DNA of 64,000 nt, taken from contig CAZDYD010000001.1 of assembly GCA_964509715.1 (NCBI GenBank), positions 99 to 64,098 of the forward strand. The letters are read 5' to 3'. Source of the DNA: an uncultured Chitinophagales bacterium (GTDB lineage Bacteria; Bacteroidota; Rhodothermia; Balneolales; HLUCCA01). Positions within the stretch are counted from its first letter, which is position 1. Each line of letters opens with the position of its first letter. The notes beneath the pieces are model-generated. The model ran no database searches, was not told where the DNA came from, and saw only the letters and a program-made list of their open reading frames with translations. Below, one piece after another: positions 1-64,000 of the stretch. The translations under genes were made by a program, and so were the position numbers.

Positions 1-2
1 CA

Positions 3-1658
3 AATGGATATTTTTCAGTATCTGATTCTGCAAAAACCAAAACTGACAGGCTCATTCAAAAGTATGTTGAAAATGATACTCCAGGTGCATCTGTCCTTGT
101 GATGCTACAAGGTAAGGTGTTGTACCAGAATGGTTATGGTCTTGCTAATCTAACACATCAGATTCCATTTACCGCTTCAACGCCTACCAATATTGGTTCT
201 ACATCCAAACATTTTACAGCATTTGCAGTGCTATTGCTTCAGGAACAGGGACTTCTGAACATAGATGATGACATCAGAAAATACATGCCTGAATTGCCTG
301 ATTTTGGGAAAACAGTTACGATACGTCATCTACTAAGCCATACTTCTGGATACAGGGAGTTCTTGAATACGTTGATAATAACAGGAACTCATCCTTCGAA
401 GGTCTATACCGATGAACAGATTTTGCGTTTGGTACAAAGACAAAGTACGTTGCAAAACGATCCAGGATCTGAGTTTAATTACAATAATACAGGATTTTAT
501 ATAGCCCGGCTACTCGTTGAGCGATTGACCGATACTCCATTTGATCTCTGGACTCGCGTGAATATGTTCGAACCATTGGGAATGATGGACACACGTTACA
601 GAGCAACTCCAAGTACAGTGATTCCCGGTCGTTCAGCTGGTTATGCACAAAAAGAGGGTGGGGAATTTGACGAAGTGCAGGATCTTGCGGGTGGGATGGG
701 ACCCGGGGGGATCTACACCACCATGGATGATTTTGCCAAGTGGGTAAAAAATTTCAAAGAGCATCGTCTTGGCAGCAATGAAACTCACGAATTGTTGACT
801 ACTTCAAACATTTTGACAACAGGTACCCCATCGGGATATGGTTTGGGTTTGTTTATCGACACTTTCAGAGGGCAACGCTATTTTCATCATGGGGGTGCCG
901 ATATGGCACATCGTTCATCCTTTATGTATTTTCCAGATATAGACGCAGCAATTGTTACACAAAGTAACCTGAGTACTTTCCCAGGTAATCTTGCAACACA
1001 GATAGCCGAATATTTTTTGGATGACTTCTTTGATTCAGTAGCTGATGACAGCTTGATATCAACTTCTGAAAAAGCACCAGAAGATGAAATTGAGTTTATG
1101 TATGATGTGAATAAATTCGATTCGTTGGTGGGTAAGTATGAGTTAGTGATTGCACCCGGATTCATCTTAACTTTTTCGCGCGATGGTGACAAATTATGGA
1201 CCCAAGCTACTGGTCAATCCCAGATTGGTATAAAGGCAACATCCGATTCAACGTTTAGTCTTATCGGGGTGGCAGCTAATTTGACATTTCATTTGAATGA
1301 CGATGGGTCGGCCGACAAACTCACATTGCATCAAAATGGGAACCATCTCGCACTTAAGATTGAGTTCAAACTAACTCCAGATGAAAAATTGGAATATGCA
1401 GGATCGTATTTCAGTTCAGAGATCGAAACCATGTACCACGTAGTGTTGTCTGGCGACAACATGCAGCTGGAACATTACCACATTAGTGAGCCCATTGCCT
1501 TGAACCCAAGTCGCAAGGATTACTTTACTGGATCATTTCCTATTTCCAGCATTGAGTTCATGAGAAACGATGCCGGAAAAATTCTCGGTTTTAAGGCGTC
1601 CAATGGGAGGTCGAGGGATATATTTTTCCAGAAAGTCGAATGGGAGACCAGGAATTAA
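3..1658 (+). CDS. serine hydrolase, beta-lactamase/transpeptidase-like family (5' end cut by window edge)
   Basis: The ORF track starts at an internal GTG (99). The same frame is open back to nt 3 (..ENDTPGASVLVMLQGK..). It has the Ser-x-x-Lys nucleophile motif 'STSKHF', 'YNNTGF', and a 'HHGG' box. A C-terminal extension of about 170 aa follows. Confidence 0.85.
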   Translation, partial: NGYFSVSDSAKTKTDRLIQKYVENDTPGASVLVMLQGKVLYQNGYGLANLTHQIPFTASTPTNIGSTSKHFTAFAVLLLQEQGLLNIDDDIRKYMPELPDFGKTVTIRHLLSHTSGYREFLNTLIITGTHPSKVYTDEQILRLVQRQSTLQNDPGSEFNYNNTGFYIARLLVERLTDTPFDLWTRVNMFEPLGMMDTRYRATPSTVIPGRSAGYAQKEGGEFDEVQDLAGGMGPGGIYTTMDDFAKWVKNFKEHRLGSNETHELLTTSNILTTGTPSGYGLGLFIDTFRGQRYFHHGGADMAHRSSFMYFPDIDAAIVTQSNLSTFPGNLATQIAEYFLDDFFDSVADDSLISTSEKAPEDEIEFMYDVNKFDSLVGKYELVIAPGFILTFSRDGDKLWTQATGQSQIGIKATSDSTFSLIGVAANLTFHLNDDGSADKLTLHQNGNHLALKIEFKLTPDEKLEYAGSYFSSEIETMYHVVLSGDNMQLEHYHISEPIALNPSRKDYFTGSFPISSIEFMRNDAGKILGFKASNGRSRDIFFQKVEWETRN

Positions 1659-1680
1659 AAACTCCTGGTCTGAATTTTTA
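1646..1680. terminator. hairpin between convergent genes (candidate bidirectional terminator)
   Basis: The 8-bp stem gaccagga (1646-1653) pairs with tcctggtc (1663-1670). It is followed by tgaattttta and overlaps the stop codon of the upstream + gene. Confidence 0.5.
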
Positions 1681-1681
1681 T

Positions 1682-2431
1682 CTATCTGGCCAAATATCCA
1701 CCGTCGACGGCATAGTAATTCCCTGTGATGAATGATGCCTGTTCACTGGCCAAGAAAGCAATCAATTGTGCAACTTCTTCGGGCTCTCCGAGTCGACCTA
1801 TCGGATGTGCTGCAATTAGCTGCTCATTGGCTTCTGGTGGCAGGGCAGAGATCATTGGTGTTTTTATGAAAGCTGGTCCAACGGCATTTACTCTGATGCC
1901 TTTGGCTGAGTAATCAAGTGCCGATTGACGTGTGAGTCCAACGACTCCATGTTTGGCAGCTGTATACGCTGGTGCTGATGGAAAACCTACCGCTCCAAGA
2001 ATTGAAGAAATATTGACAATACTTCCTCCACCTGAGTTCAACATAGCCGGAATTTGATACTTCATACCATAGAATACACCGGATAGGTTAATATCAATAA
2101 CACGTTTCCACCCTTCCAACGAATAGTCGGCCAATGGTGCAAGTTCACCACCTATACCAGCATTGTTCACAGCAATATGTAAGGCGCCAAATCTTTCAAC
2201 CGTTTTGTTGACCAGATTTTCGTTATCGACCGGATTCGAAGTATCTGCTTTGATGAATATGGCTTCTCCACCTGAATCCAGGATATTTTTTACTACAGAT
2301 TCACCATCATGTATGTTGATATCTGATACAACTACTTTTGCACCTTCATGGGCAAATAATACCGCTGTTGCCTTACCAATTCCTGATGCGCTTCCGGTAA
2401 TGATGGCAACTTTACCTTTTAAACGTTTCAT
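1682..2431 (-). CDS. SDR-family oxidoreductase (3-oxoacyl-ACP reductase / glucose dehydrogenase-like)
   Basis: It has the cofactor-binding loop 'ITGSASGIGKA', 'NNAG', and the catalytic 'YTAAKHGV' (YxxxK). I moved the start to ATG 2431 (MKRLKGK) because AAGGAG lies 5 nt upstream. Confidence 0.9.
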   Translation of the reverse strand: MKRLKGKVAIITGSASGIGKATAVLFAHEGAKVVVSDINIHDGESVVKNILDSGGEAIFIKADTSNPVDNENLVNKTVERFGALHIAVNNAGIGGELAPLADYSLEGWKRVIDINLSGVFYGMKYQIPAMLNSGGGSIVNISSILGAVGFPSAPAYTAAKHGVVGLTRQSALDYSAKGIRVNAVGPAFIKTPMISALPPEANEQLIAAHPIGRLGEPEEVAQLIAFLASEQASFITGNYYAVDGGYLAR

Positions 2432-2461
2432 ACTATCTCCTTCTCGGAACATAGTCGTACG

Positions 2462-2539
2462 TTTCGACCGCTAATTAAGCCTAAAGTGCCCAAAGGACAG
2501 TCTTTAGAACTCGTTATCCAATCATCCAAGCGGTCGAAA
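2462..2539. other. nested inverted repeat (long stem-loop) in the intergenic region
   Basis: A perfect 11-bp inverted repeat, tttcgaccgct (2462-2472) / agcggtcgaaa (2529-2539), encloses an inner 6-bp inverted repeat, ctaaag (2481-2486) / ctttag (2502-2507). Confidence 0.5.
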
Positions 2540-2692
2540 ATCACGTTGAGACTGGATCACATTATTGCTCACATGTATTTTACTGATTATGATTGCGCTA
2601 TGCTGTACAATTTTGTTTTATTAAATGACAGATATTGACTGATTTAGGTAAATGATTCTGCTCTCGATCGATACCTTTAAAAAGTTAGGTGT

Positions 2693-3769
2693 CTATCTTC
2701 CGAACGGAATGGTAACACCTAACCAAGGAAAACCAATAAATCCCCTTCCAAGATCTTCTCCCACCGGTGACATTATGGCAAAGTCTACAGCAAAATTCTC
2801 CGGTGCCCACCTCATTCCAAATGAAACGAGTGATAATCCTTCAGTATCTGGGAAAATGTAGTTTTCTGTGATAAAATACACTCTATGCGAGGCTCTGAAC
2901 ATACCTGAAAAAGTTACCACTGGAGAACTGGATACTTCTCCTTCTGCATACCCATATCCGAGTCCGACTGACATATTATGATCCTGGTCGCCATACGTGG
3001 CCATACCATATAGAACACCAAACGATGCCACTCCCGTGATTCCACCTAACATGGCTCCGGCAGCAATATGAAACTTTGAATTCGGGATAGGTACTGAAAA
3101 CTTTGGCAGGATCCATATTGGTGTTTCAGATGCGCCAAACAAGAAACTGGGAACAAGTCCGGCTCCAAGTGAAAAGTTATCTGTTAACCCGTAATTGGCA
3201 TTGTTAAAAAAGATCCACACGTTCTGATAGTATCCTTCGCCTTTTTTTAGTCCCAGGGCATTGGGTGAGAAAAGGTACCTCGTTGACTGAGGGTTTGGAT
3301 GCCAAAACTTTCCATCCCTTATACTATTCCTGGAAATATCGGTGATGCGTTGGATGTTCTCACGCATAATAGTTACATCTCCGGATGATGTTCTGATAAT
3401 AATTGCCTGATCTGTTTCAGAGATAAGGTCTCCAAAAAGTATGTTTCCATCTTTTGTCTGGACACGAACATATCTTGGTGGATCAAGCTGAAATATGTCC
3501 TTTTTGTCGTCTGAATTCATCGCTGAATCGATTGCGATTGAATGATCAGAAAAATCAGCTATGTGAATTGTGTCGAATAAATCGGTTTCGAATGAGATGG
3601 ATGCTACTGAATGTTCATCACCAAAATATAAAAAGGATTTTAAAGAGGTAGCATTTGATTCTTGGATCTGCATGAAAACTACAAAGAGAATTGAAAGCAC
3701 AGATATCTGTACCATTGGATGGTGTGATGTGGATGACATATTGTTGTTCCTGGTATGTGTTGAAGCCAA
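2693..3769 (-). CDS. hypothetical secreted/membrane protein
   Basis: It is a long ORF with an N-terminal hydrophobic signal-like segment (VQISVLSILFVVFMQIQESNA). The C-terminal half is Gly/aromatic-rich. I recognised no family. The real start may be the internal M11 or M19. Confidence 0.55.
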   Translation of the reverse strand: MASTHTRNNNMSSTSHHPMVQISVLSILFVVFMQIQESNATSLKSFLYFGDEHSVASISFETDLFDTIHIADFSDHSIAIDSAMNSDDKKDIFQLDPPRYVRVQTKDGNILFGDLISETDQAIIIRTSSGDVTIMRENIQRITDISRNSIRDGKFWHPNPQSTRYLFSPNALGLKKGEGYYQNVWIFFNNANYGLTDNFSLGAGLVPSFLFGASETPIWILPKFSVPIPNSKFHIAAGAMLGGITGVASFGVLYGMATYGDQDHNMSVGLGYGYAEGEVSSSPVVTFSGMFRASHRVYFITENYIFPDTEGLSLVSFGMRWAPENFAVDFAIMSPVGEDLGRGFIGFPWLGVTIPFGR

Positions 3770-3824
3770 TTCGACAAATAGTAATTTACGCCTAAATCAA
3801 AAAAACACAATGTATATCTCGGGT

Positions 3825-5111
3825 TTATTCGTAGATGATAACTGATTTTCTTTTGTTCAGGAATTCCGCAATTTGGTTAGCGGTAATACGGTCAAGTTCG
3901 TCATTTGTTCCGTTGGATTCGATCCATTTTCTGATTTTGTCGGTACCATTCAGGATATCGATGGGTAATAGGTCGTAAATGTACTCAAAAGGTGGTTGTC
4001 TCCACCGAAATGCTTCCCCCATCAATGTGTTTAATTCCCTCATGATTATCTGTGTGGCGTACCAGATTCCGCGTAACTCCAACCACTCTGTTTTATGAGG
4101 ATTATTTCGCTGATCAAGTGATGTATTTGGGGTATTCAAAAAGTGTACTTGATAGCCGTGTACAGTAGTACCGCTCCATTTTTCAAATGTAGGTACAAAT
4201 AAGTGGGGACGAAGTTTGATGTGCCGACAACCGGCGTTGATCAATGTTTGGTTGAGTTGCTCAAGCCATTGATTGGCTTTTAAATCCGGATGACCGAACA
4301 ATTCGAATGGACGAGCAGTACCCCTACCTTCGCTAAAATTCGTTCCTTCAAACAAGACGGTTCCGGGATATACTCGAAGTGTACTTAATGTAGCAAGGTT
4401 TGGCGATGGAAGTACCCATGGTAACTGGTTATTCTCGAATGGATTTGTACTACGCATCCATCCATGAACCGGGACTAATTTCAAATCGAGATCAATATCC
4501 CAGTATTTTTGTGCAAATAGTGCAATTTCACCTATGGTCATACCATGGCGCATGGGTAAAGGATGTAATCCAATAAAAGATTCAAATCCGGGTTCGGAGC
4601 CGTTCCCTTCGATCGTGATTCCATCCAGTGGATTAGGACGATCAAGTATTACAACTCGCTTACCCGCTTCTGCACATGCTTTCATGGCAAGAACCATGGT
4701 CCAAATATATGTATAGACCCTGACTCCACTATCCTGTAGGTCTATGACCAACGTATCGATGTTTTCAAGCATTTGAGGTGTTGGGACTCTCGTCTCAGAG
4801 TAAAGACTAAATACAGGAATCTGATACTTGGGATGAATGAAATGTGGTGATTCGATCATGTTGTCCTGTGCATCGGTATATATTCCGTGCTGAGGTGCAA
4901 AAAGAGCCGTTAATTTATCACCGCAAATATGATGAATAATCTCTACACCATGATTCAGTTTTTTATCGATCGATGCGCTGTGACAAAGATAACCTATTCT
5001 TCCAGTGAGATACTTTTGGAACTCTGTATTGGATTGAATGCGGTCTAATCCGGAAGAAATACTGTCCCCATTGATGTATGTTGCAGTACTGCCAATGTTG
5101 GATGTACCCAT
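3825..5111 (-). CDS. DUF1343 family protein (NamZ/YbbC-like exo-beta-N-acetylmuramidase family)
   Basis: It carries blocks typical of the family: 'LFAPQHGIYTDAQDNM', 'VIDLQDSGVRVYTYIWTM', 'VVILDRPNPL'. Confidence 0.8.
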   Translation of the reverse strand: MGTSNIGSTATYINGDSISSGLDRIQSNTEFQKYLTGRIGYLCHSASIDKKLNHGVEIIHHICGDKLTALFAPQHGIYTDAQDNMIESPHFIHPKYQIPVFSLYSETRVPTPQMLENIDTLVIDLQDSGVRVYTYIWTMVLAMKACAEAGKRVVILDRPNPLDGITIEGNGSEPGFESFIGLHPLPMRHGMTIGEIALFAQKYWDIDLDLKLVPVHGWMRSTNPFENNQLPWVLPSPNLATLSTLRVYPGTVLFEGTNFSEGRGTARPFELFGHPDLKANQWLEQLNQTLINAGCRHIKLRPHLFVPTFEKWSGTTVHGYQVHFLNTPNTSLDQRNNPHKTEWLELRGIWYATQIIMRELNTLMGEAFRWRQPPFEYIYDLLPIDILNGTDKIRKWIESNGTNDELDRITANQIAEFLNKRKSVIIYE

Positions 5112-5186
5112 GTGATCTGTAGTTGATGTACATGGGTGTCCCCAGAACTGCGGGTACCCATGTGATCTGTAGTTGATTTACATGGG
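5104..5186. repeat. two copies of a 33-nt unit, 50 bp apart, each a hairpin; copy 1 contains the DUF1343 start codon
   Basis: Units 5104-5136 and 5154-5186 (gtacccatgtgatctgtagttgat[g/t]tacatggg) differ by 1 mismatch. Each contains the inverted repeat cccatgt..acatggg. Confidence 0.85.
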
Positions 5187-5247
5187 CATTATAAGAAAAA
5201 AAAGATGATTCAGTTCAATGGATTTATCTAAATATCTATTGGTCTAA

Positions 5248-6423
5248 TCAGGCCATTTCGTCATCAACAATGTGTGTACCAGAACCAATATTCACCACAT
5301 GGAATACGGGATCCTTGCCAGTAGCTGAGTGATATTCCGATCTGATTTTGGCTGTAATATCGGAGATATTTTCTCTCTTGACCAAATTGATAGTACAACC
5401 GCCAAATCCACCTCCCATCATTCGGGCGCCAAGGACGTCATCCATAGTTTCGGTTATGTCAACCAGAATATCCAGTTCTTTGCAGCTGACTTCATAGTCA
5501 TTTTTTAATCCGTAATGAGATTCGTACATCTTTGCTCCAAAATCCTTCAGATTTCCGGTAAGGAGGTGATCACATGCCGCTTCAACTCTTATATTTTCGT
5601 CCAGGACATACTTGCATCGCCGATAAATTACCTCAAACATATCGTATTTGTGAAGTTGCAACAGCTCGGGATTCACATCACGCAAACTTTGAATCGATGG
5701 ATCAAATTGGCTCAGAACATGTACTCCCAAGTCACACTCCTGCCGCCGTGTATTATAATCCGATCCGGTTAGAGATCGGCGCACAGTGGTATCGCACAAT
5801 AGGATACAAACATCATCAAAAGCGAAGGGGAAATATTCGAAGTCCAATGTTTTACAATCCAGCTTGATTACGCTGTTTTGTTTTCCATGTAGGCTTGCAA
5901 ATTGATCCATTATCCCACACTGCATCCCGACGAAATTATTTTCTGCCGACATGGCGATGCGGGCCATATCTATCAAGTTTAAATCCAATGCGAAGAGTTT
6001 CGATAAGCCGAACACAACCCCGTTTTCAAGTGCAGCAGATGATGATAGTCCGGCTCCAATAGGTACATCTCCTCCAAATACGCAATCGAATCCTCCGATA
6101 TTAAATCCTGCGATTGAAAGTTGATCGACTACACCGATGACATAGTCGGCCCAGTGGATACCCGTTTTTTTATATTTATCGGATATCGGAATTTCACAGT
6201 ATTCATTGTTCATGTCTACGGAATGCAAGCGAATCATTTTGGCAGAGTTTGGTGAGATTGCCAATGTTATGGATTTATCAATCGCTGCAGGTAGTACAAA
6301 GCCGTTGTTGTAATCTGTGTGTTCACCTATCAGGTTGACCCTGCCGGGGGACGAAATAAGCAGGGGTTTGCTGTTGAATCTTCTTTTAAAAGAAGACATC
6401 ACCTCAGATTGTAATCTGTTCAT
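5248..6423 (-). CDS. galK: galactokinase
   Basis: It has the galactokinase signature 'GRVNLIGEHTDYNNGFVLPAAI' and the GHMP ATP loop 'PIGAGLSSSAALE'. Its size is 391 aa. Confidence 0.93.
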   Translation of the reverse strand: MNRLQSEVMSSFKRRFNSKPLLISSPGRVNLIGEHTDYNNGFVLPAAIDKSITLAISPNSAKMIRLHSVDMNNEYCEIPISDKYKKTGIHWADYVIGVVDQLSIAGFNIGGFDCVFGGDVPIGAGLSSSAALENGVVFGLSKLFALDLNLIDMARIAMSAENNFVGMQCGIMDQFASLHGKQNSVIKLDCKTLDFEYFPFAFDDVCILLCDTTVRRSLTGSDYNTRRQECDLGVHVLSQFDPSIQSLRDVNPELLQLHKYDMFEVIYRRCKYVLDENIRVEAACDHLLTGNLKDFGAKMYESHYGLKNDYEVSCKELDILVDITETMDDVLGARMMGGGFGGCTINLVKRENISDITAKIRSEYHSATGKDPVFHVVNIGSGTHIVDDEMA

Positions 6424-6429
6424 GAATAA

Positions 6430-7989
6430 TTACCAGAATAAGATGTATAGAACTGAAAGGATTGCACATACTCCGATCGAGCCGATGTTGAATCCAGTGC
6501 TTGTATGAAATAACTCACGTTTGATGGCAATTGCCTTGGGATCTTCTCCTGTGGACTCATACATTGATATGGCCACCATCAACACGACCAGAAAAATGAA
6601 TACGATACCCATTCTATCAAGGAATGGTAGAGTTGGGAAGAGCCATTTGAGAATAAATCCTGATGGGATGGTGAATATCGCGGCCCAAACAGCTGCGTTC
6701 GGGGTAGCTTTTTTCCAGAAAAGTCCCAGTAGGAAAATGGCTACTACGCCAGGACTTACAAAACCGGTGAATTCCTGGATAAATTGAAATGCCTGACCAA
6801 AGTTTTCTACTTGGGGAGCCACCAGTACAGCTATGAATAGTGCAACAAAGCTGACGATTCTTCCGGTGAAAACCAGTTTTTTCTCTGAGGCTTCTTTGTC
6901 AATGTGTACCCGGAATATATCCATAGTGAAAATGGTGGAAGTACTGTTGGTCATTGATGCTAAAGAAGAGGCAATAGCGGCAATAAGCGCTGCAAAAGCA
7001 AGTCCACGAAGTCCGATCGGGACAAACTCACCCATTAACCACGGGTATGCTTCATCGGGACGCAATAAATTGGCCCCAAATCCGAATGCCACGATACCGG
7101 GAATGACAACGATCAAAGGCATCAGAAGCTTGAGATATCCCGCAAATAAAAGTCCGTTCTGGGCTTCTTTTACGCTTTTTGCTGCAAGAGCTCGTTGAAT
7201 GATGTATTGATTACAACCCCAGTAGCTGATATTCGCAATCCATAGTCCACCTAAAAGCACGCTGAGTCCGGGGAGCTCGTAGTAAAATGCGTGGTCGCTA
7301 CTAAGTATCATGTTGAAGTGATCAGGTACTCGATCAAGTAGTGAACTGAATCCGACTATTGCTCCTTGTCCACCACTGAATGCATTCAATGCATACCAAG
7401 TAGTGATTAGCCCACCACCTACGAGAAAGGCAACTTGTACTACATCGGTCCACGCTACGGCCTTTAGTCCACCGTAAATGGTATAAATAGCTGAAAAAGT
7501 TGCAAGACCAATAATACCGTACATCAATGGAAAGCCCAGTATACTTTCCATGGTCAAGGCTCCGAGATATAGTACAGATGTGAGGTTAACAAATACATAG
7601 ACCAACAGCCAAAATATGGCCAATATGGCTCTCACTCGTTCATCGAATCTCATACCCAAGAACTGAGGCATACTATAGATTTTCTTTTCGAGAAAGATGG
7701 GTATCATGAATTTGGCGACAAGGATAAGAGTGATCGCTGCCATCCATTCATAACTGGCGATTGCAAGTCCAATAGCAAAACCAGATCCAGCCATTCCAAT
7801 CATTTGTTCTGCAGAGATATTGGCGGCGATAAGTGATGTACCAATGGCCCACCATGGAAGTGATTTACTGGCCAAAAAATAACCTTCTGAGTCACCGGTG
7901 CTTTTTCTGCGAGCAATAAAAAGTCCCAAAAATAGGATGATGATGCAGTAACCGAAAAAGACGATGAAATCTAATGTTGAGAATTGCAT
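6430..7989 (-). CDS. sodium:solute symporter family transporter (SGLT-like sugar symporter)
   Basis: It is a 519-aa polytopic membrane protein with an SSF-type N-terminal block, 'LASKSLPWWAIGTSLIAANISAEQMIGMAG'. Its stop lies 6 nt before the galK start. Confidence 0.85.
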   Translation of the reverse strand: MQFSTLDFIVFFGYCIIILFLGLFIARRKSTGDSEGYFLASKSLPWWAIGTSLIAANISAEQMIGMAGSGFAIGLAIASYEWMAAITLILVAKFMIPIFLEKKIYSMPQFLGMRFDERVRAILAIFWLLVYVFVNLTSVLYLGALTMESILGFPLMYGIIGLATFSAIYTIYGGLKAVAWTDVVQVAFLVGGGLITTWYALNAFSGGQGAIVGFSSLLDRVPDHFNMILSSDHAFYYELPGLSVLLGGLWIANISYWGCNQYIIQRALAAKSVKEAQNGLLFAGYLKLLMPLIVVIPGIVAFGFGANLLRPDEAYPWLMGEFVPIGLRGLAFAALIAAIASSLASMTNSTSTIFTMDIFRVHIDKEASEKKLVFTGRIVSFVALFIAVLVAPQVENFGQAFQFIQEFTGFVSPGVVAIFLLGLFWKKATPNAAVWAAIFTIPSGFILKWLFPTLPFLDRMGIVFIFLVVLMVAISMYESTGEDPKAIAIKRELFHTSTGFNIGSIGVCAILSVLYILFW

Positions 7990-8096
7990 AATGATGAGAT
8001 TAAGGTAATTGTACGATCATATCGACTGGGATTGTAATGTAAGACCGAGAGCTAACTGCCCAAATACTTATGTTTCATATTAACCACATACACTTT

Positions 8097-8114
8097 CATG
8101 TTATCGTTAACATG
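8097..8114. promoter_or_regulatory. candidate LacI-family operator
   Basis: The palindrome is catgtta-tcgt-taacatg. Its core, TGTTATCGTTAACA (8099-8112), has the central CG typical of LacI/GalR operators. It lies about 100 nt upstream of the symporter start. Confidence 0.5.
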
Positions 8115-8216
8115 AATAAATGTAATAAATTTCCAATTCACTACAAATAGATAATAGATTATTTTGGCGACCTGATTTTTTTGATCAGAATGTATTGGTT
8201 TGGTTTGTCAGGATTT

Positions 8217-9248
8217 CTAAGATCCGCAAGATTTTCTGATGACTATTTCTGTAGGAAGCAAAATATGTTCTATTGGTTCTCTTCTGTTTTCTATTGCATT
8301 GATTAATTTCATGACAGCCTGTTTTCCCACTTCGTACGCTGGTTGGTGTATCGTTGTAAGAGGTGAATGTACCAATGGGGCCCTGATATCATCTGTGAAT
8401 CCGACAATGGCAATATCGTCTGGTATACTCAGTCCAGCATTGATGATCGCATCCATAGCACCAAATGCTACCGGGTCGTTCACTGCAACCACAGCATCGG
8501 GTCTAAGCTCAACAGGCAGTTCCAACAGTTTCTTCATTGCATGATATCCACCTTTTTCATTATATCCGCTTTCGATGATAAGATTTTCAAAGATGGTTAA
8601 TCCATTATCATTCAATGCGCTTAAGAATCCATCATAGCGATCCTTACCGATCGAAACGACTCTGGGTCCACTCAGATAAGCCACTCTTTTATATCCGTTG
8701 TTAATCAGATGATTGGTAATTAACCTCGAAGCCTGAAAATCGTTGATACCAATACAACTTGCCCCGATACCGGAAATACATCGATCAAAAAAAACTACGG
8801 GAGGACCAGCCTTGATGATCTGTTCGTAATAACTATAGTCGGCATCACCGAGGCTGCTCGAAATTAATAATCCATCTACTCGTTTTGAACGCAAGGCGTT
8901 GATTATCTGCTGCTCGTTCGTGAAATCATCGGAAGTATTTGTGAGAAATATCTGATAGTTTTTTTTGTTCGACTCCTCCTGTATACCTCTGACAACTTCC
9001 GGGAAGAAAGAATGTGAGATTTCCGGTATAACTACTCCGATTGTAAATGTCCGGCTCGATACAAGACTTTTTGCAACATGGTTGGGGGTGTAACCCATTT
9101 GCGAAGCAACCTCAAGGATTTTTTTTCGTGTCTTGGGGTCAACATTCGGTTTGTTGTTTATAGCACGGGATACGGTCATGGTTGAAACACCCAACGCGGC
9201 TGCCACTTCCTTCAATGTTGTGCTTCCTGCCTTGCCGTTATCATTCAT
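8217..9248 (-). CDS. LacI-family transcriptional regulator
   Basis: It has the N-terminal HTH 'TLKEVAAALGVSTMTVSRAINNKPNV' followed by a periplasmic-binding-protein-like sugar-binding fold. Its size is 343 aa. Confidence 0.92.
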   Translation of the reverse strand: MNDNGKAGSTTLKEVAAALGVSTMTVSRAINNKPNVDPKTRKKILEVASQMGYTPNHVAKSLVSSRTFTIGVVIPEISHSFFPEVVRGIQEESNKKNYQIFLTNTSDDFTNEQQIINALRSKRVDGLLISSSLGDADYSYYEQIIKAGPPVVFFDRCISGIGASCIGINDFQASRLITNHLINNGYKRVAYLSGPRVVSIGKDRYDGFLSALNDNGLTIFENLIIESGYNEKGGYHAMKKLLELPVELRPDAVVAVNDPVAFGAMDAIINAGLSIPDDIAIVGFTDDIRAPLVHSPLTTIHQPAYEVGKQAVMKLINAIENRREPIEHILLPTEIVIRKSCGS

Positions 9249-9587
9249 GTTTGTTGAAAATGACTGGATATTATGTTGAAATAAAAACGCTTAAATCATC
9301 AGATTCAATTTAATAAAAACCCATTTAATGAGAGCCTGCAACTTTTTATTATTTGTATGACTCTTTGTATTCCAAATGACCCTGTTTTGTTCATTGATAA
9401 ATATATGAATGCAGGAACTTTGAAATGGTTGGGATTGTCCATTAGTAATTACATAGCGAGCAGAGTTAAACATTTTGTGACAATACAATACAATTAATTT
9501 GGTCATATTCTGTCGATGTGTACGTTTCAGTTTAATAACGAGCCTGGATTTATAAACACGGTTGTAACTCTTTAACATATTTATTGA

Positions 9588-10721
9588 ATGCCCGATCAAT
9601 TTAATTCCCTGATTTTCAAAGGTGTCGTCCTCGTCACACTGGTATTGTTCATATCTAGTTGTGAGTTTAATTCGGACCAGATCGGTAAAAACGTATCCGG
9701 GCTGAATACGGCACAAAACAAATCTGGCGATTCCACTGAAAATCAACGGGATCCACTACGTGAAGTCAGGTCAAGGTTACCAATAGTCTCTTCGGATGAT
9801 TTACTTACAGCTGCTTTGCAGATCGACCAGCTATCGTCATTGATCGTTTTCCAGGATGATGAAATCAAAGTTGAGTGGTACAATGGGAGATTGAATCGAA
9901 ATCGACCAATTAATATAAAATCTGCCTCCAAAAATATTATTTCATCACTGATCGGCATTGCGATTGATATGGGTCATATCGGCAGTATAGACGACCCCGT
10001 GATCAAGTACTTACCCGACTACATCAGTAATGATGACACAACTGGTAAAAAGGACATCACTATTAGGCACTTACTGACCATGTCGAGCGGATTGCCTTCC
10101 ACAAGTTTCGGGAACTATGGTCGATGGGTTACATCCAGAGATTGGATCGCATTTTCTTTGAACGGACAGTTGGAAGCTCCACCGGGGACCAGAATGAGGT
10201 ATAGTACTGGCGATTCTCATATTTTATCGGCTGTGATTACACGGGCTACGGGTGTGTCAACCTATCAGTTTGCTCAGCGTAATTTGTTCGAACCAATGGG
10301 TGTGAGGATAGGAGGTTGGGATCGGGATCCGAGGGGGTTTTATTTTGGTGGTAACAATCTTGCACTAAGTCCCGGGGGCCTACTCGCCTATGGGGAGATG
10401 TACTTGAATAATGGAGTGTACAATAACCGTCAAATCATTTCAGCTGATTGGGTCAGAGAGTCACTTGAACCCCGTTTCACACGAACGAGTTTTAATCCAA
10501 GGGGGCATGATTATGGGTACCTTTGGTGGTCTAATACCTTTGCAAGTTACGCATCGTATTTTGCCTGGGGTTATGGCGGACAGTATGTCTTCATTCTACC
10601 CGAATTGAATGCCGTTGTAGTCATTACCGGTAATCCAGACACTCGTATCAGGGGTGTGAACAATCAAATCTATGGGTTTATGGATACTCATATCGTACCA
10701 TTTCTTCATCGAGATATCTGA
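9588..10721 (+). CDS. serine hydrolase (beta-lactamase family), predicted lipoprotein
   Basis: It has a lipobox-like 'LFISSC', the SxxK motif 'SASKNI', and 'YSTGDSH'. Confidence 0.8.
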   Translation: MPDQFNSLIFKGVVLVTLVLFISSCEFNSDQIGKNVSGLNTAQNKSGDSTENQRDPLREVRSRLPIVSSDDLLTAALQIDQLSSLIVFQDDEIKVEWYNGRLNRNRPINIKSASKNIISSLIGIAIDMGHIGSIDDPVIKYLPDYISNDDTTGKKDITIRHLLTMSSGLPSTSFGNYGRWVTSRDWIAFSLNGQLEAPPGTRMRYSTGDSHILSAVITRATGVSTYQFAQRNLFEPMGVRIGGWDRDPRGFYFGGNNLALSPGGLLAYGEMYLNNGVYNNRQIISADWVRESLEPRFTRTSFNPRGHDYGYLWWSNTFASYASYFAWGYGGQYVFILPELNAVVVITGNPDTRIRGVNNQIYGFMDTHIVPFLHRDI

Positions 10722-10807
10722 CTCACAAAAAAAAATCAGCTGCATTGTAACCTTTTGGTATCGCGATAAGTATTCAGATTAAACACACTTGAAACAAAAA
10801 TCGTGAT

Positions 10808-11374
10808 ATGGTGAATTCGATGAGTGATAATGCTCTGATGGTCCGGGTGAAACGGGGTGAAATTGAACACCTTGGGTCATTGTTTGAGCGTTATCACCGT
10901 CGGTTATTCGCATTCTTCTATCGACTGACCCAGAGACGTGATGTTAGTGAAGATCTGGTGCAGGCTGTTTTTGAACGTATCATTAAATATCGGGAATCGT
11001 TCATGGACACGCATGTTTTTTCTACGTGGATGTTTACCATCGCCAGAAATCTGCATACTGATTATCATCGGAAGACAACCCGAGATTTATTGAATCTGGT
11101 TGATCCAAATGTTGATGTTATGCTTGCCGAATCGGTAGAATCACAAACGGATACCGATAGTGATCTTTATAAACATCAAGTCAGAAAGGCGTTGAACCGG
11201 CTGGATCCCGATAAGAAACAGGTTTTGATTCTTTCGAGGTTCGAGGGACTGAGGTACAAAGAAATTGCTGACATCATGGAGTGCAGTGAAGGAGCGGTTA
11301 AAGTTCGGGTCTTTCGTGCATTACAGGAAATGAAAGAGCATATCACGGCTATTAGAAATATGGAGCGGTTATGA
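10808..11374 (+). CDS. ECF (sigma-70 family) RNA polymerase sigma factor
   Basis: Region 2 reads 'DVSEDLVQAVFERI..FSTWMFTIARN'. Region 4 HTH reads 'YKEIADIMECSEGAVKVRVFRA'. Confidence 0.9.
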   Translation: MVNSMSDNALMVRVKRGEIEHLGSLFERYHRRLFAFFYRLTQRRDVSEDLVQAVFERIIKYRESFMDTHVFSTWMFTIARNLHTDYHRKTTRDLLNLVDPNVDVMLAESVESQTDTDSDLYKHQVRKALNRLDPDKKQVLILSRFEGLRYKEIADIMECSEGAVKVRVFRALQEMKEHITAIRNMERL

Positions 11375-12171
11375 TTCAGGATGAGTATCTGGAACTGGTT
11401 ACTGGGTATCTGGAGGGAACGGCAAGTGACATTGACCGAATTCAATTGCAAGCATTAATCGATGCTGGTAAGATCGATGTCCTTGATCTGGTCGAAATGG
11501 AGCGATTGTATAAATCCTGCTGTGATTTTGACACCCCTGAGCCCGGACAAAGGGTGCATGATAGGTTTTATTCGATGCTTGATAACGAGCAAATAAAGAT
11601 GAATAAGTTGAAATCCAATTCTCCGATCACGTTTATTGGCACACACAATTGGAACAGTTGGATGCAGGCAGCAGCGGCGGCAGCCTTGCTCATCATTGGA
11701 CTTTTAATAGGTGACAAGTTCACTCCTTTCAGTAATCAGGATACAAAAATGGATCAACTCTCATCCGAAGTGGCTCAGATGAGAGAGATATTGATGATCA
11801 GTTTACTCCAGAACGATTCACCAGTTGAGCGTTTAAGAGCCGTCAATATCAGCCAGCAGATTCCCAATACCGAATATCGTCTCGTTGAGGCACTACTGAA
11901 CACCCTGAATTACGATTCGAATGTGAACGTGAGGGTGGCTGCGGTAAACGCTTTGATTGATAGAGGGTATGAACCAAGTGTCAGAAAAGGACTCATTGAA
12001 TCCATCCCAAACCAAAATTCCCCGCTTGTACAGATCGCACTGGCAGATGCCATGCTGATTTTACAAGAACCTCAAGCAGTAATCTATTTTGAGAACCTGC
12101 TTGTCAATTCAAATGATATGGACTCTGGAGTCCGTACAAAACTTGAAAACACAATTTTAGCATTAAAGTAA
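11371..12171 (+). CDS. putative anti-sigma factor, single-pass membrane protein with C-terminal HEAT-like repeats
   Basis: Its start overlaps the sigma gene stop by 4 nt (ATGA). It has a central TM segment (AAAAAALLIIGLLIG). The C-terminus carries HEAT-like 'VERLRAV..VNVRVAAVNALI'. Confidence 0.65.
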   Translation: MIQDEYLELVTGYLEGTASDIDRIQLQALIDAGKIDVLDLVEMERLYKSCCDFDTPEPGQRVHDRFYSMLDNEQIKMNKLKSNSPITFIGTHNWNSWMQAAAAAALLIIGLLIGDKFTPFSNQDTKMDQLSSEVAQMREILMISLLQNDSPVERLRAVNISQQIPNTEYRLVEALLNTLNYDSNVNVRVAAVNALIDRGYEPSVRKGLIESIPNQNSPLVQIALADAMLILQEPQAVIYFENLLVNSNDMDSGVRTKLENTILALK

Positions 12172-12176
12172 AAAAT

Positions 12177-12986
12177 ATGAAAACACTACATTTTTTGATC
12201 CTGTTCACGATGTCACTTTTGATATCGGCAAAGCCTCTACATTCTCAAAGTCAAATCGCGGTACCACTCAGTAAACCCGGACAACCGGGATCGTTGGAAA
12301 TGAGTTTTATTATGGCTGACGTAACTGTTTCAGCATATGATGGAAGTGAAGTTGTTATCAGATATACCGGCGATAATATCCGTGAAAATGATACATCAAG
12401 GAATTCAAACCGAGATGGATTACGTCGAATCGGTGGTGGTGGATCCGGATTTGAGGTGACTGAGAACAACAATCGGGTAGTGCTTGATGGCGGATTACCA
12501 CGAGGCATGATTCATTTTGAAATACTTGTTCCTCGAAACTTTTCATTGAATATATCCGTGGTTACCGGTCCGGAAATCAAGGTAGAAGGTGTAAATGGAA
12601 ATCATGAGATCAACCATGTTAATGGTGAGATCAGATTGATAAATGTTAGCGGTTCTGCATTGATCAATACGGTGAACGGCAATATCAAGGCCATATTTGC
12701 CTCCGTTGCTCCAGATAAACCCATGGCTTTTAGCAATGTGAATGGAGATATTGATGTCACGCTACCTGCAAACAGTCGATTCACAGCAAAAATGCGCTCA
12801 GAGTTTGGTGAAATGTATACCGATTTTGACCTGAAAATGAATTCAGATCCCGGTCCTACAGTTAATCGGAACAATAGTCGTTTCAAGGTAGAGGTTAACA
12901 ATTGGGTAATTGGTGATGCGAATGGTGGTGGACCTGAATACATGTTCAAGACCTTACGTGGTGATTTTTACTTACGCAAGAAATAG
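12177..12986 (+). CDS. DUF4097-family beta-repeat protein (putative adhesin-like)
   Basis: It has a signal peptide and repeated 'VNG(N/D/E)I' beta-strand units (VNGNHEINHVNGEIRLINVSG..VNGNIKA..VNGDIDV). Confidence 0.7.
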   Translation: MKTLHFLILFTMSLLISAKPLHSQSQIAVPLSKPGQPGSLEMSFIMADVTVSAYDGSEVVIRYTGDNIRENDTSRNSNRDGLRRIGGGGSGFEVTENNNRVVLDGGLPRGMIHFEILVPRNFSLNISVVTGPEIKVEGVNGNHEINHVNGEIRLINVSGSALINTVNGNIKAIFASVAPDKPMAFSNVNGDIDVTLPANSRFTAKMRSEFGEMYTDFDLKMNSDPGPTVNRNNSRFKVEVNNWVIGDANGGGPEYMFKTLRGDFYLRKK

Positions 12987-13051
12987 ACGTGGGTAAAACA
13001 TTGTAAACCCCTGTCACACAAATCTTAAAAGTTCGTATACGTACTCTGTTG

Positions 13052-13082
13052 GTTGTAGATGGTTCGCTTCAAAATCTACAAC
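13052..13082 (+). other. perfect 9-bp stem hairpin downstream of the DUF4097 gene
   Basis: The stem gttgtagat (13052-13060) pairs with atctacaac (13074-13082) across a 13-nt loop. No U-tract follows. Confidence 0.35.
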
Positions 13083-13195
13083 TTAACAGTTTACAACATC
13101 CTGGAATCGGCACATCACCCCATGCTGACTTCGCTTCAAGTGCGTCAATAAAGCAATTAATGCAAAACTTCAGAACATACTAATTGTCAGCATCC

Positions 13196-15949
13196 ATGAA
13201 ATTACGTCATTTTTACACCCTTTTAGCCGTTGCCCTGCTGTGTCCATTGGCGGTGTCAGCTCAAAACGATTTAATTCCCGGCCCGATGTCCTCCAGATCA
13301 GATTCCGTGAATCCAATGGGTTCCGATACTAAAATCAATATTGATTACAGGTATGGAAGCAGTGCTACACCGATGATGCATGCCATTCGAATGAGTGAGG
13401 ATCATCAAATTAAGCTGGATGGACGATTGGATGAGCCAATTTGGCAAGTCACTCCGGTTGCAACTGATTTTACTCAGCGTTTCCCGAATGACATGGCTCC
13501 GGCTACACAACGTACCGAAGTTAGACTCGTCTATACTGATGATGCCATATATGTTGGATTCATCGCATTTGACACTGCACCTGATTCTATACTTGCCCCA
13601 TTGTTCAGACGTGATGGTTCACAGCCGAGTGATTGGGTATATGTAAGTTTTGACAGCTACAACGATAGACGTACGGCCTTCAGTTTTGCAGTGAACCCGA
13701 GAGGAGTTCAAAAAGATGTCCTGTATTATGACGATAACAGAGAAGATGTATTGTGGGATGCCGTTTGGGAAGCGAAAACGTATATAGGTCCAGACGGATG
13801 GTCGGCAGAGCTTAGAATTCCATTTTCGCAATTGAGGTTTAGTTCAAGAAGCGAAGCTTTGAGTTGGGGAGTGAATTTTCAGAGAAGATTGGCTAGAAAT
13901 GGTGAAATTGCGTTTTGGGCTCCAACTCCCCGAACTCAGGAATCGTTGGTTTCAAGGTTTGGTCGTTTGCAGGGAATCAATAATCTAACGGAACCGAGAC
14001 GATTAGAAATTGCACCATATTCGGCTGGAAGTCTACTTAGGGCACCAAATCCGGGGAATGGAAATCCATATTATAGCAGTAACCAATTCTCTTCAAATGT
14101 TGGGGGTGATATCAAATATGGTCTTACTTCAGATTTTACCCTCACAGCAACGATTAATCCAGATTTCGGGCAAGTTGAGGCCGATCCAGCTGTGATCAAT
14201 CTTACGGCAAACGAAAATTTTTTCAACGAGAGAAGGCCCTTTTTTCTGGAAGGATCAGATCTGTTTCTGTTCGGAAGTACACAGACCTTCAGCAGAATGG
14301 GAAATCCGGTAACTTTCTACTCCAGGCGTATAGGACGATCTCCACAGGGTAGTGCCGGAAGAGCCGGGGTCACAACTTCTCACATCGACCGTCCTGATTA
14401 TACAACGATAGCCACGGCCATTAAAGTAAGCGGTAAGACTCAATCCGGATGGTCGTTGGGGGTACTAAATGCTTATACATTGGATGAGCATGCCAAATTC
14501 ATTGATCCAAATCAACAGGAAGGTAGATTCCGCATTGAACCTGCTACGAATTATTTTGTGGCGAGGACCAAAAAAGACTTCAATAATGGAAATTCATACA
14601 TTGGAGGATTTGGTAGCTCTGTCTATAGATCAATTTCCGGATCGTATTTTGAAAATTTTCTAAGATCAAACGCCTATCTTGGTGGGGTGGATTATGAACA
14701 CAATTTCGGCAATAGGTCTTGGGTAGCCAGTGGAACAGCCTCGTTCTCTTCTGTTCATGGAAGTTCAGAATCTATCGAAATAACCCAACGAAGTCCGGTT
14801 CGATACTATCACAGGGTTGATTCAAAGGGGTTGAGTGTAGATGCTAATAAAACTTCGCTGTTCGGATATGCTACCGAGCTTTCTCTACAGAAAAGGGGTG
14901 GAGATGATCACTGGCTTGGATCAATTACATATTCTGAAGTAAGTCCCGGATATGAAACCAACGATCTTGGATTTCAGAACCGAGCCGATTACAAAGCCCT
15001 GAACGGAGGTATCGTGTTTCGTGATAATACACCCAAACGACTACAGTATTACGAAGCTTGGTTATTCACCGGAAATAGCTGGAACTTTGATGGAGACCAT
15101 TTCGGAAACTGGTATAATGCTGGAACATTTATTCGCTTAAAAAATCTATGGTCGCTTAATGGCGAAATCCAATATCGTGGTAGTGTGATGTCTGACAGAT
15201 TAACACGTGGCGGACCCGTTGCAAGGATGCCCGACAGCTATATTATGAATGCGAATATCCAGTCAAATCCGAACAAAAAAATATCCTGGAATACCGGTAC
15301 TTTTATTCGTGAGGATACAGAAGGTGGTGGATTCTATGAGTTTTGGGCTGGATTTCGTGTACAACCAGCTACGTGGCTCCAATTAAGTGTCAATCCCGGT
15401 TATTTCAATGACAGAAACAAGTTTCAGTATTTAACCACAGTTACCGATAATTCTGCTTCTCAAACATATGGCAGAAGGTATGTTTTTGCAGAGTTAGATC
15501 AGCATACACTATCTGTAAGTTTCAGATTGGATTGGACTTTTTCTCCGACGATGAGTCTTCAAACTTTTGTTAGACCCTATTTGACTTCCGGTTCATACAA
15601 AAACATTAAGGAATTAAGTCAGCCCAGGAGTCTGAATTATACTGTATATGGTAAAGATCAGGGTACTATCAATGAATCTGATAATCGCTACGTGATTGAT
15701 CCTACAGGATCGGGAAGTGGTGTTTTTCAAATTGATCGCCCGGACTTTGATTACAGATCTATTCAGGGTAACGCAGTTTTCAGATGGGAATATCGTCCTG
15801 GATCTACACTGTTTCTGGTTTGGCAGCAACAACGAAACGATTTTGATTCCTATGGGGACTTCAATATCGGAAATAGCTTGAGTGAATTGTTCAGATCTAC
15901 ACCTACGAATGTGTTTATGATAAAATTGAGTTATTGGTTGGGTCGCTGA
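13196..15949 (+). CDS. carbohydrate-binding family 9-like / DUF5916 domain outer-envelope protein
   Basis: It has a signal peptide (LLAVALLCPLAVSAQ) and an N-terminal CBM9-like block, 'IKLDGRLDEPIWQ..ATDFTQ..VRLVYTDDAIYVGF'. A long beta-rich C-terminal region ends in an aromatic residue-rich tail. I took ATG 13196 as the start; the track's TTG is at 13184. Confidence 0.7.
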   Translation: MKLRHFYTLLAVALLCPLAVSAQNDLIPGPMSSRSDSVNPMGSDTKINIDYRYGSSATPMMHAIRMSEDHQIKLDGRLDEPIWQVTPVATDFTQRFPNDMAPATQRTEVRLVYTDDAIYVGFIAFDTAPDSILAPLFRRDGSQPSDWVYVSFDSYNDRRTAFSFAVNPRGVQKDVLYYDDNREDVLWDAVWEAKTYIGPDGWSAELRIPFSQLRFSSRSEALSWGVNFQRRLARNGEIAFWAPTPRTQESLVSRFGRLQGINNLTEPRRLEIAPYSAGSLLRAPNPGNGNPYYSSNQFSSNVGGDIKYGLTSDFTLTATINPDFGQVEADPAVINLTANENFFNERRPFFLEGSDLFLFGSTQTFSRMGNPVTFYSRRIGRSPQGSAGRAGVTTSHIDRPDYTTIATAIKVSGKTQSGWSLGVLNAYTLDEHAKFIDPNQQEGRFRIEPATNYFVARTKKDFNNGNSYIGGFGSSVYRSISGSYFENFLRSNAYLGGVDYEHNFGNRSWVASGTASFSSVHGSSESIEITQRSPVRYYHRVDSKGLSVDANKTSLFGYATELSLQKRGGDDHWLGSITYSEVSPGYETNDLGFQNRADYKALNGGIVFRDNTPKRLQYYEAWLFTGNSWNFDGDHFGNWYNAGTFIRLKNLWSLNGEIQYRGSVMSDRLTRGGPVARMPDSYIMNANIQSNPNKKISWNTGTFIREDTEGGGFYEFWAGFRVQPATWLQLSVNPGYFNDRNKFQYLTTVTDNSASQTYGRRYVFAELDQHTLSVSFRLDWTFSPTMSLQTFVRPYLTSGSYKNIKELSQPRSLNYTVYGKDQGTINESDNRYVIDPTGSGSGVFQIDRPDFDYRSIQGNAVFRWEYRPGSTLFLVWQQQRNDFDSYGDFNIGNSLSELFRSTPTNVFMIKLSYWLGR

Positions 15950-16006
15950 TTATTTAGAATGATCACCCATTTCGTGGAATTCAAGGGGCAATTATCCTGA
16001 TTGAAC

Positions 16007-17050
16007 TCAATCGAACATGTTGAACTGTCCGTTAAGTGTCGGCCGTCGGAAATGATTTGTCATCAACTGCGGCCGATCTTTATTTAAACCATTTTTTTGA
16101 ACATGAATCCTGAACATATCCCGAACTTGTGCAGCTATTGGTCCTTGTCCTTTGAACCTTGAGCCGAAATCACTGTTATTCAATTTGCCATCCCTGAACA
16201 TCAAAATTCTGTTCAGGATTTTTTCTTTCCGGAGGGGGTAATTCGTATCGAGCCAATCGGTGAATATGTCTTTAAGTGCATAGGGTAAACGTAAGAGTGT
16301 ATAATTTGCATATGTCGCCCCTGACTCAGCAGCTGCCTTGAGAATTTCCGGAATTTCGTGATCATTTAATCCAGGTATTACGGGTGCAATCATGACACCT
16401 GTTGGAATTCCGGCATCTGCGAGCTTAGATATTGCCTGAAGCCTTCGATTAGGTCGACTGGTGCGTGGTTCAAGAACCGATGTGAGTGCAGGGTCAAGGG
16501 TTGTGATACTTATGGCAACCACTATGCATGAGTACTTCGCAAGTTCAGCCAAAAGATCAATATCTCTTGCTACGAGATAATTCTTCGTAATAATTGTTAC
16601 GGGGTTTTTTGCTTCTGCAAGCACTTCAAGTAAAGATCGGGTGATTTTAAGTTTTCTTTCTATCGGCTGATAGGGATCTGTAACACCACTTAGCATCAGA
16701 AGTCGAGGGTGCCATTGTTTGGATGCCAATTGTTCTCGAAGTAATTGAGCTGCGTTTTGTTTGACAAGAATCTTCGTTTCAAAATCAATTCCCGGAGAAT
16801 ATCCTAAAAACTCATGCGTAGGACGGGCATAACAATAAACACAACCATGTTCACATCCCCGGTACGGGTTGATTGAAGCATCAAATGGGACATCAGGTGA
16901 TGTATTTGTAGATATAATGCTGGCTGTTGAATCCTGTATAAATTGGGTTTTGGGATTTCCACGTTCATCGGGTGGTATTTCTTCATCCCAACTCCAACCA
17001 TGATCAGTGAATCTGTTGAATGGATTAGTTGTAGAGCCGCGTTTTATCAT
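16007..17050 (-). CDS. radical SAM protein, PA0069 / SplB-like family
   Basis: It has the CX3CX2C cluster motif 'CEHGCVYC' and the N-terminal 'NPFNRF' block typical of the PA0069 family. Confidence 0.85.
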   Translation of the reverse strand: MIKRGSTTNPFNRFTDHGWSWDEEIPPDERGNPKTQFIQDSTASIISTNTSPDVPFDASINPYRGCEHGCVYCYARPTHEFLGYSPGIDFETKILVKQNAAQLLREQLASKQWHPRLLMLSGVTDPYQPIERKLKITRSLLEVLAEAKNPVTIITKNYLVARDIDLLAELAKYSCIVVAISITTLDPALTSVLEPRTSRPNRRLQAISKLADAGIPTGVMIAPVIPGLNDHEIPEILKAAAESGATYANYTLLRLPYALKDIFTDWLDTNYPLRKEKILNRILMFRDGKLNNSDFGSRFKGQGPIAAQVRDMFRIHVQKNGLNKDRPQLMTNHFRRPTLNGQFNMFD

Positions 17051-17108
17051 GTTTCAAATTACACATATTTTATACATATGCAAAATGAGTGTTCATGTAT
17101 ACATCAAA

Positions 17109-17564
17109 TCAATCAAGTGGCGAAACAAGACCAATATCTGCAATTACAGGTAGGCGACGAATGGAGCGAAGTGGTCCGGGACATACGGTTTGATGACAAG
17201 CTGCGCAACTGTTTGCCACTATATTGAACTGTTGCCGTGGATCGGATGACGTGAAGATTTGACCATACATTTCATCGAAAACTTTAAAGAAATCCTGATG
17301 TTCACTCACATCGTCCACAAACTCGGAATGGGGTAGTCCAGAAAACTTTGTAAATGGTCTGATCTCAGGTTGTTTGCCTTCCTGGATCGACTCTCGTATG
17401 CGTAACATTTCTGACATACGTTCCTGCATTGCATCACGTAAATTCTCGACGGGCAGGTAATCAATATCGTCGTTGATCAGATCGGAATCTGACTGACCTG
17501 GTGTAAGATGCCAGGCCAGTAAAACTCCTAATAGAAATAGTGATATAAAAAAAAGATATCTCAA
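17109..17564 (-). CDS. putative c-type cytochrome with a single C-terminal CXXCH (class II-like)
   Basis: It has a signal-like N-terminus, a helical-looking body, and 'CAACH' near the C-terminus. The start is a TTG 9 nt after the upstream stop. Confidence 0.5.
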   Translation of the reverse strand: MRYLFFISLFLLGVLLAWHLTPGQSDSDLINDDIDYLPVENLRDAMQERMSEMLRIRESIQEGKQPEIRPFTKFSGLPHSEFVDDVSEHQDFFKVFDEMYGQIFTSSDPRQQFNIVANSCAACHQTVCPGPLRSIRRLPVIADIGLVSPLD

Positions 17565-17573
17565 ATGGGGAAA

Positions 17574-18122
17574 TTATTCCTCAGTTTGGGTTTCTTCTTC
17601 AACGGCTTCTACAGTTACTTTCTTGAGTAAAACACCTTTAGCCTCGAAAGCATATTCTATTTTCTCCTCGGTGACTGCTGCAATTTCTTCTTCAGTTGCA
17701 TTTGCATCTTCGAGATAGTGACGTTGCTCATCTACAGAACTAACTTTTTTGAAGCCAACACCTTCGGCGATAATCTCACGTCCGGCTGCATCCGTTGGAA
17801 GAAAGAAACTGTAATTGGCGAATGTCATTTTAATAGATCTGCCATCTTCAGTAGTCAACACGGTCCAGCAGCCTTTACTCTGGCAAACCTCGACAAGTGT
17901 ACCTGAAATTGTATACTCAACTTCAGTTTCGAGTGTAAATTCATCGATAACTGCATCGAGTGCAACTACGTCAGTAGCGTCAATTTCCTCACCGAATGAT
18001 TCCCATTCTGTCAAATCGACAGTGGTTACCATGGCGGTATCGGTTGTTTCTGTTTGCTGTGAGCATGCTACAAGAGCTGGGATAATCAAGGCGACACAAA
18101 TCGTTTTTACTAGCGTTTTCAT
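17574..18122 (-). CDS. DUF4920-like lipoprotein
   Basis: It has the lipobox 'ALVAC', the motif 'CQSKGCW', and an acidic tail. The family call is from memory of the motif. Confidence 0.55.
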   Translation of the reverse strand: MKTLVKTICVALIIPALVACSQQTETTDTAMVTTVDLTEWESFGEEIDATDVVALDAVIDEFTLETEVEYTISGTLVEVCQSKGCWTVLTTEDGRSIKMTFANYSFFLPTDAAGREIIAEGVGFKKVSSVDEQRHYLEDANATEEEIAAVTEEKIEYAFEAKGVLLKKVTVEAVEEETQTEE

Positions 18123-18334
18123 TTTTTTTGGTAGGTTTTAACAGTTGTTAATGTTTATTCGGGCGTAGATGTTATGCATTAGTTTTTATGTATTTAACCC
18201 GTGCAGCGCGGTAAGATACGACGATTTTCAGGCTAAGTACATATATATTTTATTACATGCGTGTATTGCGTCTGCAATATTTGAACACATGGTAAAAGAG
18301 TGTATTTTTCTCAAAACAAACCCATGGAGGCCAT

Positions 18335-18871
18335 ATGAGTGACGATAAATTGAGATTTCCAGTAGGTAAATACGATAATACCCAACGTATTGAAATGGAT
18401 CAGATTGATGAATTGATTGAAATCATTGATGATTTTCCCGAAACATTGACCGACTTGGTTATCGATTTAGATGAGGAAGATCTCGAATGCACCTATCGTG
18501 AGGAGGGTTGGACAGTAAGACAAGTTATTACCCATTGTGCCGATAGTCATATGAATGCATTTATGAGATTCAAGCTGGCGCTTACAGAGGATAACCCAAC
18601 TATAAAACCCTATTCGCAGAACGGCTGGGCTTCTTTGCCTGATGCAGATGAGGCTCCCGTCGATTTGTCACTTCTTATGCTCGAAGGTGTGCATGGTCGC
18701 TGGGTATGGTTAATGGACAGCATGGATGAAGAGGACTGGAACAAGACCTATTATCATCCCGAGCAGGACAAAACCTTCAGATTGATTGATGTATTGGGAT
18801 TATACGCATGGCATTGCAGACATCATCTGGAACATGTCCGCATTGCTATCGAAAAAGGTTCAACCAAGTGA
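18335..18871 (+). CDS. DinB/YfiT-family metal-dependent (bacillithiol transferase-like) protein
   Basis: The His triad context reads 'HCADSHMNAF' .. 'WHCRHHLEHV'. GGAGG lies upstream of the ATG. Confidence 0.8.
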   Translation: MSDDKLRFPVGKYDNTQRIEMDQIDELIEIIDDFPETLTDLVIDLDEEDLECTYREEGWTVRQVITHCADSHMNAFMRFKLALTEDNPTIKPYSQNGWASLPDADEAPVDLSLLMLEGVHGRWVWLMDSMDEEDWNKTYYHPEQDKTFRLIDVLGLYAWHCRHHLEHVRIAIEKGSTK

Positions 18872-18886
18872 TTCACTTCAATTTGA

Positions 18887-19879
18887 TTATCTGAAGCTTT
18901 GTAGAATTTTCAGGTAGTTTGCACGTTCAAAGGCAGCGGGTTCAGCCACATTTCTGTGGCTCATGCTGCCTTTCATTTCTTTGACCGATTCGTACTCGTG
19001 CTCTATCATCCACGCCTGAAAGTCGATCAGAATTTCATTCAGGTGCTCAATACCTTTTCTCAATAATACGGATGCCAGCATTGTGACATCAGCTCCACAG
19101 AGTATCATTTTTATGGCATCCTCTGCATTGTGCACTCCTGAGGTCGCTGCAAGACTGGCACGTAATTGGCCATAAAGAATCGCGATCCATCGCATGGGAA
19201 GCCTTTTTTCGTAATTTGAGCTCAAAACCAAAGATGGAGAAACCTCCATTGTTTCGAGATCAATATCGGGCTGATAAAATCGATTGAACAGAACCAGTCC
19301 GTCTGCCCCCGCATTATCCAACTCGACAGCAATATTAGCAAATGAGCTAAAGTATGGTCCCAGTTTCACAGAAACAGGGATACCGAGGTTCTTTTTGACC
19401 TTTTTGACATCATCGATATACATTCTTTCTACTTCACGGCCACTTACAGCCGGATCTGCAGCCAGATAATATATATTCAGTTCGATGGCGTCTGCCCCGG
19501 CCTGTTCCATTTTTTTTGCGTATTCCATCCATCCGCCCTCAGAGACTCCATTGAGACTGGCAATAACTGGGATTTCAATTGTTTTTTTGAGCTCTTGAAT
19601 ATGATCTAAATACTCTTCCGCATACAAATTATTGAAAGCTTCAGGCTCCGGAAAATAACTTAGTGCCTCAGCATAACTTTCACTGTACGTTGTCAGATAA
19701 TGATCCACTTTCTCGACATCGTGGTTGATTTGTTCCTCAAATAATGAATACAGAACAATTGCAGATGCACCGGCATCCTCAAGTCGCCTTACTGCGTCAA
19801 CACTTCTTGACAGGGGTGAGGCAGATGGTACCAACGGATTCTTCAGTTTGAGTCCCATATAGGTGGTGGACAGATCCAT
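18887..19879 (-). CDS. dihydroorotate dehydrogenase-like TIM-barrel flavoprotein
   Basis: It has class-1 DHOD-like blocks ('GLKLKNPLV', 'ELNIY', 'VKLGPYF', '[11 protein letters not shown]'). I set the start at ATG 19879 (MDLSTTY) because GGAGGA lies 5 nt upstream. This is 10 nt after the nifJ stop. Confidence 0.75.
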
Positions 19880-19889
19880 ACTTCCTCCA

Positions 19890-22800
19890 TTAATTATTAG
19901 TTGATTCTGATGATGCCGGCTTGATGGGTTCAAACATGGTTACCATGTTCTCATACCATTTCCACCTGTCATTAACCGCTTGTTGTGCGTTTTTCATTGC
20001 TACAACCGCAGCTTTAGCATCTATAGCCGATAACATCTGATATCGGGTTTCATTGTAAGCGTAATCTTTGAAGGGTATCGCAGGTTTTTTGGAGTCCAAC
20101 TGAAATGGATTTTTGCCTTCAAACATCAGGTCAGGGTTGAATCTGAACAATGGCCAATACCCACTTTCAACCGCCAGTTTTTGCTGTGTTAAGCCGTTCT
20201 TCATATCATATCCATGTGCTATGCAATGACTATACGCAATGATGATCGAAGGACCTCTAAAGCGCTCGGCTTCAATCAGTGTCTTGACTGTCTGAGTATC
20301 ATTTGCACCCATGGCAATTCTGGCTACAAAGACATTTCCATATGTTACAGCCTGAAGTGCCAGGTCCTTTTTCGGATTCGGCTTTCCACCAGCTGCAAAT
20401 TTTGCAACGGCACCCAAAGGAGTTGCTTTGGACATCTGCCCACCAGTATTAGAATATACTTCAGTATCCAAAATTAGAATATTTACGTCTCGCCCTGAAG
20501 CGATCACATGGTCGAGTCCACCAAACCCGATATCATATGCCCAACCATCACCACCTACGATCCAAATTGATCTTCGAACCAGATACTCGCTCAATTCTTT
20601 CAACATACCCAAATCTTCAAAGAGTTCACCTTGTGTTAGATTCGCAAGTTGTGTGCTGATTTTTTTCTCCAGCTCGGCTACCAGTTCTCTTTGTCGGTAA
20701 ATATCTGCTTCATCGAGTTGAAGATTCGAAAGTATTTGATCTGTGAACTCCTTGCCCAATAAGTTCGCATGTTTTTCGACCAGTTCTTCAGCGTGTGCCC
20801 GCTTTTTGTCAACGGCAACACGATATCCTAATCCGAATTCCGCATTGTCTTCGAACAGGGAGTTACTCCAAGCTGGACCCCGCCCATCTTTATTTTTGGT
20901 CCAAGGAGTAGTGGGTAAATTACCTCCATAAATCGATGAGCACCCAGTAGCATTAGCCACAAGCATGCGGTCTCCAAAGAGCTGGGTCGCCAGTTTAATG
21001 TATGGTGTTTCACCACATCCTGCGCAAGCACCGGAGAACTCAAAAAGTGGTTGAAGGAATTGAGACCCTTTCACCGAGTCGACTCTGATATTAGTTCTGT
21101 CGGCTTCGGGTAAACCTAAAAACCAACTGAAATGCCTGGATTGTTCATCCATTATCGGTGCCACAGGCATCATATCCAATGCTTTGTGCGACACATTCGA
21201 TTTATCTTTAGCAGGGCAAACCTCAACGCATAAGCTACAACCGGTGCAGTCTTCCGGTGAAATTTGTATGGTGTATGCCGTCCCATCTGGCCATTCCTTG
21301 CCTTTTGCCTTCATTGTCTTGAATCCTACAGGTGCACTATCCATCAAGGCCTCATCAAAAGCCTTGATTCGGATTACGGCATGTGGACATACCATGGCAC
21401 ACTTCCCGCATTGAATACAAATGTTGGGGTCCCACACCGGGACATCGGATGCGATACATCTTTTTTCGAAATGAGTGGTTCCACTTGGATAGGTACCATC
21501 AGCCGGCATCGCACTTACGGGTAAACTATCACCATTACCTTCAATGATCTGACGCGTTACATTGTTCACGAAGTCATCGGCATCAGCATAATAATCGACC
21601 AAATCCTGTTTGATCTGTACTTCATCATTATCAAATTGAGGCACAAAAATCTTGTGAAGGTGGGCCAAGGCACTATCAACTGCCTCAAAGTTCATTTTGA
21701 TAATCTTGTCACCCCGTTTCCCATACGTTTTTTTAATCCCTTCTTTTATTGCATCAATAGCTTCGTTTTTAGGGATTACACCAGCTATTGCAAAGAAGCA
21801 AGCTTGCATAACTGTATTGATTCTATTGCCCATTCCTGCCTGTCTGGCTACAGCTTCAGCGTCAATACTATAGACTTTTAGGTCAAGTTCCCGAATCTGA
21901 TTTCGAACTTTTATCGGAAGTGACATCCAAACTTCATCAGCCGGAGCAGGATGGTTGATCAGAAACGTGCCTTCCGGTTTGATGTAGCGCAGCATATCAA
22001 ACTTGTCGAGGAATTGCGGTTGGTGGCATGCAATAAAGTTAGCACGAGTAATCAAATAAGCTGATCTGATAGGTTTTGGACTGAACCGGAGATGTGAAGT
22101 GGTCATCGATCCAGATTTTTTACTATCGTAGACAAAGAAGCCCTGGGTATGGTACTTAGTGTGGTCGCCAATAATCTTGATTGAGTTTTTATTCGCAGAG
22201 ACCGTTCCATCAGCCCCAAGTCCATAGAACATCGCTTTAAAAACTTCAGGAGACTCCGTATCGAAGTTATTGTCGTAGGACAGACTTGATCCACTAACAT
22301 CATCATTGATACCGATAGTAAAGTGATTTTTGGGTCTGTCCCGTTTAAGTTCGTCAAATATACCCTTCACCATGGCCGGAGTAAATTCCTTCGATGACAA
22401 TCCGTAGCGTCCACCAACAACTTTTGGTTCAAATAGTAATGGGCAGTTTCCCGAATCCTGGCTCTCATGAAGTGCTGTGATAACATCTTGATATAATGGT
22501 TCACCTATAGCACCGGGTTCTTTGGTGCGATCAAGAACTGCTATTTTCTTTACAGTCGCCGGAATTTTTTCGAGTAAGTCTGTAGCAGGAAATGGCCGAT
22601 ACAATCTGATGCTGATGACACCTGTTTTTTCACCGTGTGAATTTAAAAAATCGATGGTTTCTTTAACCGTTTCAACGCCGGACCCCATAATGACAATTAT
22701 CCTGTCTGCCTCATTATCACCATAGTAGTCAACCAGATCATATTTTCTGCCCGTCAAGTCACCAAATTGAGACATTGCCATCCTCACATGTTCCGGACAG

Positions 22801-23513
22801 GCAGAATAAAACGGATTAACAGCTTCTCGTGTCTGAAAATAAACATCAGGATTTTGAGCAGTCCCCCTGATAAATGGTCTCTCGGGAGACAATCCTCGTC
22901 TTCTGTGAGCGTGAACCAATGTAGATGGGATCATTGCCTTCATCACCAATGAAGGAATTTCTTCGACATCCATCAATTCATGAGATGTTCTGAATCCGTC
23001 GAAAAAGTGCAGCATGGGTATTCTTGAGGTCAGCGTTGCTGCCTGGGCAATCAAGGCGAAGTCCATGGCCTCTTGTACCGAATTTGAACAAAGCATTGCA
23101 AATCCAGTGGAGCGCGTTGCCATTACATCACTATGGTCACAAAAAATTGATAATGACGATGTGGCCAACGACCTGGCGGCAACATGCATTACCATGGATG
23201 TAAGTTCACCGGCAATTTTATACATGTTCGGAATCATCAGCAGGAGCCCCTGTGACGCAGTAAAAGTGGTGGTTAACGCACCGTTTTGCAAGGACCCGTG
23301 AACTGCACCGGCTGCACCACCTTCGCTTTGCATTTCAATAACCGTCGGGACCGTGCCGAAAATGTTTTTTTGACCTGCAGCGGCATATGCATCAGACAAT
23401 TCACCCATGGCGGATGATGGTGTGATCGGATATATAGCGATTACTTCATTGAGTTGATAAGCAACTTTTGCAACAGCTTCGTTGGCATCAATGATCAGTT
23501 TGGACGACGACAT
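19890..23513 (-). CDS. nifJ: pyruvate:ferredoxin (flavodoxin) oxidoreductase
   Basis: It is a 1207-aa single-chain PFOR. It has two ferredoxin-type motifs, '[12 protein letters not shown]' and '[12 protein letters not shown]', and the TPP block '[16 protein letters not shown]'. Confidence 0.95.
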
Positions 23514-23783
23514 GATTCCCTCCAGTCAAAATAATGTGCAATGTGGAGCCGGTAATGTTTGGATTGGCAGAAGTCATTCCACGGCAAAAGCATTACCGAA
23601 CGTACATTGATATTATACAAGAACATGTCGGTTAAAAATATGACTTTAGTCAGTTTTGAGAGCTATACAGAATTTATTTGAACTCCTTGAGGATTATTGC
23701 GAGTTTACTGTATTGGTAAAATACCCCCAGTGCCGACTTACCCTCGTGCAACTTCACTGTATTTTGTACCAATTATTAGTGTA

Positions 23784-24620
23784 ATGGATCTTTTAAACAA
23801 GAAAGTTATCATTCTGTCTGGTTTCGCTCGAGGTGGAACCAACATTGTCTGGAATATTTTGCAGTCACATCCAAAGGTTTGTTCGTCTATTCGAGAAACG
23901 GGACAGCTATTCGACGAATCGAAACTGATGTTTGTTGGTAATATCATGAGAGGTAGGTTTTTCGGGCGGCATTTGATCGATCATGCATTGTTCAACTATA
24001 AGATGTTGAATCTAAATCATCCGGAGAACAGATATAAATCTGAAAATGAGGTTTATACATACGAAGAGATCGCGGAATCTGTTCTTTGTCTAAAATCGGT
24101 TAATAATGATATCAGGTACACAAAAACTCTTTTACAGATTTATCCTGATCTCTTTTTCATTCTTTTGGTGAGGAATGGGTATTCTCTGTGCGATGGTTAC
24201 ATACGAAGGGGGAAATCAGCGGTTGAAGCAGCGAAAATCTATAGGCAAATGGCCATTGATGTACAGCTATACAAAAAAATGATCCCGAATTTGAAAGTCA
24301 TCAAGTTTGAAGATGTTGTAAATGATCCATTCGGTATTTCTCAAGAGTTGTTCAGGTTTGCCAAAATCGAGCCCGTCGAATTGGATAAATTGCGTTTAAA
24401 GTCAAAAAAAGTGATTCGTAAATCGGGACTCCACGATACAACCTTCGGTGAAATCGACCATAAATACTGGTTTACAACAGATACGATTCATAATGTTCTT
24501 GACTCAAAAATAAACAATGTACAGTTGAGCCGACTTACTCCTCGCATGATTGAAGACTTTAATCATCTAGCATCCGATGCTCTTATGTATTTCGGATTTG
24601 ATATTATCCAACACGATTGA
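23784..24620 (+). CDS. sulfotransferase-fold protein (3'-phospho-nucleotide donor-dependent transferase family)
   Basis: It has a 5'-PSB-like loop, 'LSGFARGGTNIVWNIL', and a 3'-PB-like block, 'ILLVRNGYSLCDGYIRRG'. I took the internal ATG 23784 (MDLLNKK) as the start. Confidence 0.55.
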   Translation: MDLLNKKVIILSGFARGGTNIVWNILQSHPKVCSSIRETGQLFDESKLMFVGNIMRGRFFGRHLIDHALFNYKMLNLNHPENRYKSENEVYTYEEIAESVLCLKSVNNDIRYTKTLLQIYPDLFFILLVRNGYSLCDGYIRRGKSAVEAAKIYRQMAIDVQLYKKMIPNLKVIKFEDVVNDPFGISQELFRFAKIEPVELDKLRLKSKKVIRKSGLHDTTFGEIDHKYWFTTDTIHNVLDSKINNVQLSRLTPRMIEDFNHLASDALMYFGFDIIQHD

Positions 24621-24685
24621 CTCAACTGGTAAATTATGTTAGGTTGCACTCTTATGTCTACTTTGTCCTTAATCTTAGAGTTTTT

Positions 24686-25981
24686 ATGATTTCTAAAAAT
24701 ATGAACAGATTCTTTGTCTTTCGATTCATCTTAATCGTCTGTGCCATTCTACTTACAGGCCCGGTCATTCATGCTCAAACATTTGAAACGGTTTCACCTG
24801 AAGACGCAGGATTTTCATCAGAACGCCTAAAGCGTCTTTCTGATATGTTTAACGAATACAGCGAACAACAGCGGATTGCCGGTGGTGTTGCAATGGTACT
24901 TCGTGATGGCAAGGTTTTGTTTCAGGAATCTTTTGGCTATCGTGATGTTGAGTCGGCAGAGCGTATGACCATGGATTCCATGTTCAGAATTGCGTCGCAA
25001 ACAAAAGCGATTACCAGTGTGGGAATTATGATCTTACAAGAGGAAGGCAAATTGTTGATCAATGATCCTGTAAGTAAGTATATGCCAGAATTCGCTCAAA
25101 CTAAAGTTGCTGTCGCACGAGATGATGGAAGTGGTTATGATGTAGTTGATGCAAGACGCCAGATTACAATTAGGGACTTACTCACTCATACAGCAGGCAT
25201 CAGTTATGGTTACGGTCCGGCACAAGAATTGTGGCGTGAAGCCGGAATGCAGGGCTGGTACTTTGCTCATAGAGATGAACCTGTACGGGAGACCATTCGA
25301 AGGTTGGCGTCCCTACCAATGGATGCACACCCAGGCGAAAAATTCGTTTATGGTTATTCAACCGATATACTTGGGGCTTTGATTGAGGTAGTAAGTGGAT
25401 TGTCGTTGTATGAATTCATCTCGGAAAAAATTCTTGCACCATTGTCGATGAATGATACTCATTTTTATGTACCCGATTACAAACACGACAGGGTGGCAAC
25501 CGTATATTCAGCAACACCAAGCCGAGGCATTGAACGGGCGCCGGATCCTGGTTTTGGTGTGGGACAAGGACATTACACTCATGGACCAAAAGTAAGTTAT
25601 TCAGGGGGTGCAGGACTAATCTCCACAGCCAACGACTATGCCAGGTTTCTTCAGATGTTGTTGAATGGAGGTGAACTTGACGGAATTCGAATACTAAGTC
25701 CGAAAACGGTAGAGTTACTGACCGTAAATCACCTGGTTGACGTTCATTTTAGAAATGGTGAGGGTATAAGTCTCGCTTTTGACGTTCTAATGGATGTGGG
25801 TGCGCGTGGCACTCCTGGATCCGTGGGAGATTTTGGCTGGGGCGGAGCCTATCATTCGACATACTGGGTAAGTCCCAAAGATCGTCTGGTTGTTGTTTTC
25901 TTCACTCAATTGATACCATCAACAGGGTCTGACATCCAAGGAAAAATTCGGACATTACTATATCAAGCTATGATTGATTAA
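24686..25981 (+). CDS. serine hydrolase (class C beta-lactamase-like / esterase family)
   Basis: It has a signal peptide, the SxxK motif 'ASQTKAI', 'YGYSTD', and 'WGGAYHS'. The start could be 24686 or 24701. The track's 24617 start would overlap the upstream gene. Confidence 0.85.
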   Translation: MISKNMNRFFVFRFILIVCAILLTGPVIHAQTFETVSPEDAGFSSERLKRLSDMFNEYSEQQRIAGGVAMVLRDGKVLFQESFGYRDVESAERMTMDSMFRIASQTKAITSVGIMILQEEGKLLINDPVSKYMPEFAQTKVAVARDDGSGYDVVDARRQITIRDLLTHTAGISYGYGPAQELWREAGMQGWYFAHRDEPVRETIRRLASLPMDAHPGEKFVYGYSTDILGALIEVVSGLSLYEFISEKILAPLSMNDTHFYVPDYKHDRVATVYSATPSRGIERAPDPGFGVGQGHYTHGPKVSYSGGAGLISTANDYARFLQMLLNGGELDGIRILSPKTVELLTVNHLVDVHFRNGEGISLAFDVLMDVGARGTPGSVGDFGWGGAYHSTYWVSPKDRLVVVFFTQLIPSTGSDIQGKIRTLLYQAMID

Positions 25982-25986
25982 AAAGA

Positions 25987-26015
25987 ATGTCCCATAGAGT
26001 ATACCTGTGGGACAT
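25987..26015. terminator. hairpin between convergent genes
   Basis: The 8-bp stem atgtccca (25987-25994) pairs with tgggacat (26008-26015). On the minus strand it is followed by TCTTTTT. Confidence 0.45.
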
Positions 26016-26030
26016 CCTTATATCAATTAA

Positions 26031-26423
26031 CTATTTTTTAGACATTTCGTCAACTGATAGTTTTCCGCTTCCCAGTGTAAGAAGTGCAAGGTTAGCCAGC
26101 ATTAACATCAGGTCAAGACGCATAGCCCTGAACATGTCATCTGAGCCGAGCTTTGTGGTCAAAATCGCTACAAACATAATGATAGCCAATAAAATATTAG
26201 CGTATGACATTCTGAATCCGGCGAGAACCATTATTCCTCCTACGAATTCAACAATAGCAACAATCCAAGCCATTACTCCGGCCATTGGAATTCCAATATT
26301 TCCAAAAAAACTGATTGTACCATCGATTCCAGTAAGCTTTCCATAGCCTGCAACTATGAAAATCAATCCTACTCCGATCCTGAGAATTAATGGGGCATAA
26401 TCACGATACTTTTCAAAATTCAT
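26031..26423 (-). CDS. DoxX-family membrane protein
   Basis: It is 130 aa with 4 TM segments. The N-terminal 'APLILRIGVGLIFIVAGYGKL' is typical of DoxX. Confidence 0.85.
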   Translation of the reverse strand: MNFEKYRDYAPLILRIGVGLIFIVAGYGKLTGIDGTISFFGNIGIPMAGVMAWIVAIVEFVGGIMVLAGFRMSYANILLAIIMFVAILTTKLGSDDMFRAMRLDLMLMLANLALLTLGSGKLSVDEMSKK

Positions 26424-26838
26424 ATGTAACTCCTAAGATTGGTTGTATTTGTTTAATAACCTTCGTTGGTTATCACTGACTATATATAAAAACAAGTATT
26501 TATAAACAACTATCTTTAAAACATTTTTCAAATTATGTAGGGTCTTTGATTTTGAAAGTTAAAAACCTCCATTGAGCATGAAGTCATACACCTTGAGTTT
26601 GACATGAAATGCGTATTAAGATATCCTCACATAACAACTGCTACGCAACTGTTTACATTTATTGCCTAAGTGCCCTGTTTGGACTCCAAAACATTGACTT
26701 TTTAGTCCGATTTAGCGTATTTGTGTAAAGGGGATGTCTTAAATCTGACCTCATATGGTGTACCAAATGTCGGTACACGATTTGGGTTCATATAAATTTT
26801 AAAAATTGTTCTTCAGCCACATAAGGGGGGGTAGAGAC

Positions 26839-28242
26839 ATGAGAGTAATCACAACCAGCTTCATGATCACTTTGTTAATCATCGCTGGGTGCAACAGGTC
26901 TGATAATCGGTCAGAGTTTAAAAAAGTGGAACTAAGTGATGCAGATAGATCAGAGCTGCTCTTAGAACTAAAAAACACATTCTTTCATCATACAGTAAAT
27001 CCTTGGTTTCCTGGGGCTATCGACTCGGAATATGGAGGATTCATAACCAATTTCAACCATGATTGGTCACAAAATGAAAACTCGAACAAATCGTTGGTAA
27101 CTCAAGCTCGTTTGATATGGACAGCATCTCATGCAACCGCTTTCGTCGAAAACCGTGATGAAATGATCGGGTATGCCCGCCACGGATATACGTTTTTGAT
27201 GGAGAAGATGTATGACCATGAATTCGGTGGATTCTTTGATGTGGTCGATCGTCAAGGGAATCCGGTACCGGATGAAAATGGGGATATCATAAAAGATTCA
27301 TACAGTATCAGTTTTGCGATATATGCATTAGCGGCTTATGCAGCAGCATCGGGAGAACGTGAAGCACTCATCGCTGCAACGAACACCTTCCGTTGGCTTG
27401 ACTCACATGCATATGATAATCAGAATGGTGGTTACTTTAATTATATGCAACGAGATGGTACAGCTATTCATGAATGGTATAATGGAATTCCACCTAAAGG
27501 CCAGAATACATCCATTCACTTAATGGAAGCTTTTGCCGAATTATATCATATCTGCCCTGATCCAACCGTTGGTATAAGACTTGAAGAACTTCTGGAGCTT
27601 GTCCGTGACGTCATCCGTGTAAATCCGGGTACCTTGACTCTATATTCCGAAATTGACTGGACCCCGGTATCATTTGCTGGTATGGGCGAGCAAACTATAA
27701 AGAATAACCTTGAATTGGATCACATTTCATACGGAAACAATATCAAAGCTGCTGCCATGTTGATTGAGGCTTCGTACGGACTTGCACTCGAAGATGATTC
27801 ACTGACGTTTAAGTATGCCAAACAAATGGTTGATTTCGCCTTGAAAAATGGATTTGACTCAAAGAATGGAGGATTCTTCAGAGCTGGGCTTCAAATTAAA
27901 GATGGAAAGTTTACCATAGTAGATGACTCAAAAAGCTGGTGTGCACAGGCAGAAGGGCTGAACACATTATTTCTGATGGCTGACCTATATCCTGATGAGT
28001 ATGATAAATACATGGGAAGTTTTATAAAGCTGTGGGAGTATATTAAAAACAACCAACTCGATCATGAGTACAGCGGATGGTATCAGTTCGGTTTAGATAC
28101 TACACCCGAGGCGAAATTTGGTCCCAAAGGACACCACCTCAAAGCTTCATACCATGATGCTCGATCATTGATGACGATCATTCGTGAAATGAGTGCCGCT
28201 GAGATACATCGTAGAGAAATACAAGTGGCACCATGCGATTGA
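26839..28242 (+). CDS. AGE-family (N-acylglucosamine 2-epimerase / cellobiose 2-epimerase-like) protein, predicted lipoprotein
   Basis: It has (alpha/alpha)6-barrel-type repeats with 'GGF' / 'GG(Y/F)F' motifs recurring about every 60 aa and 'WCAQAEGL'. I took ATG 26839 as the start because a G-rich SD precedes it. It has the lipobox 'LIIAGC'. Confidence 0.75.
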   Translation: MRVITTSFMITLLIIAGCNRSDNRSEFKKVELSDADRSELLLELKNTFFHHTVNPWFPGAIDSEYGGFITNFNHDWSQNENSNKSLVTQARLIWTASHATAFVENRDEMIGYARHGYTFLMEKMYDHEFGGFFDVVDRQGNPVPDENGDIIKDSYSISFAIYALAAYAAASGEREALIAATNTFRWLDSHAYDNQNGGYFNYMQRDGTAIHEWYNGIPPKGQNTSIHLMEAFAELYHICPDPTVGIRLEELLELVRDVIRVNPGTLTLYSEIDWTPVSFAGMGEQTIKNNLELDHISYGNNIKAAAMLIEASYGLALEDDSLTFKYAKQMVDFALKNGFDSKNGGFFRAGLQIKDGKFTIVDDSKSWCAQAEGLNTLFLMADLYPDEYDKYMGSFIKLWEYIKNNQLDHEYSGWYQFGLDTTPEAKFGPKGHHLKASYHDARSLMTIIREMSAAEIHRREIQVAPCD

Positions 28243-28326
28243 TTGGATAGCGATAGTGCGATTGTCGCTGAATTTGCCCACTAGACTGTCATCAAAATAC
28301 ATGCAATTGATTGGATAGCGATAGTG
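28233..28326. repeat. 26-nt direct repeat, two copies 68 bp apart
   Basis: The unit atgc[g/a]attgattggatagcgatagtg occurs at 28233-28258 (overlapping the AGE stop codon) and at 28301-28326. The copies differ by 1 mismatch. Confidence 0.85.
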
Positions 28327-28432
28327 GCTCTGGAATATCCACGCCACATATTTTTACAGATAAAAGACTATATTGTCTGATATAATTCATGTATCTTATC
28401 TTTTTCTGTATCTATTAATCGATAATAAAGTT

Positions 28433-30214
28433 ATGGCTGTTAATCATCACACTTTTCACATTCCGGTTATGGGAACCGGACACTCCATTGATTCCCCTAT
28501 CAGAGTAGCACATTTAGGTATCACATCTGTGGTTTCAATAGTAGACGATCTATTACTTGAGAGAATCAGGAAACACTACTCTGCGGAGTATGGACTCGCA
28601 TTCAAATCAATACCCAGAAATGCCCCCGATGGAAGAGCTAAGAGAATTACGGCTTATCTGGATATGATGCACGAAATTGTTCAGAGAAAATTTAATGATC
28701 TGAAGTCATCAAATTTTGGTGTAGGTAGTGAAAAGGACCGATATTTCAGTCTACTACCTACCGATAATTCGTTGCGTAAAATGTGGCTCGGACTTCAGAA
28801 TATGGCTCCTTCGCACGAAAAAGAATCCATCGAAAAAAATCTGAATAATGCCCTTGTTGCAGGTTCTATCGATGTTAACATCATGTCAAAAGTTGACCAT
28901 CTTGGTTATGATAGCAACGAAATGCAGTTGAGCTCAGAGTTTAGTGATGCATGTGCGGCATTGCGGGGTTTCGCGAACAGTGTGGTTGAATCGGCAGTGG
29001 TATTATCTGCAGGTTTTAATCCTCGACTGTATGGATATATTTCGAACTTCAAGGAATTTTATAGAGATTCAACCGGAAATCTTCGAAAAAAAATCATTCT
29101 TAAAGTCAGTGATTTCAGGTCAGCACTGATACAAGGTAAATTCCTCGCAAAGAACGGCCTTGAGGTTGCTGAGTACCGCATCGAATCGGGATTGAATTGT
29201 GGTGGACATGCATTTTATAGTGATGGACGCTTGCTTCCTACAATTCTGGATGAGTTCAAGAATCGAAAGGAAGAACTTACCACGCAACTTAAGCCTGTTA
29301 TACGTGCATTTTATGAAAAAATGGGTTGGGAATATCCTGAATCTGCTATGACAGAGGCTCCTCGAATTACAGTTCAAGGCGGAATTGGGATTTTCGGAGA
29401 ACAAGAGCGGCTCATTAAAGAGTTTGGAGTTGATGGAACAGGTTGGGGAACGCCTTTCCTGGTAGTTCCTGAGGCAACCTGTGTCGATGACCCAACTTTG
29501 CAATTAATGATTAATGCAGGTGTAGATGATCTGTATTTAAGCAAAGTGTCTCCACTGGGGGTTCCGTTCAACAACCTCAGAAGAACAGGATCTGAGCGCT
29601 GGACTTCTGATAGAGTCGATACCAATAAGCCCGGCTCTCCTTGTCCGAAGGGCTTTTTGAAAACCAATACGGAATTTACAACCCAGCCAATTTGTACTGC
29701 ATCTACTGAGTATCAATTGCTGAAAATATCACAGATCAAAGCAAGTGATTCTACCGAGGCAGAGAAGACAAAGTTGTTGGATGATGTTTATGCTAAAACA
29801 TGTCTGTGTGACCACCTTGGAAATGGCAGTTTGATCAAATTGGGTATTATCAAAGAGCAAAAGGGTCCTCAGGCAATCTGTCCAGGACCCAATCTCGCTT
29901 GGTTTTCAGGTCCCTATTCTCTTGAACAGATGACCGACCATATTTATGGAAGAGGTGATTCACTTGTCCCTGCACATAGGCCACATATGTTTGCCAAAGA
30001 ATATGAAATGAACATCGATTACTTTGACAAACTGGTATTAATGTCTGATGAAACGGATGCCAAGACCCAGAAGTATCTTGACAACGTAAGAAAAAATCTG
30101 GAAGAAGGGTTTAATCGCATTAAGGAAATTGCAAACATGGACGCATTTCAAGGCGAAAACTTGAGCAGTCTGAAAGAAATTAATCTTCCTTATCTGGAAA
30201 CTGCAGATGCATGA
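28433..30214 (+). CDS. conserved-looking hypothetical protein (possible FMN/TIM-barrel enzyme)
   Basis: It is a long clean ORF. It has the N-terminal 'HIPVMGTGHSIDSPIRVAHLGITSV', a mid-protein 'ESGLNCGGHAF' reminiscent of the EAGGH motif of nitronate monooxygenase / enoyl-reductase-type TIM barrels, and a Cys-rich C-terminal half. I recognised no family with confidence. Confidence 0.6.
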   Translation: MAVNHHTFHIPVMGTGHSIDSPIRVAHLGITSVVSIVDDLLLERIRKHYSAEYGLAFKSIPRNAPDGRAKRITAYLDMMHEIVQRKFNDLKSSNFGVGSEKDRYFSLLPTDNSLRKMWLGLQNMAPSHEKESIEKNLNNALVAGSIDVNIMSKVDHLGYDSNEMQLSSEFSDACAALRGFANSVVESAVVLSAGFNPRLYGYISNFKEFYRDSTGNLRKKIILKVSDFRSALIQGKFLAKNGLEVAEYRIESGLNCGGHAFYSDGRLLPTILDEFKNRKEELTTQLKPVIRAFYEKMGWEYPESAMTEAPRITVQGGIGIFGEQERLIKEFGVDGTGWGTPFLVVPEATCVDDPTLQLMINAGVDDLYLSKVSPLGVPFNNLRRTGSERWTSDRVDTNKPGSPCPKGFLKTNTEFTTQPICTASTEYQLLKISQIKASDSTEAEKTKLLDDVYAKTCLCDHLGNGSLIKLGIIKEQKGPQAICPGPNLAWFSGPYSLEQMTDHIYGRGDSLVPAHRPHMFAKEYEMNIDYFDKLVLMSDETDAKTQKYLDNVRKNLEEGFNRIKEIANMDAFQGENLSSLKEINLPYLETADA

Positions 30215-30296
30215 TACTTTTATACGGATCAACAAAATCAATGATCGATCAAATTCAATGCATTAGTTCTCAATAGAACTGACCAAAACTTAGCAA

Positions 30297-30344
30297 TAAA
30301 AAAGAAAGCCGACGCTCCTTCCGAAGCCTCGGCTTTTTTGTTTT
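30297..30344. terminator. bidirectional rho-independent terminator
   Basis: The stem aaagccga (30304-30311) pairs with tcggcttt (30328-30335). An A-run lies upstream and a T-run downstream. It sits between convergent genes. Confidence 0.7.
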
Positions 30345-30373
30345 ATGGGTGATTTAACCCTACCAACAGTTTT

Positions 30374-31165
30374 TTAAAAATCTTTCCTTTTAAAGACGCT
30401 TAGTCCAGTCCACATCGGGACTATCAACCAAAGGGCAAGCATCGAGGCAGCCGTCAACAAACCAAACCCACTTCCAAAGAATCGGTTGAAAACAGCACCT
30501 GTGTAACCCATAAGAGCCGAGATATCAAACTCAAGCATTACCATTATTCGAGCCAAATCAATTGGATTTAGCATAGAAACAACAATCACAAATTTATCAA
30601 GTGGATAATCACCAAAGGTGAAGATCAATAGCAAGATCAATCCATCATAGAGAATGGCCAGAAACAACCATATAACAATCGTGAATCCGAAGCCTTTGAT
30701 CCTATCGTCATAGAAAGCCAGACCCAACACAAATCCGAGTGATACAAAAATCAAGGTCAGAACAGCGCCGAGTCCAAGTACCAATAATGTTGAAGCTACT
30801 TCATTGTTAAGAATTCCATTCCAACCCAATGGCAGTGCTGCTCCTAATACAAATGCAGACATCAATGGTATTGAAATACCAAGATATAGCCCCCAATACA
30901 AGGTTTTCCGGTCCACTGGTTGCGTTAATAACATCTCAACAAACTCGCGTGATTGGTATATGTATAAAATGCCATATATCATTCCTACCAATGGTATGAA
31001 TAGCAACATGACATTCGACAAGCTTAAAAGTGTTTCGGGTCCGCCACCACCAAATCGTAACAACACATCCGTCAGCACCAGAAATATGAGTCCATAGCCA
31101 AGTACCCACTTCCCCCGTAACAAACTTGTTAATTCACTTTTAACAATGTGAGCAAGTTTATTCAT
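30374..31165 (-). CDS. nosY: ABC-2 type permease NosY
   Basis: It is a 263-aa six-TM permease. It overlaps nosF by 4 nt and ends the nosDFY unit. Confidence 0.85.
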   Translation of the reverse strand: MNKLAHIVKSELTSLLRGKWVLGYGLIFLVLTDVLLRFGGGGPETLLSLSNVMLLFIPLVGMIYGILYIYQSREFVEMLLTQPVDRKTLYWGLYLGISIPLMSAFVLGAALPLGWNGILNNEVASTLLVLGLGAVLTLIFVSLGFVLGLAFYDDRIKGFGFTIVIWLFLAILYDGLILLLIFTFGDYPLDKFVIVVSMLNPIDLARIMVMLEFDISALMGYTGAVFNRFFGSGFGLLTAASMLALWLIVPMWTGLSVFKRKDF

Positions 31166-31881
31166 GACGCTACCTCCACAGAGTCATCCATTAATCTGGC
31201 AATAGCACTTTCCAGCCTGGATTCATTACTTTGTTTTAAAAGATCATCCATACGACCATAGAACCTTACATTTCCCTCCAAAATAAAAATTACATGGTCT
31301 ACCAGCTGTTCGAGTTCACTCATGATATGCGATGTAATAATGATGGTTTTACCACTATCTTTTTCTGATTGAACCCTTTGCTTGAAACGATGACTGGCGC
31401 GTGGATCCAGTCCGGCAGTGGGTTCATCAAAAAACAAAATTTTGGGATCAAACATCATTGCAAGTGTAGCTCCTACCTTCTGACGATTGCCCCCGGAAAG
31501 ATTTCTAAGCATCTTGTTCAATTCAGATCCCAGGTTGAACTGCTCGATCAGTTCTTTCTCATTGACTGCTTCCTGATCGCGTAGTCCTTTAATGAAGGTG
31601 AGCAGTTCATGGACTTTCATATTCTCCGGGTATCTTGCAACCTGTGGCATATACCCTATGTCACGCCGATACTCCCAGTTTCCATTCAATTCTGTACCAT
31701 TGATTTTAATCTGGCCAGAGTCTGCTTTGGTCAGGCCGAGCATGGATTTAATTAGCGTCGTTTTGCCGGCTCCGTTTGGTCCTACCAAACCGGTAGCCTG
31801 TCCCTCGGGAATGTCAAGGTTAATTCCCTTGAGCACACTTAACGGACCAAATGATTTTTTAAGATGTTGGATGTGGATCAT
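31162..31881 (-). CDS. nosF: ABC transporter ATP-binding protein NosF
   Basis: It has Walker A 'GPNGAGKTT', the signature 'LSGGNRQK', and Walker B 'ILFFDEP'. It overlaps nosD by 4 nt. Confidence 0.88.
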   Translation of the reverse strand: MIHIQHLKKSFGPLSVLKGINLDIPEGQATGLVGPNGAGKTTLIKSMLGLTKADSGQIKINGTELNGNWEYRRDIGYMPQVARYPENMKVHELLTFIKGLRDQEAVNEKELIEQFNLGSELNKMLRNLSGGNRQKVGATLAMMFDPKILFFDEPTAGLDPRASHRFKQRVQSEKDSGKTIIITSHIMSELEQLVDHVIFILEGNVRFYGRMDDLLKQSNESRLESAIARLMDDSVEVAS

Positions 31882-33164
31882 TTTATACGCTCCATGCTTG
31901 GTTTTTCATCAAATAGTGTTTTTGGGGTAAGTACGGGCATAATTCTCTCTGCCGTATCTAACAATCGAATGAACATGCTTCTTAAAAGAATTAATGATTC
32001 AGGTTGTTTTTCGATGATCACAGAAAAAAGACTTACAGGTCGATAAGGAATATCACCTACACCATCTCGATCCAGGTCGTACCCATCATAATTGCTCCAA
32101 TAATTACCTTCGAAGAGGTTGTGGTTTCGTGGGGAGTCCGTTCGAACATCCAGGCTGTTTTCAATAAAGTTGTTTCTGGTGAACCTGTTATTGAAACTAT
32201 TTGATTTGATGTTCACGGCCCATCCATTCAATTCAATATGATTTTGTGTAATCTCTACGTTTGTTGATGCTTCTGAGTAGATCGCAACTGTATTCTTATA
32301 AAATCGATTACCAGAAATTGTGCTGTTCCTGATATCCTTGAGTAACAGACCATATGCAGATCCGCCCCAATTATGTTCAAAGACATTGTTCTTCATTTCA
32401 ACACCTTCAGAATACATAACTGCAACTCCAGCACCATTTCTGTTGAATGTGTTGTTGTAGTAACTGCCTCCATTTGAGAACATATAGTGTAAACCATATC
32501 TGTTATTGTTGTTACTGATATTCCCATGGATTACAGCGTTCTCAGCAAACTCGAGGTAAATACCGTCTCGCATACCATAAACTTCGTTCTCGATGATCTG
32601 CGGATCTTTCACACTCCACAAGTGGATTCCATTTCCAGAACTAGCTTCACGTAAATCGTAGGACTCTATCCTATTCCCACGAATAATCCCCCCCTGTGTT
32701 TGAGCCAGATATATTCCAAAGAACACATCGTCTATGACATTGTTTTCGATAGTGAAATCCTTTGATCTTTCAATCATAATGGCGGCGAAATCCCGCACAT
32801 AGCTTTGTCCCGTATTCTTGATCTCAAATCCATTTACAGTAACATTATCTGCCCTGATAATGAAAATATATCCCTTTCGTTCACCATCAATCACAGGCAA
32901 GCCTTCCCCAATCAAAGTGATCGGTTTATCAATGATGATCTCGCCTTCGGAATAGATGCCAGCTTCAACTACAATAGTTGTACCTGAAGGTGCTGATTCA
33001 ATGGCCTTATTGATCGACGTAAAGGATTGATTAGCACCGACGCGGATAATTACATCATCCTTATCAGATTCTTGTGATAAGTTCTTTGATATTGCATACA
33101 ATTGTGGGTGTATGCAAATCCCAAGCACAAGCTGCATCACGATAAAGAGTAGTAATTGCTTCAT
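31878..33164 (-). CDS. nosD: periplasmic parallel beta-helix copper-binding protein NosD
   Basis: It has a signal peptide and repeated beta-helix turns with N-x-I/V motifs (NNVIDD, GNRIES, ENEVYG, GNISNN). Its position between nosL and nosF supports the call. Confidence 0.88.
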   Translation of the reverse strand: MKQLLLFIVMQLVLGICIHPQLYAISKNLSQESDKDDVIIRVGANQSFTSINKAIESAPSGTTIVVEAGIYSEGEIIIDKPITLIGEGLPVIDGERKGYIFIIRADNVTVNGFEIKNTGQSYVRDFAAIMIERSKDFTIENNVIDDVFFGIYLAQTQGGIIRGNRIESYDLREASSGNGIHLWSVKDPQIIENEVYGMRDGIYLEFAENAVIHGNISNNNNRYGLHYMFSNGGSYYNNTFNRNGAGVAVMYSEGVEMKNNVFEHNWGGSAYGLLLKDIRNSTISGNRFYKNTVAIYSEASTNVEITQNHIELNGWAVNIKSNSFNNRFTRNNFIENSLDVRTDSPRNHNLFEGNYWSNYDGYDLDRDGVGDIPYRPVSLFSVIIEKQPESLILLRSMFIRLLDTAERIMPVLTPKTLFDEKPSMERIK

Positions 33165-33243
33165 GGTTTCAACATTTCAGTTCTTACAATTCGCTCATTT
33201 CGCATTCTCATATGCCAATGCAAATTGATGTTCAAATCTACAT

Positions 33244-33711
33244 TTATTCAACTGTGGCCGGTTTTTTATCAAACCAACTTTTCTCAACCAACGATAACAC
33301 CTCACTATAGGTGAGTATTTGTCCACCGTATTCATGCTGCATTTGGAGTGCGTCCTCTTTATTCTGGTAAGAGGATATAAATAGCCCCATTGGGCTTCTC
33401 AAGGTTTCACTATGCAGATATATCGCCAATTCGGCATCAATCCAGATATCTCTGTTAATAAAGTCGGGCACCCACATTGAGTGAATATTTGACCTTTCTT
33501 CTGAGGTCAGATCAAACGCAGCCAGACACTCAATTGAATCAAATTTGTAGGACTTGGATTGATGATTTAGTAGTTGTGATGCATATTCTGCTTCTGTGAT
33601 TAGCATGCGGCAGTGTTCGCATTGATCACTTCCAAAATGTATAGGTTGAGGACTTGGCGTGCATGCGAAAGCTATCATGGCAATGAACGCTATTAAAATT
33701 ACATTTTTCAT
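33244..33711 (-). CDS. nosL: copper chaperone lipoprotein NosL
   Basis: It has the lipobox 'AFAC' and the NosL metal motif 'CEHCRM' (CxxCxM). Confidence 0.85.
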   Translation of the reverse strand: MKNVILIAFIAMIAFACTPSPQPIHFGSDQCEHCRMLITEAEYASQLLNHQSKSYKFDSIECLAAFDLTSEERSNIHSMWVPDFINRDIWIDAELAIYLHSETLRSPMGLFISSYQNKEDALQMQHEYGGQILTYSEVLSLVEKSWFDKKPATVE

Positions 33712-33719
33712 ACCTTCTC

Positions 33720-34271
33720 CTATTCAGCTCGATTTTTTCTAAGTGAAGAATTCGCTTTGTGTGATTCAAGGTCCATCTCGTTTTGAACAATTTTTAGAAC
33801 CTCATCCCACGTCACGTATTCACCCGGATATGCATCTGATATATACTCAAGCATTTTGAGATTGGATGATTCAACAGCGGTTAAAAAAAGTCCATTGGGA
33901 CTCGGACGAAGCGGACTCCTCAGATACAACAGCTGATCGACTGGAAGTAGCTGAACACCATGGGCAAAATCAGTTATTTTAATTTGAGCGATTTCATCTT
34001 TTTTATCATAGTTGATATAAAAGGCAGCGGTACACTCAGTCGACATAAAATCAAACGTTGTCCCATTTTTCAGCTCGATTCGGCCACCATATCGGGTAGT
34101 CTTGATTGTTTCGCCGGTATAAGCACAAATTGCATTTCCGTAGTCGATTTTATCCACGTTCATATTGATTTTCACAGAACGCAAATCTTCGGTTTGCATT
34201 TTTGAATCGGTGCAGGACACCCATCCAAGTGCTGATACAAACAACACTATAAGTATATATTTGGATCTCAT
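33720..34271 (-). CDS. NosL-like lipoprotein paralog lacking the CxxCxM motif
   Basis: It has the lipobox 'WVSC' and is colinear with the adjacent NosL ('FDFMSTECTAAF' versus 'YKFDSIECLAAF'). 'CAYTGE' replaces 'CEHCRM'. Confidence 0.7.
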   Translation of the reverse strand: MRSKYILIVLFVSALGWVSCTDSKMQTEDLRSVKINMNVDKIDYGNAICAYTGETIKTTRYGGRIELKNGTTFDFMSTECTAAFYINYDKKDEIAQIKITDFAHGVQLLPVDQLLYLRSPLRPSPNGLFLTAVESSNLKMLEYISDAYPGEYVTWDEVLKIVQNEMDLESHKANSSLRKNRAE

Positions 34272-34392
34272 AGATCTTAGGGTTAAACGACAGTATGTAT
34301 TGGTATTCCATAAAACAATTGGAGCGGATATGAATCCGCAGGATGTTAACCATCCACAAACATGCGACCATATTTACAGGCCGCGTTATGAC

Positions 34393-34971
34393 TCATTTCG
34401 GGCCGATAAACTTTTCTTTTATCACCACCCAAACTCCAAAAAACATCGATAGGCCAATAAAAATCGATCCGGTATGTGGAATCGAACATGCCCGAATATT
34501 TAGTAGCTGCTTGCAACCAAGTAAAGGAGGTTGGTAACTCATCCCGGGTACTTTTATTGGTGCATCTGGACTGAGATTATGACCATAATCATATCCCCAC
34601 ATATAAAAATCAGCAAATCCCACAACTGCCAGCAAGATCATAGATACAACCCAAAGCATACTTAATTTTAAACTACCTGTTGTAGCAGCAAGTAAACCAA
34701 GAGCGATCAGGACTCCGAATACCCAGGGCATTATCTTGAATTCTTTAAAATCTTCCTTGTGAATCTCACCCATTCCAATGTAATGGTTCAAGGTATTAAT
34801 GCTTTTTAAGTCGTGTCGTTTGTGTCCCGTTACATCATTAATATGAATATACATTCCAATACCCTCTGGATATTGGGGAGCACTCATTTTAATGGACCAG
34901 AACGGCATGAAATACAGCGGTATCAATAATAGTGCTGCAAGTGCCATGTATACTTTTGAGCTGATTTTCAT
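34393..34971 (-). CDS. integral membrane protein of the clade-II nos cluster (NosB-position protein)
   Basis: It has about 4 TM segments and lies immediately downstream of nosZ. I took ATG 34971 (MKISSKV) as the start. Confidence 0.6.
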   Translation of the reverse strand: MKISSKVYMALAALLLIPLYFMPFWSIKMSAPQYPEGIGMYIHINDVTGHKRHDLKSINTLNHYIGMGEIHKEDFKEFKIMPWVFGVLIALGLLAATTGSLKLSMLWVVSMILLAVVGFADFYMWGYDYGHNLSPDAPIKVPGMSYQPPLLGCKQLLNIRACSIPHTGSIFIGLSMFFGVWVVIKEKFIGPK

Positions 34972-35104
34972 AATGATATCCTTAACCTGGTTGAAGCCGG
35001 ATCCGATAACACACCGGATCCGATACTTCGTCATTGTCTATATATGTCTTTGACTCAATCAATTAACTCAATTGATGTTCAGCCATAAATGAAATATTGA
35101 ACCA

Positions 35105-37081
35105 TTAATTAATACCTGTTTTCCAGCTCAGAGGCACATTTGAGTTAGCTGCCGATACACGGATGTATCCCTGCATCTCCTGATGGAGGGCTGAACAGAA
35201 AGCTGTACAATAGAATGGATAGATACCGGTACGTGTCGGAGTCCATTTCAGAGTCTTTGTTTGTCCCGGAGCAACCAAGATCTCGGAATTAGGAGCACCT
35301 TTTATTGCAATACCGTGTACCACATCCCATTCTTGTTCCATATTTGTTAGATGGATATATACGGTATCACCTACCTTAATGCCCTCAATGTTGTCGGGAC
35401 GGAAATGGGATCTTGTTGCACCCATGTAAACCCGAACTACATTACCTTGTCTTTCAACCCGGTTTTCAGTGATTCTTTGAAGTGCATATGGGTGGTCATT
35501 ATCCTCCATTTCATAGATCTGCTTCACATTCGGTTTGATCTTATCGGCATGGATAGCTTGTGCGTAGTGCGGTTCTCCGATTGTCGGGAAATCAAGCAAT
35601 AACTGCATTCTATCACCAGATATATCATATAGCTGTGCAGGGTGATTTTGCTTAGGTCCGGTTGGCAAATAACGATCTTTAGCAGTTTTGGTAAGTCCAA
35701 CCATATACCGTGCCTCAGGGTTCCTGTTATCACCAGCAGTAATCAGCAGGTGTCCAATGGAATAGTATGAGTCGATTCGATCGACTACTTCAAATGTCTC
35801 GAGCGACCATTTAACGATTTCTGAAGAAATGTAAACAGAAGTATATGCAAATCCTTTACCATCAAACTCGGTATGCAATGGACCCAGTCCCGGATTTTCT
35901 ACTTCACCAATGATCGTGCTGTCATATTTTAGGACAGGAATACCATCTATAAACTCCTCAAACTCTTCGTTTTCGATAGCTTTTATCATACGTGAGAATG
36001 AGTGAACTGGTATGACGGTAGCTAATTTACCACCAGCGACCAGTAGTTCACCTGAAGGATCGATATCTACTCCGTGTGGCGATTTTGGAGTTGGTAGATA
36101 GTAGATAAAATTATCTACTTCTCGCGTATCAAGAACTGTAACTTGATTGTTAACTTTTGAAACAGCAAATCCTTGTTTGCCTTCATAGTAATTATGATAA
36201 TACTCAGCACTCATAGTTTTACCACGACCCTGACGAACAAGTTCAGCTGCTTTTTTCCAGTTTACAGCTGCTACGAAATCTTTGTCGTTTCTTGAGGCAT
36301 TCACTTCAAGCATGGTATGTGCTTCTTCGGTGTTATAGGTAGTAAAGAACACCCAATCAGCTGAAACACCCTTGCCGGCACGACCAAGATCGTAGTTATA
36401 CGGAGGAACAACGACTTGGAAGTCTATTTCCATTCTACCCGATGTCGGGTCAACTTTGATAAATGTCAGAGCGCCTCTGAAACTATCAGAGTAAGTACTT
36501 ATTGGAACATCCAAATCCTTCTCATAAGGAATACTGAAACGAGTAGCACCAATAATATACTCTGTATTTGATGTCACAAATGAAGAAGCATGGTTACCAC
36601 CTGTGTTAGGTAGTTCCAGAATTTCTTTTGTCTCAAAAGTTGTAAGTTCAATACGTGCAACCCGTGGTGTGTTGTTTGCATTGATAAAAATCCATCTACC
36701 ATCTGAGTTTCCGTTCGTCTGAGAGATATGCGGATGGTGAGAATCGTCCCAAGGCACAAATCCATAGCTTGTGTTAAACAATGGTTTTGTCTCTTCAGAA
36801 TAACCGTATCCAGTTTCTGGATCCTGTGAGAAGACTGGGATTACTTTCAGCATTCTGGCCGATGGGAGACCCCATACACTTAATTGACCACTGTATCCAC
36901 CGGAAAAAAACGCATAATATTCATCATGCTCACCGGGTGCGACATAGACTTTTTGTGCGGCATCTGAAGTGTCGAGCATGCGTTGGTTTCCGGGACATCC
37001 TGTGAGTAGAAATGCCGAAACAATAACGATGCCGGCACTTGTCAGTAATCCGCGCATTTTATTGAATTTTGAAGTTTTCAT
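35105..37081 (-). CDS. nosZ: Sec-dependent (clade II) nitrous-oxide reductase NosZ
   Basis: It has the CuZ His motif 'DDSHHPH' and beta-propeller blocks 'HGVDIDPSGE' and 'EPHYAQ'. It has the CuA motif 'CTAFCSALHQEM'. The N-terminus, MKTSKFNKMRGLLTSAGIVIVSAFLLTGC, lacks a twin-arginine. Confidence 0.95.
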   Translation of the reverse strand: MKTSKFNKMRGLLTSAGIVIVSAFLLTGCPGNQRMLDTSDAAQKVYVAPGEHDEYYAFFSGGYSGQLSVWGLPSARMLKVIPVFSQDPETGYGYSEETKPLFNTSYGFVPWDDSHHPHISQTNGNSDGRWIFINANNTPRVARIELTTFETKEILELPNTGGNHASSFVTSNTEYIIGATRFSIPYEKDLDVPISTYSDSFRGALTFIKVDPTSGRMEIDFQVVVPPYNYDLGRAGKGVSADWVFFTTYNTEEAHTMLEVNASRNDKDFVAAVNWKKAAELVRQGRGKTMSAEYYHNYYEGKQGFAVSKVNNQVTVLDTREVDNFIYYLPTPKSPHGVDIDPSGELLVAGGKLATVIPVHSFSRMIKAIENEEFEEFIDGIPVLKYDSTIIGEVENPGLGPLHTEFDGKGFAYTSVYISSEIVKWSLETFEVVDRIDSYYSIGHLLITAGDNRNPEARYMVGLTKTAKDRYLPTGPKQNHPAQLYDISGDRMQLLLDFPTIGEPHYAQAIHADKIKPNVKQIYEMEDNDHPYALQRITENRVERQGNVVRVYMGATRSHFRPDNIEGIKVGDTVYIHLTNMEQEWDVVHGIAIKGAPNSEILVAPGQTKTLKWTPTRTGIYPFYCTAFCSALHQEMQGYIRVSAANSNVPLSWKTGIN

Positions 37082-37245
37082 AGGTTTTTGTTTTGATTTT
37101 GGGGGATGAATCGGGTTGTTGTTTGGCTTCGATTCAATCGTTTTCCGTGTCCGTTTTGGAACCACGAGTTTGGTTTGTTTATGCGATTCAGCGTTCGTAC
37201 TAGGTCATATTATGAGATGTACTTCTGTTCGAACTACTCTAAATG

Positions 37246-37722
37246 TCATGAATCGGATGACTGCGTTCTTAAATACTCTACAATGGCACGAGCTTGATCA
37301 CGTTGAACATTTTGAAATGGCATAATGGTCATGTATTCTCGCAATAATCGTTGTCCTTCAGGATGTTTATTGGTCATTTCCTGTGGATTCAGAATCATAT
37401 TCATCACAAATGCAGCTGATCGACGCTCCATGATATCGCCAAGCGGGGGTCCGACAATTCTGTTATTCATTGTATGACACATTTCACACTTCATTTCGAA
37501 GATCTGACGTCCCTCCTCTACCCATTCCATATTCAACTCACCCAAGTCTACAACCGAGGTCACAGGACCGATCCCATGTTCAAGTTGAAATTCCGTTAAT
37601 TGGGGTTCTGAAGCTCGGTTATTCTGGTTGGCAGTTGATGAGTTGTTTTGTGTTTCGCCCCCACAAGCTGTTGTCATTATGAGCAGAGTAAGCACCAATA
37701 CCGTTTTATAAATAATTTTCAT
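37246..37722 (-). CDS. mono-heme c-type cytochrome (nos-associated electron donor)
   Basis: It has a signal/lipobox-like 'IMTTAC', the heme motif 'CEMCH', and a distal 'MTIMPFQ' Met. It lies directly upstream of nosZ. Confidence 0.85.
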   Translation of the reverse strand: MKIIYKTVLVLTLLIMTTACGGETQNNSSTANQNNRASEPQLTEFQLEHGIGPVTSVVDLGELNMEWVEEGRQIFEMKCEMCHTMNNRIVGPPLGDIMERRSAAFVMNMILNPQEMTNKHPEGQRLLREYMTIMPFQNVQRDQARAIVEYLRTQSSDS

Positions 37723-37752
37723 TTTGATCAGGTTTGTTTTGATTATGGTATA

Positions 37753-37774
37753 AAGAGTATTTTATCCTAAATAT
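37753..37774. promoter_or_regulatory. operator-like motif upstream of the cytochrome c-nosZ operon
   Basis: AAGAGTATTTTATCCTAAATAT shares about 18 of 22 positions with the motif at 38283-38304. Confidence 0.55.
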
Positions 37775-37809
37775 GTACGTCAAAAAATTGACTTTGGTCA
37801 AGGCTGCAA

Positions 37810-38259
37810 TTAAAGGTCGATTGATCGGAGTTCAGGAATGGCGTCGGCCAAACGTAATCCACGATCTGCTGCAAGATCGGCCAGAGAGACACCTTCCATT
37901 AGATTCTGAAGATTAAACCTTAACTGGGTCCAGCTTTCATGCATCGGGCAAGGTTTTTCTGATCCACATCCGGGCAATCCCAAAATACACTCCTTTAACA
38001 GGTATTCTCCATCAATTGATACGACGATATCACGAAAACTTATGTCGGCCGGTCTTCTGGACAACCGAACTCCACCATTTGGACCCTTATAGGATTCAAG
38101 AATTTCCGAATACGTTAATTGTTGAAGTACTTTGGTCAAAAAATAAAATGATACGTTCAGTTCAGAGCTGATCTTCTGTATCGTGATAAACTCTTCAACA
38201 TCTTTCTGTGCAAGAAGGATGGAAGCGCGGAGTCCATAGATACAGGATTTCGAAAGCAT
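37810..38259 (-). CDS. Rrf2-family transcriptional regulator with an Fe-S ligand set
   Basis: It has an Rrf2 winged-helix N-terminus ('YGLRASILLA..ISSELNVSFYFLTKVLQQL'). It also has Cys91, Cys98, Cys104 and His107 ('CILGLPGCGSEKPCPMH'). Confidence 0.88.
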   Translation of the reverse strand: MLSKSCIYGLRASILLAQKDVEEFITIQKISSELNVSFYFLTKVLQQLTYSEILESYKGPNGGVRLSRRPADISFRDIVVSIDGEYLLKECILGLPGCGSEKPCPMHESWTQLRFNLQNLMEGVSLADLAADRGLRLADAIPELRSIDL

Positions 38260-38274
38260 GGATATAAATCAAGT

Positions 38275-38306
38275 GTATATTTAAGAGTATTATGTCTTAA
38301 ATATAC
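38275..38306. promoter_or_regulatory. perfect 11-10-11 palindrome upstream of the Rrf2 gene (candidate autoregulatory operator)
   Basis: GTATATTTAAG-agtattatgt-CTTAAATATAC begins 16 nt upstream of the Rrf2 start codon. Confidence 0.6.
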
Positions 38307-38397
38307 ATCCGTCGAACATCAATGTCAATAAAAATCAGACCTAATAGTCCGAAATATTATAAGGAATATATAATCAATACGTTAGATAGAGAATTTA

Positions 38398-38748
38398 TCA
38401 GAATGGCAGATCGTCATCTTCAAATTGAGGTGGCGCAGGCATATCCTCAATAGATGGCATGTCTGTAGATGAGTTTCCGGAACCTTTTTCTATTTTCCAA
38501 GCTTTAACATCGGTGTACCATTTCCCATTGTATTCACGGCTTTGAACATCAATGGAAGCAGTGATATTATCTCCAACCTTTAGTCCAGCACTATCTATTT
38601 CATCACCCCACTGAACAATGCATATTTTTTTTGGGTATTGGTCCTGAGTCTCAAGAATAAATTCTCTTTTCCTCCAGGTCCCGTTTCGACCTTGTCCCGT
38701 TTGTTCCTGTAACAATTCTATTACATTGCCAGATATTTTAAGTTCCAT
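38398..38748 (-). CDS. DUF3127 (OB-fold-like) protein with an SSB-type acidic C-terminal tip
   Basis: 'WRKREFILETQDQYPKKICIVQWGD..REYNGKWYTDVKAWKIE' is typical of DUF3127. The C-terminus reads '..PPQFEDDDLPF'. I took ATG 38748 as the start. Confidence 0.75.
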   Translation of the reverse strand: MELKISGNVIELLQEQTGQGRNGTWRKREFILETQDQYPKKICIVQWGDEIDSAGLKVGDNITASIDVQSREYNGKWYTDVKAWKIEKGSGNSSTDMPSIEDMPAPPQFEDDDLPF

Positions 38749-38866
38749 AATCAGTAAGTTGAGAGGGGATGAAATCACCCCAATTAATAAAATGTCCTAT
38801 GTGATTCTTTAGAATGCAAACCATTTGAATGATTCTGCAAAAGATAGGGATTCAACTTGCAAATTG

Positions 38867-39436
38867 TTAACCAGGTTTCTTTCTTAAATCGAATATTGAT
38901 CTTGTATCGGGCGACACATTTCCATAAATCAGAAATATGAGTATTGATTCAATAAATGCAAGGTAATAGGAGTAAATGATCACTCTGAGTAGCAAGGTAG
39001 TATCAAAAAAAAACGACAATATCATTGCAAAGAAGACCAAAACCCCATTCATCCGATTAATGTGTGAATGAAGCATGATTATTTTACCGGTTCGCCACCA
39101 CGAAATCAAGAATGATAATCCCAGAATTCCGAAAAACACATACAGATGAGGCAAACTGGGAATCACATAATCTGGAAACAGAACGACCAGGAAATAGGCA
39201 GTTGATATATAGTATGCCAGGTCAGCTACAGAATCGAGCATCGATCCAAAATCTGTTGCCTGATCCCAAGCTCGGGCAAGTTTGCCATCTAACCAATCTG
39301 TCAGACCCAAAAATATATACCAACTTAGAAAATAAGTCTTGTTATCCAATTCTATCAACATAAACAGAAATGGGACACCAAACAGCCTGGTCACCGACAA
39401 GGCATTCGGCACATTTACGTATGCTCTGTACTCCAT
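38867..39436 (-). CDS. CDP-alcohol phosphatidyltransferase family protein
   Basis: Its 'DWLDGKLARAWDQATDFGSMLDSVAD' matches the DG(x2)AR(x8)G(x3)D(x3)D signature. It is a multi-TM protein. Confidence 0.85.
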   Translation of the reverse strand: MEYRAYVNVPNALSVTRLFGVPFLFMLIELDNKTYFLSWYIFLGLTDWLDGKLARAWDQATDFGSMLDSVADLAYYISTAYFLVVLFPDYVIPSLPHLYVFFGILGLSFLISWWRTGKIIMLHSHINRMNGVLVFFAMILSFFFDTTLLLRVIIYSYYLAFIESILIFLIYGNVSPDTRSIFDLRKKPG

Positions 39437-39557
39437 AATTTTTCAGACACAATGATTGATAATGAAGGGCTCCACATTTTTAATATAATCAGAACTTGCC
39501 TAGTATCTGAATCCAACTCAAAAAAAGGTATATTCCTGACCAAATTCACAATACAAT

Positions 39558-41459
39558 ATGACATTCTTATCAGTAGAACAATTAACGAAAAGTTTTGGGC
39601 TCAAAATCCTCTTTGAAAACCTCACTTTTGGTATTTCAAAGGGTGAAAAAACAGCAATCGTTGCACCGAACGGAACAGGAAAATCAACATTGTTAAACGT
39701 TCTTGCAGGTAAAGAAACGCCAGATGAAGGTAAGGTCATGGTACGAAACGGTATCTCAATCGGATATCTTGAACAAGAACCGGTACTGGACCCAAGCATG
39801 ACAATATCTGAGTTTATCACTCATGGACACTCAGATATCGTAGATGTGATTAAGCAATATGAAATAGCTGTCAAGAATCAAGAGGATGATTATTCCACCG
39901 AAAACATAGCATTTTTCGAAAAATCGTTAGCTGCTATGGATGCAGCCAATGCGTGGGACTATGAACAGCGCATGAAACAGATTCTCGGCAAACTCGACAT
40001 CCACGACCTGGATCAGCCAATATCTACATTATCCGGTGGTGAGAGAAAGCGCGTAGCACTTGCATTTGTACTGCTGGAAGAACCAGATCTACTATTATTG
40101 GATGAGCCAACAAACCACCTTGATGTCGATATGATTGAATGGCTCGAGCAATATCTCTCAAAAAGCAGTATAAACCTTCTTATGATAACGCACGACAGAT
40201 ATTTTCTTGATCGTATCTGTGATCATATCATTGAAATCGATCGGGGAAAACTGTACCATCATGAGGGGAACTACAGTTACTATTTGCTGAAAAAGGCTGA
40301 ACGGCAGGAAATTGAACAAGTTGAGACCGGAAAGGCCGTACAGCTCTATAAAAAAGAGCTCGAGTGGATGAGACGCCAACCCAAAGCACGAACAACAAAA
40401 TCGAAATCAAGAATCGATTCATTCTACAAAACCGAAGAACGTGCTAAACGTCGTAATGACGACTCTGAGATTCAGCTGGAAGTGAATATGACCAGAATGG
40501 GTAACAAGATTGTTGAATTAAAGAACATCCACAAATCATTTTCAGATAACGTTATACTCAACGATTTCTCTTATTCTTTCTCTAAGGGTGAAAGAATCGG
40601 GATCATTGGAAAAAACGGAGCCGGCAAAAGTACCTTTCTTAGAATTCTTACTGGTCAGTTGACCCCGGACAAAGGAGAAATTGACAAAGGAAGTACCATT
40701 GTTTTTGGTTATTACGAACAACAGGGTATCCGATTCGACGAGTCTCAACGGGTTATTGACGTTTTAAAGGATGTCGCGGAGGTCATTGAACTGGCTGATG
40801 GTAGCCGAATCTCTGCTTCTCAGTTCCTGGAACATTTCATGTTTACTCCTGCGACTCAATATACTCCTGTATCCAAACTGAGCGGTGGTGAAAAACGCCG
40901 ACTTGGTCTGATGATGGTGTTAATGAGTAATCCGAATTTTCTGATCCTGGACGAACCTACAAACGATCTGGACCTAATCACAATGAACCGTCTTGAAGAG
41001 TTTCTGACCGGTTTCGGTGGTTGCCTGATTATTGTCTCTCACGATCGTTTTTTTATGGATAAACTCGTGCAACATTACTTTGTTTTTGAGGGTGATGGCA
41101 AGATTCGGGACTTCAATGGGTCATACATGCAATGGAGGGAGGAACTCAAAGAAGCCGAAAAGACGTCCTCTCCACAATCACCCTCCACACCGCTCAAATC
41201 CCAACAATCAGAGCAATCCATTCCTGAAAAGAGCACGAAAAAAGGTTTATCGTTTAAGGAACAGAAAGAACTTTTGAAGTTGGAAAAAGATATAGCACGG
41301 CTTGAAACAGAAAAGCTTGCGCTGGAAAAATCCATGAATGCCGGTGGACTCGATTATCAAGCACTTTCCAATTTATCAGAACAGCATGCTGTTGTTTCAA
41401 AACAACTTGAAGAAACTGAATTGATTTGGCTTGAACTTGCCGATCGCAAGTCTGACTAG
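39558..41459 (+). CDS. ABC-F family ATPase (Uup/YbiT-like)
   Basis: It has two ABC cassettes ('APNGTGKST'/'LSGGERKR'/'LLLLDEPTNHLD' and 'GKNGAGKST'/'LSGGEKRR'/'LILDEPTNDLD'). It has no TM domain and a coiled-coil C-terminus. Confidence 0.92.
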   Translation: MTFLSVEQLTKSFGLKILFENLTFGISKGEKTAIVAPNGTGKSTLLNVLAGKETPDEGKVMVRNGISIGYLEQEPVLDPSMTISEFITHGHSDIVDVIKQYEIAVKNQEDDYSTENIAFFEKSLAAMDAANAWDYEQRMKQILGKLDIHDLDQPISTLSGGERKRVALAFVLLEEPDLLLLDEPTNHLDVDMIEWLEQYLSKSSINLLMITHDRYFLDRICDHIIEIDRGKLYHHEGNYSYYLLKKAERQEIEQVETGKAVQLYKKELEWMRRQPKARTTKSKSRIDSFYKTEERAKRRNDDSEIQLEVNMTRMGNKIVELKNIHKSFSDNVILNDFSYSFSKGERIGIIGKNGAGKSTFLRILTGQLTPDKGEIDKGSTIVFGYYEQQGIRFDESQRVIDVLKDVAEVIELADGSRISASQFLEHFMFTPATQYTPVSKLSGGEKRRLGLMMVLMSNPNFLILDEPTNDLDLITMNRLEEFLTGFGGCLIIVSHDRFFMDKLVQHYFVFEGDGKIRDFNGSYMQWREELKEAEKTSSPQSPSTPLKSQQSEQSIPEKSTKKGLSFKEQKELLKLEKDIARLETEKLALEKSMNAGGLDYQALSNLSEQHAVVSKQLEETELIWLELADRKSD

Positions 41460-41466
41460 TATATTA

Positions 41467-41512
41467 TTGCAACATTTAATCATAAGAAGGTCAAATGTTG
41501 CAAATTGGTTTT
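41467..41512 (+). terminator. hairpin terminator after the ABC-F gene
   Basis: A perfect 11-bp stem, ttgcaacattt (41467-41477) / aaatgttgcaa (41493-41503), is followed by attggtttt. Confidence 0.55.
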
Positions 41513-41583
41513 CGAGTTGATGTCAATTTAGTATTTTGGTGTTTCCATTACATTGTCATTTTCGCTCAAATCAAGGTGTATGT

Positions 41584-42897
41584 ATGAAATATTTGTCAAT
41601 TGTCGTCAAAACAGTTCTGCTAATTCTGATCGCTTTACATTCTCTGCTACATGCGCAGACAACTTCTCTTAACCGGAGCAATTATGATGGCAGTAATGCC
41701 GCCAATCGTGCCCAATATCTGGAGCGTGCTATCAAAATCCTGGAATCCGTTCCATTGATCGACGGACATAATGACGTACCCTGGCAATACCGTAATCGTG
41801 CAAATTATAAGATCAGTGAACTGGATTTCATGAATACATTGGCCATACAACGACCAATGCACACCGATATTCCCCGCATGAGAGCTGGTAGAGTTGGAGG
41901 TCAATTCTGGTCGGTTTATGTCCCCACAAACATCCCTGAAAGCGAGTCAGTTCAGGCCACCATCGAACAAATTGACTTTGTTTATAGACTTATTGATGCA
42001 TATCCAGACCATTTCGAATTGGCACTTACTGCCGACGATATTGAACGAGTTTTTAATAGCGGTAAGATTGCTTCACTAATTGGCATGGAAGGTGGACAAT
42101 CCATTGGAAATTCACTTCAGGTCCTCCGACAGATGTATGAACTCGGAGCAAGATACATGACAATCACACATGCACGAACGTTAGATTGGGCCGATGCAGC
42201 CACAGACGCACCAAGACATGACGGTCTCAACGGATTCGGTGAAGAAGTAATCCGTGAAATGAATTGGTTAGGGATGATGGTGGATCTGTCTCACGTTTCC
42301 GCACCAACCATGCGTGATGCCATCAGAGTATCAACAGCACCCGTCATCTTTTCACACTCTTCGGCCATGGGGTTAAACAGCCATCCACGTAATGTCCCCG
42401 ACGATGTGCTTGATATGCTAAAGACAAATAACGGGATCGTCATGGTCACCTATATTCCGGCTTTCATAGAAGAGTCCCTTCATGTGCACATCAGCAACAG
42501 AAATGCTGAACGTGCCAGACTCGATTATTTCTATACGGGTCAACCCGATAAAGTCAGCGAAAAAATGCGCTTATGGGATGAACAGAATCCTGCACCTGTA
42601 GCAACTTTAGAAACCGTTGTCGATCACATTGATTACATAAGAGACCGAATAGGTGTCGACTACATCGGCATCGGAGGTGATTATGACGGTATTCCGCTTC
42701 TTCCCGAAGGACTTAAAGACGTAAGTACCTATCCAGATCTGTTTGCTGAGTTATTATATAGAGGATATAGTGATGAAGATCTGAAAAAAATTGCAGGGCT
42801 CAACGCACTACGGGTAATGAGGGAGGTTGAACAGGAATCTATTCGATTGCGTACACTACGTCCCCGTGCTTCAGAAGCAATAATCCGTGATTTTTGA
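41584..42897 (+). CDS. membrane dipeptidase (peptidase family M19)
   Basis: It has 'IDGHNDVPWQ', 'DLSHVS' and 'IFSHSS' metal-ligand blocks and a signal peptide. I took ATG 41584 as the start. Confidence 0.9.
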   Translation: MKYLSIVVKTVLLILIALHSLLHAQTTSLNRSNYDGSNAANRAQYLERAIKILESVPLIDGHNDVPWQYRNRANYKISELDFMNTLAIQRPMHTDIPRMRAGRVGGQFWSVYVPTNIPESESVQATIEQIDFVYRLIDAYPDHFELALTADDIERVFNSGKIASLIGMEGGQSIGNSLQVLRQMYELGARYMTITHARTLDWADAATDAPRHDGLNGFGEEVIREMNWLGMMVDLSHVSAPTMRDAIRVSTAPVIFSHSSAMGLNSHPRNVPDDVLDMLKTNNGIVMVTYIPAFIEESLHVHISNRNAERARLDYFYTGQPDKVSEKMRLWDEQNPAPVATLETVVDHIDYIRDRIGVDYIGIGGDYDGIPLLPEGLKDVSTYPDLFAELLYRGYSDEDLKKIAGLNALRVMREVEQESIRLRTLRPRASEAIIRDF

Positions 42898-43229
42898 GTA
42901 GTCAATTGTTATTTGAGGTGTGATACCTTTCTTGCGATACTTTAGTACAGTTGAAACCAGTAAAAGCAAAGAGCTGGATTAACCCTCTTATAGTAACTAT
43001 ACGATTCAGATACGCAAATGATGTCAGACTCGGCACTAAAAACCGATAGATTTCTTCCTCAAGCTGCTAATACAGTATTTCTAAGCTATAGTGATCAGAG
43101 ATTTACTCAATAATACCAGTGCATTTATCAAATTCTTTTGATTCAGCATTGGCCTTCGATTTATCCATTTGAATTGGATAATTTTTACCTAATGCAAATT
43201 GTCTAACTGCTACACCTATCCGACACACA

Positions 43230-43733
43230 TTAATATCTGATTCTAAGAACCGTTGGTGAACCTTCTCCTTTAAAGTTGAGGAACATCAGATTCCCATAAT
43301 CCGATTCATCAAAATCTTCAAATTTTTGCTCGCCCAAGTAATGATTTGCGGCACGGGGAGTGGAATTTGAATGACCACAAACTAACACAACTCCACCGAG
43401 ATTTTGTCTCAAAATATCGTCCAGATCAGATGCATTCCGATGACTGTATATTTTCAATTCCAGTCCATAAAAATCAGCTGTTGGACCACACGTTTTACGG
43501 GTTCTGATAAAGTCTGTAGAATACACAGCCGTAACTCCAGTAGTTGACAACATGTTTTTGAGGACGGTAGCCCTGGAGACACCCTCTGGACTCAGATCCG
43601 GATCAGCAGAATCATCTACTTTCTCAGCATGCCTCACCAAAATCAAAGTTGTAGACTGCTGAGCTTCAGAGTCGATAGTCAAAAAACCCAAAGAGATTAT
43701 AATAACGACCAAAAAACTAATGAAATATTTCAT
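43230..43733 (-). CDS. secreted histidine phosphatase superfamily protein (SixA/PGAM-like)
   Basis: It has a signal peptide, the 'LVRHAEK' (RHG-type) motif, and 'VCGHSNSTP'. Confidence 0.8.
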   Translation of the reverse strand: MKYFISFLVVIIISLGFLTIDSEAQQSTTLILVRHAEKVDDSADPDLSPEGVSRATVLKNMLSTTGVTAVYSTDFIRTRKTCGPTADFYGLELKIYSHRNASDLDDILRQNLGGVVLVCGHSNSTPRAANHYLGEQKFEDFDESDYGNLMFLNFKGEGSPTVLRIRY

Positions 43734-43880
43734 ACTAAACCCAATCAAACTCTATTCATCGATTGATTATTTTATTGCTGCTAATGTATAAACATTGTAC
43801 TTCAATATATTAATTCTACCTAGTATTTATGCTATTTGTAAATTATAAATGAACAGAATTTCTATGCATTGAATATCACG

Positions 43881-46800
43881 TCATTTGATCAACATCATCT
43901 TGTCATTGAAAACTTTTCCGTTTGCAATCATACGAACAAAGTAAACACCAGAAGCTAACCCACGAGGTCTGAACTCAATTTCATAGTACCCGGCTTCATA
44001 TTCTTTATCGGCAACATCAAATACCATGAGGCCATTACTGTTGAAAATCTGAAGGCTGATGTTCATTCTTTCCGGTACAGTTACTGGTAATTTTGTCCAC
44101 TCCGAAAATGGATTCGGGAAATTATTACCCAGCTTGATTTCTCCATCTGCAAACAAGAATAGAATATTGATTTTCTGATCCAGTTCCAGTCCTCCGGCAA
44201 TGACCTTGAATGTAGCCTCACCTGCCTTCGACGAACTTACCTTGAATTCCGCAACCCCCTCGCTATCTGTAATCTCACGTACTATTGTGACGACATAATC
44301 CGGGTCAGATGGTTCGAGAATAATTAAAACATCAGAAAGTGGATCGCCATCGTCACTTATCAGTTTAATGGATACATCAGCCTGTTGCTGACCATTTGCC
44401 AAGATTCTACTGGCTGATGGTCTGGCAGTTGAGTTTTCCAGATCAATTTGATACGTAGTAACCGATGCTGTATTTGAATTCGTGCTTACTGACGTACTCG
44501 TCCCGGCTCGGACCCTATAGTAATACGTCGTCCCGGGTGACAGTCCAGTTACTTTGAATTCATTGATATTACCCACATTCAAGTTGTTGTAACCTGACAC
44601 CATCTGGGAGAAATTCTCATCCCTGGAGACATCCAAACGATATAAAGTAGCGCCGTTTACAAGCTCCCAGCTAGCTGTAAACTCTACGGCACCAAGTAAT
44701 ATGGGGAAGTTAGCTATCGGAGGGACCGGTATAAAATCAAAAACTGCCCGTGTATTGATATTTACTCGTCCTGCCATCACAGAAAACTCTACTCGTCCCG
44801 CATGGTCAGATCTAACTTGGAATGATGCATTACCCGCAATGTCTGATATACCCCGAAGTGTTATGATCTGTGCGTTCTCGTCTGTCGTATTAAGGGTTAC
44901 CGGAACTCCCTCCATGGCCTGTCCGTCTTCGCCTTTTATGATGATTTCAACAGTCCCAACAGCTACACCATCACCTAACACATTCCTCTGAACAACGTTC
45001 ACCTCCGTAAGGTTTGCATCAGCCTGAGGTGTTTGTGAGAGGGTCACATTAGAATTCTGACTGGTTCCTGTGGTTGCAACCGCTCTGACTCTGTAGTAAT
45101 ACTCATTCCCGGGATATAGGCCTGTCAGCCTGAAACTTGTTTCATTACCCACATTTCGGTCATTGAACCCGGTCAATAGTTCAGAAAAATCAGCAAACTC
45201 AGAAACATCTAATCTATAGGATGTCGCCCCACTAATTGGTTCCCAATTTGCTACAAATGTGCTTGCAAAAACATTGGTAGCCGGCCTTGAAACGGGAGCC
45301 ACTGGGATAAATGCCATTCTATATTCGGTTGAGACATTCACATTGATAGCCCTGGCACGATAAGTCACAAATTCTGCCCGACTATTTCTAACTGTAAATC
45401 TTGTCTTGCCATCTTCATCTGATATATCCGAAAGTACTTCAATTACAGATTGTCCTGTAAGTGCTGTTAACGTTACTTTAACTCCATCAAGAGGATTTCC
45501 AACCGCATCTCTCACAGTGATAGTAAACTGTCCGCGATCAGTTCCATTCGATAACACTTCTTCGACGTCTGATTCGAAAGAAGATGAGTTCGGATCTATG
45601 GCTATGGTCCTAACAGATTGTACTTCCGAATTAAGAGATTCGACATTATAGTTTGAATTTACAGCCCTGACTCTATAGTATAATCGAGTATCTGGCAAAA
45701 CATCTCTCAAAATATATGAGCTCACATCGCCGACGTTAAATGAGTCGAATCCCAGATAAGGTTGTGTGAAGTTGTTGTCATATGCAATGTCTATCTCATA
45801 GTGAGTAGCTTTATCTATCTCGTTCCATTCAGCTGTAAAACCAATGGCTTTGATATCACTGGGCGGTAACAAATCTGGTGTAAATGGGATTGTTGTGACA
45901 ACAATTGGATTACCGAACGGACCCGTTATTGTACCATTAGCATTCGTTGCCCGAATGCGGATATAATACCTTTCCACTGATTCGAGTCCAACAGCTTCGA
46001 ATATCGTTTCATTCCCATTATCAAAACCTGTATATGTAGATAATTTGTTCTGAAAATCAGGATCATAAGCTACATCGACCACATATTTTTCGGCGTTTTC
46101 AGCTGGTTCCCATGATATTTCGACTTGCTCTGTACCAATTTCAACAACCTCAATTTCAGATGGTGCATCCAGAATTGTATGAACACCCATCACGTCTGAG
46201 ATCCCTCCAGTTGAATTGTTTTCGTCACTTCTGGCTCTTACACGATAAAAATATCTTCGGTTTGGACTCAACTCTTCAACGAGAAACGTAGTATCGGCCG
46301 ATACAACTCTCCCATTATAATCTGATAAAACGTTATTAAACAGACTATCTGTTGCAACAAAAAGTATATATTGATCGACCCGTGGGACACTTCGCCAGTT
46401 TGCCCTGAATGACCGGGAAGTAACATTTGTAGCCGTTGAAATTACAGGTATTTCCGGTAAGGTAAACACCCTCACCCGTTCAGAGTTTTCACTTGTCAAT
46501 CCTGAAGTCGAGCTACTGGCCCGCACCCTGATGTAATGAGCAGATGCAGACTCAAGCCCACTCAATAACAATGTAGTTGATGAGCCATTGTTATAATTTT
46601 CATAGCCGGGAAGAAATTTGGTGAACAACGAATCTGTTGCTACATCGACTATGTATCTGTCTATTCCCGCTACCGGTTGCCAATTAACAGTAAAAGATGA
46701 ACTGGTTATGGAGGTCGTTGGCTGCATTACCGGCGGACGACTCGGTGTATTAACAGAACCGATTGCCGAGCTTACACTCGTTACATTTAAATTCGTATTT

Positions 46801-48824
46801 CTGGCACGAAGTCTGTAAAAGTAACGTGATAATGGCTGTACGTTCTCTACAGTAAATGATGTGACATTTCCGGTACTTCTGTTATTATAACCGGTTAAAA
46901 ATGTACTGAAGGTCGAATCGGTTGAAACATCAAGAAAATACGTATCGGTTCGGGGAACATTTTGCCAGTTCACCTGAAACTGAGTTGATTGAACATCAGT
47001 AGTGGCCGAAAGCACGGGAGCATCCGGTAAAGTATTTAATCCTATTACTATTGAATAGCTGCTACTTTGGTTACTTATAGAGCTCCTTGCACGCACACGA
47101 TAAAAATATGACGTAGCAGAGGTCAGACCCGTCACATTGAAACTGGTATTATTACCGACATTCCTGGCTTCAAAACCGTTTACGTATCCACTGAAATTTG
47201 AAAAAGACGATACATCAAGTATGTATTCATTAGCCCCGTTTACAGCTTCCCAATTGGCCGTAAATGTTGATGATGTGATATTCGATGCCTGTCTCGCAAC
47301 AGGAGGCACACTTGAAGTCACCGCTTCCATGGCATTGGAGTTACCACTCGTTAGACTTTGCTGTGTGTTAACAGACCTGACTCTATAATAGTACTGTGTT
47401 AACGGATTCAATCCGGATACATTGAACGAAGTAACATTGCCAACATTCCGGTTATTATAACCACTCACAAATGAACCGAAATTAGGATCTGTAGACACAT
47501 CCAGTCGGTATTGATCTGCCAGACAGTTGGCATTCCACCGAGCGGTAAATGAGGTAGCTTGTACATTGGATGCAGCTTCGATCAACGGTGGTGCGATTCT
47601 GGTAGACTGGGAATGAGCATCAATTATAAATCCAGTTGAAGTTGCTATGGACTGAACTCTTCTGTTATTTGGGGTAAGCTCAACATTAAGAAAATGCCTC
47701 ACATTCCATTGTTGCTCAATATACCAGAAGTTAAAATCTACAGGACCTAAAGGTATTGCAAACCCACCATCACCAATATACCGCACTCCACATGGATCAA
47801 TTTGGTCGTTTTTTATTGGATGTGTTCGTTTATATCCATGGTTGTCGTGTTCAAAGACAAAACGCACATTAAACTGTTCAAAAATTGGGGCCCAGTATTG
47901 TCGTACTTCATATCCTCTTCCAGGTACAGCCTCTCTTTTACTTGGATAGGCAGCTACGTGATACACCGGAAATACGTTCGTCACATTACGACGTGCATTC
48001 AGTTGATTTACAAGCCATGATGTCTGTGTGCCTTCAATACGTACAGTGTGATCTGTATTGAGTACAATCAGACTTAGATAATCGCTGAAATCCAGCACCC
48101 TGTATCCCTGAGTTCCAGGGAAATTAAATAGAGCATGAAAATATTTTGCATCCGCTGGTTGTCCCCCAAATCGTTGGGGCAATTCATGGTTTCCAAGTGA
48201 TGCAACAATAGGTATATGATAATCCTGTGGAGTTTTCATGTACTTGGTCCACTCAGATAAAAACTTGAAGTACCTATTCAATGTGTTAGCATTGTATTCA
48301 TTCGCTTCATTCAAATGGACCAAATCACCAGCCAAAATTGCAAACATCGGATTGGTTTGTCTAACACGTAAAGCTGATTCAATAAAAAACTCTGTTTCCA
48401 ATGCCGGATCGGTACCGTCACCATACACATCACCCGTAACCATAAACCGAACCGTATTGTCCATATTGGTCGGCATGGTTCTGAAATATTGACTCTGAGG
48501 ATCATTGCCAATTCTGAAAGCATAGTTGGTAGCAGGGGTTAGACCAGTAATTTGTACCGTCTTCCGCTTAACAGATGCGTCGGGAATCGTATGTACCGTT
48601 CCAGTTACTGTAACCCAGGGATCACCGGAATTCCTGACCCTGTAAGATACTTCGGCGACACCGGATGTATCGTCCTCGATCCAGTTGATGATCATGGTGC
48701 GCGTCGGATCATTCATCCATTCGAGATACACGATCGTCGAATCTGCATAAGATTGGGCATGTAGTTTTCCTGCAAATAGAACCAGGAAAAACAACAATAT
48801 GATATATGATTTGTTTTGTTGCAT
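43881..48824 (-). CDS. giant T9SS-secreted multidomain protein: purple-acid-phosphatase-like metallophosphoesterase + 9 FN3-like modules + 3 Ig-like domains + T9SS C-terminal sorting domain
   Basis: It has a signal peptide (IILLFFLVLFAGKLHAQ). Metallophosphatase motifs are 'VTGDVYGD', 'AILAGDLVH', 'SLGNHE' and 'FEHDNHGY'. Nine modules end in 'Y(Y/F)YRVRA'. The last 82 aa ('NFPNPFS...GVYFVRMIANGKVFNDKMMLIK', about 43884-44129) look like a type-A T9SS CTD. I prefer ATG 48824 over the track's TTG at 48842. Confidence 0.88.
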   Translation of the reverse strand: MQQNKSYIILLFFLVLFAGKLHAQSYADSTIVYLEWMNDPTRTMIINWIEDDTSGVAEVSYRVRNSGDPWVTVTGTVHTIPDASVKRKTVQITGLTPATNYAFRIGNDPQSQYFRTMPTNMDNTVRFMVTGDVYGDGTDPALETEFFIESALRVRQTNPMFAILAGDLVHLNEANEYNANTLNRYFKFLSEWTKYMKTPQDYHIPIVASLGNHELPQRFGGQPADAKYFHALFNFPGTQGYRVLDFSDYLSLIVLNTDHTVRIEGTQTSWLVNQLNARRNVTNVFPVYHVAAYPSKREAVPGRGYEVRQYWAPIFEQFNVRFVFEHDNHGYKRTHPIKNDQIDPCGVRYIGDGGFAIPLGPVDFNFWYIEQQWNVRHFLNVELTPNNRRVQSIATSTGFIIDAHSQSTRIAPPLIEAASNVQATSFTARWNANCLADQYRLDVSTDPNFGSFVSGYNNRNVGNVTSFNVSGLNPLTQYYYRVRSVNTQQSLTSGNSNAMEAVTSSVPPVARQASNITSSTFTANWEAVNGANEYILDVSSFSNFSGYVNGFEARNVGNNTSFNVTGLTSATSYFYRVRARSSISNQSSSYSIVIGLNTLPDAPVLSATTDVQSTQFQVNWQNVPRTDTYFLDVSTDSTFSTFLTGYNNRSTGNVTSFTVENVQPLSRYFYRLRARNTNLNVTSVSSAIGSVNTPSRPPVMQPTTSITSSSFTVNWQPVAGIDRYIVDVATDSLFTKFLPGYENYNNGSSTTLLLSGLESASAHYIRVRASSSTSGLTSENSERVRVFTLPEIPVISTATNVTSRSFRANWRSVPRVDQYILFVATDSLFNNVLSDYNGRVVSADTTFLVEELSPNRRYFYRVRARSDENNSTGGISDVMGVHTILDAPSEIEVVEIGTEQVEISWEPAENAEKYVVDVAYDPDFQNKLSTYTGFDNGNETIFEAVGLESVERYYIRIRATNANGTITGPFGNPIVVTTIPFTPDLLPPSDIKAIGFTAEWNEIDKATHYEIDIAYDNNFTQPYLGFDSFNVGDVSSYILRDVLPDTRLYYRVRAVNSNYNVESLNSEVQSVRTIAIDPNSSSFESDVEEVLSNGTDRGQFTITVRDAVGNPLDGVKVTLTALTGQSVIEVLSDISDEDGKTRFTVRNSRAEFVTYRARAINVNVSTEYRMAFIPVAPVSRPATNVFASTFVANWEPISGATSYRLDVSEFADFSELLTGFNDRNVGNETSFRLTGLYPGNEYYYRVRAVATTGTSQNSNVTLSQTPQADANLTEVNVVQRNVLGDGVAVGTVEIIIKGEDGQAMEGVPVTLNTTDENAQIITLRGISDIAGNASFQVRSDHAGRVEFSVMAGRVNINTRAVFDFIPVPPIANFPILLGAVEFTASWELVNGATLYRLDVSRDENFSQMVSGYNNLNVGNINEFKVTGLSPGTTYYYRVRAGTSTSVSTNSNTASVTTYQIDLENSTARPSASRILANGQQQADVSIKLISDDGDPLSDVLIILEPSDPDYVVTIVREITDSEGVAEFKVSSSKAGEATFKVIAGGLELDQKINILFLFADGEIKLGNNFPNPFSEWTKLPVTVPERMNISLQIFNSNGLMVFDVADKEYEAGYYEIEFRPRGLASGVYFVRMIANGKVFNDKMMLIK
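45597..47591 (-). repeat. seven tandem 285-bp (95-aa) FN3-like coding modules in exact register
   Basis: The conserved R-V/L/I-R codon triplets sit at 47376, 47091, 46806, 46521, 46236, 45951 and 45666, spaced exactly 285 nt apart. Two further modules lie at about 45015-45299 and 44439-44723, each preceded by an Ig-like insert of about 97-99 aa. Confidence 0.85.
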
Positions 48825-48835
48825 AGCCAAGTAAT

Positions 48836-49600
48836 TTACCAAGGTAACTGACTTTTAGCAATTTCAAGATCGGCATGATCATCAACCTCAACCCAACCCC
48901 GGTGAATGGATCGATAATGCAGTTTACCTTTTGATGCCAAATGATTTAACAAATCTGTCATATATGCCATGTCCAACGTTCGACTACTATTCCAAGCATT
49001 ACTTATTTGATTCCCATCGTTTTTTGCATTCTCATATTCGGCACGAACGATCTCACATCCTTTTGAACTCAATTTGATCAAACCTATGTATTGTCCCTGT
49101 ATTTCATTGATGTCCTTTGTTTTACTTCCCAACGACAGTACCCTGCCCTCGGGACCCTTAATAAACGTTTCAGCATCGCTCAATGGATCATCAAATCGCA
49201 TCGACCAATACGAGTTCCACTCTTCATCACAAGCAATTACAATATCTCGCTCATCTTCCATCATTGCATTGAGAACTTCTTTTGAATATACAATATCGCC
49301 GTATGCTATAATGACATCACCATACAGTTGATCCTCAGCACAAAACAGGCTACTGATCATATTCGTTGTTTCGTAACGTGGGTTAATAATCTTAGTAACC
49401 CGAGCATCCGTAATTTTTTCCTGCTTATATCCCGCGATAACAAAAATGTCCTTTATCCCACATGCTTCCAATACATCCAGATGCCATAACAACAATGGAC
49501 GTCCTGCCGCTTCTACCATACATTTTGGCACATGATCTGTATATGGTCTTAATCGTGTTCCTTGCCCGGCGGCAAGAATAATTGAATTAAATGAGCTCAT
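48836..49600 (-). CDS. nucleotidyltransferase (LicC/Cj1416-like cytidylyltransferase fold); candidate CTP:phosphoglutamine cytidylyltransferase
   Basis: It has the N-terminal NTP-binding loop 'ILAAGQGTRLRPYTDHVPKCMV' and is 254 aa. It overlaps the upstream GATase gene by 14 nt. Its stop lies 11 nt before the giant gene's ATG. Confidence 0.7.
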   Translation of the reverse strand: MSSFNSIILAAGQGTRLRPYTDHVPKCMVEAAGRPLLLWHLDVLEACGIKDIFVIAGYKQEKITDARVTKIINPRYETTNMISSLFCAEDQLYGDVIIAYGDIVYSKEVLNAMMEDERDIVIACDEEWNSYWSMRFDDPLSDAETFIKGPEGRVLSLGSKTKDINEIQGQYIGLIKLSSKGCEIVRAEYENAKNDGNQISNAWNSSRTLDMAYMTDLLNHLASKGKLHYRSIHRGWVEVDDHADLEIAKSQLPW

Positions 49601-50261
49601 CTGTCTGTTTGAATACCTGTCTGAATGATTGTATATCTATTGTGTTAAAAATCTCTTCTCTCTCAGGATGCCACATCCAGCCCTCCCATGCCATTTTTTC
49701 AGAACGCATCGCTTCGATTTGATTATCCTCAGAACGGGCTATTACAAGATATCCCTCCGGACACTTACTCAGCGATAATCCATGAAAACTGTTAACATTG
49801 TGGTTAAATTGACCTTTTAAATTGTGTCGGGTTCGAATATGCCCCTGCACCGATTCAAGTTCAACCCCTCCAAAAACACCAAGCATTTGCATGCCCCTGC
49901 ATATCCCAAGTACCGGAAGCCTATGTTTCATCGCAAAGCGTAGTAATACCAACTCCGTGATGTCACGATCGCTACAAGTCCCAATGTCATTCCCTCCCGA
50001 TAATACAATTCCCGAAACATTCTGAGAATTAATAAACTGGAGAAGTTTCGCGGTTTTATTGCGTTTAAGAAGGATCTCGTCTGTCGGTAACCGACCGGGT
50101 CTAACAGTTAATCCATCCGCTTCGACCAATGAGTTAGGAACAGGTATAGCTACATAGCCTGCTACACTTATAAATTGAACCAACGCCTGGTCAAGTGCAT
50201 CACGGCGCTCACCCCGATCAGGGTATTCATCAATTCGTTGTGAAACTAGGAGTACACTCAT
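49587..50261 (-). CDS. class I glutamine amidotransferase-fold hydrolase (peptidase C26 / Cj1417-like); candidate gamma-glutamyl-CDP-amidate hydrolase
   Basis: It has the nucleophile elbow 'LGICRGMQML' and the His/Glu region 'WHPERE'. It is 224 aa. It overlaps the upstream gene by 4 nt. Confidence 0.7.
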   Translation of the reverse strand: MSVLLVSQRIDEYPDRGERRDALDQALVQFISVAGYVAIPVPNSLVEADGLTVRPGRLPTDEILLKRNKTAKLLQFINSQNVSGIVLSGGNDIGTCSDRDITELVLLRFAMKHRLPVLGICRGMQMLGVFGGVELESVQGHIRTRHNLKGQFNHNVNSFHGLSLSKCPEGYLVIARSEDNQIEAMRSEKMAWEGWMWHPEREEIFNTIDIQSFRQVFKQTDELI

Positions 50262-52585
50262 GCTATAACCTCAACCTTACAGTTGGCACAATCAATGTCG
50301 AGTCTCCTCGAATTTGACCAAAGATGGTACTTGGATTCACCTGCACCAATTATGGCTGGCAATCCCAACTCATTCGCTCTGATAGCCATATGGCTGTTAG
50401 CACCACCATAACACGTAATCAAACCGGCGATTTCATGCGAAAACAACCAATCATAACCTGGATCTGCACTTGATATACAAACTATTTTACCGACCAGGTT
50501 TTGGGTATTTTCTGAGCTACAAACTTCGGCATTAATGCGCTGTTGTGTTATGAAATTGGGCTCAGCCTCCGGAAGTTCAAATGCCCAGATATCATGCTCG
50601 GAAGTAAGGAGTGGTGGCAAAACGACCCTGCATGTTCTGGCATATGCTTCCCGTCCACTTTGAATCGATTGTTCCAGAATCTGTTTAGGTTCCACTGATG
50701 AGCGATACATCTCATAAAAAACATCGATACTTGCAAAGGACATATCATCTCTTGTGAATCCATGTAGTTCGCCAAATTCTGCTATCAGTTCAATCGCATC
50801 ACTCAGGTTTCTTGTAAACTCAAACTTAGATGACTCGCGTAATTCAATACCTGCCTGTAGAAACTCAAGGAATCCAATTACATCATTGTCCATTTGATGC
50901 TTCTTGAGCAACTGTTCGATTTTTTTCATCTGATCCAAGCCTAATTTGAATTCAGGTTTTGAATGCTTGCCCTCGCGATCAACATGATCCCAATCAAAGT
51001 AAAGATCGGGAGATTTATCATACCTACTCGACAAAATATCGTAGGTCCCGGGACGCAAGTGACCATATTTTTCGAGGAAATCATCCCGATCCAATCCGGC
51101 AAGATCACGTGGCAACTGACTCGATACCGCATCCAGACTGTTGATAAAGCGATCACTTTCAGCTTGGGTCATCACACCCATTGCAACCAGTGATTTTAAC
51201 AACGAAACCGATATAAAACCCGCTCGAGCTAATCCGGCAAATGGCAACGTTCCATAGCGCTTACAGTCTTCCAGCAGCCAGTATATTCTGGTTATATGAT
51301 CTGTCGTTGCACCGTATAATCTGGACCTGCGTTCAGCCAGTGTCTTTACTCTTTCAGCGTCACCAACCCATAATCCGCTTTTTGCATTGATAATACGATT
51401 TGTAAGCGATCTTAGACTTTCTCTGAGCGAACGGCAATCTTCGTCCGAGAAACCGGATTCTCTTAACCGACTCATCCGGTCATCCAAATCAAAGGTATAA
51501 CAGGTATATACTATTTCAAATTCGACTTTATCATGCAACTGAGGATTAGCTTCCAATCGATCCAGATAGTAATCCACAAGTCTGTCGGCCAGATCCGTAT
51601 CAATATCTTTAGGGATAAATGAATTGAAACTCACCCGCACATCAACGAATGGTTGTCCACCGAAATCTATCAACAAGGGATGACTTCTCAGATTTTTGTA
51701 CCCATAATTGTTACGTTGATATGCCCAAGTAGAATTCGTAATCAACTCCCGGTAAAGAGAAAAAGCAAGGGGACGAGGCCGGGTTCCAATGATTTCGGCA
51801 GGATTCCAATCGGGCATTACACCATAAATTGTACGCCGACCATGCAAAAAAGGGTGCGGTTTAAATCCATCTGATGCTTTTTTTGCTACTTTCTTTAAGA
51901 TTTCACTATGGTCAGTCACATTAAAAACCGACTCTCGCATCACCAATGGACGTGCCTGAAGCAAATAAATCGAACCATCTGCCGTAACTCCAAACTCAAC
52001 ATCCAATGGTTGACCCGGTACAAGTACTTCTAATTCATCCAACAATTTGAGAATAGGTACCAGGTCGTAAGAAACATCATGCTCGGAAGATTTTGCTGAG
52101 TAGAATGTTCGGGTATTTTTCCCGGAGGTTACCGCAGTTGTATCATCTCCATCGGTCCACTCAATAACCCTATAGGGTGCCCCTGTAACTGAATCGGCAG
52201 TAAAAGCTACTCCTGATCTCACTACGTTCTGTAGCATTGGCTGCACAAGAACTTCATCTTTAAGGTCAGCCTGATCACCGAATGATTGTATGACCTTTTC
52301 GATTGCTTTCTTTAGCCCTTCCCTTCCCGAAACATGTAAAACAGAATCATAATAACCTGCCAACGACTCCAGTGCACTATCTTCTGCTACACCACTTGAA
52401 CGCACGATCATGCTTCCCGATGACCAGTCCAAAGATAAAATTCGGTCAAGTATTGCTTGTTCATCCGATTGCCAATCGGCAAGACGAAAATAATACAATG
52501 GCAAAACCTTGCAGGATCGAACTTCGGGAGAGAGCAATTCAAGAGTCCGTGCTTTGGATGCCAGTGTAATTTGTTTATCTGCCAT
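50258..52585 (-). CDS. PEP-utilising-enzyme family phosphotransferase (ATP-grasp N-domain + C-terminal phosphohistidine swivel domain); candidate L-glutamine kinase (Cj1418-like)
   Basis: It has an N-terminal PPDK_N-type region ('MIVRSSGVAEDS', 'VLVQPM'). The swivel motif 'GGANSHMAIRANELGLPAIIG' has its His at residue 732 of 775 (codon 50390-50392). No PEP/pyruvate TIM-barrel domain follows it. Confidence 0.7.
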   Translation of the reverse strand: MADKQITLASKARTLELLSPEVRSCKVLPLYYFRLADWQSDEQAILDRILSLDWSSGSMIVRSSGVAEDSALESLAGYYDSVLHVSGREGLKKAIEKVIQSFGDQADLKDEVLVQPMLQNVVRSGVAFTADSVTGAPYRVIEWTDGDDTTAVTSGKNTRTFYSAKSSEHDVSYDLVPILKLLDELEVLVPGQPLDVEFGVTADGSIYLLQARPLVMRESVFNVTDHSEILKKVAKKASDGFKPHPFLHGRRTIYGVMPDWNPAEIIGTRPRPLAFSLYRELITNSTWAYQRNNYGYKNLRSHPLLIDFGGQPFVDVRVSFNSFIPKDIDTDLADRLVDYYLDRLEANPQLHDKVEFEIVYTCYTFDLDDRMSRLRESGFSDEDCRSLRESLRSLTNRIINAKSGLWVGDAERVKTLAERRSRLYGATTDHITRIYWLLEDCKRYGTLPFAGLARAGFISVSLLKSLVAMGVMTQAESDRFINSLDAVSSQLPRDLAGLDRDDFLEKYGHLRPGTYDILSSRYDKSPDLYFDWDHVDREGKHSKPEFKLGLDQMKKIEQLLKKHQMDNDVIGFLEFLQAGIELRESSKFEFTRNLSDAIELIAEFGELHGFTRDDMSFASIDVFYEMYRSSVEPKQILEQSIQSGREAYARTCRVVLPPLLTSEHDIWAFELPEAEPNFITQQRINAEVCSSENTQNLVGKIVCISSADPGYDWLFSHEIAGLITCYGGANSHMAIRANELGLPAIIGAGESKYHLWSNSRRLDIDCANCKVEVIA

Positions 52586-52640
52586 TAAATTGATACCGTT
52601 TCTTTATTTCAAACATCATTGGTTGTTAACGTGCACACTC

Positions 52641-53171
52641 TCAGACCACACCTAACTCATCAAGTTGACGCAACAATTCAGAAAAAGTCTCTTGTTGTCC
52701 CATAGTGGGATCAAATCGAAGCATAATATCTGGATTCTTTGGGAAGTCTACTTTCAAATCGATACCGGCAACATTATTGATCTCATTACGATCATAACGC
52801 TTATAGATCCCCTTTGAGTCTCTTCGACGTAATTCCTCTACAGGGACATCCAAAAAAATCTCGCAATAACCGGGCAGATGGTCCCGATTCCACTTATGAA
52901 CCTCCTCGAATAGAGAAATTGTTGCGATAGCAACATCAAAACCCTGATCGGCAAGTAGCTTGCACAATTTGGAATATCGAAGCGCCAAGGCTAACCTATC
53001 TTCTCTGGTATGGGCCTTAACAGCTCCTACTACAGCTCTGATTTCGTCTCCATCCAGTTGAACAACAGTCCGACCATGCTCACGTAGGTGTTTCACAAGC
53101 ATACTGCACATAGTGCTTTTGCCGGAATCTGATAATCCGGTTAGCCAGTAAACACGTGCAGAATTCTTCAT
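52641..53171 (-). CDS. APS-kinase-fold nucleotide 3'-kinase (CysC/Cj1415-like); candidate cytidine diphosphoramidate kinase
   Basis: It has the P-loop 'YWLTGLSDSGKST', 'LDGDEIR', and 'FLDVPVEELRRRDSKGIYK'. It is 176 aa. No sulfate adenylyltransferase gene is in the window. Confidence 0.7.
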   Translation of the reverse strand: MKNSARVYWLTGLSDSGKSTMCSMLVKHLREHGRTVVQLDGDEIRAVVGAVKAHTREDRLALALRYSKLCKLLADQGFDVAIATISLFEEVHKWNRDHLPGYCEIFLDVPVEELRRRDSKGIYKRYDRNEINNVAGIDLKVDFPKNPDIMLRFDPTMGQQETFSELLRQLDELGVV

Positions 53172-53221
53172 GATTTCAAATAGTTTATGGATTATAATCC
53201 CTAATAACTGTAATCAATCTA

Positions 53222-53245
53222 ATCACAAAACGATGAATTTGTGAT
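53222..53245. promoter_or_regulatory. perfect 8-8-8 palindrome in the divergent promoter region
   Basis: ATCACAAA-acgatgaa-TTTGTGAT lies about 50 nt upstream of the kinase gene start and about 140 nt upstream of the DAO-like gene. Confidence 0.45.
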
Positions 53246-53385
53246 AGGGTGCAATTTCACGACCTACAAGACCGTCAAACTACGAAGCTTTGAAATAATT
53301 ACCAATTTACATACACCCATTTGAAGTAAAATCAAATCCGTGTACCTTCAGTTTCCGAAACAGTTTATCATTTACTATTCGATCC

Positions 53386-54342
53386 ATGAAATCAATTGCT
53401 ATCATTGGACAGGGCGTCATTGGACTCACCTCGGCCGAGGCATTACTGAATGCCGGTTATCACGTTGACATCATTTCAAAGGATGATTTACCCATGACGT
53501 CATCTATGGGCGCTGGTGCATATTGGTGGCCACATAAAGCCTATCCTCCACAGCGTGTGTCCCGCTGGTCTAAGGTATCCTATGACCGGTATAAGGAACT
53601 ATCCGCTATTGCTGGATCAGGTATATATATGCACGAACATTTCCGTTACTGTATCATTGATGATGAAACGAGATATGCACTGGAGTTGACCGATTCATGG
53701 GAAATCATAGAACAAAAGGATATCCCATTTAACGTTTCAGAAGCTTTCAGATGTATCGTCCCGATTATGGATGTTCCAGTGTTCATGCCTTGGCTCAAAG
53801 CAACCGTACAGAAATTAGGCGCGAGATTTATAACCCGCGAATTATCAAGTCTGGATGAATTGCATGACGAGTATGATATAATGATCAATTGTTCAGGTCT
53901 CGGAGCAAAATCATTAGCCGATGACTCGACGGTTTACCCCATTAGAGGACAAATCCTGAGGATGGAGAAACCAGCAGATTTTTCCAACTCGTTCAGATTG
54001 GTCCACCAACCACCCGGACTCACACTCATTCTGCCCCGTTCTGGTGATCTTTTACTTGGAGGTACCACTTCTGAAAATGATTTCAATACTACACCTTCCG
54101 AAGCCGACACACATGCCATTATTGAAAGATGTGCAAAAGTAGTTCCAGAAGTTCGTGATTTGAAGTTACTTGGTACGAGCGCTGCACTCCGACCTGGCAG
54201 ACCTGAAGTTCGATTAGATGCACAAACTCTGTCAAATGGGTCTGTGGTAATTCATAACTACGGTCATGGTGGATCAGGATACACCGTAGCATTTGGTTGC
54301 GCAGTAGAGGTTCTTGAGATCCTAAAGCACGTTACGAGTTGA
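53386..54342 (+). CDS. FAD-dependent oxidoreductase, D-amino-acid oxidase family
   Basis: It has the dinucleotide fold 'IAIIGQGVIGLTSA' and the DAAO-type C-terminal signature 'HNYGHGGSGYTVAFGCA'. Confidence 0.85.
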   Translation: MKSIAIIGQGVIGLTSAEALLNAGYHVDIISKDDLPMTSSMGAGAYWWPHKAYPPQRVSRWSKVSYDRYKELSAIAGSGIYMHEHFRYCIIDDETRYALELTDSWEIIEQKDIPFNVSEAFRCIVPIMDVPVFMPWLKATVQKLGARFITRELSSLDELHDEYDIMINCSGLGAKSLADDSTVYPIRGQILRMEKPADFSNSFRLVHQPPGLTLILPRSGDLLLGGTTSENDFNTTPSEADTHAIIERCAKVVPEVRDLKLLGTSAALRPGRPEVRLDAQTLSNGSVVIHNYGHGGSGYTVAFGCAVEVLEILKHVTS

Positions 54343-57121
54343 TGGATTGAAACTTACTCTCCAATAGTTGCATACTTTCATCTACACCACTCCAATCCGC
54401 GGGTGCCCCGTTGATCATCAATTGGGCAGATCTTTTGAGGAATATTGATGCGGCTTTGTCTTTGGGATTTTTCTGGAGCACATCATTGAAGTGCACACTG
54501 GCATTTGTGAAGTTCTTGCTATAGAACTCTCTGAGTCCGGCCTCAAAATCATCTTTGGTATTCAACTCGAGCGCCATTTGTTCATCATCATCACCTTCTA
54601 CTACACCGAAAACATCAAGAACCGACTTTTTCCCTTTGACCCTTGTTTTGCCAAGATATCTGAGATGAGGTTGAGCTGATTCGCCAAGTCCATCTTTTAC
54701 ATCAGAACTGATAATAATCCTGTTGTCAAAGAGCTTGGTCAGACCCTCAAGTCGAGAAGCAGTGTTGACGACATCTGAGATTACGGTTCCTTCCATACGC
54801 AATTCTTCGCCAATAATCCCAAGCATCAGTTCTCCGGAATGAATACCCGTTCCGGTAATAATGGGCTCAAGATTTTTAAGGTTACGCTCCTTATTAAGTG
54901 CCTTAAGTGCGGCCGTCATACTAATGGCAGCATCAACCGCGTCTTTCGGTCCACCAGGGAACAAGGCCATGATGGCATCACCGATAAATTTATCGATAAA
55001 ACCACCTTTTTCACGAATCACTGGACTGACCACCCCCAAAAATGCATTGATAAAATCAAATGCTTCTTTTGGTGTCATCTTTTCCGATAGTCTTGTGAAA
55101 TCTTTGATATCGGTAAACATGATCGACATGTTTTGCTGTTCCTGGTCGCCCAGTTTGATGTCAAGTACACTGTCATAACCGAGGAAACCAAGAAATTCGT
55201 GAGGCACAAACCGACTAAACGCATGATTGATCTTGCTAAGCTCAAGATGCGTTTTAATTCGAACCAACAGCTCATCCTTAGCGATGGGCTTGGTAACATA
55301 GTCATTAGCGCCCACTCTGAATGCTTCCAATATATCGGTCACATGATTCTTAGCGGTGAGCATGATGATCGGAAGCTCAATTTTGTCATATTCAAGTCTA
55401 AGCTCAGTGCACACCTCATACCCATTCATCTGAGGCATCATAATGTCAAGCAGGACAACATCGGGAAGATACCCATCTTTGATGGCTTGTAAGGCACTTG
55501 GACCATTAAAGTAGGTGCTCACTTCGTACCCAGCTTTACCAAGTTGAGCCGTCAGTACCTTCACGTTTATGACTTCATCATCAATAACCATGATTTTGAA
55601 CTTGTCGCCAAGACGCGCATTTCGATGCGGACGAATTTGTGTAAGGGCTTTGTTATTGGCGCGTGGTGATATTGAATAATTATCAAATTCGTCGTTGACC
55701 CTAGCCGGTTCCTGGGTAGAATTCAATTGAAAACTAAAAAACGAACCGAATCCCTCGGCCGACTCCATGGTAAGCTTGCTGCCATGGAGCTCAATCAGCT
55801 TATTGCTAATCTTGAGACCAAGTCCCGAATTATGACCACCCACTCCTTGTTGTACGAGCTCACCTTCAAATGAATTCAATATTACTTGAAGATTATTTTG
55901 AGATAAGCCTTTCCCGGTATCTTCAATCATAATTGTGACTTTATCGCCACTTCGATCCACATCAACGGCCACATATCCCTCATCGGTAAATTTCACTGAG
56001 TTCCCGACCAGGTTGTGTAGGATTTGTTCGAGTTTGCCCTCATCCGCTATTACATTCACAAAATCAGTCGGGACATTATTTCTGAGTTCAATCCCTTTTG
56101 TTGACGCCGTTGAAAATTGTAGCGCTAGTACTTTGCTCACAATCGACCTGAGATGGACCGGTGTTTCATTGAGTTGAATGGTTTCATAGCGGATCTTCGA
56201 AAGATCAAGTAAATCATTTAAAAGGTAGGTCAGACGTCGGCCACTTTCAGCGATCAATTTCAGGTTCAAATTGACAGCGGGAGACAGTTCCCCTTCAGCG
56301 CCTTCAATTAATAATTCACTAATACCGATAATACCACCCAATGGAGTTCTAAGTTCATGGGCAACCATTGCAACATGTTCATCCTTCAATCTGTCATTGA
56401 TCATAAGGCGGGCCATTCCCTCACCGGTTGTTTGAGGTTGAGCATCAACTACAGACCGTTGAATATGAGTAGTGCCACCACCATACTGATTCACTATAAG
56501 ATAAGTGAGGCTTAGAACAGATCCACTTACTACAACGTGCATCCCGATTTTTTGATACAGATCAGAAAAATGGATACCAATAAATCCCAATAAACCCAGT
56601 GCAGTTGCGATTACGGTCAGAATCAACATGCTAACTGCTGGCAAATTAGAAGCCCGGTCATCTTTCAATACGTACAAGCTAAAACCTGACGCAAACAATC
56701 CGATAAACAGAAGTATAACTATGGATGCAGCTATGGCAACATCCGTAGACAGAAAGGGTCCCACAATAGTCAGGAAAACGGTAAGACCAAAACACATCGC
56801 CAAATATGTATCGGTGATGCCATTATTCTCGAAGGCACGGGTCAGATTCTTAAGTACCATCAGCAACTGAAAACAGACCGCCGAAGTGATAAAAATGATG
56901 AACTTGTAGGCAGTAAGGGTACTGTAAACCGAATAACTTGAAAATACACCAAGATCGATTATGGCAAGGAATGCACCCGCAAGCAATACAAAGATACTTG
57001 CGTTTAGAAAAATTCCGGTTCTCGATTGAAGGTATCTGAAACCTAAATAAACAGATATGGCTATATGAAGGCCATAAAAAAGACCCTTGCCAACGGCTTC
57101 ATAAAACATTGACTCTAACAT
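54332..57121 (-). CDS. hybrid 7TM sensor histidine kinase - receiver - class III adenylate/guanylate cyclase
   Basis: It has about 7 N-terminal TM helices. The H-box is 'HELRTPL'. The HATPase blocks are 'EDTGKGL' and 'GLGLKIS'. The REC domain reads 'VIDDE..LLDIMMPQMNGYE..LTAK'. The cyclase blocks are 'MFTDIKDFTRLSE', 'GDAIMALF' and 'VVNTASRLEG'. The C-terminus is TPR-like. Confidence 0.88.
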   Translation of the reverse strand: MLESMFYEAVGKGLFYGLHIAISVYLGFRYLQSRTGIFLNASIFVLLAGAFLAIIDLGVFSSYSVYSTLTAYKFIIFITSAVCFQLLMVLKNLTRAFENNGITDTYLAMCFGLTVFLTIVGPFLSTDVAIAASIVILLFIGLFASGFSLYVLKDDRASNLPAVSMLILTVIATALGLLGFIGIHFSDLYQKIGMHVVVSGSVLSLTYLIVNQYGGGTTHIQRSVVDAQPQTTGEGMARLMINDRLKDEHVAMVAHELRTPLGGIIGISELLIEGAEGELSPAVNLNLKLIAESGRRLTYLLNDLLDLSKIRYETIQLNETPVHLRSIVSKVLALQFSTASTKGIELRNNVPTDFVNVIADEGKLEQILHNLVGNSVKFTDEGYVAVDVDRSGDKVTIMIEDTGKGLSQNNLQVILNSFEGELVQQGVGGHNSGLGLKISNKLIELHGSKLTMESAEGFGSFFSFQLNSTQEPARVNDEFDNYSISPRANNKALTQIRPHRNARLGDKFKIMVIDDEVINVKVLTAQLGKAGYEVSTYFNGPSALQAIKDGYLPDVVLLDIMMPQMNGYEVCTELRLEYDKIELPIIMLTAKNHVTDILEAFRVGANDYVTKPIAKDELLVRIKTHLELSKINHAFSRFVPHEFLGFLGYDSVLDIKLGDQEQQNMSIMFTDIKDFTRLSEKMTPKEAFDFINAFLGVVSPVIREKGGFIDKFIGDAIMALFPGGPKDAVDAAISMTAALKALNKERNLKNLEPIITGTGIHSGELMLGIIGEELRMEGTVISDVVNTASRLEGLTKLFDNRIIISSDVKDGLGESAQPHLRYLGKTRVKGKKSVLDVFGVVEGDDDEQMALELNTKDDFEAGLREFYSKNFTNASVHFNDVLQKNPKDKAASIFLKRSAQLMINGAPADWSGVDESMQLLESKFQSINS

Positions 57122-57260
57122 GATTCAGACCAATTGTTTATTTGAGAACTTGCAAGCGGATACATCCATAAAGGCTATACGGGACAGTATGAATCATGCT
57201 GCCCATATTGTTCAGTTTCCTAAGCTAATAAAAAATCCAACAGATTACCTACTAACCGGC

Positions 57261-58934
57261 TTATTTTTTCAGACCGAATACTTTTTTGATCGTTCCCCAG
57301 AGTCCATCACCTTTTTTGTCCTGAGGTTTGGCATCTATTTTGCCAGATTGAAACGGATTGCTTACTTGTTGGATTCGTTCTTGTCTTAGTTTCTCACGGT
57401 CGGGATTGTTTCGACTGTCGTCACTTTGTTTTCCACGAGCAACCCTTTTGTTTCTACCATTACGGCTATTCGATTCAGGTTTTGGTGAATCCATAACCTT
57501 AGTCTTTTCCAACTTAGGTTGGTCAGAGGTTGTCTGCCCCGCTGGCTTCTTACGACGATTATTCCTGCGTTTGTTGTTCGATTTTGGTTTCTCAATATCA
57601 GTCTGTTGTTCAGTACTGGCTGAGGACGCTTTCTGATTCAATGATACAGACTTTGTTTGATCTGGCGCAGATACCGCGATCTCGGAAACTGGTTTATCTG
57701 ATGATGCGGGGGCAGTACGTTTCGCCGGCCTTGGACGGTTTTGGTTACTTCGCCTTCTGGAGTTATCGCCCTGTCTTGCTTCAGATTGGGTTGATTCCGA
57801 TGGTTGATCTTGTTGATCAGCGCCAACTACAGGGTTTTCGATGATTGTTAGCCTGTCTTTCATTTTGTCTTTAATGACTTGAAAGTATCGGCTGTCATTT
57901 CTTGATACCAGTGTGATAGCAGTACCCTTTTTCTCAGCCCTTGCCGTACGACCAATTCTATGGATATAATCGTCAAGATCACGGGGCACATCAAAATTGA
58001 GTACATGAGAGACACCCGTAACATCGATTCCACGTGCCATAACATCTGTCGCCACAATCACATTTATTCGACCAGCTTTGAAGTCACCCAGTGTTGCTTC
58101 ACGTTCTTTTTGATCACGATCACCATGAATAGAACTGACTTTGACCCCTTTTTTTCGAAGGGCACGGGCCAGACTATCGGCACCACGCTTGGTGCTTGTA
58201 AAAACAATTGCTGACGCAACTTCAGAGTCGTCAAAAAGGTGTAGGACAAGATTCAGTTTGCCATCGTCATTCACTTTATACGCGATCTGTTCAACCCCCT
58301 CTGCCGGGATGAAAGAAGAAATGTTGATGCGGAGTGGGTTTTTTGTAAGCTCCCTGGCCAAGTGTTCGATCTTATCGGACAATGTCGCTGAGAAGAGCAA
58401 TGTTTGTCTTTCTTTGGGCAACCTTCGAATAATCGTCATTACATCTGGAATAAAACCCATATCCAGCATTCGATCGGCTTCATCCAATACAAGAAACTCA
58501 ATTTTTGAAAAATCCACATTCGAGACCTTAATGTGATCGAGCAATCGTCCCGGTGTAGCTACCAAAACGTTTACTCCATCACGAATCGCCTGCTCCTGAG
58601 CGCCCCAGTCTGTCCCACCATACACCGATGCGGTAGTGATGCCTGTGTGATATCCGATCGACCAGAATTGCTCGTCTATTTGCATCGCAAGCTCTCGGGT
58701 TGGCGCCAATATCAAAGCACGAATACCTACTTTTTTGTTGGTAGATAATTTCTCTAAAAGTGGCAGGGCGAAGGCTGCGGTTTTACCGGTTCCAGTCTGA
58801 GCGGAAGCCAGTAGATCCTTTCCCTCAAGTACTGCAGGTATCGCCTGAATCTGAATTGGTGTTGGTTTCGAAAAGCCCATGTCTGAGAGACCCATCAGAA
58901 GGTCCTGACTCAGATTAAAATCGTTGAATGACAA
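57261..58934 (-). CDS. DEAD-box ATP-dependent RNA helicase with a long basic low-complexity C-terminal tail
   Basis: It has a Q-motif region, 'AQTGTGKT', 'DEAD', 'SAT' and 'HRIGRTAR'. The last approximately 185 aa (about 57261-57812) are rich in K, R, S, Q, N and P. Confidence 0.93.
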   Translation of the reverse strand: MSFNDFNLSQDLLMGLSDMGFSKPTPIQIQAIPAVLEGKDLLASAQTGTGKTAAFALPLLEKLSTNKKVGIRALILAPTRELAMQIDEQFWSIGYHTGITTASVYGGTDWGAQEQAIRDGVNVLVATPGRLLDHIKVSNVDFSKIEFLVLDEADRMLDMGFIPDVMTIIRRLPKERQTLLFSATLSDKIEHLARELTKNPLRINISSFIPAEGVEQIAYKVNDDGKLNLVLHLFDDSEVASAIVFTSTKRGADSLARALRKKGVKVSSIHGDRDQKEREATLGDFKAGRINVIVATDVMARGIDVTGVSHVLNFDVPRDLDDYIHRIGRTARAEKKGTAITLVSRNDSRYFQVIKDKMKDRLTIIENPVVGADQQDQPSESTQSEARQGDNSRRRSNQNRPRPAKRTAPASSDKPVSEIAVSAPDQTKSVSLNQKASSASTEQQTDIEKPKSNNKRRNNRRKKPAGQTTSDQPKLEKTKVMDSPKPESNSRNGRNKRVARGKQSDDSRNNPDREKLRQERIQQVSNPFQSGKIDAKPQDKKGDGLWGTIKKVFGLKK

Positions 58935-59140
58935 AATCGTTATAATTGTTTGTTTTATTTTACCCGGTAGTGATCTTCCAATCTAAAACCTGTTAGTTTC
59001 TATATTCAGCAAATATACGAAAAAAATGACTTGCATCTTAGTATTTGACCGTGACATCACATTCATTCTTCCAAGTTCAAGAGGGTTTACGTATATTGTT
59101 GGGATATATAATGCTCACAAATAGGTAGCGATCCAGGTTT

Positions 59141-59500
59141 ATGAATTACACAGAAAATCATTTTTACATTTGTAGAATACCCTTAAGTGCTGAAGGTCCA
59201 CAAGATGTTGAGATTGTTGATTCAATTGAATCGACCGAAAACTTTCCCGCATTATTTCAGAAGTACGAAGAACTTAGGTCACATGCATTCAACAAAGACC
59301 AATTGTATAGCGTTGTACGTGCTGATGAGCTATTTGTATTGATACGTACCGCTGGAGCAAAACTTGCCAAAGAACTGGCCTTTGAAGAGTCACGTTCGAA
59401 CCTGATTACCAACCTGCAACACCGAGTAATGCAATCGCGCGACGATAATGCACGTGCTATTCTGCGCGATGTTCACGAAATCGACACCAGCTTCAATTAA
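59141..59500 (+). CDS. hypothetical protein
   Basis: It is a 119-aa ORF with no recognised motif. The coding call rests on ORF length and position only. Confidence 0.4.
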   Translation: MNYTENHFYICRIPLSAEGPQDVEIVDSIESTENFPALFQKYEELRSHAFNKDQLYSVVRADELFVLIRTAGAKLAKELAFEESRSNLITNLQHRVMQSRDDNARAILRDVHEIDTSFN

Positions 59501-59607
59501 ATACAAATCGAACAAGGCAGGGACCAGACCATCCCAAACATATGTCTGGAATACTTCCTGCCATTCATTGAACGGTGTGACAGGGTCATTTGTAACCAAA
59601 AAATAGA

Positions 59608-60180
59608 ATGACAAAACCCGAAAACACTACGGTCACAAATTTGGATCCCATAAGTAAGGAATCCCTGCTCCGTTTATCTGAGTCTATTGTGGATCAGATT
59701 GATATCATTGAGTCTGCCGATGAGCAGACCGAGTTGCACAAAGTCCACAAGGCCTCAAAAAAATTACATCACATAGGCGACGAGCTGCTTGATCTGCGTC
59801 AGGTTGCCCAAGGTGATGATCTAACTTACATTAACTTCATGCTTGGTTCGGTTTGTTATCAACTGGGTTATTTGGAAAAGTCCAAGGAAGCCTATGAGGC
59901 AGCGCTTATAGATTGGCCCGACCATGTGGGATTATTAAATGAATATTTCCTGGCTCTGACCGATCTTGGGGACCTCCCAAAAGCATACGAAGTCATTCTG
60001 TTGAGTATCAAACACGGAGGAGAAACTCCGGATGTACTTCAGAATATGGCAACCGTACTGGCCAGAATGGGTCGGATTGCAGAAGCAAAAGCGGTACTCT
60101 TCAATTGCATGTCCAAATTTCCTGACGACATCCAAAGCCAGCAATTACTCGCTGAACTCGACAATAATTTTACCCCCTGA
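59608..60180 (+). CDS. hypothetical TPR-like helical repeat protein
   Basis: The C-terminal half has TPR-like A/Y/L periodicity ('GSVCYQLGYLEKSKEAYEAAL..', 'ATVLARMGRIAEAKAVLFNCM'). Confidence 0.5.
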   Translation: MTKPENTTVTNLDPISKESLLRLSESIVDQIDIIESADEQTELHKVHKASKKLHHIGDELLDLRQVAQGDDLTYINFMLGSVCYQLGYLEKSKEAYEAALIDWPDHVGLLNEYFLALTDLGDLPKAYEVILLSIKHGGETPDVLQNMATVLARMGRIAEAKAVLFNCMSKFPDDIQSQQLLAELDNNFTP

Positions 60181-60193
60181 AAACAGAAACGCA

Positions 60194-60937
60194 ATGGCAA
60201 AAAAAACCTCATCCAGAAACTTTACCGGTGGAAAACGTCCAATGCGTTCGAAAAAAGACCGAACGATTCATATCGTGTTTGAGGACAATGATATGCTGGT
60301 CGTATCCAAACCCTCCGGACTGCTTTCGGTACCAATTCCTAACATGCAATCGGCGAATCTACTCGAGGCTTTGAACATGGAGCTGTCGATCAATAATGAA
60401 AAAGCCATAACAGTACATCGTATCGACCGATACACTTCAGGGTTGGTGGTTTTTGCCAAAAACAGTGATGCACACCGCGAGCTGGTCAAACAGTTTCTGA
60501 GTCATACCCCCATCCGTACCTATCTGACTTTGGTGCGGGGTGTTGTGAAAGAGGACAGTGGTGAACTATTGCACTATCTAAAGAAAGTACAACGTGGATT
60601 TAGAAATATCGTTGTCAAAGAGGGCGATCCCGATGGATCATTGGCCAGAATGACTTTTAAGGTGCTTGAGCGCCACAACGAAACCACACTGCTTCAGGTA
60701 AACCTGGACACAGGTTTAAAAAACCAAATACGTGTTCAGCTCGCTGAATTCGGACATCCTTTGGTCGGTGACCGTCATTACGCAAGTGATGAAATAAATG
60801 AGACACTGATCGATAGACAAGCCCTTCATTCTTGGAAATTGACCTTAAATCACCCAAGAACCGGCAAACCCGTTCATTTTGAGGCAGATGTTCCCTCCGA
60901 TATGCGCCGAGTAATAGATGCATATCGCAAAAAATGA
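60194..60937 (+). CDS. RluA-family pseudouridine synthase
   Basis: It has the catalytic motif 'HRIDRYTSGLVVFAK' and 'KNQIRVQL'. I moved the start to ATG 60194 (MAKKTSS), because the track's 60032 start overlaps the preceding gene. Confidence 0.88.
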   Translation: MAKKTSSRNFTGGKRPMRSKKDRTIHIVFEDNDMLVVSKPSGLLSVPIPNMQSANLLEALNMELSINNEKAITVHRIDRYTSGLVVFAKNSDAHRELVKQFLSHTPIRTYLTLVRGVVKEDSGELLHYLKKVQRGFRNIVVKEGDPDGSLARMTFKVLERHNETTLLQVNLDTGLKNQIRVQLAEFGHPLVGDRHYASDEINETLIDRQALHSWKLTLNHPRTGKPVHFEADVPSDMRRVIDAYRKK

Positions 60938-61005
60938 AACGAACTCGTGCGTTCATCCATTAAATATGGATGTAACAGCGTAACTATTCACTAATCTTAT
61001 AGAAT

Positions 61006-61830
61006 ATGTTAGAAGAATCCCAAGAGTTGGTAAACACATTGTTACCACTCGCAATCGACTATTCAATGAATATTGTAGGAGCAATAGTCATACTTACCAT
61101 CGGTTGGATGGTAGCAAACTGGCTCAGCAAACGTGCCTATAATTTTGCGGCAAATTCGACCAAAATTGACAATACCCTGGCTCCGATTTTCAAAAAAATT
61201 GTAAGAATTGCCATCATGGTGATCACGATTTTGGCCGTTCTTGCACGTTTCGGTGTTGAGACCACAAGTGTAATCGCGGTTCTTGGTGCCGCAACCCTTG
61301 CCATCGGACTTGCGCTTCAGGGCACACTGAGTAATGTGGCATCCGGTGTAATGCTATTGATTTTCAGACCATTCGGAATCGGAGATGCCATTAACGTCAG
61401 CGGTGTTTCTGGTTCGGTTATCGAGATCGGCCTGTTCACTACCACGTTCAGAACTTTTGACGGATTGGCCGTAATGGCTCCAAATTCAAAAATATGGGGT
61501 AATGAAATCACCAACTTCAGCCGTAATAATACACGGAGGTTAGATATAAACGTGGGGATCGATTACTCAGACGATATGGACAAAGCCATTGAAGTACTGA
61601 TGAAAATGCTTGAAAATGATGAGAGAGTGCTGAAAGATCCCCTACCACAAGTAATGGTTTCCGATCTTGGCGATAGCTCGGTTGACCTAATCGTAAGAGC
61701 CTGGATTAATCGTGATGATTTCTGGGCAGCAAAATGGGATCTGACCAAAAGAACCAAGGAAACCCTCGACACAAACGGCATTTCCATTCCTTTCCCTCAA
61801 AGAGATGTACATTTGTACAAAACAGACTGA
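61006..61830 (+). CDS. small-conductance mechanosensitive channel (MscS family)
   Basis: It has 3 TM helices followed by an MscS beta-domain block, 'LSNVASGVMLLIFRPFGIGD..G.V.EI.LF.T'. Confidence 0.88.
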   Translation: MLEESQELVNTLLPLAIDYSMNIVGAIVILTIGWMVANWLSKRAYNFAANSTKIDNTLAPIFKKIVRIAIMVITILAVLARFGVETTSVIAVLGAATLAIGLALQGTLSNVASGVMLLIFRPFGIGDAINVSGVSGSVIEIGLFTTTFRTFDGLAVMAPNSKIWGNEITNFSRNNTRRLDINVGIDYSDDMDKAIEVLMKMLENDERVLKDPLPQVMVSDLGDSSVDLIVRAWINRDDFWAAKWDLTKRTKETLDTNGISIPFPQRDVHLYKTD

Positions 61831-61883
61831 TCATTAGACTTCAGAATTACGAAATTCCGTACTTTTTTATGTAATTATCACCC

Positions 61884-61919
61884 AAACCGATATTCCTTTG
61901 CGGGATATCGGTTTTTTTT
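61884..61919 (+). terminator. rho-independent terminator after the MscS gene
   Basis: The stem ccgatat (61887-61893) pairs with atatcgg (61905-61911). It is flanked by AAA and a T8 run (61912-61919). Confidence 0.75.
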
Positions 61920-62021
61920 AATGTAATTTTGCAAGAATACTGTTAAAAAATTAACTTAGCCATTCAATGGGTCTGTATAAATGTTAGATCAGACCCAAAA
62001 TGTGAAACGTAGGAGTTCCAA

Positions 62022-63749
62022 TTGGAAAACAAAGAGAACATGGAAGAACATACTGAACCCGGCTTCCATCCGTCTGGCGATGAGTCATTTTACACTGACC
62101 TTGTTCAGAAAGCAAACGAGCTGAAAACAAATACCGACTGGCAACATGTTGCGCTCGAATTTGAAAACATCCGTCTGAAATGGTCAGAAGGTCCTGAAAT
62201 AGATGCAGACCGTAAGAAAGAACTGTTCGCATTGATCAATGCCGCATCAGATGAATTCGCAATCGCCAGAAAAGAACACTACGAAAAACAGCAGGAACGC
62301 AAAAAAATCAACTTCGAAAGAAGAGACGGCCTCCTGGAAAAACTGAGATCTATCGTCCAGTCCAAGAAATGGAGCGCCTTCAACGAGGTTTACGCACTTC
62401 AGAGAAAATTTGAAGAGATCAGACCTGTGCCGGCAAATGCAGAATCTCAGAACGAAGAGTTCAATCGGTTAATGGATCAGTTTAATGAAGGTAAAGTTGA
62501 TTATCTGGTTAAGGTCAGACAAAAAGAAGAAGAAAACCTTTTTATAAAACTGACCATCCTCGATAAGATGGAGTCGATTATCAAGTCCATCAGCAAGGAC
62601 ACTTCCGACTGGAAAGCCGTAGAACAGCAAATTGAAGACCTCTCAGACCAATGGAAGAAAGTTGGGAGGGTTGTCAAGGAAAAATCTGACGATGTTTGGG
62701 AGAAGTTCAAGACACTTCGCGACAACTACTTCTCCGCTAAAATGGAGCATAATGCCGAATATCGTGGGGAATTGGAAAAAAACCTGAAGTTGAAGACCCA
62801 ACTTTGCGAAAAAGCCGAAGCTCTTTTGACCGAATCTGATTTGGCAATAGCCTCAAAAGAGATGAATTTGCTGAACAAGCGATGGAAGGAAGTCGGACCT
62901 GTTGCCCGGGAGTTTTCTGATCAGGTTTGGGAGCGATTCAAAACAGCTAACGATAAATTTAGCGAGATTCGTAACTCAAACCTTGACACCATCCGCGATC
63001 TGGAACAAAAAAATCTGGAAGCCAAAGAAGCACTTTGTGAAAAAGCGGAGAAAATCGCTGAGTCTAACAGCGCCGAAGAACAACGCGAAATCATTGAAAA
63101 ACTCTTCCAGGAATGGAATGCCATCGGACCGATTCCCAAACGCAAAACCAAAAAAGTGTGGAATCGATTTAAAAAAGCCATTGATAACATACAAGATCAA
63201 CGACGTAACTTTTTTAAACAACAAAGGATAGAGCAAAAAGATAATCTTGCCAAAAAGCGTGAGATTATCGAGAAAATTTCACAACTATCCACCAGTGAAG
63301 ACCTCAATTCTTCGGTACAGGTAGTCAAAGATCTTCAGACTGAATTTCAAGCAATCGGATTTGTACCAATCAAACAAAAGAACAAAGTGTGGGACGAGTA
63401 TCGCGCGGCATGCGATTCATTCTTCAAAGCACTTCGGGCAAGTGGTGCAACTTCCTCACACGAAACACAAAGTCATAGTCACAGCTCTGCTAGACATAGT
63501 GATACTGGCACAAGAAGTGAAATCAAGGCCAAACAATCTGAACTGTACAGATTGAAGAAAGAATGTGACAAGTTAAATGATACCATTCTTCAGTATGCTG
63601 ACTCTAAAACGTATATCAAACCCAATAAAAAAGGGATGGTCTTAATGGATGAGATTCAGCAGAAAATTGACAAAGCTAAAGCTGAACTAAATGAAAAGTC
63701 TGAAGAATTGGATCGTCTGAGACAGGAAATTGAGACGCTATCATCCTGA
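62022..63749 (+). CDS. DUF349 repeat protein
   Basis: It has at least 4 repeats of the W-x2-(V/I)G-x-(V/I)-x7-8-(V)W-x2-(F/Y) unit (for example 'WKKVGRVVKEKSDDVWEKF' and 'WNAIGPIPKRKTKKVWNRF'). It starts at a TTG with AGGAG 6 nt upstream. The alternative ATG is at 62040. Confidence 0.85.
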   Translation: MENKENMEEHTEPGFHPSGDESFYTDLVQKANELKTNTDWQHVALEFENIRLKWSEGPEIDADRKKELFALINAASDEFAIARKEHYEKQQERKKINFERRDGLLEKLRSIVQSKKWSAFNEVYALQRKFEEIRPVPANAESQNEEFNRLMDQFNEGKVDYLVKVRQKEEENLFIKLTILDKMESIIKSISKDTSDWKAVEQQIEDLSDQWKKVGRVVKEKSDDVWEKFKTLRDNYFSAKMEHNAEYRGELEKNLKLKTQLCEKAEALLTESDLAIASKEMNLLNKRWKEVGPVAREFSDQVWERFKTANDKFSEIRNSNLDTIRDLEQKNLEAKEALCEKAEKIAESNSAEEQREIIEKLFQEWNAIGPIPKRKTKKVWNRFKKAIDNIQDQRRNFFKQQRIEQKDNLAKKREIIEKISQLSTSEDLNSSVQVVKDLQTEFQAIGFVPIKQKNKVWDEYRAACDSFFKALRASGATSSHETQSHSHSSARHSDTGTRSEIKAKQSELYRLKKECDKLNDTILQYADSKTYIKPNKKGMVLMDEIQQKIDKAKAELNEKSEELDRLRQEIETLSS

Positions 63750-63903
63750 TTCTTTCCTTCATTTCTTGTTTTCGATTTTACCTGTTTTCGGATGTATCAG
63801 ATGTACAGCAGGTAACATTTATTCTCACATTAAATTTAACCTGATGGATTACGGTATCACCATACTCCATCACTAATTTGAAAACTTAGCAATCTATCCG
63901 GTC

Positions 63904-64000
63904 ATGGTCGGTAATGAAAAAGTTACTATCCGATTTTGGGGTGTTCGGGGATCTATACCCTGTCCGGGAGACGCGTATACAAAATTTGGAGGGAATACAT
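63904..64000 (+). CDS. 5' fragment of an MBL-fold hydrolase-like gene (runs off the window)
   Basis: The ATG at 63904 opens MVGNEKVTIRFWGVRGSIPCPG.., an N-terminus typical of MBL-fold metallo-hydrolases. Only 32 codons are visible. Confidence 0.4.
   Translation, partial: MVGNEKVTIRFWGVRGSIPCPGDAYTKFGGNT

Follow-up and report, generated by a model that had tools for sequence, protein, structure and literature searches.

The closest described system is the MeOPN locus of Campylobacter jejuni, cj1415c–cj1422c (Taylor and Raushel 2017-2018, as summarised in PMC6429109; McNally 2007, via PMC3907429). The locus contains a glutamine kinase with a PEP-utilizer swivel domain, a LicC-like cytidylyltransferase, a hydrolase of the class I amidotransferase fold and an APS-kinase-like 3'-kinase, and its genes are tightly packed on one strand. 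The same four enzyme families and the same packing are found in the window, i.e. the whole 64-kb stretch of DNA analysed here, which belongs to another phylum (Balneolaceae-like, FCB group). Unlike C. jejuni, the window has in its 64 kb neither a transferase (the role of Cj1421/Cj1422) nor a methyltransferase (the role of Cj1419/Cj1420), and its cassette does not lie in a capsule locus; the genes run in the order kinase, glutamine kinase, amidotransferase (GATase), nucleotidyltransferase (NTase), and a T9SS cargo gene comes next. The pathway product in the window is expected to be non-methylated, unlike MeOPN.

In the PAPS/sulfotransferase/CysQ logic, an APS-kinase homologue likewise produces a 3'-phosphorylated nucleotide donor. 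CysQ-like Inositol_P genes are present within the cassettes of 13-14 other loci, and sulfotransferase-fold genes adjoin the cassettes of 5 loci, whereas neither kind of gene is located near the cassette in the window. The sole sulfotransferase-family gene of the window (23697-24620) is 24 kb from the cassette and has no detectable similarity to the cassette-linked sulfotransferases. T9SS type A cargo proteins with long Ig-like stalks carry a signal peptide, fn3/Big_1 repeats and a C-terminal domain of ~80 aa with NxPNPF and a terminal K-x-x-L-x-K-like motif. The giant protein encoded next to the cassette shares this layout (signal peptide, fn3 and Big_1 repeats, C-terminal sorting domain), except that its C-terminal domain scores just below the curated cut-offs. 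To our knowledge, no T9SS passenger with an N-terminal purple-acid-phosphatase (PAP)-fold enzyme has been characterised.

The cassette spans 53171-48836 on the minus strand and encodes homologues of Cj1415, Cj1418, Cj1417 and Cj1416, in that order. All coordinates given in the preliminary description hold. The first gene (52641..53171, 176 aa) encodes a Cj1415-like kinase, a candidate cytidine diphosphoramidate 3'-kinase. This protein matches PF01583 (APS_kinase, E 6e-30) and NCBIfam NF004041 (188 bits, cut-off 127), whereas the true APS kinase model TIGR00455 gives 103.7 against a cut-off of 138.7. Its P-loop GLSDSGKST is intact, and its gene is clustered with a glutamine kinase gene at 54-60 of 83 loci. 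The Cj1418-like L-glutamine kinase (50258..52585, minus strand, 775 aa) has PPDK_N and PEP-utilizers domains and scores 984 bits with NF004508 (cut-off 501). Homologues 53-75% identical to it bear the JGI label 'glutamine kinase', and H732 (GGANSHMAIRA) is the same His in 19 of 19 sequences. The third gene (49587..50261, minus strand, 224 aa; Peptidase_C26 and GATase) encodes a Cj1417-like gamma-glutamyl-CDP-amidate hydrolase of the class I amidotransferase fold. The best NCBIfam match of this protein is NF045546 (GCDPHdlase, E 4e-26), at 92 bits below the cut-off of 250, and a Cys motif (GICRGMQ) and a His-Pro-Glu motif (WHPERE) were recognized by direct reading. The Cj1416-like CTP:phosphoglutamine cytidylyltransferase (48836..49600, minus strand, 254 aa) has an NTP_transf_3 domain. 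Its closest solved relative is LicC, CTP:phosphocholine cytidylyltransferase (1JYK, E 2e-15), and its gene adjoins the glutamine kinase gene at 69 of 83 loci. Two of the neighbouring gene pairs in the cassette overlap, by 4 and 14 nt, and 55 nt lie between the genes of the third pair. No N-terminal signal peptide was seen by eye in the four enzymes. According to their family membership, these enzymes would convert L-glutamine in the cytoplasm to N-phospho-glutamine, CDP-glutamine, CDP-amidate and finally the donor 3'-phospho-CDP-amidate.

In the window and at the loci L003, L004, L006, L090 and L091, all four genes have their full length, and their catalytic motifs are intact. In comparisons of the window with L003, L090 and L004, pN is 0.17-0.38 and pS is 0.74-0.92 for the four genes (0.17 and 0.84 for the glutamine kinase against L003). 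These values indicate that the cassette is under purifying selection. The presumed promoter region of the operon is the divergent intergenic region of 214 nt (53172..53385), in which no Rfam family match was found. By direct reading, TTGATT and TATAAT with a spacer of 15 nt precede the ATG at 53171 by ~20 nt; they escaped the consensus scan because it needs a spacer of 16-18 nt. On the other side of this region is a gene for a D-amino-acid-oxidase-like FAD enzyme (DAO; 53386..54342, plus strand; PF01266, E 3e-36). It adjoins the cassette at L001, L003, L004/L005, L006, L090, L091 and L092, and is absent from all other cassette loci examined.

The expected transferase and methyltransferase genes had been described as absent, and the search of the window bears this out. 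The window was translated in six frames and searched with HMMs of cassette-linked methyltransferases (45 sequences), TagF-like proteins (23) and CysQ-like proteins (13) of other loci; no match was obtained, even at E<=10. In 48 ORFs of the window, Pfam detected no Glyphos_transf or methyltransferase domains. Of the 46 cassette loci that extend for 8 kb or more on both sides, only 24 have a TagF-like gene nearby. In C. jejuni 81-176, one MeOPN transferase is encoded well apart from the biosynthesis genes (PMC3907429). Since purifying selection acts on an intact cassette, we assume that the transferase is probably encoded elsewhere in the genome.

The only catalytic module downstream of the cassette in the operon is, as described before and according to Pfam, the PAP-like domain of the giant protein (1647 aa, minus strand, ATG at 48824). 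Pfam detects Pur_ac_phosph_N, Metallophos, fn3, Big_1 and Por_Secre_tail in this protein. The Sec signal peptide, MQQNKSYIILLFFLVLFAGKLHA/QS (48756..48824), was recognized by direct reading, and its position is conserved in orthologues. The PAP-fold domain, residues 24-410 (47595..48755; PF16656, PF00149), consists of an fn3-like N-terminal domain and a metallophosphoesterase domain, like plant-type PAPs and bacterial 'acid phosphatase type 7'. The AlphaFold model of the domain has a pLDDT of 90.1, and its best Foldseek match is sweet potato PAP (1xzw, E 1e-23, TM-score 0.78); the identity to solved PAPs is about 18%. GD, GNHE, YH and the final His of the PAPs are kept, whereas GDLVH has a His instead of the Fe(III)-ligand Tyr, and in EHDNH an Asp takes the place of one His of HxH. 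Five orthologues share GDVYG, GDLVH, GNHE, YHV and EHDNH without change. Where the giant protein has H170 and D327, more than 90% of 38 aligned relatives (mostly single-domain proteins of ~400 aa) have GDxAY and HxH. According to the alignment, the metal site is remodelled in two ligands, Tyr to His and His to Asp, and the enzyme is thus unlikely to be 'purple'.

Unlike the PAPs, this domain is followed in the same polypeptide by about 1200 aa of Ig-like repeats and by a T9SS C-terminal domain. The stalk, residues about 411-1565 (44130..47594), contains about ten fn3-like and three Big_1 domains (fn3, E 3e-54, 8 scored stretches; Big_1, E 8e-34, 3 stretches), and its repeat motifs F[TR]A.W ... 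Y[YF][YFI]R[VLI]RA were mapped. Residues 1569-1647 (43884..44120) form the C-terminal sorting domain of T9SS type A, which scores 24.3 bits with PF18962 (Por_Secre_tail, E 3.9e-5), slightly below the cut-off of 27, and 21.6 bits with TIGR04183 (cut-off 23). NFPNPF ... GVYFVRM ... KMMLIK was found there by direct reading, and the L090 orthologue has a precomputed PF18962 match. No T9SS machinery genes are present in the 64-kb window.

The cassette lies directly before the giant gene, as stated in the preliminary description. The NTase ORF ends with TAA at 48838-48836, and 11 nt (48825..48835, minus strand, attacttggct) separate it from the ATG at 48824. A TTG at 48842 extends the giant ORF across the NTase stop. 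Since the L003 orthologue has an in-frame TAG in the equivalent frame, ATG 48824 is, by this comparison, the conserved start, and the public gene call for the exact giant protein (1647 aa) agrees with it. The 11-nt spacing with the pattern TAA-wTTn5GCT/ACT-ATG is found in the window, L002, L003 and L006, and the spacing in L090 is 91 nt. Synonymous sites are saturated between the window and L003 (pS 0.77-0.86), the only one of these 11-nt loci for which this was measured. From the sequence comparison, the junction is confirmed to be real, beyond chance. Neither a consensus promoter nor a terminator was found at the junction by a sigma-70 scan that is blind to non-sigma-70 and Bacteroidota-type promoters. 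In the window genome, the cassette appears to be transcribed as one unit with the giant gene, in agreement with the operon proposed earlier.

Conservation of the adjacency in relatives holds within one clade, in which the glutamine kinases are at least 71% identical, but not beyond it. Among 85 loci, a PAP-domain homologue is located beside the cassette only in the window, L002, L003, L004/L005 and L006; L090, L091 and L092 were added to the clade after this count. The upstream order HK-RR-cyclase, DEAD helicase, TPR, PseudoU synthase, MscS and DUF349 is kept across the clade. Synteny is kept just as well by these unrelated genes upstream (DEAD helicase, pseudouridine synthase, MscS, DUF349) and is therefore, on its own, no argument for a functional link between the cassette and the giant gene. 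In a sister sub-clade (L004/L005, L091 and L092), a GT-A-like gene of 313 aa, Y313, is located between the NTase and giant genes. It is followed by an AT-rich spacer of 260-330 nt with the conserved block AGATTnTnTAATTTGCTAGACTA...AAAAATCA, a motif absent from the window, and in this sub-clade the giant gene probably forms a unit of its own. Y313 is homologous to Y323 of L088 and L007 (38-41% identity).

The outgroup glutamine kinases nearest to that of the window (64-68% identity) are those of the sister Balneolales cassettes L007 (Balneolaceae MAG SLKI01000094), L088 and L089, which also agree with the window in the identity and order of the four genes. Unlike the window, these loci have neither the DAO gene nor the giant gene. 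Their cassettes are located among NeuB, GT2 and GT4 glycosyltransferase and ABC-2 transporter genes, together with X260 and a TagF-like PF04464 (Glyphos_transf) gene between the GATase and NTase genes. L089 has an additional methyltransferase gene (Methyltransf_11/23).

We favour an explanation in which gene loss produced the 11-nt junction, the result is co-expression, the transferase is encoded elsewhere and any link runs only via surface polysaccharide; we hold it as a whole with slightly better than even confidence. In the ancestor of the Balneolaceae-like clade, the module would have been part of a surface-polysaccharide locus with TagF-like, X260 (P-loop), Y323 (GT-A-like) and sometimes methyltransferase genes. 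In the clade of the window, the cassette would have come to be flanked by the DAO gene on one side and the giant T9SS gene on the other, with loss of the TagF-like and X260 genes. In the sub-clade of the window, Y313, the last remnant, and the upstream spacer of the giant gene would also have been lost. This deletion would have brought the giant ORF to within 11 nt of the NTase stop, and thus the five genes would almost certainly be co-transcribed. As an intermediate with Y313 and the spacer is present in the sister sub-clade, and the cassettes of the next relatives are located in polysaccharide loci, the junction is most likely a derived deletion product; the polarity of this change, deletion versus insertion of Y313, is based on three outgroup loci and no rooted tree. 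The donor would be consumed in the cytoplasm by the remote transferase, probably adding a non-methylated phosphoramidate to a surface glycan. The giant protein would be exported by Sec followed by T9SS, and about 13 Ig-like domains would form the stalk for its display outside the cell. There, the PAP-fold domain with its remodelled metal site may hydrolyse extracellular phosphoesters, with the nucleotide donor out of reach. The operon fusion would lead to co-expression, and a biochemical link, if any, would exist only through the cell-surface polysaccharide. Among the three hypotheses proposed previously, co-expression only is the best fit to this evolutionary reconstruction.

Two observations count against the favoured explanation. 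The 11-nt spacing is kept in four lineages (saturation was measured against L003 only) and points to selection for coupled expression, a hint beyond accidental fusion. In addition, P0285, the nearest outgroup homologue of the giant protein, has the same His/Asp metal-site variant, and its gene has a Wzc-type gene on one side and two Wzi capsule genes on the other, which would fit a real tie of the giant family to a decorated polysaccharide. Both also speak for a rival reading, in which marks are written and erased on one surface glycan; we consider it rather unlikely. A remote transferase would add phosphoramidate to a capsule- or LPS-like polysaccharide, and the surface PAP-fold domain would trim or hydrolyse P-N or P-O decorations or cleave polymer phosphodiesters; the operon would then couple decoration to editing. 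The exchange of the Tyr and His so common among the relatives also speaks for this reading, as does GDLxH, which we take to resemble motif II of the Mre11/SbcD diesterases. The P0285 contig resembles the L089 cassette contig (GC 0.349 vs 0.347, tetranucleotide r 0.98, same sample series), and both are probably from one genome. However, P0285 is a single outgroup context, and P0286, a second giant homologue, adjoins aconitase. Distant single-domain PAP homologues are found in unrelated contexts, e.g. near flagellin and inositol catabolism genes, and the giant gene has its own upstream region in the Y313 sub-clade.

It had also been proposed that the giant cargo, or its glycan/anionic LPS anchor, is the phosphoramidate acceptor. 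T9SS type A cargo is linked to anionic LPS, and the Porphyromonas version contains phosphorylated mannan; the likely co-transcription of the cassette and the giant gene also agrees with this proposal. However, no transferase was found nearby in the window, and the sister-lineage cassettes are located in ordinary polysaccharide loci with no such cargo gene. The O-glycosylation motif of Bacteroidota, D[ST][AILVMT], is not enriched in the giant protein (5 observed vs 6.1 expected), and we know of no protein phosphoramidate decoration of such a kind. We regard the proposal as improbable.

That the cassette is a decaying relic without its transferase, and the adjacency meaningless, is highly improbable. 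The TagF-like, X260 and methyltransferase genes and, in the sub-clade of the window, Y313 are lost, and the glutamine kinase gene of L092 is split in two ORFs. However, the intact genes in six loci and pN far below the saturated pS argue against decay, and the split in L092 is likely an assembly error, because the same contig splits the giant gene too. The proposal that the PAP-like domain replaces the missing transferase by processing, or transferring from, 3'-phospho-CDP-amidate has the least chance of all: although the domain is the only extra catalytic one in the operon and metallophosphoesterases are able to act on nucleotides, its Sec signal peptide and T9SS C-terminal domain place it outside the cytoplasm and out of reach of a donor made by enzymes with no visible signal peptide, its fold is that of the hydrolytic plant PAPs, and such a domain is never present in the cassettes of about 75 other loci, so that the proposal is topologically implausible and largely refuted.

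The secreted small histidine phosphatase (branch 1) gene described after the giant gene is present at 43230..43733 (minus strand; PF00300, His_Phos_1, E 4e-9; signal peptide), but it is no conserved member of the block and is found again only in L003, past a convergent gene. The gap between the giant gene and this gene is 147 nt, or 132 nt with the upstream TTG at 43748 as start codon, and a sigma-70-like site is located in it at 43842-43813.

Five open reading frames on the minus strand of the window are arranged head to tail. The first four are the cassette genes, homologues of Cj1415, Cj1418, Cj1417 and Cj1416, and they encode an APS-kinase-like protein (52641-53171), a 775-aa PPDK_N/PEP-utilizer protein (50258-52585), a class I amidotransferase/Peptidase_C26 protein (49587-50261) and an NTP_transf_3 nucleotidyltransferase (NTase, 48836-49600). 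The fifth, the giant gene (43881-48824), encodes a protein of 1647 aa, and the public gene call for the exact protein sequence has the same length. From the kinase to the NTase, the first two genes are 55 nt apart, and the next two pairs overlap by 4 and 14 nt. Between the NTase stop codon TAA (48838-48836) and the giant-gene ATG at 48824 there is only attacttggct. A D-amino-acid-oxidase-like gene (DAO, 53386-54342) is divergent from the cassette, and a secreted His_Phos_1 protein of 167 aa is encoded 147 nt after the giant gene (43230-43733). When the ORFs, the junction sequence and the neighbours were re-read, the coordinates and the account of the five-gene run in the preliminary description proved correct. 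A TTG start overlapping the NTase stop had also been indicated there; the TTG is present at 48842, but it is not conserved as a start, and TAG interrupts that frame in L003 (L-numbers denote cassette or homologue loci from other genomes). The 11-nt gap, a spacing kept in four loci, suggests that the cassette and the giant gene form one operon. A consensus scan found no promoter or terminator at the junction; such scans performed at or below shuffle expectation and are uninformative for this phylum. The Rfam scan of 42800-54500 gave no credible match and no glutamine riboswitch.

The four-gene signature corresponds to the Cj1415-Cj1418 pathway as set out in PMC6429109 and PMC3907429. The 775-aa protein contains PF01326 and PF00391 (the PPDK_N ATP-grasp and the PEP-utilizer swivel domain with the catalytic His) and passes the L-glutamine kinase model NF004508 with 984 bits against a cut-off of 501. 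Its His732, in GGANSHMAIRA, is invariant, and close homologues carry the JGI label 'glutamine kinase' (hereafter GlnK). The APS-kinase-like protein passes NF004041 (188 bits, cut-off 127) but stays below the cut-off of TIGR00455, the equivalog for true APS kinases (103.7 against 138.7). The best match of the amidotransferase is NF045546, gamma-glutamyl-CDP-amidate hydrolase (E 4e-26, 92 bits, below the cut-off of 250), and its Cys/His/Glu motifs are present by direct reading. The NTase is assigned at the family level only, by an NTP_transf_3 match without a Cj1416-specific model; its best solved relative is the cytidylyltransferase LicC, and its gene is co-located with that of GlnK in 69/83 loci. 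Searches of PDB sequences returned no C. jejuni Cj1416, Cj1417 or Cj1418 structure among the matches. The catalytic motifs of the cassette enzymes are intact. As judged from these profile matches, the cassette is the known MeOPN-type donor pathway, in a phylum new for it. By its nearest named relative (P0023; L007), the source organism falls in or near the Balneolaceae. Comparison of all four genes with those of L003, L090 and L004 gave pN of 0.17-0.38 and saturated pS of 0.74-0.92, and a similar pattern was obtained for the purple acid phosphatase (PAP) domain of the giant protein. Since pN lies far under the saturated pS, the pathway is being maintained, and its product is presumably in use.

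The donor cassette is very widespread: the scan, with one genome per species, gave at least 579 confirmed matching stretches in many phyla. Eighty cassette loci were taken, their neighbouring genes were clustered, and HMMs were built from the recurrent partner families. A Methyltransf_11 gene recurs beside the cassette in 43-44 loci, a TagF-like gene in 32 (counting PF04464 together with a cluster related to it at an hhalign probability of 93%), and a CysQ-like Inositol_P gene in 13-14. The accessory genes thus differ among loci (TagF-like, methyltransferase, CysQ-like or sulfotransferase-fold). Where at least 8 kb is available on both sides (n=46), a TagF-like gene is present in 24 loci, a methyltransferase gene in 25 and neither in 6. 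The partner-family HMMs, including that of 45 cassette-linked Methyltransf_11 proteins, had no match in the window at E<=10, and Pfam scans of 48 window ORFs detected no PF04464 and no methyltransferase. The absence of transferase and methyltransferase genes, which had been noticed by eye, therefore holds for the 64 kb and is a minority state (6/46). The TagF-like PF04464 family serves here as an empirical proxy for the Cj1421/Cj1422 role, by its presence in 24/46 cassette loci; membership of Cj1421/Cj1422 in PF04464 is not confirmed in papers, and in PMC8949473 the annotated glycerophosphotransferase is treated as a separate gene.

A Sulfotransfer_3 gene on the plus strand of the window (23697-24620) was considered as the missing transferase and rejected, as it is 24 kb off and not detectably similar to the cassette-linked sulfotransferases. 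Sulfotransferase-fold (PF00685) genes are found beside GlnK cassettes in L063 (13685-14434, minus), L022, L078, L043 (two copies) and L065, and L063 has this gene without a TagF-like or methyltransferase gene. Because the donor is a PAPS analogue, these PF00685 genes could by analogy encode phosphoramidate transferases of another class. In L061 (5033-5815) and 12-13 other loci, the CysQ-like Inositol_P phosphatase gene is located within the cassette. This position is consistent with removal of the 3',5'-bisphosphate nucleotide formed as a by-product, the task that CysQ has for the nucleotide PAP. No CysQ-like gene is present in the window.

According to Pfam, the giant protein has N-terminal Pur_ac_phosph_N and Metallophos domains followed by fn3 and Big_1 repeats. 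The Sec signal peptide is clear and T9SS-type C-terminal motifs are present, with scores slightly under threshold for PF18962 (Por_Secre_tail; E 3.9e-5, 24.3 bits, cut-off 27) and TIGR04183 (21.6 bits, cut-off 23); the orthologue in L090 has a recorded PF18962 hit. No T9SS machinery is encoded within the 64-kb window. According to the signal peptide and the C-terminal domain, the PAP domain should be extracellular, atop about 13 Ig-like domains. The AlphaFold model of residues 24-430 has a pLDDT of 90.1, and the top 23 Foldseek hits are all plant PAPs (TM 0.70-0.78, E down to 1e-23), the best being 1xzw (E 1e-23, TM 0.78). The N-terminal domain (47595-48755) is thus predicted to have the two-domain PAP fold. 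Five of the seven canonical metal ligands (D, D, Y, N, H, H, H) are kept. The Fe(III)-ligand Tyr is replaced by His170, and one His of the HxH motif is replaced by Asp327. Both substitutions are invariant in five orthologues, of which those measured (L003 and L004) are saturated at synonymous sites relative to the window. The motifs in 38 aligned relatives, mostly of about 400 aa, are GGDxAY and E(N/H)H(D/N)H, and those in the giant clade are GDLVH and EHDNH. From these residues, the PAP-fold domain is probably not a tyrosinate-iron enzyme.

The homologue search with the PAP domain returned mostly proteins of single-domain size (about 300-450 aa) with at most 38% identity and missed all close orthologues. 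An exhaustive search of representatives recovered long forms, two of which were placed in genomic context. Two scans of metagenome contigs, one with the PAP domain alone and one with the five-sequence alignment, gave no confirmed relative. Among the longer T9SS relatives, GNND replaces GNHE in the homologous proteins P0288, P0290 and P0291, and VADGE is found in P0287. These changes suggest that the PAP-fold family is diversifying and may be partly non-catalytic.

Giant genes with the PAP-fn3-Big_1 architecture are found behind the cassette in L002, L003, L006, L090, L004/L005, L091 and L092. In the loci measured, the GlnK identity to the window is 90% for L002, 75% for L003, 73% for L006, 72% for L090 and 71% for L004/L005. 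The DAO gene is always located on the other side of the cassette in this clade. The order of the upstream genes (HK-RR-cyclase, DEAD helicase, TPR, pseudouridine synthase, MscS, DUF349) is also kept across the clade, and gene order breaks downstream of the giant gene. As these unrelated upstream genes are equally syntenic, the conservation of the junction is no stronger than the background synteny. A giant-type gene is beside the cassette in none of about 75 more distant loci. The synteny of the cassette with a T9SS cargo gene is kept within one clade only; it does not extend to the distant loci and does not exceed the background. In the clade, His_Phos_1 recurs only in L003, past a convergent gene. 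A phosphate-scavenging regulon, which would suit a PAP together with His_Phos_1, was rejected because His_Phos_1 is not conserved. The window His_Phos_1 protein aligns over nearly its whole length with the NCBIfam PmrG profile (E 9e-4, 18.7 bits, threshold 170); PmrG is, by the name of the profile, an LPS core heptose(II)-phosphate phosphatase.

The next relatives, L007, L088 and L089, have GlnK proteins 64-68% identical. Their cassettes form part of polysaccharide loci that also contain NeuB, GT2, GT4 and ABC-2 exporter genes, and a PF04464 gene is located between the GATase (amidotransferase) and NTase genes. The NTase gene is followed there by a P-loop gene, X260, and a GT-A-like gene, Y323 (L088 15175-16925, L007 15017-16826, L089 15780-16523), plus a methyltransferase gene in L089. 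A 313-aa homologue of Y323, Y313, is located between the NTase and giant genes in L004/L005, L091 and L092 (L004 6044-6985, L091 4535-5476, L092 4550-5491), and behind it there is an AT-rich spacer of 260-330 nt containing a conserved block of about 30 nt. The sub-clade of the window is without Y313 and the spacer; four of its loci have a gap of exactly 11 nt, and L090 has one of 91 nt. The Y313 protein of L004 has no homologue in the window and gives only a faint GT2 signal, and the 30-nt block is also absent from the window. The simplest reading of this series, whose direction is inferred, has three steps. The module would first have departed from the polysaccharide locus, then the transferase and accessory genes would have been shed, and a last deletion would have fused the giant gene into the operon.

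X260, conserved in Balneolales cassettes, is uncharacterised and has an N-terminal Walker A motif with weak dNK/AAA matches. Y323/Y313, also uncharacterised, is GT-A-like with SGERT and DADM motifs and is without a Pfam family. The block AGATTnTnTAATTTGCTAGACTA..AAAAATCA is found in the otherwise divergent spacer upstream of the giant gene (L004 6986-7247, L091 4269-4534, L092 4225-4549), and it is a candidate promoter or operator. In L092, GlnK is split into two ORFs (446 and 340 aa; 6869-9191) and the giant gene is also split (1-4224), by either decay or assembly error.

For the adjacency, which is probably a by-product of gene loss, the best reading is a lineage-specific operon fusion and not a new pathway. 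Co-expression only, one of the three hypotheses in the preliminary description, fits best with the adjacency in one clade and the inferred deletion series. Operon fusion combined with a remotely encoded transferase, for which C. jejuni 81-176 is a precedent (PMC3907429), is considered somewhat probable.

The cassette product and the giant protein could instead be related at the surface, the one decorating and the other editing. Among outgroup homologues of the giant protein, P0285 (1177 aa) is the nearest; its PAP domain shows 46% identity and carries the His/Asp variant as well. In L093 (653-12241; = L094), its gene has a Wzc-type BY-kinase gene on one side and two Wzi capsule-assembly genes plus methyltransferase genes on the other, and its contig matches the L089 cassette contig in GC, tetranucleotide profile (r 0.98) and sample series. 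However, P0286, the other homologue placed in context, retains the canonical ligands and adjoins aconitase, and the more distant single-domain homologues are in unrelated contexts. The context of P0285 keeps a functional link alive; we regard the surface relationship as unlikely, while the operon fusion with a remote transferase is kept at somewhat probable. A more elaborate proposal, under which the operon would supply the two halves of a surface phosphoramidate cycle, is quite improbable. A transferase-independent or remotely encoded step would add free (non-methylated) phosphoramidate to a glycan, either capsule-like or of the T9SS anchor, and the stalk-borne PAP-fold domain, its Fe-tyrosinate site rebuilt to His/Asp, would edit this decoration as a phosphoramidase or phosphodiesterase. 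P-N glycan decoration has been shown chemically in Campylobacter only (PMC6429109), and the transfer step there had not been reconstituted as of 2025 (PMC12409886). If true, this cycle would be the first case of glycan modification by phosphoramidate beyond Campylobacter, and its PAP-fold domain would be the first extracellular eraser dedicated to such a decoration.

The giant cargo, or its anchor glycan, is unlikely to be the phosphoramidate acceptor, and nothing supports this role; there is no nearby transferase, the Bacteroidota O-glycosylation motif is not enriched (5 observed against 6.1 expected), and the sister cassettes serve ordinary polysaccharide loci. Action of the PAP domain on the donor is implausible by topology, given a cytoplasmic donor and an exported domain.

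Compared with the C. jejuni-type MeOPN system, the donor module of the window is an orphan, without a transferase or methyltransferase gene in 64 kb, and the cassette is joined to a T9SS cargo gene with a remodelled PAP metal site. On present evidence, this arrangement is not a new kind of system. The Balneolaceae-like clade is a natural 'minimal' case, in which a donor module kept under selection has no consumer nearby and is joined to the gene of a secreted enzyme. The clade is therefore well suited to the question of which other uses the donor has, and it also allows the tie of a surface phosphoesterase family to phospho-decorated polysaccharides to be tested. Among the matches listed, GlnK proteins at least 50% identical are found in Pseudomonas, Chitinibacter, Leptospira, Synechococcus, Nitrospira, Nitrospina, Verrucomicrobiota, Actinomycetota and Bacteroidota. 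Such high conservation is unusual and suggests wide horizontal spread of a pathway whose chemical documentation is limited to Campylobacter. Elsewhere in the window, a nitrous-oxide reductase cluster is encoded on the minus strand (30374-37722; NosZ-like propeller, NosD, NosL, ABC ATPase and permease, and cytochrome c), with an Rrf2 regulator gene nearby (37810-38259).

Follow-up and report, generated by a model that had tools for sequence, protein, structure and literature searches.

Four consecutive minus-strand genes were found in the window, i.e. the whole 64-kb stretch of DNA that was analysed, and ORF and Pfam checks agreed with the folds, sizes and overlaps that a sequence-only reading had attributed to them. 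In the direction of transcription, they encode a mpnD/Cj1415-like kinase of 176 aa with an APS-kinase fold (52641..53171), a mpnA/Cj1418-like protein of 775 aa combining an ATP-grasp with a swivelling histidine domain (50258..52585), a mpnB/Cj1417-like hydrolase of 224 aa with a class-I glutamine-amidotransferase (GATase) fold (49587..50261) and a mpnC/Cj1416-like, LicC-type nucleotidyltransferase (NTase) of 254 aa (48836..49600). Their predicted activities are those of a CDP-amidate 3'-kinase, an L-glutamine (amide-N) kinase (GlnK), a gamma-glutamyl-CDP-amidate hydrolase and a CTP:phosphoglutamine cytidylyltransferase, respectively. The GlnK-like and GATase genes overlap by 4 nt (50258-50261), and the GATase and NTase genes by 14 nt (49587-49600). 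The co-directional cluster runs on past the NTase gene with a giant gene for a secreted protein of 1647 aa (43881..48824, minus strand), starting 11 nt after the NTase stop codon, and then with a gene for a secreted protein of the histidine phosphatase superfamily (167-172 aa; 43230..43748, minus strand). On the other side of the cassette, an FAD-dependent oxidoreductase gene (53386..54342, plus strand) is transcribed divergently. The nearest named relatives were a Balneolaceae MAG (68%) and a syntenic 'Chitinophagales' MAG (73%); together with the T9SS sorting domain of the giant protein, they make it plausible that the DNA comes from an uncultured FCB bacterium. The cassette genes are under purifying selection: strain-level substitutions amounted to 0 N / 8 S in the kinase and 0 N / 7 S in the GlnK-like protein.

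The 775-aa protein consists of an N-terminal ATP-grasp, a middle domain made of helices and, at the C terminus, a swivelling phosphohistidine domain. Pfam identified PPDK_N (residues 57-167, E 3e-16) and the PEP-utilizers mobile domain (residues 699-767, E 7e-13), and no PEP-utilizers_C, the PEP/pyruvate TIM barrel. The protein passed NCBIfam model NF004508/PRK05849 (984 bits, cut-off 501). It did not group with PpsA, PPDK or antibiotic phosphotransferases, whose models it failed by hundreds of bits: the PpsA, PPDK and rifampin phosphotransferase (RPH) models scored 30-63 bits for cut-offs of 456-1700, including 44 bits for RPH (cut-off 999) and 50-63 bits for PpsA (cut-offs 598-883). The PigC model was also far under its cut-off. 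The AF2 model (pLDDT 75) had RPH as its best solved architecture match and was aligned with it over its full length by Foldseek (E 7e-19). When compared with RPH and PEP synthase/PPDK, the 775-aa protein shares the ATP-grasp, the helical substrate domain and the swivelling His of RPH, and the implied mechanism, transfer via a phosphohistidine, is common to both; however, identity to RPH is 14-16%, the PEP/pyruvate TIM barrel is missing and the genomic partners are different. Residue His732 lies in a GG.NSHMAIR motif and was invariant among the 15 diverse family members aligned. Judging from its position, it would be the equivalent of His737 of Cj1418, reportedly the catalytic phosphohistidine (Taylor et al. 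2018). Conservation is high in the GlnK family, with invariant residues all through the middle domain, and homologues 53-75% identical to the 775-aa protein are annotated 'glutamine kinase' by JGI.

The 254-aa NTase matched Pfam NTP_transf_3 (E 6e-15) and NTP_transferase, and its best PDB relative was LicC (1jyk, E 2e-15). Its gene directly follows that of the hydrolase. Among the curated models, none is specific to this type of NTase. The NTase signature ILAAGQGTRLRP...PKC, of the G-x-G-T-R...K type, was conserved, as were the family-wide motifs RF.DPL.DAE.F, GQY.GL and W.E.D. The 224-aa protein was assigned to Pfam Peptidase_C26/GATase (E 4e-19), with an intact catalytic triad made up of Cys121 (GICRGMQ), His198 and Glu200 (MWHPER); at least 90% of the GATases from cassettes share the motifs G.CRG.Q and MWHPER. 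Its best NCBIfam family, with a lead of 12 orders of magnitude in E-value, was NF045546, gamma-glutamyl-CDP-amidate hydrolase. It scored 92 bits and missed the equivalog cut-off of 250 bits, as did the GATases of canonical cassettes from Leptospira, Synechococcus and Humidesulfovibrio (only 85-99 bits), so that this cut-off appears to be Campylobacter-narrow. An insertion of ~25 aa, specific to the clade, is present in the hydrolase around residues 46-70, and the GATase is the least conserved of the cassette partners (50-54% identity).

The 176-aa kinase matched Pfam APS_kinase (E 6e-30) and displays a P-loop (G12-T20) and an LDGDEIR motif (residues 39-45). It passed NCBIfam PRK05541 (188 bits, cut-off 127), a family that, like PRK05849, presumably contains C. 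jejuni Cj proteins. It did not fall inside bona fide CysC: the apsK equivalog TIGR00455 was failed (104 bits, cut-off 139), as were PRK00889 and PRK03846, and the APS-binding motif GDN.RHGLN.DLGFS..DR.EN.RR has become GDE.RAVVG.VKAHT..DR.ALALR. The loss of this motif is common to all cassette-linked kinases.

Co-occurrence was counted over 85 independent loci carrying a GlnK-like gene, which was accompanied by the kinase in 80, by the GATase in 82 and by the NTase in 81 of them. The order GlnK-GATase-NTase was conserved among loci, and natural fusions joined a GlnK-like protein to APS_kinase, to NTP_transf or to GATase. These observations argue against a chance neighbourhood of CysC, PpsA, PuuD and LicC. 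The earlier proposal of a Cj1415/Cj1418/Cj1417/Cj1416-type module, with four co-conserved genes, was borne out in anatomy, family membership and co-conservation by these counts (80-82 of 85 loci), the fusions with GlnK, the family models, the intact motifs, the protein sizes and the A-B-C order. Relatives at ~50% identity or above were present in at least ~579 GTDB species from many phyla, Bacteroidota and Balneolaceae included, and the family comprised 1,590 representatives (50%-identity clusters) at E<=1e-30. Cassettes were seen in Pseudomonas, Chitinibacter, Leptospira, Synechococcus, Nitrospira, Flavobacteriaceae and others. Compared with those of other cassettes, the proteins of the window were 49-75% (GlnK), 28-74% (kinase), 31-53% (GATase) and 30-73% (NTase) identical, and the methyltransferase-bearing cassettes of Leptospira, Synechococcus and Humidesulfovibrio gave the same NCBIfam score pattern. 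By identity, score pattern and motifs, the window proteins are typical, and their cassette is an ordinary member of a very widespread mpnA-D-related family.

To our knowledge, research on cell-surface P-N bonds has been almost confined to Campylobacter. The view that this chemistry is essentially limited to that genus is contradicted by the number of species and clusters in the family. A review from 2022 still describes glutamine kinase as C. jejuni-specific (PMC9561416). Since the cassette family extends to hundreds of species in many phyla, envelopes may be decorated with phosphoramidates far more often than published work suggests. The sequence-only reading had also presented an FCB genome as a new context. 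This held only in part, as relatives already occur in Bacteroidota and some are labelled 'glutamine kinase' by JGI. The window clade is distinctive in another respect: its cassette is accompanied by a giant neighbour and by no methyltransferase, TagF-like or sulfotransferase-like candidate transferase or glycan genes.

In C. jejuni, mpnD, mpnC, mpnB and mpnA encode proteins of 170, 253, 200 and 779 aa, with a gene order A-B-C (PMC7901785). The cassette of the window shares the four folds, the A-B-C order and similar sizes (775/224/254/176 aa as compared with 779/200/253/170 aa for A/B/C/D). Its hydrolase has as best NCBIfam family one named for the Cj1417 activity, and the phosphohistidine swivel motif is conserved. 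This likeness was established from folds, sizes, order and family models rather than from direct sequence identity. Several differences were observed. The kinase gene comes after mpnC in C. jejuni and before mpnA in the window, and the window hydrolase differs from the Cj1417 family by its score under the equivalog cut-off and by its insertion. The C. jejuni cassette belongs to a capsule (kps) locus, whereas that of the window lies outside any kps locus, in an environmental Balneolaceae-like bacterium. C. jejuni also possesses Cj1419/Cj1420-type methyltransferases and a Cj1421/Cj1422-type transferase, and no methyltransferase gene in the window and no recognisable transferase gene adjacent to its cassette correspond to them. 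Dedicated phosphoramidate transferases of the Cj1421/Cj1422 type are about 610-640 aa long.

A SAM methyltransferase gene was present in 71 of the 85 loci, mostly immediately upstream of GlnK, TagF-like genes at ~33 and Sulfotransfer_3-like genes at ~10, the latter two types together flanking ~43 cassettes; a CysQ/Inositol_P-family gene was found inside 13 cassettes, and many of the loci sit among glycan genes. In contrast, the window clade has none of these methyltransferase, TagF-like, Sulfotransfer_3-like, CysQ-family or glycan genes at its cassette, and a giant phosphatase-like protein is found instead. In agreement with the earlier claim that neither kps/capsule genes nor an ATP sulfurylase were nearby, Pfam and ORF checks revealed no glycosyltransferase, kps, polysaccharide-export or ATP sulfurylase gene in the rest of the 64-kb window. 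No ORF of the window contained a SAM methyltransferase domain, tblastn searches of the window with three cassette-linked methyltransferases gave no match, and neither TagF-like genes, cassette-type sulfotransferase-like genes nor other recurrent cassette partners were found there. The only remotely relevant genes were one for PFOR at a distance of ~27 kb and one of the Sulfotransfer_3 family at ~25 kb (23697-24620). With no recognisable transferase, methyltransferase or acceptor-building gene within 64 kb, the pathway is thus without a visible endpoint here. It is worth mentioning that the missing methyltransferase and transferase, as well as the tightly linked giant secreted protein, had been overlooked earlier.

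From their homology to the enzymes characterised in C. jejuni, we infer with a probability of about three in four that the four genes specify a mpnD/A/B/C-type route leading from L-glutamine plus ATP and CTP to an activated phosphoramidate donor. The C. jejuni enzymes convert Gln, ATP and CTP into CDP-phosphoramidate 3'-phosphate (PMC11800397). In the window, the ATP-grasp of the 775-aa enzyme would phosphorylate His732, from which the phosphoryl group would pass to the amide nitrogen of glutamine, yielding L-glutamine phosphate. The LicC-type NTase would then combine this product with CTP into CDP-L-glutamine, which the Cys121-His198-Glu200 hydrolase would split into glutamate and CDP-amidate. 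The APS-kinase-fold enzyme would finally phosphorylate the 3'-OH of CDP-amidate, giving 3'-phospho-CDP-amidate, a PAPS-like donor. The cassette genes would be translationally coupled. As no methyltransferase gene lies beside the cassette, the donor most likely delivers an unmethylated phosphoramidate group; such groups are known from the LPS of Xanthomonas and Shewanella and from C. jejuni (PMC3907429; PMC9561416). The target would most likely be a cell-envelope glycoconjugate, with the gene for the transferase lying in another part of the genome.

Other loci echo the PAPS-like logic, with CysQ/Inositol_P genes inside 13 cassettes and sulfotransferase- or TagF-like genes flanking ~43. The locus survey points to TagF-like and sulfotransferase-like folds as candidate transferases, and it hints at recycling by a CysQ-like protein. 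The cassette of the window represents a minimal, core-only version with no methyltransferase or recognisable transferase, and as such would be a clean source of enzymes.

The protein encoded by the giant gene comprises a signal peptide, a purple-acid-phosphatase (PAP)-like metallophosphoesterase domain at residues ~25-410, about a dozen fn3 and three Big_1 domains and, at the C terminus, a T9SS sorting domain (Pfam families Pur_ac_phosph_N, Metallophos, fn3, Big_1, Por_Secre_tail); its strain-level substitutions were 6 N / 16 S. The AF2 model had a pLDDT of 88.6, and its best PDB matches were plant purple acid phosphatases (TM 0.75-0.77). A canonical PAP was rejected: the fold is present, but two of the seven canonical metal ligands are replaced. 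Motif GDxxY has become GDL[VI]H (GDLVH in the window, with Tyr changed to His), and [NH]HxH has become HDNH (motif V, with the first His changed to Asp), in 4 of 4 orthologues. This N-terminal domain is a PAP-like variant.

A rather unlikely alternative is that the cassette and this T9SS-exported protein, possibly together with the secreted His phosphatase, form one system, in which the donor would decorate the surface protein or its anchoring glycan, or in which the variant dinuclear domain would trim or transfer P-N groups at the surface. The 11-nt spacing on the same strand is consistent with it, as is the adjacency kept in three diverged sub-lineages (GlnK 71-75% identity) despite differing downstream flanks. 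Conservation of both metal-ligand substitutions in 4/4 orthologues suggests an altered, selected active site, and the absence of the usual transferase and glycan genes from the window clade means that some other partner is needed. However, the giant gene adjoins the cassette only in loci L001-L006 and L010. The pairing is clade-specific, confined to one syntenic clade, so that shared descent explains it equally well. Moreover, L006 has another gene and a 263-nt spacer between the cassette and the giant gene, relatives of the phosphatase domain that stand alone are located away from cassettes, and the phosphatase domain is exported while the donor nucleotide is found in the cytoplasm. We also know of no precedent for a PAP-fold phosphoramidate transferase. 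As to the secreted His_Phos_1 protein (Pfam E 4e-9), its co-directional gene follows the giant gene after 132 nt and is conserved nearby in L005 only; the protein weakly resembles the LPS-core phosphatase PmrG over its full length (E 9e-4), and its membership in the cassette unit is uncertain.

The pairing nevertheless provides a lead to a new acceptor. A more speculative scenario, which we regard as unlikely, is that the phosphoramidate module became uncoupled from glycan loci and was recruited to a T9SS surface system. Unmethylated P-N groups would then be put on the giant fn3/PAP-like protein or on its anchoring glycolipid, or the variant dinuclear centre (Tyr to His, His to Asp) would act on P-N bonds outside the cell. 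If true, this would be the first link of phosphoramidate chemistry to a secreted protein or a metallophosphoesterase.

It is still less probable that the same enzymes make a different CDP-activated phospho-donor, such as CDP-L-glutamine itself or a phosphoramidate that has another amide as its source. Biochemical data on the cassette family come from its Campylobacter members, and LicC-type NTases activate varied phospho-compounds: in the pathway of the flagellin Type A glycan of C. difficile and P. aeruginosa (CD0241-CD0244), an NTase of this type has been proposed to make a CDP-amino-acid-phosphate donor, CDP-threonine in C. difficile, from which a TagF-like enzyme would transfer the phospho-group to the glycan (PMC10714395). 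The latter enzyme parallels the TagF-like genes beside many cassettes, of which the window has none. Divergence of the GATase, with its clade-specific insertion, its lowest identity among the partners and its score under the NF045546 cut-off, would also fit a changed product. On the other hand, the Type A glycan pathway has no glutamine kinase, amidotransferase-fold hydrolase or 3'-kinase, and its product is a phosphodiester rather than a P-N compound. The almost universal co-conservation of hydrolase and 3'-kinase is sensible only if the glutamyl moiety is removed and the nucleotide then 3'-phosphorylated, and both the intact GATase triad and the high conservation of the GlnK family, with its invariant middle-domain residues, argue in the same direction.

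That the kinase is the organism's CysC, supplying PAPS for sulfation (e.g. by the Sulfotransfer_3 protein of the window), and that the four genes do not form one pathway, is very improbable: the APS-kinase fold, with CysC and PAPSS kinase domains as closest solved structures (E 1e-22), the JGI name 'adenylylsulfate kinase' given to orthologues, and the sulfotransferase-family gene in the window, whose homologues occur in polysaccharide loci as expected of true sulfotransferases, are outweighed by the failure of every CysC model but the PRK05541 subfamily, the lost APS-binding motif, the clustering of the kinase with cassette-linked kinases (80 of 85 loci), some of them fused to GlnK, and the absence of ATP sulfurylase from the window. 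Likeness to the PAPS pathway is real in the CysC fold, in the predicted 3'-phosphorylated nucleotide donor and in the CysQ-family and sulfotransferase-fold genes that accompany the cassette in other genomes; it ends with the missing APS motif and sulfurylase, and with a nucleotide and a transferred group predicted to be cytidine and phosphoramidate.

Upstream of the cassette, the divergent gene encodes an FAD-dependent oxidoreductase of the D-amino-acid-oxidase family (318 aa; Pfam DAO E 3e-36), annotated 'D-amino-acid oxidase' by JGI. It lies beside the cassette only in the window clade, and the orthologues in L005, L006 and L010 share its position, with 55-58% identity. A 16-nt motif, AAAGCTTCGTAGTTTG (53276..53291, minus strand), precedes the start codon of the kinase gene by ~100 nt and may act as a promoter or operator for the cassette. 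An Rfam search with this motif matched no family. It occurs once in the window, for 0.04 matches expected by chance, and it was invariant in four lineages, with the remaining spacer ~60% identical.

Four consecutive minus-strand genes make up the cassette, encoding a kinase (52641-53171; 176 aa, APS_kinase), GlnK (50258-52585; 775 aa, PPDK_N ATP-grasp and PEP-utilizers mobile domain), a GATase-type hydrolase (49587-50261; 224 aa, Peptidase_C26/class-I GATase) and a nucleotidyltransferase (NTase, 48836-49600; 254 aa, NTP_transf_3) whose nearest solved relative is LicC. ORF coordinates, sizes and overlaps, the latter of 4 nt and 14 nt among the GlnK, GATase and NTase genes, were exactly those stated by a previous sequence-only reading, and Pfam confirmed the four folds it had claimed. 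That reading had also assigned the genes to a phosphoramidate-donor pathway of the Campylobacter jejuni Cj1415-Cj1418 (mpn) type. We consider this biochemical interpretation very probably right (probability of about 0.75). The cassette is a genuine, intact and selected mpnD/A/B/C-like set, and five independent lines of comparative evidence favour its being one mpn/Cj1415-1418-type pathway.

Likeness to Cj1415-Cj1418 was judged by family models, protein sizes and gene order; the PDB matches of the four proteins included no Cj structure. On NCBIfam PRK05849, GlnK reached 984 bits against a cut-off of 501; models of PEP synthase, PPDK, rifampin phosphotransferase and PigC gave it no more than 30-63 bits (cut-offs 456-1700). 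The kinase passed the PRK05541 subfamily only (188 bits versus a cut-off of 127), remained below the apsK equivalog (104 versus 139) and failed the other CysC models as well. Both PRK05849 and PRK05541 are families that we take to be built around the C. jejuni proteins. For the hydrolase, the top family was NF045546, 'gamma-glutamyl-CDP-amidate hydrolase', with an E-value twelve orders of magnitude ahead of any other and a score of 92 bits that lies under the 250-bit cut-off. Cassettes of Leptospira alexanderi, Synechococcus and Humidesulfovibrio scored alike (kinase 145-207, hydrolase 85-99, GlnK 971 bits), from which it follows that the window proteins are typical of a wider family and that the hydrolase cut-off is simply narrow. 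Homologues 53-75% identical to GlnK bear the JGI KEGG-derived label 'glutamine kinase', which is third-party support and not a test. The C. jejuni mpnD, C, B and A proteins have sizes of 170, 253, 200 and 779 aa (PMC7901785), compared with 176, 254, 224 and 775 aa in the window, and the A-B-C order is identical.

Conserved residues pointed in the same direction. His732 of GlnK lies within an invariant swivel motif, GG.NSHMAIR, the hydrolase retains Cys121 together with His198/Glu200, and the NTase retains the G-x-G-T-R...K signature and family-specific motifs. In all cassette-linked kinases, including that of the window, the CysC motif LDGDN.RHGLN.DLGFS..DR.EN.RR is replaced by LDGD[EQ].R..FG...R..LA..Y. 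An AF2 model of GlnK (pLDDT 75) found its top match in rifampin phosphotransferase, across the whole three-domain architecture and at 14-16% identity. Judged from this model, GlnK would resemble that enzyme in its working, an ATP-grasp domain loading a swivelling histidine, but it does not belong to its family.

The four genes also travel together. A GTDB scan based on one genome per species returned at least 579 GlnK relatives, of which the best 80 were kept, Campylobacter not being among them. Over 85 loci, excluding the window's own contigs, tblastn found the kinase beside GlnK in 80, the hydrolase in 82 and the NTase in 81; gene order was nearly always GlnK-GATase-NTase, and the rare absences of a partner were mostly on short contigs. 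The GlnK family comprised 1,590 representatives at E<=1e-30. Proteins of about 960-1070 aa numbered 27 among the best 150 of these, and Pfam analysis of eight showed a partner domain joined to GlnK in five and no recognisable extra domain in three. The fusions were of the types APS_kinase-GlnK (n=3), NTP_transf-GlnK (n=1) and Peptidase_C26/GATase-GlnK (n=1), with the partner domain always at the GlnK N-terminus (library proteins P0177, P0184, P0226, P0276 and P0318). Since each of the three partners is represented, they constitute Rosetta-stone evidence for all three. None of the outcomes that the sequence-only reading had named as refuting it was observed: GlnK stands outside the PpsA, PPDK and phosphotransferase models, the kinase fails the apsK equivalog and all CysC models other than PRK05541, and the four genes are co-conserved. 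The cassette genes are under purifying selection: strain-level substitutions were 0 nonsynonymous and 8 synonymous in the kinase gene, and 0 and 7 in that of GlnK; at deeper nodes dS was saturated and dN ranged from 0.19 to 0.45.

The claim that a complete cassette in a genome of the FCB group, which includes Balneolaceae, would represent a new context was overstated. Cassettes outside Campylobacter are not new to databases, where they are very widespread: carriers in the GTDB scan included Pseudomonas (P. putida among them), Chitinibacter, Ensifer, Leptospira, Synechococcus and Nitrospira, as well as Actinomycetota, Verrucomicrobiota, Acidobacteriota, Flavobacteriaceae, Kapaibacterium and Balneolaceae. 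Viral carriage was limited to one truncated relative (28%). The accessible literature barely mirrors this wide distribution; a 2022 review called the kinase 'C. jejuni-specific' (PMC9561416), and a similar archaeal cluster was mentioned in a Borg preprint. Pipeline labels of the cassette partners were generic or wrong ('adenylylsulfate kinase', 'PuuD', 'choline kinase'). The cluster of the window itself recurs on four metagenome contigs, and the closest of its named relatives are a 'Chitinophagales' MAG (GlnK 73% identity, synteny >10 kb) and a Balneolaceae MAG (GlnK 68% identity). Cassette GC (0.42-0.43) equals that of the window, so composition does not point to recent horizontal transfer.

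Flanking ORFs of 83 loci were clustered and analysed by Pfam and hhalign in order to describe the usual partners. A SAM methyltransferase of about 250 aa was present at 71 of the 85 loci, directly upstream of GlnK in 63, and matches Cj1419/1420 of C. jejuni. Genes of the TagF-like CDP-glycerol-phosphotransferase fold (Glyphos_transf-fold) occurred at about 33 loci (e.g. L007, L011, L015, L020 and L036), a count that includes a 394-aa family without Pfam assignment joining the TagF-like profiles at 98% hhalign probability; Sulfotransfer_3-like genes occurred at about 10 (e.g. L062 and L088). Both kinds of neighbour are candidate phosphoramidate transferases. At 13 loci, including L014, L021, L024, L028 and L029, a CysQ/Inositol_P-family gene is inserted between hydrolase and NTase, which suggests, by analogy with PAP removal after PAPS use, a recycling of the 3',5'-bisphosphonucleotide by-product. 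The partner set fits a PAPS-like logic of 3'-phosphorylated donor, transferase and 3',5'-bisphosphate recycling. Other recurrent partners were DegT aminotransferases, acyl- and formyl-transferases and glycosyltransferases, and cassettes at 60-68% GlnK identity lie within classic glycan loci (NeuB, CMP-sugar synthetases, GT2/GT4, ABC-2 exporter). The TagF-like genes beside cassettes echo the TagF-like and LicC-like pairing proposed for the C. difficile flagellin glycan (PMC10714395).

The cassette of the window's clade (loci L001-L006 and L010) is a bare core, devoid of any recurrent partner family, and tblastn found no match to these families anywhere in the 64-kb window. The sequence-only reading was essentially right about the surroundings, where it had seen neither kps/capsule genes nor an ATP sulfurylase or PEP/pyruvate metabolism partner: Pfam assigned unrelated functions to the remaining large ORFs (among others PFOR, nos cluster, beta-lactamase-fold proteins, galactokinase, ECF sigma set, ABC-F, M19 dipeptidase), and no glycosyltransferase, kps gene, ATP sulfurylase or SAM methyltransferase was found among them. 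As there is no methyltransferase, the product on the acceptor is likely an unmethylated phosphoramidate. The LPS of Xanthomonas and Shewanella is known to carry such groups, and C. jejuni has them as a variant (PMC3907429, PMC9561416). Locus L006 keeps a 313-aa orphan gene (L006:6044-6985) between NTase and the following giant gene; the window has no copy of this orphan. Relatives of 313-323 aa follow the NTase in glycan-type clusters of Balneolaceae (L007:15954-16925 and L011:15861-16826); the family had no Pfam match, nor hhalign links to TagF or sulfotransferase families. The orphan suggests a stepwise reduction from a glycan-locus ancestor.

One Sulfotransfer_3 gene (23697-24620, plus strand) lies about 25 kb from the cassette. 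A role as the missing transferase was not supported: hhalign joined it to the cassette-linked sulfotransferase-like family at only 61% probability, no BLAST-level relatives were near cassettes, and homologues belong to ordinary polysaccharide loci without cassettes. Its neighbours are PFOR on one side and, on the other, a beta-lactamase-fold gene with which it shares 4 nt. The homologues seen in polysaccharide loci come from Balneolaceae, cyanobacteria and others; the window copy has no surrounding glycan genes.

What is really odd about the locus is that it lacks methyltransferase, transferase and glycan genes and that, as a conserved trait, it adjoins the gene of a giant T9SS phosphatase-like protein whose metal site is altered. 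The co-directional run of genes continues past the NTase, which had been overlooked. The giant gene (43881-48824, minus strand; 1647 aa) starts 11 nt past the NTase stop. Its product combines a signal peptide with a purple-acid-phosphatase-like metallophosphoesterase domain, about 12 fn3 and three Big_1 domains and a T9SS C-terminal sorting domain. The predicted N-terminal domain (pLDDT 88.6) superposes on plant purple acid phosphatases (TM 0.75-0.77), and its closest sequence relatives are stand-alone 'acid phosphatase type 7' proteins of about 400 aa (30-38% identity). In all four giant orthologues GDxxY became GDL[VI]H (Tyr to His) and [NH]HxH became HDNH (first His to Asp); both changes are absent from about 20 stand-alone homologues, and judged from these residues the dinuclear site appears to be a selected variant. 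A functional link between cassette and giant protein is a lead of low probability, since their pairing is limited to one syntenic clade, the stand-alone relatives are not near cassettes, and the domain is exported whereas the donor is cytoplasmic. The phosphatase domain was likewise discarded as a general cassette partner, its stand-alone homologues adjoining flagellin/GT9 or inositol-catabolism genes. Downstream of the giant gene is a small secreted His_Phos_1 phosphatase (43230-43748, minus strand), whose alignment with PmrG, the LPS-core heptose(II)-phosphate phosphatase, is weak but full-length (NCBIfam E 9e-4).

Upstream of the kinase lies a divergent gene for a D-amino-acid-oxidase-family (DAO) FAD oxidoreductase. 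In the spacer between the two, the 16-nt block AAAGCTTCGTAGTTTG (53276-53291, minus strand), some 100 nt ahead of the kinase, shows no change across four lineages, against about 60% identity in the rest of the spacer. It occurs once in the window. We regard it as a candidate promoter or operator. Rfam gave no match on the leader region including this block, and scans for intrinsic terminators and sigma-70 promoters showed no enrichment over shuffles. An 8-bp palindrome upstream of the kinase, ATCACAAA-N8-TTTGTGAT (53222-53245), was dismissed as it is not kept in relatives. Convergent with the DAO gene, with an 11-nt 3' overlap, is a gene for a 929-aa hybrid histidine kinase/receiver/adenylate-guanylate cyclase (54332-57121, minus strand), kept in L005 and not in L010.

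Elsewhere in the window, a nitrous-oxide reductase cluster (30374-37165, minus strand), with a NosZ-type propeller (686 aa), NosL, NosD, a NosF-like ABC ATPase and a NosY-like permease, indicates N2O-respiring potential. The genes at 10808-12986 (plus strand) encode an ECF sigma factor and, after it, a HEAT-repeat and a DUF4097 'toastrack' protein; together they are probably a sigma/anti-sigma module.
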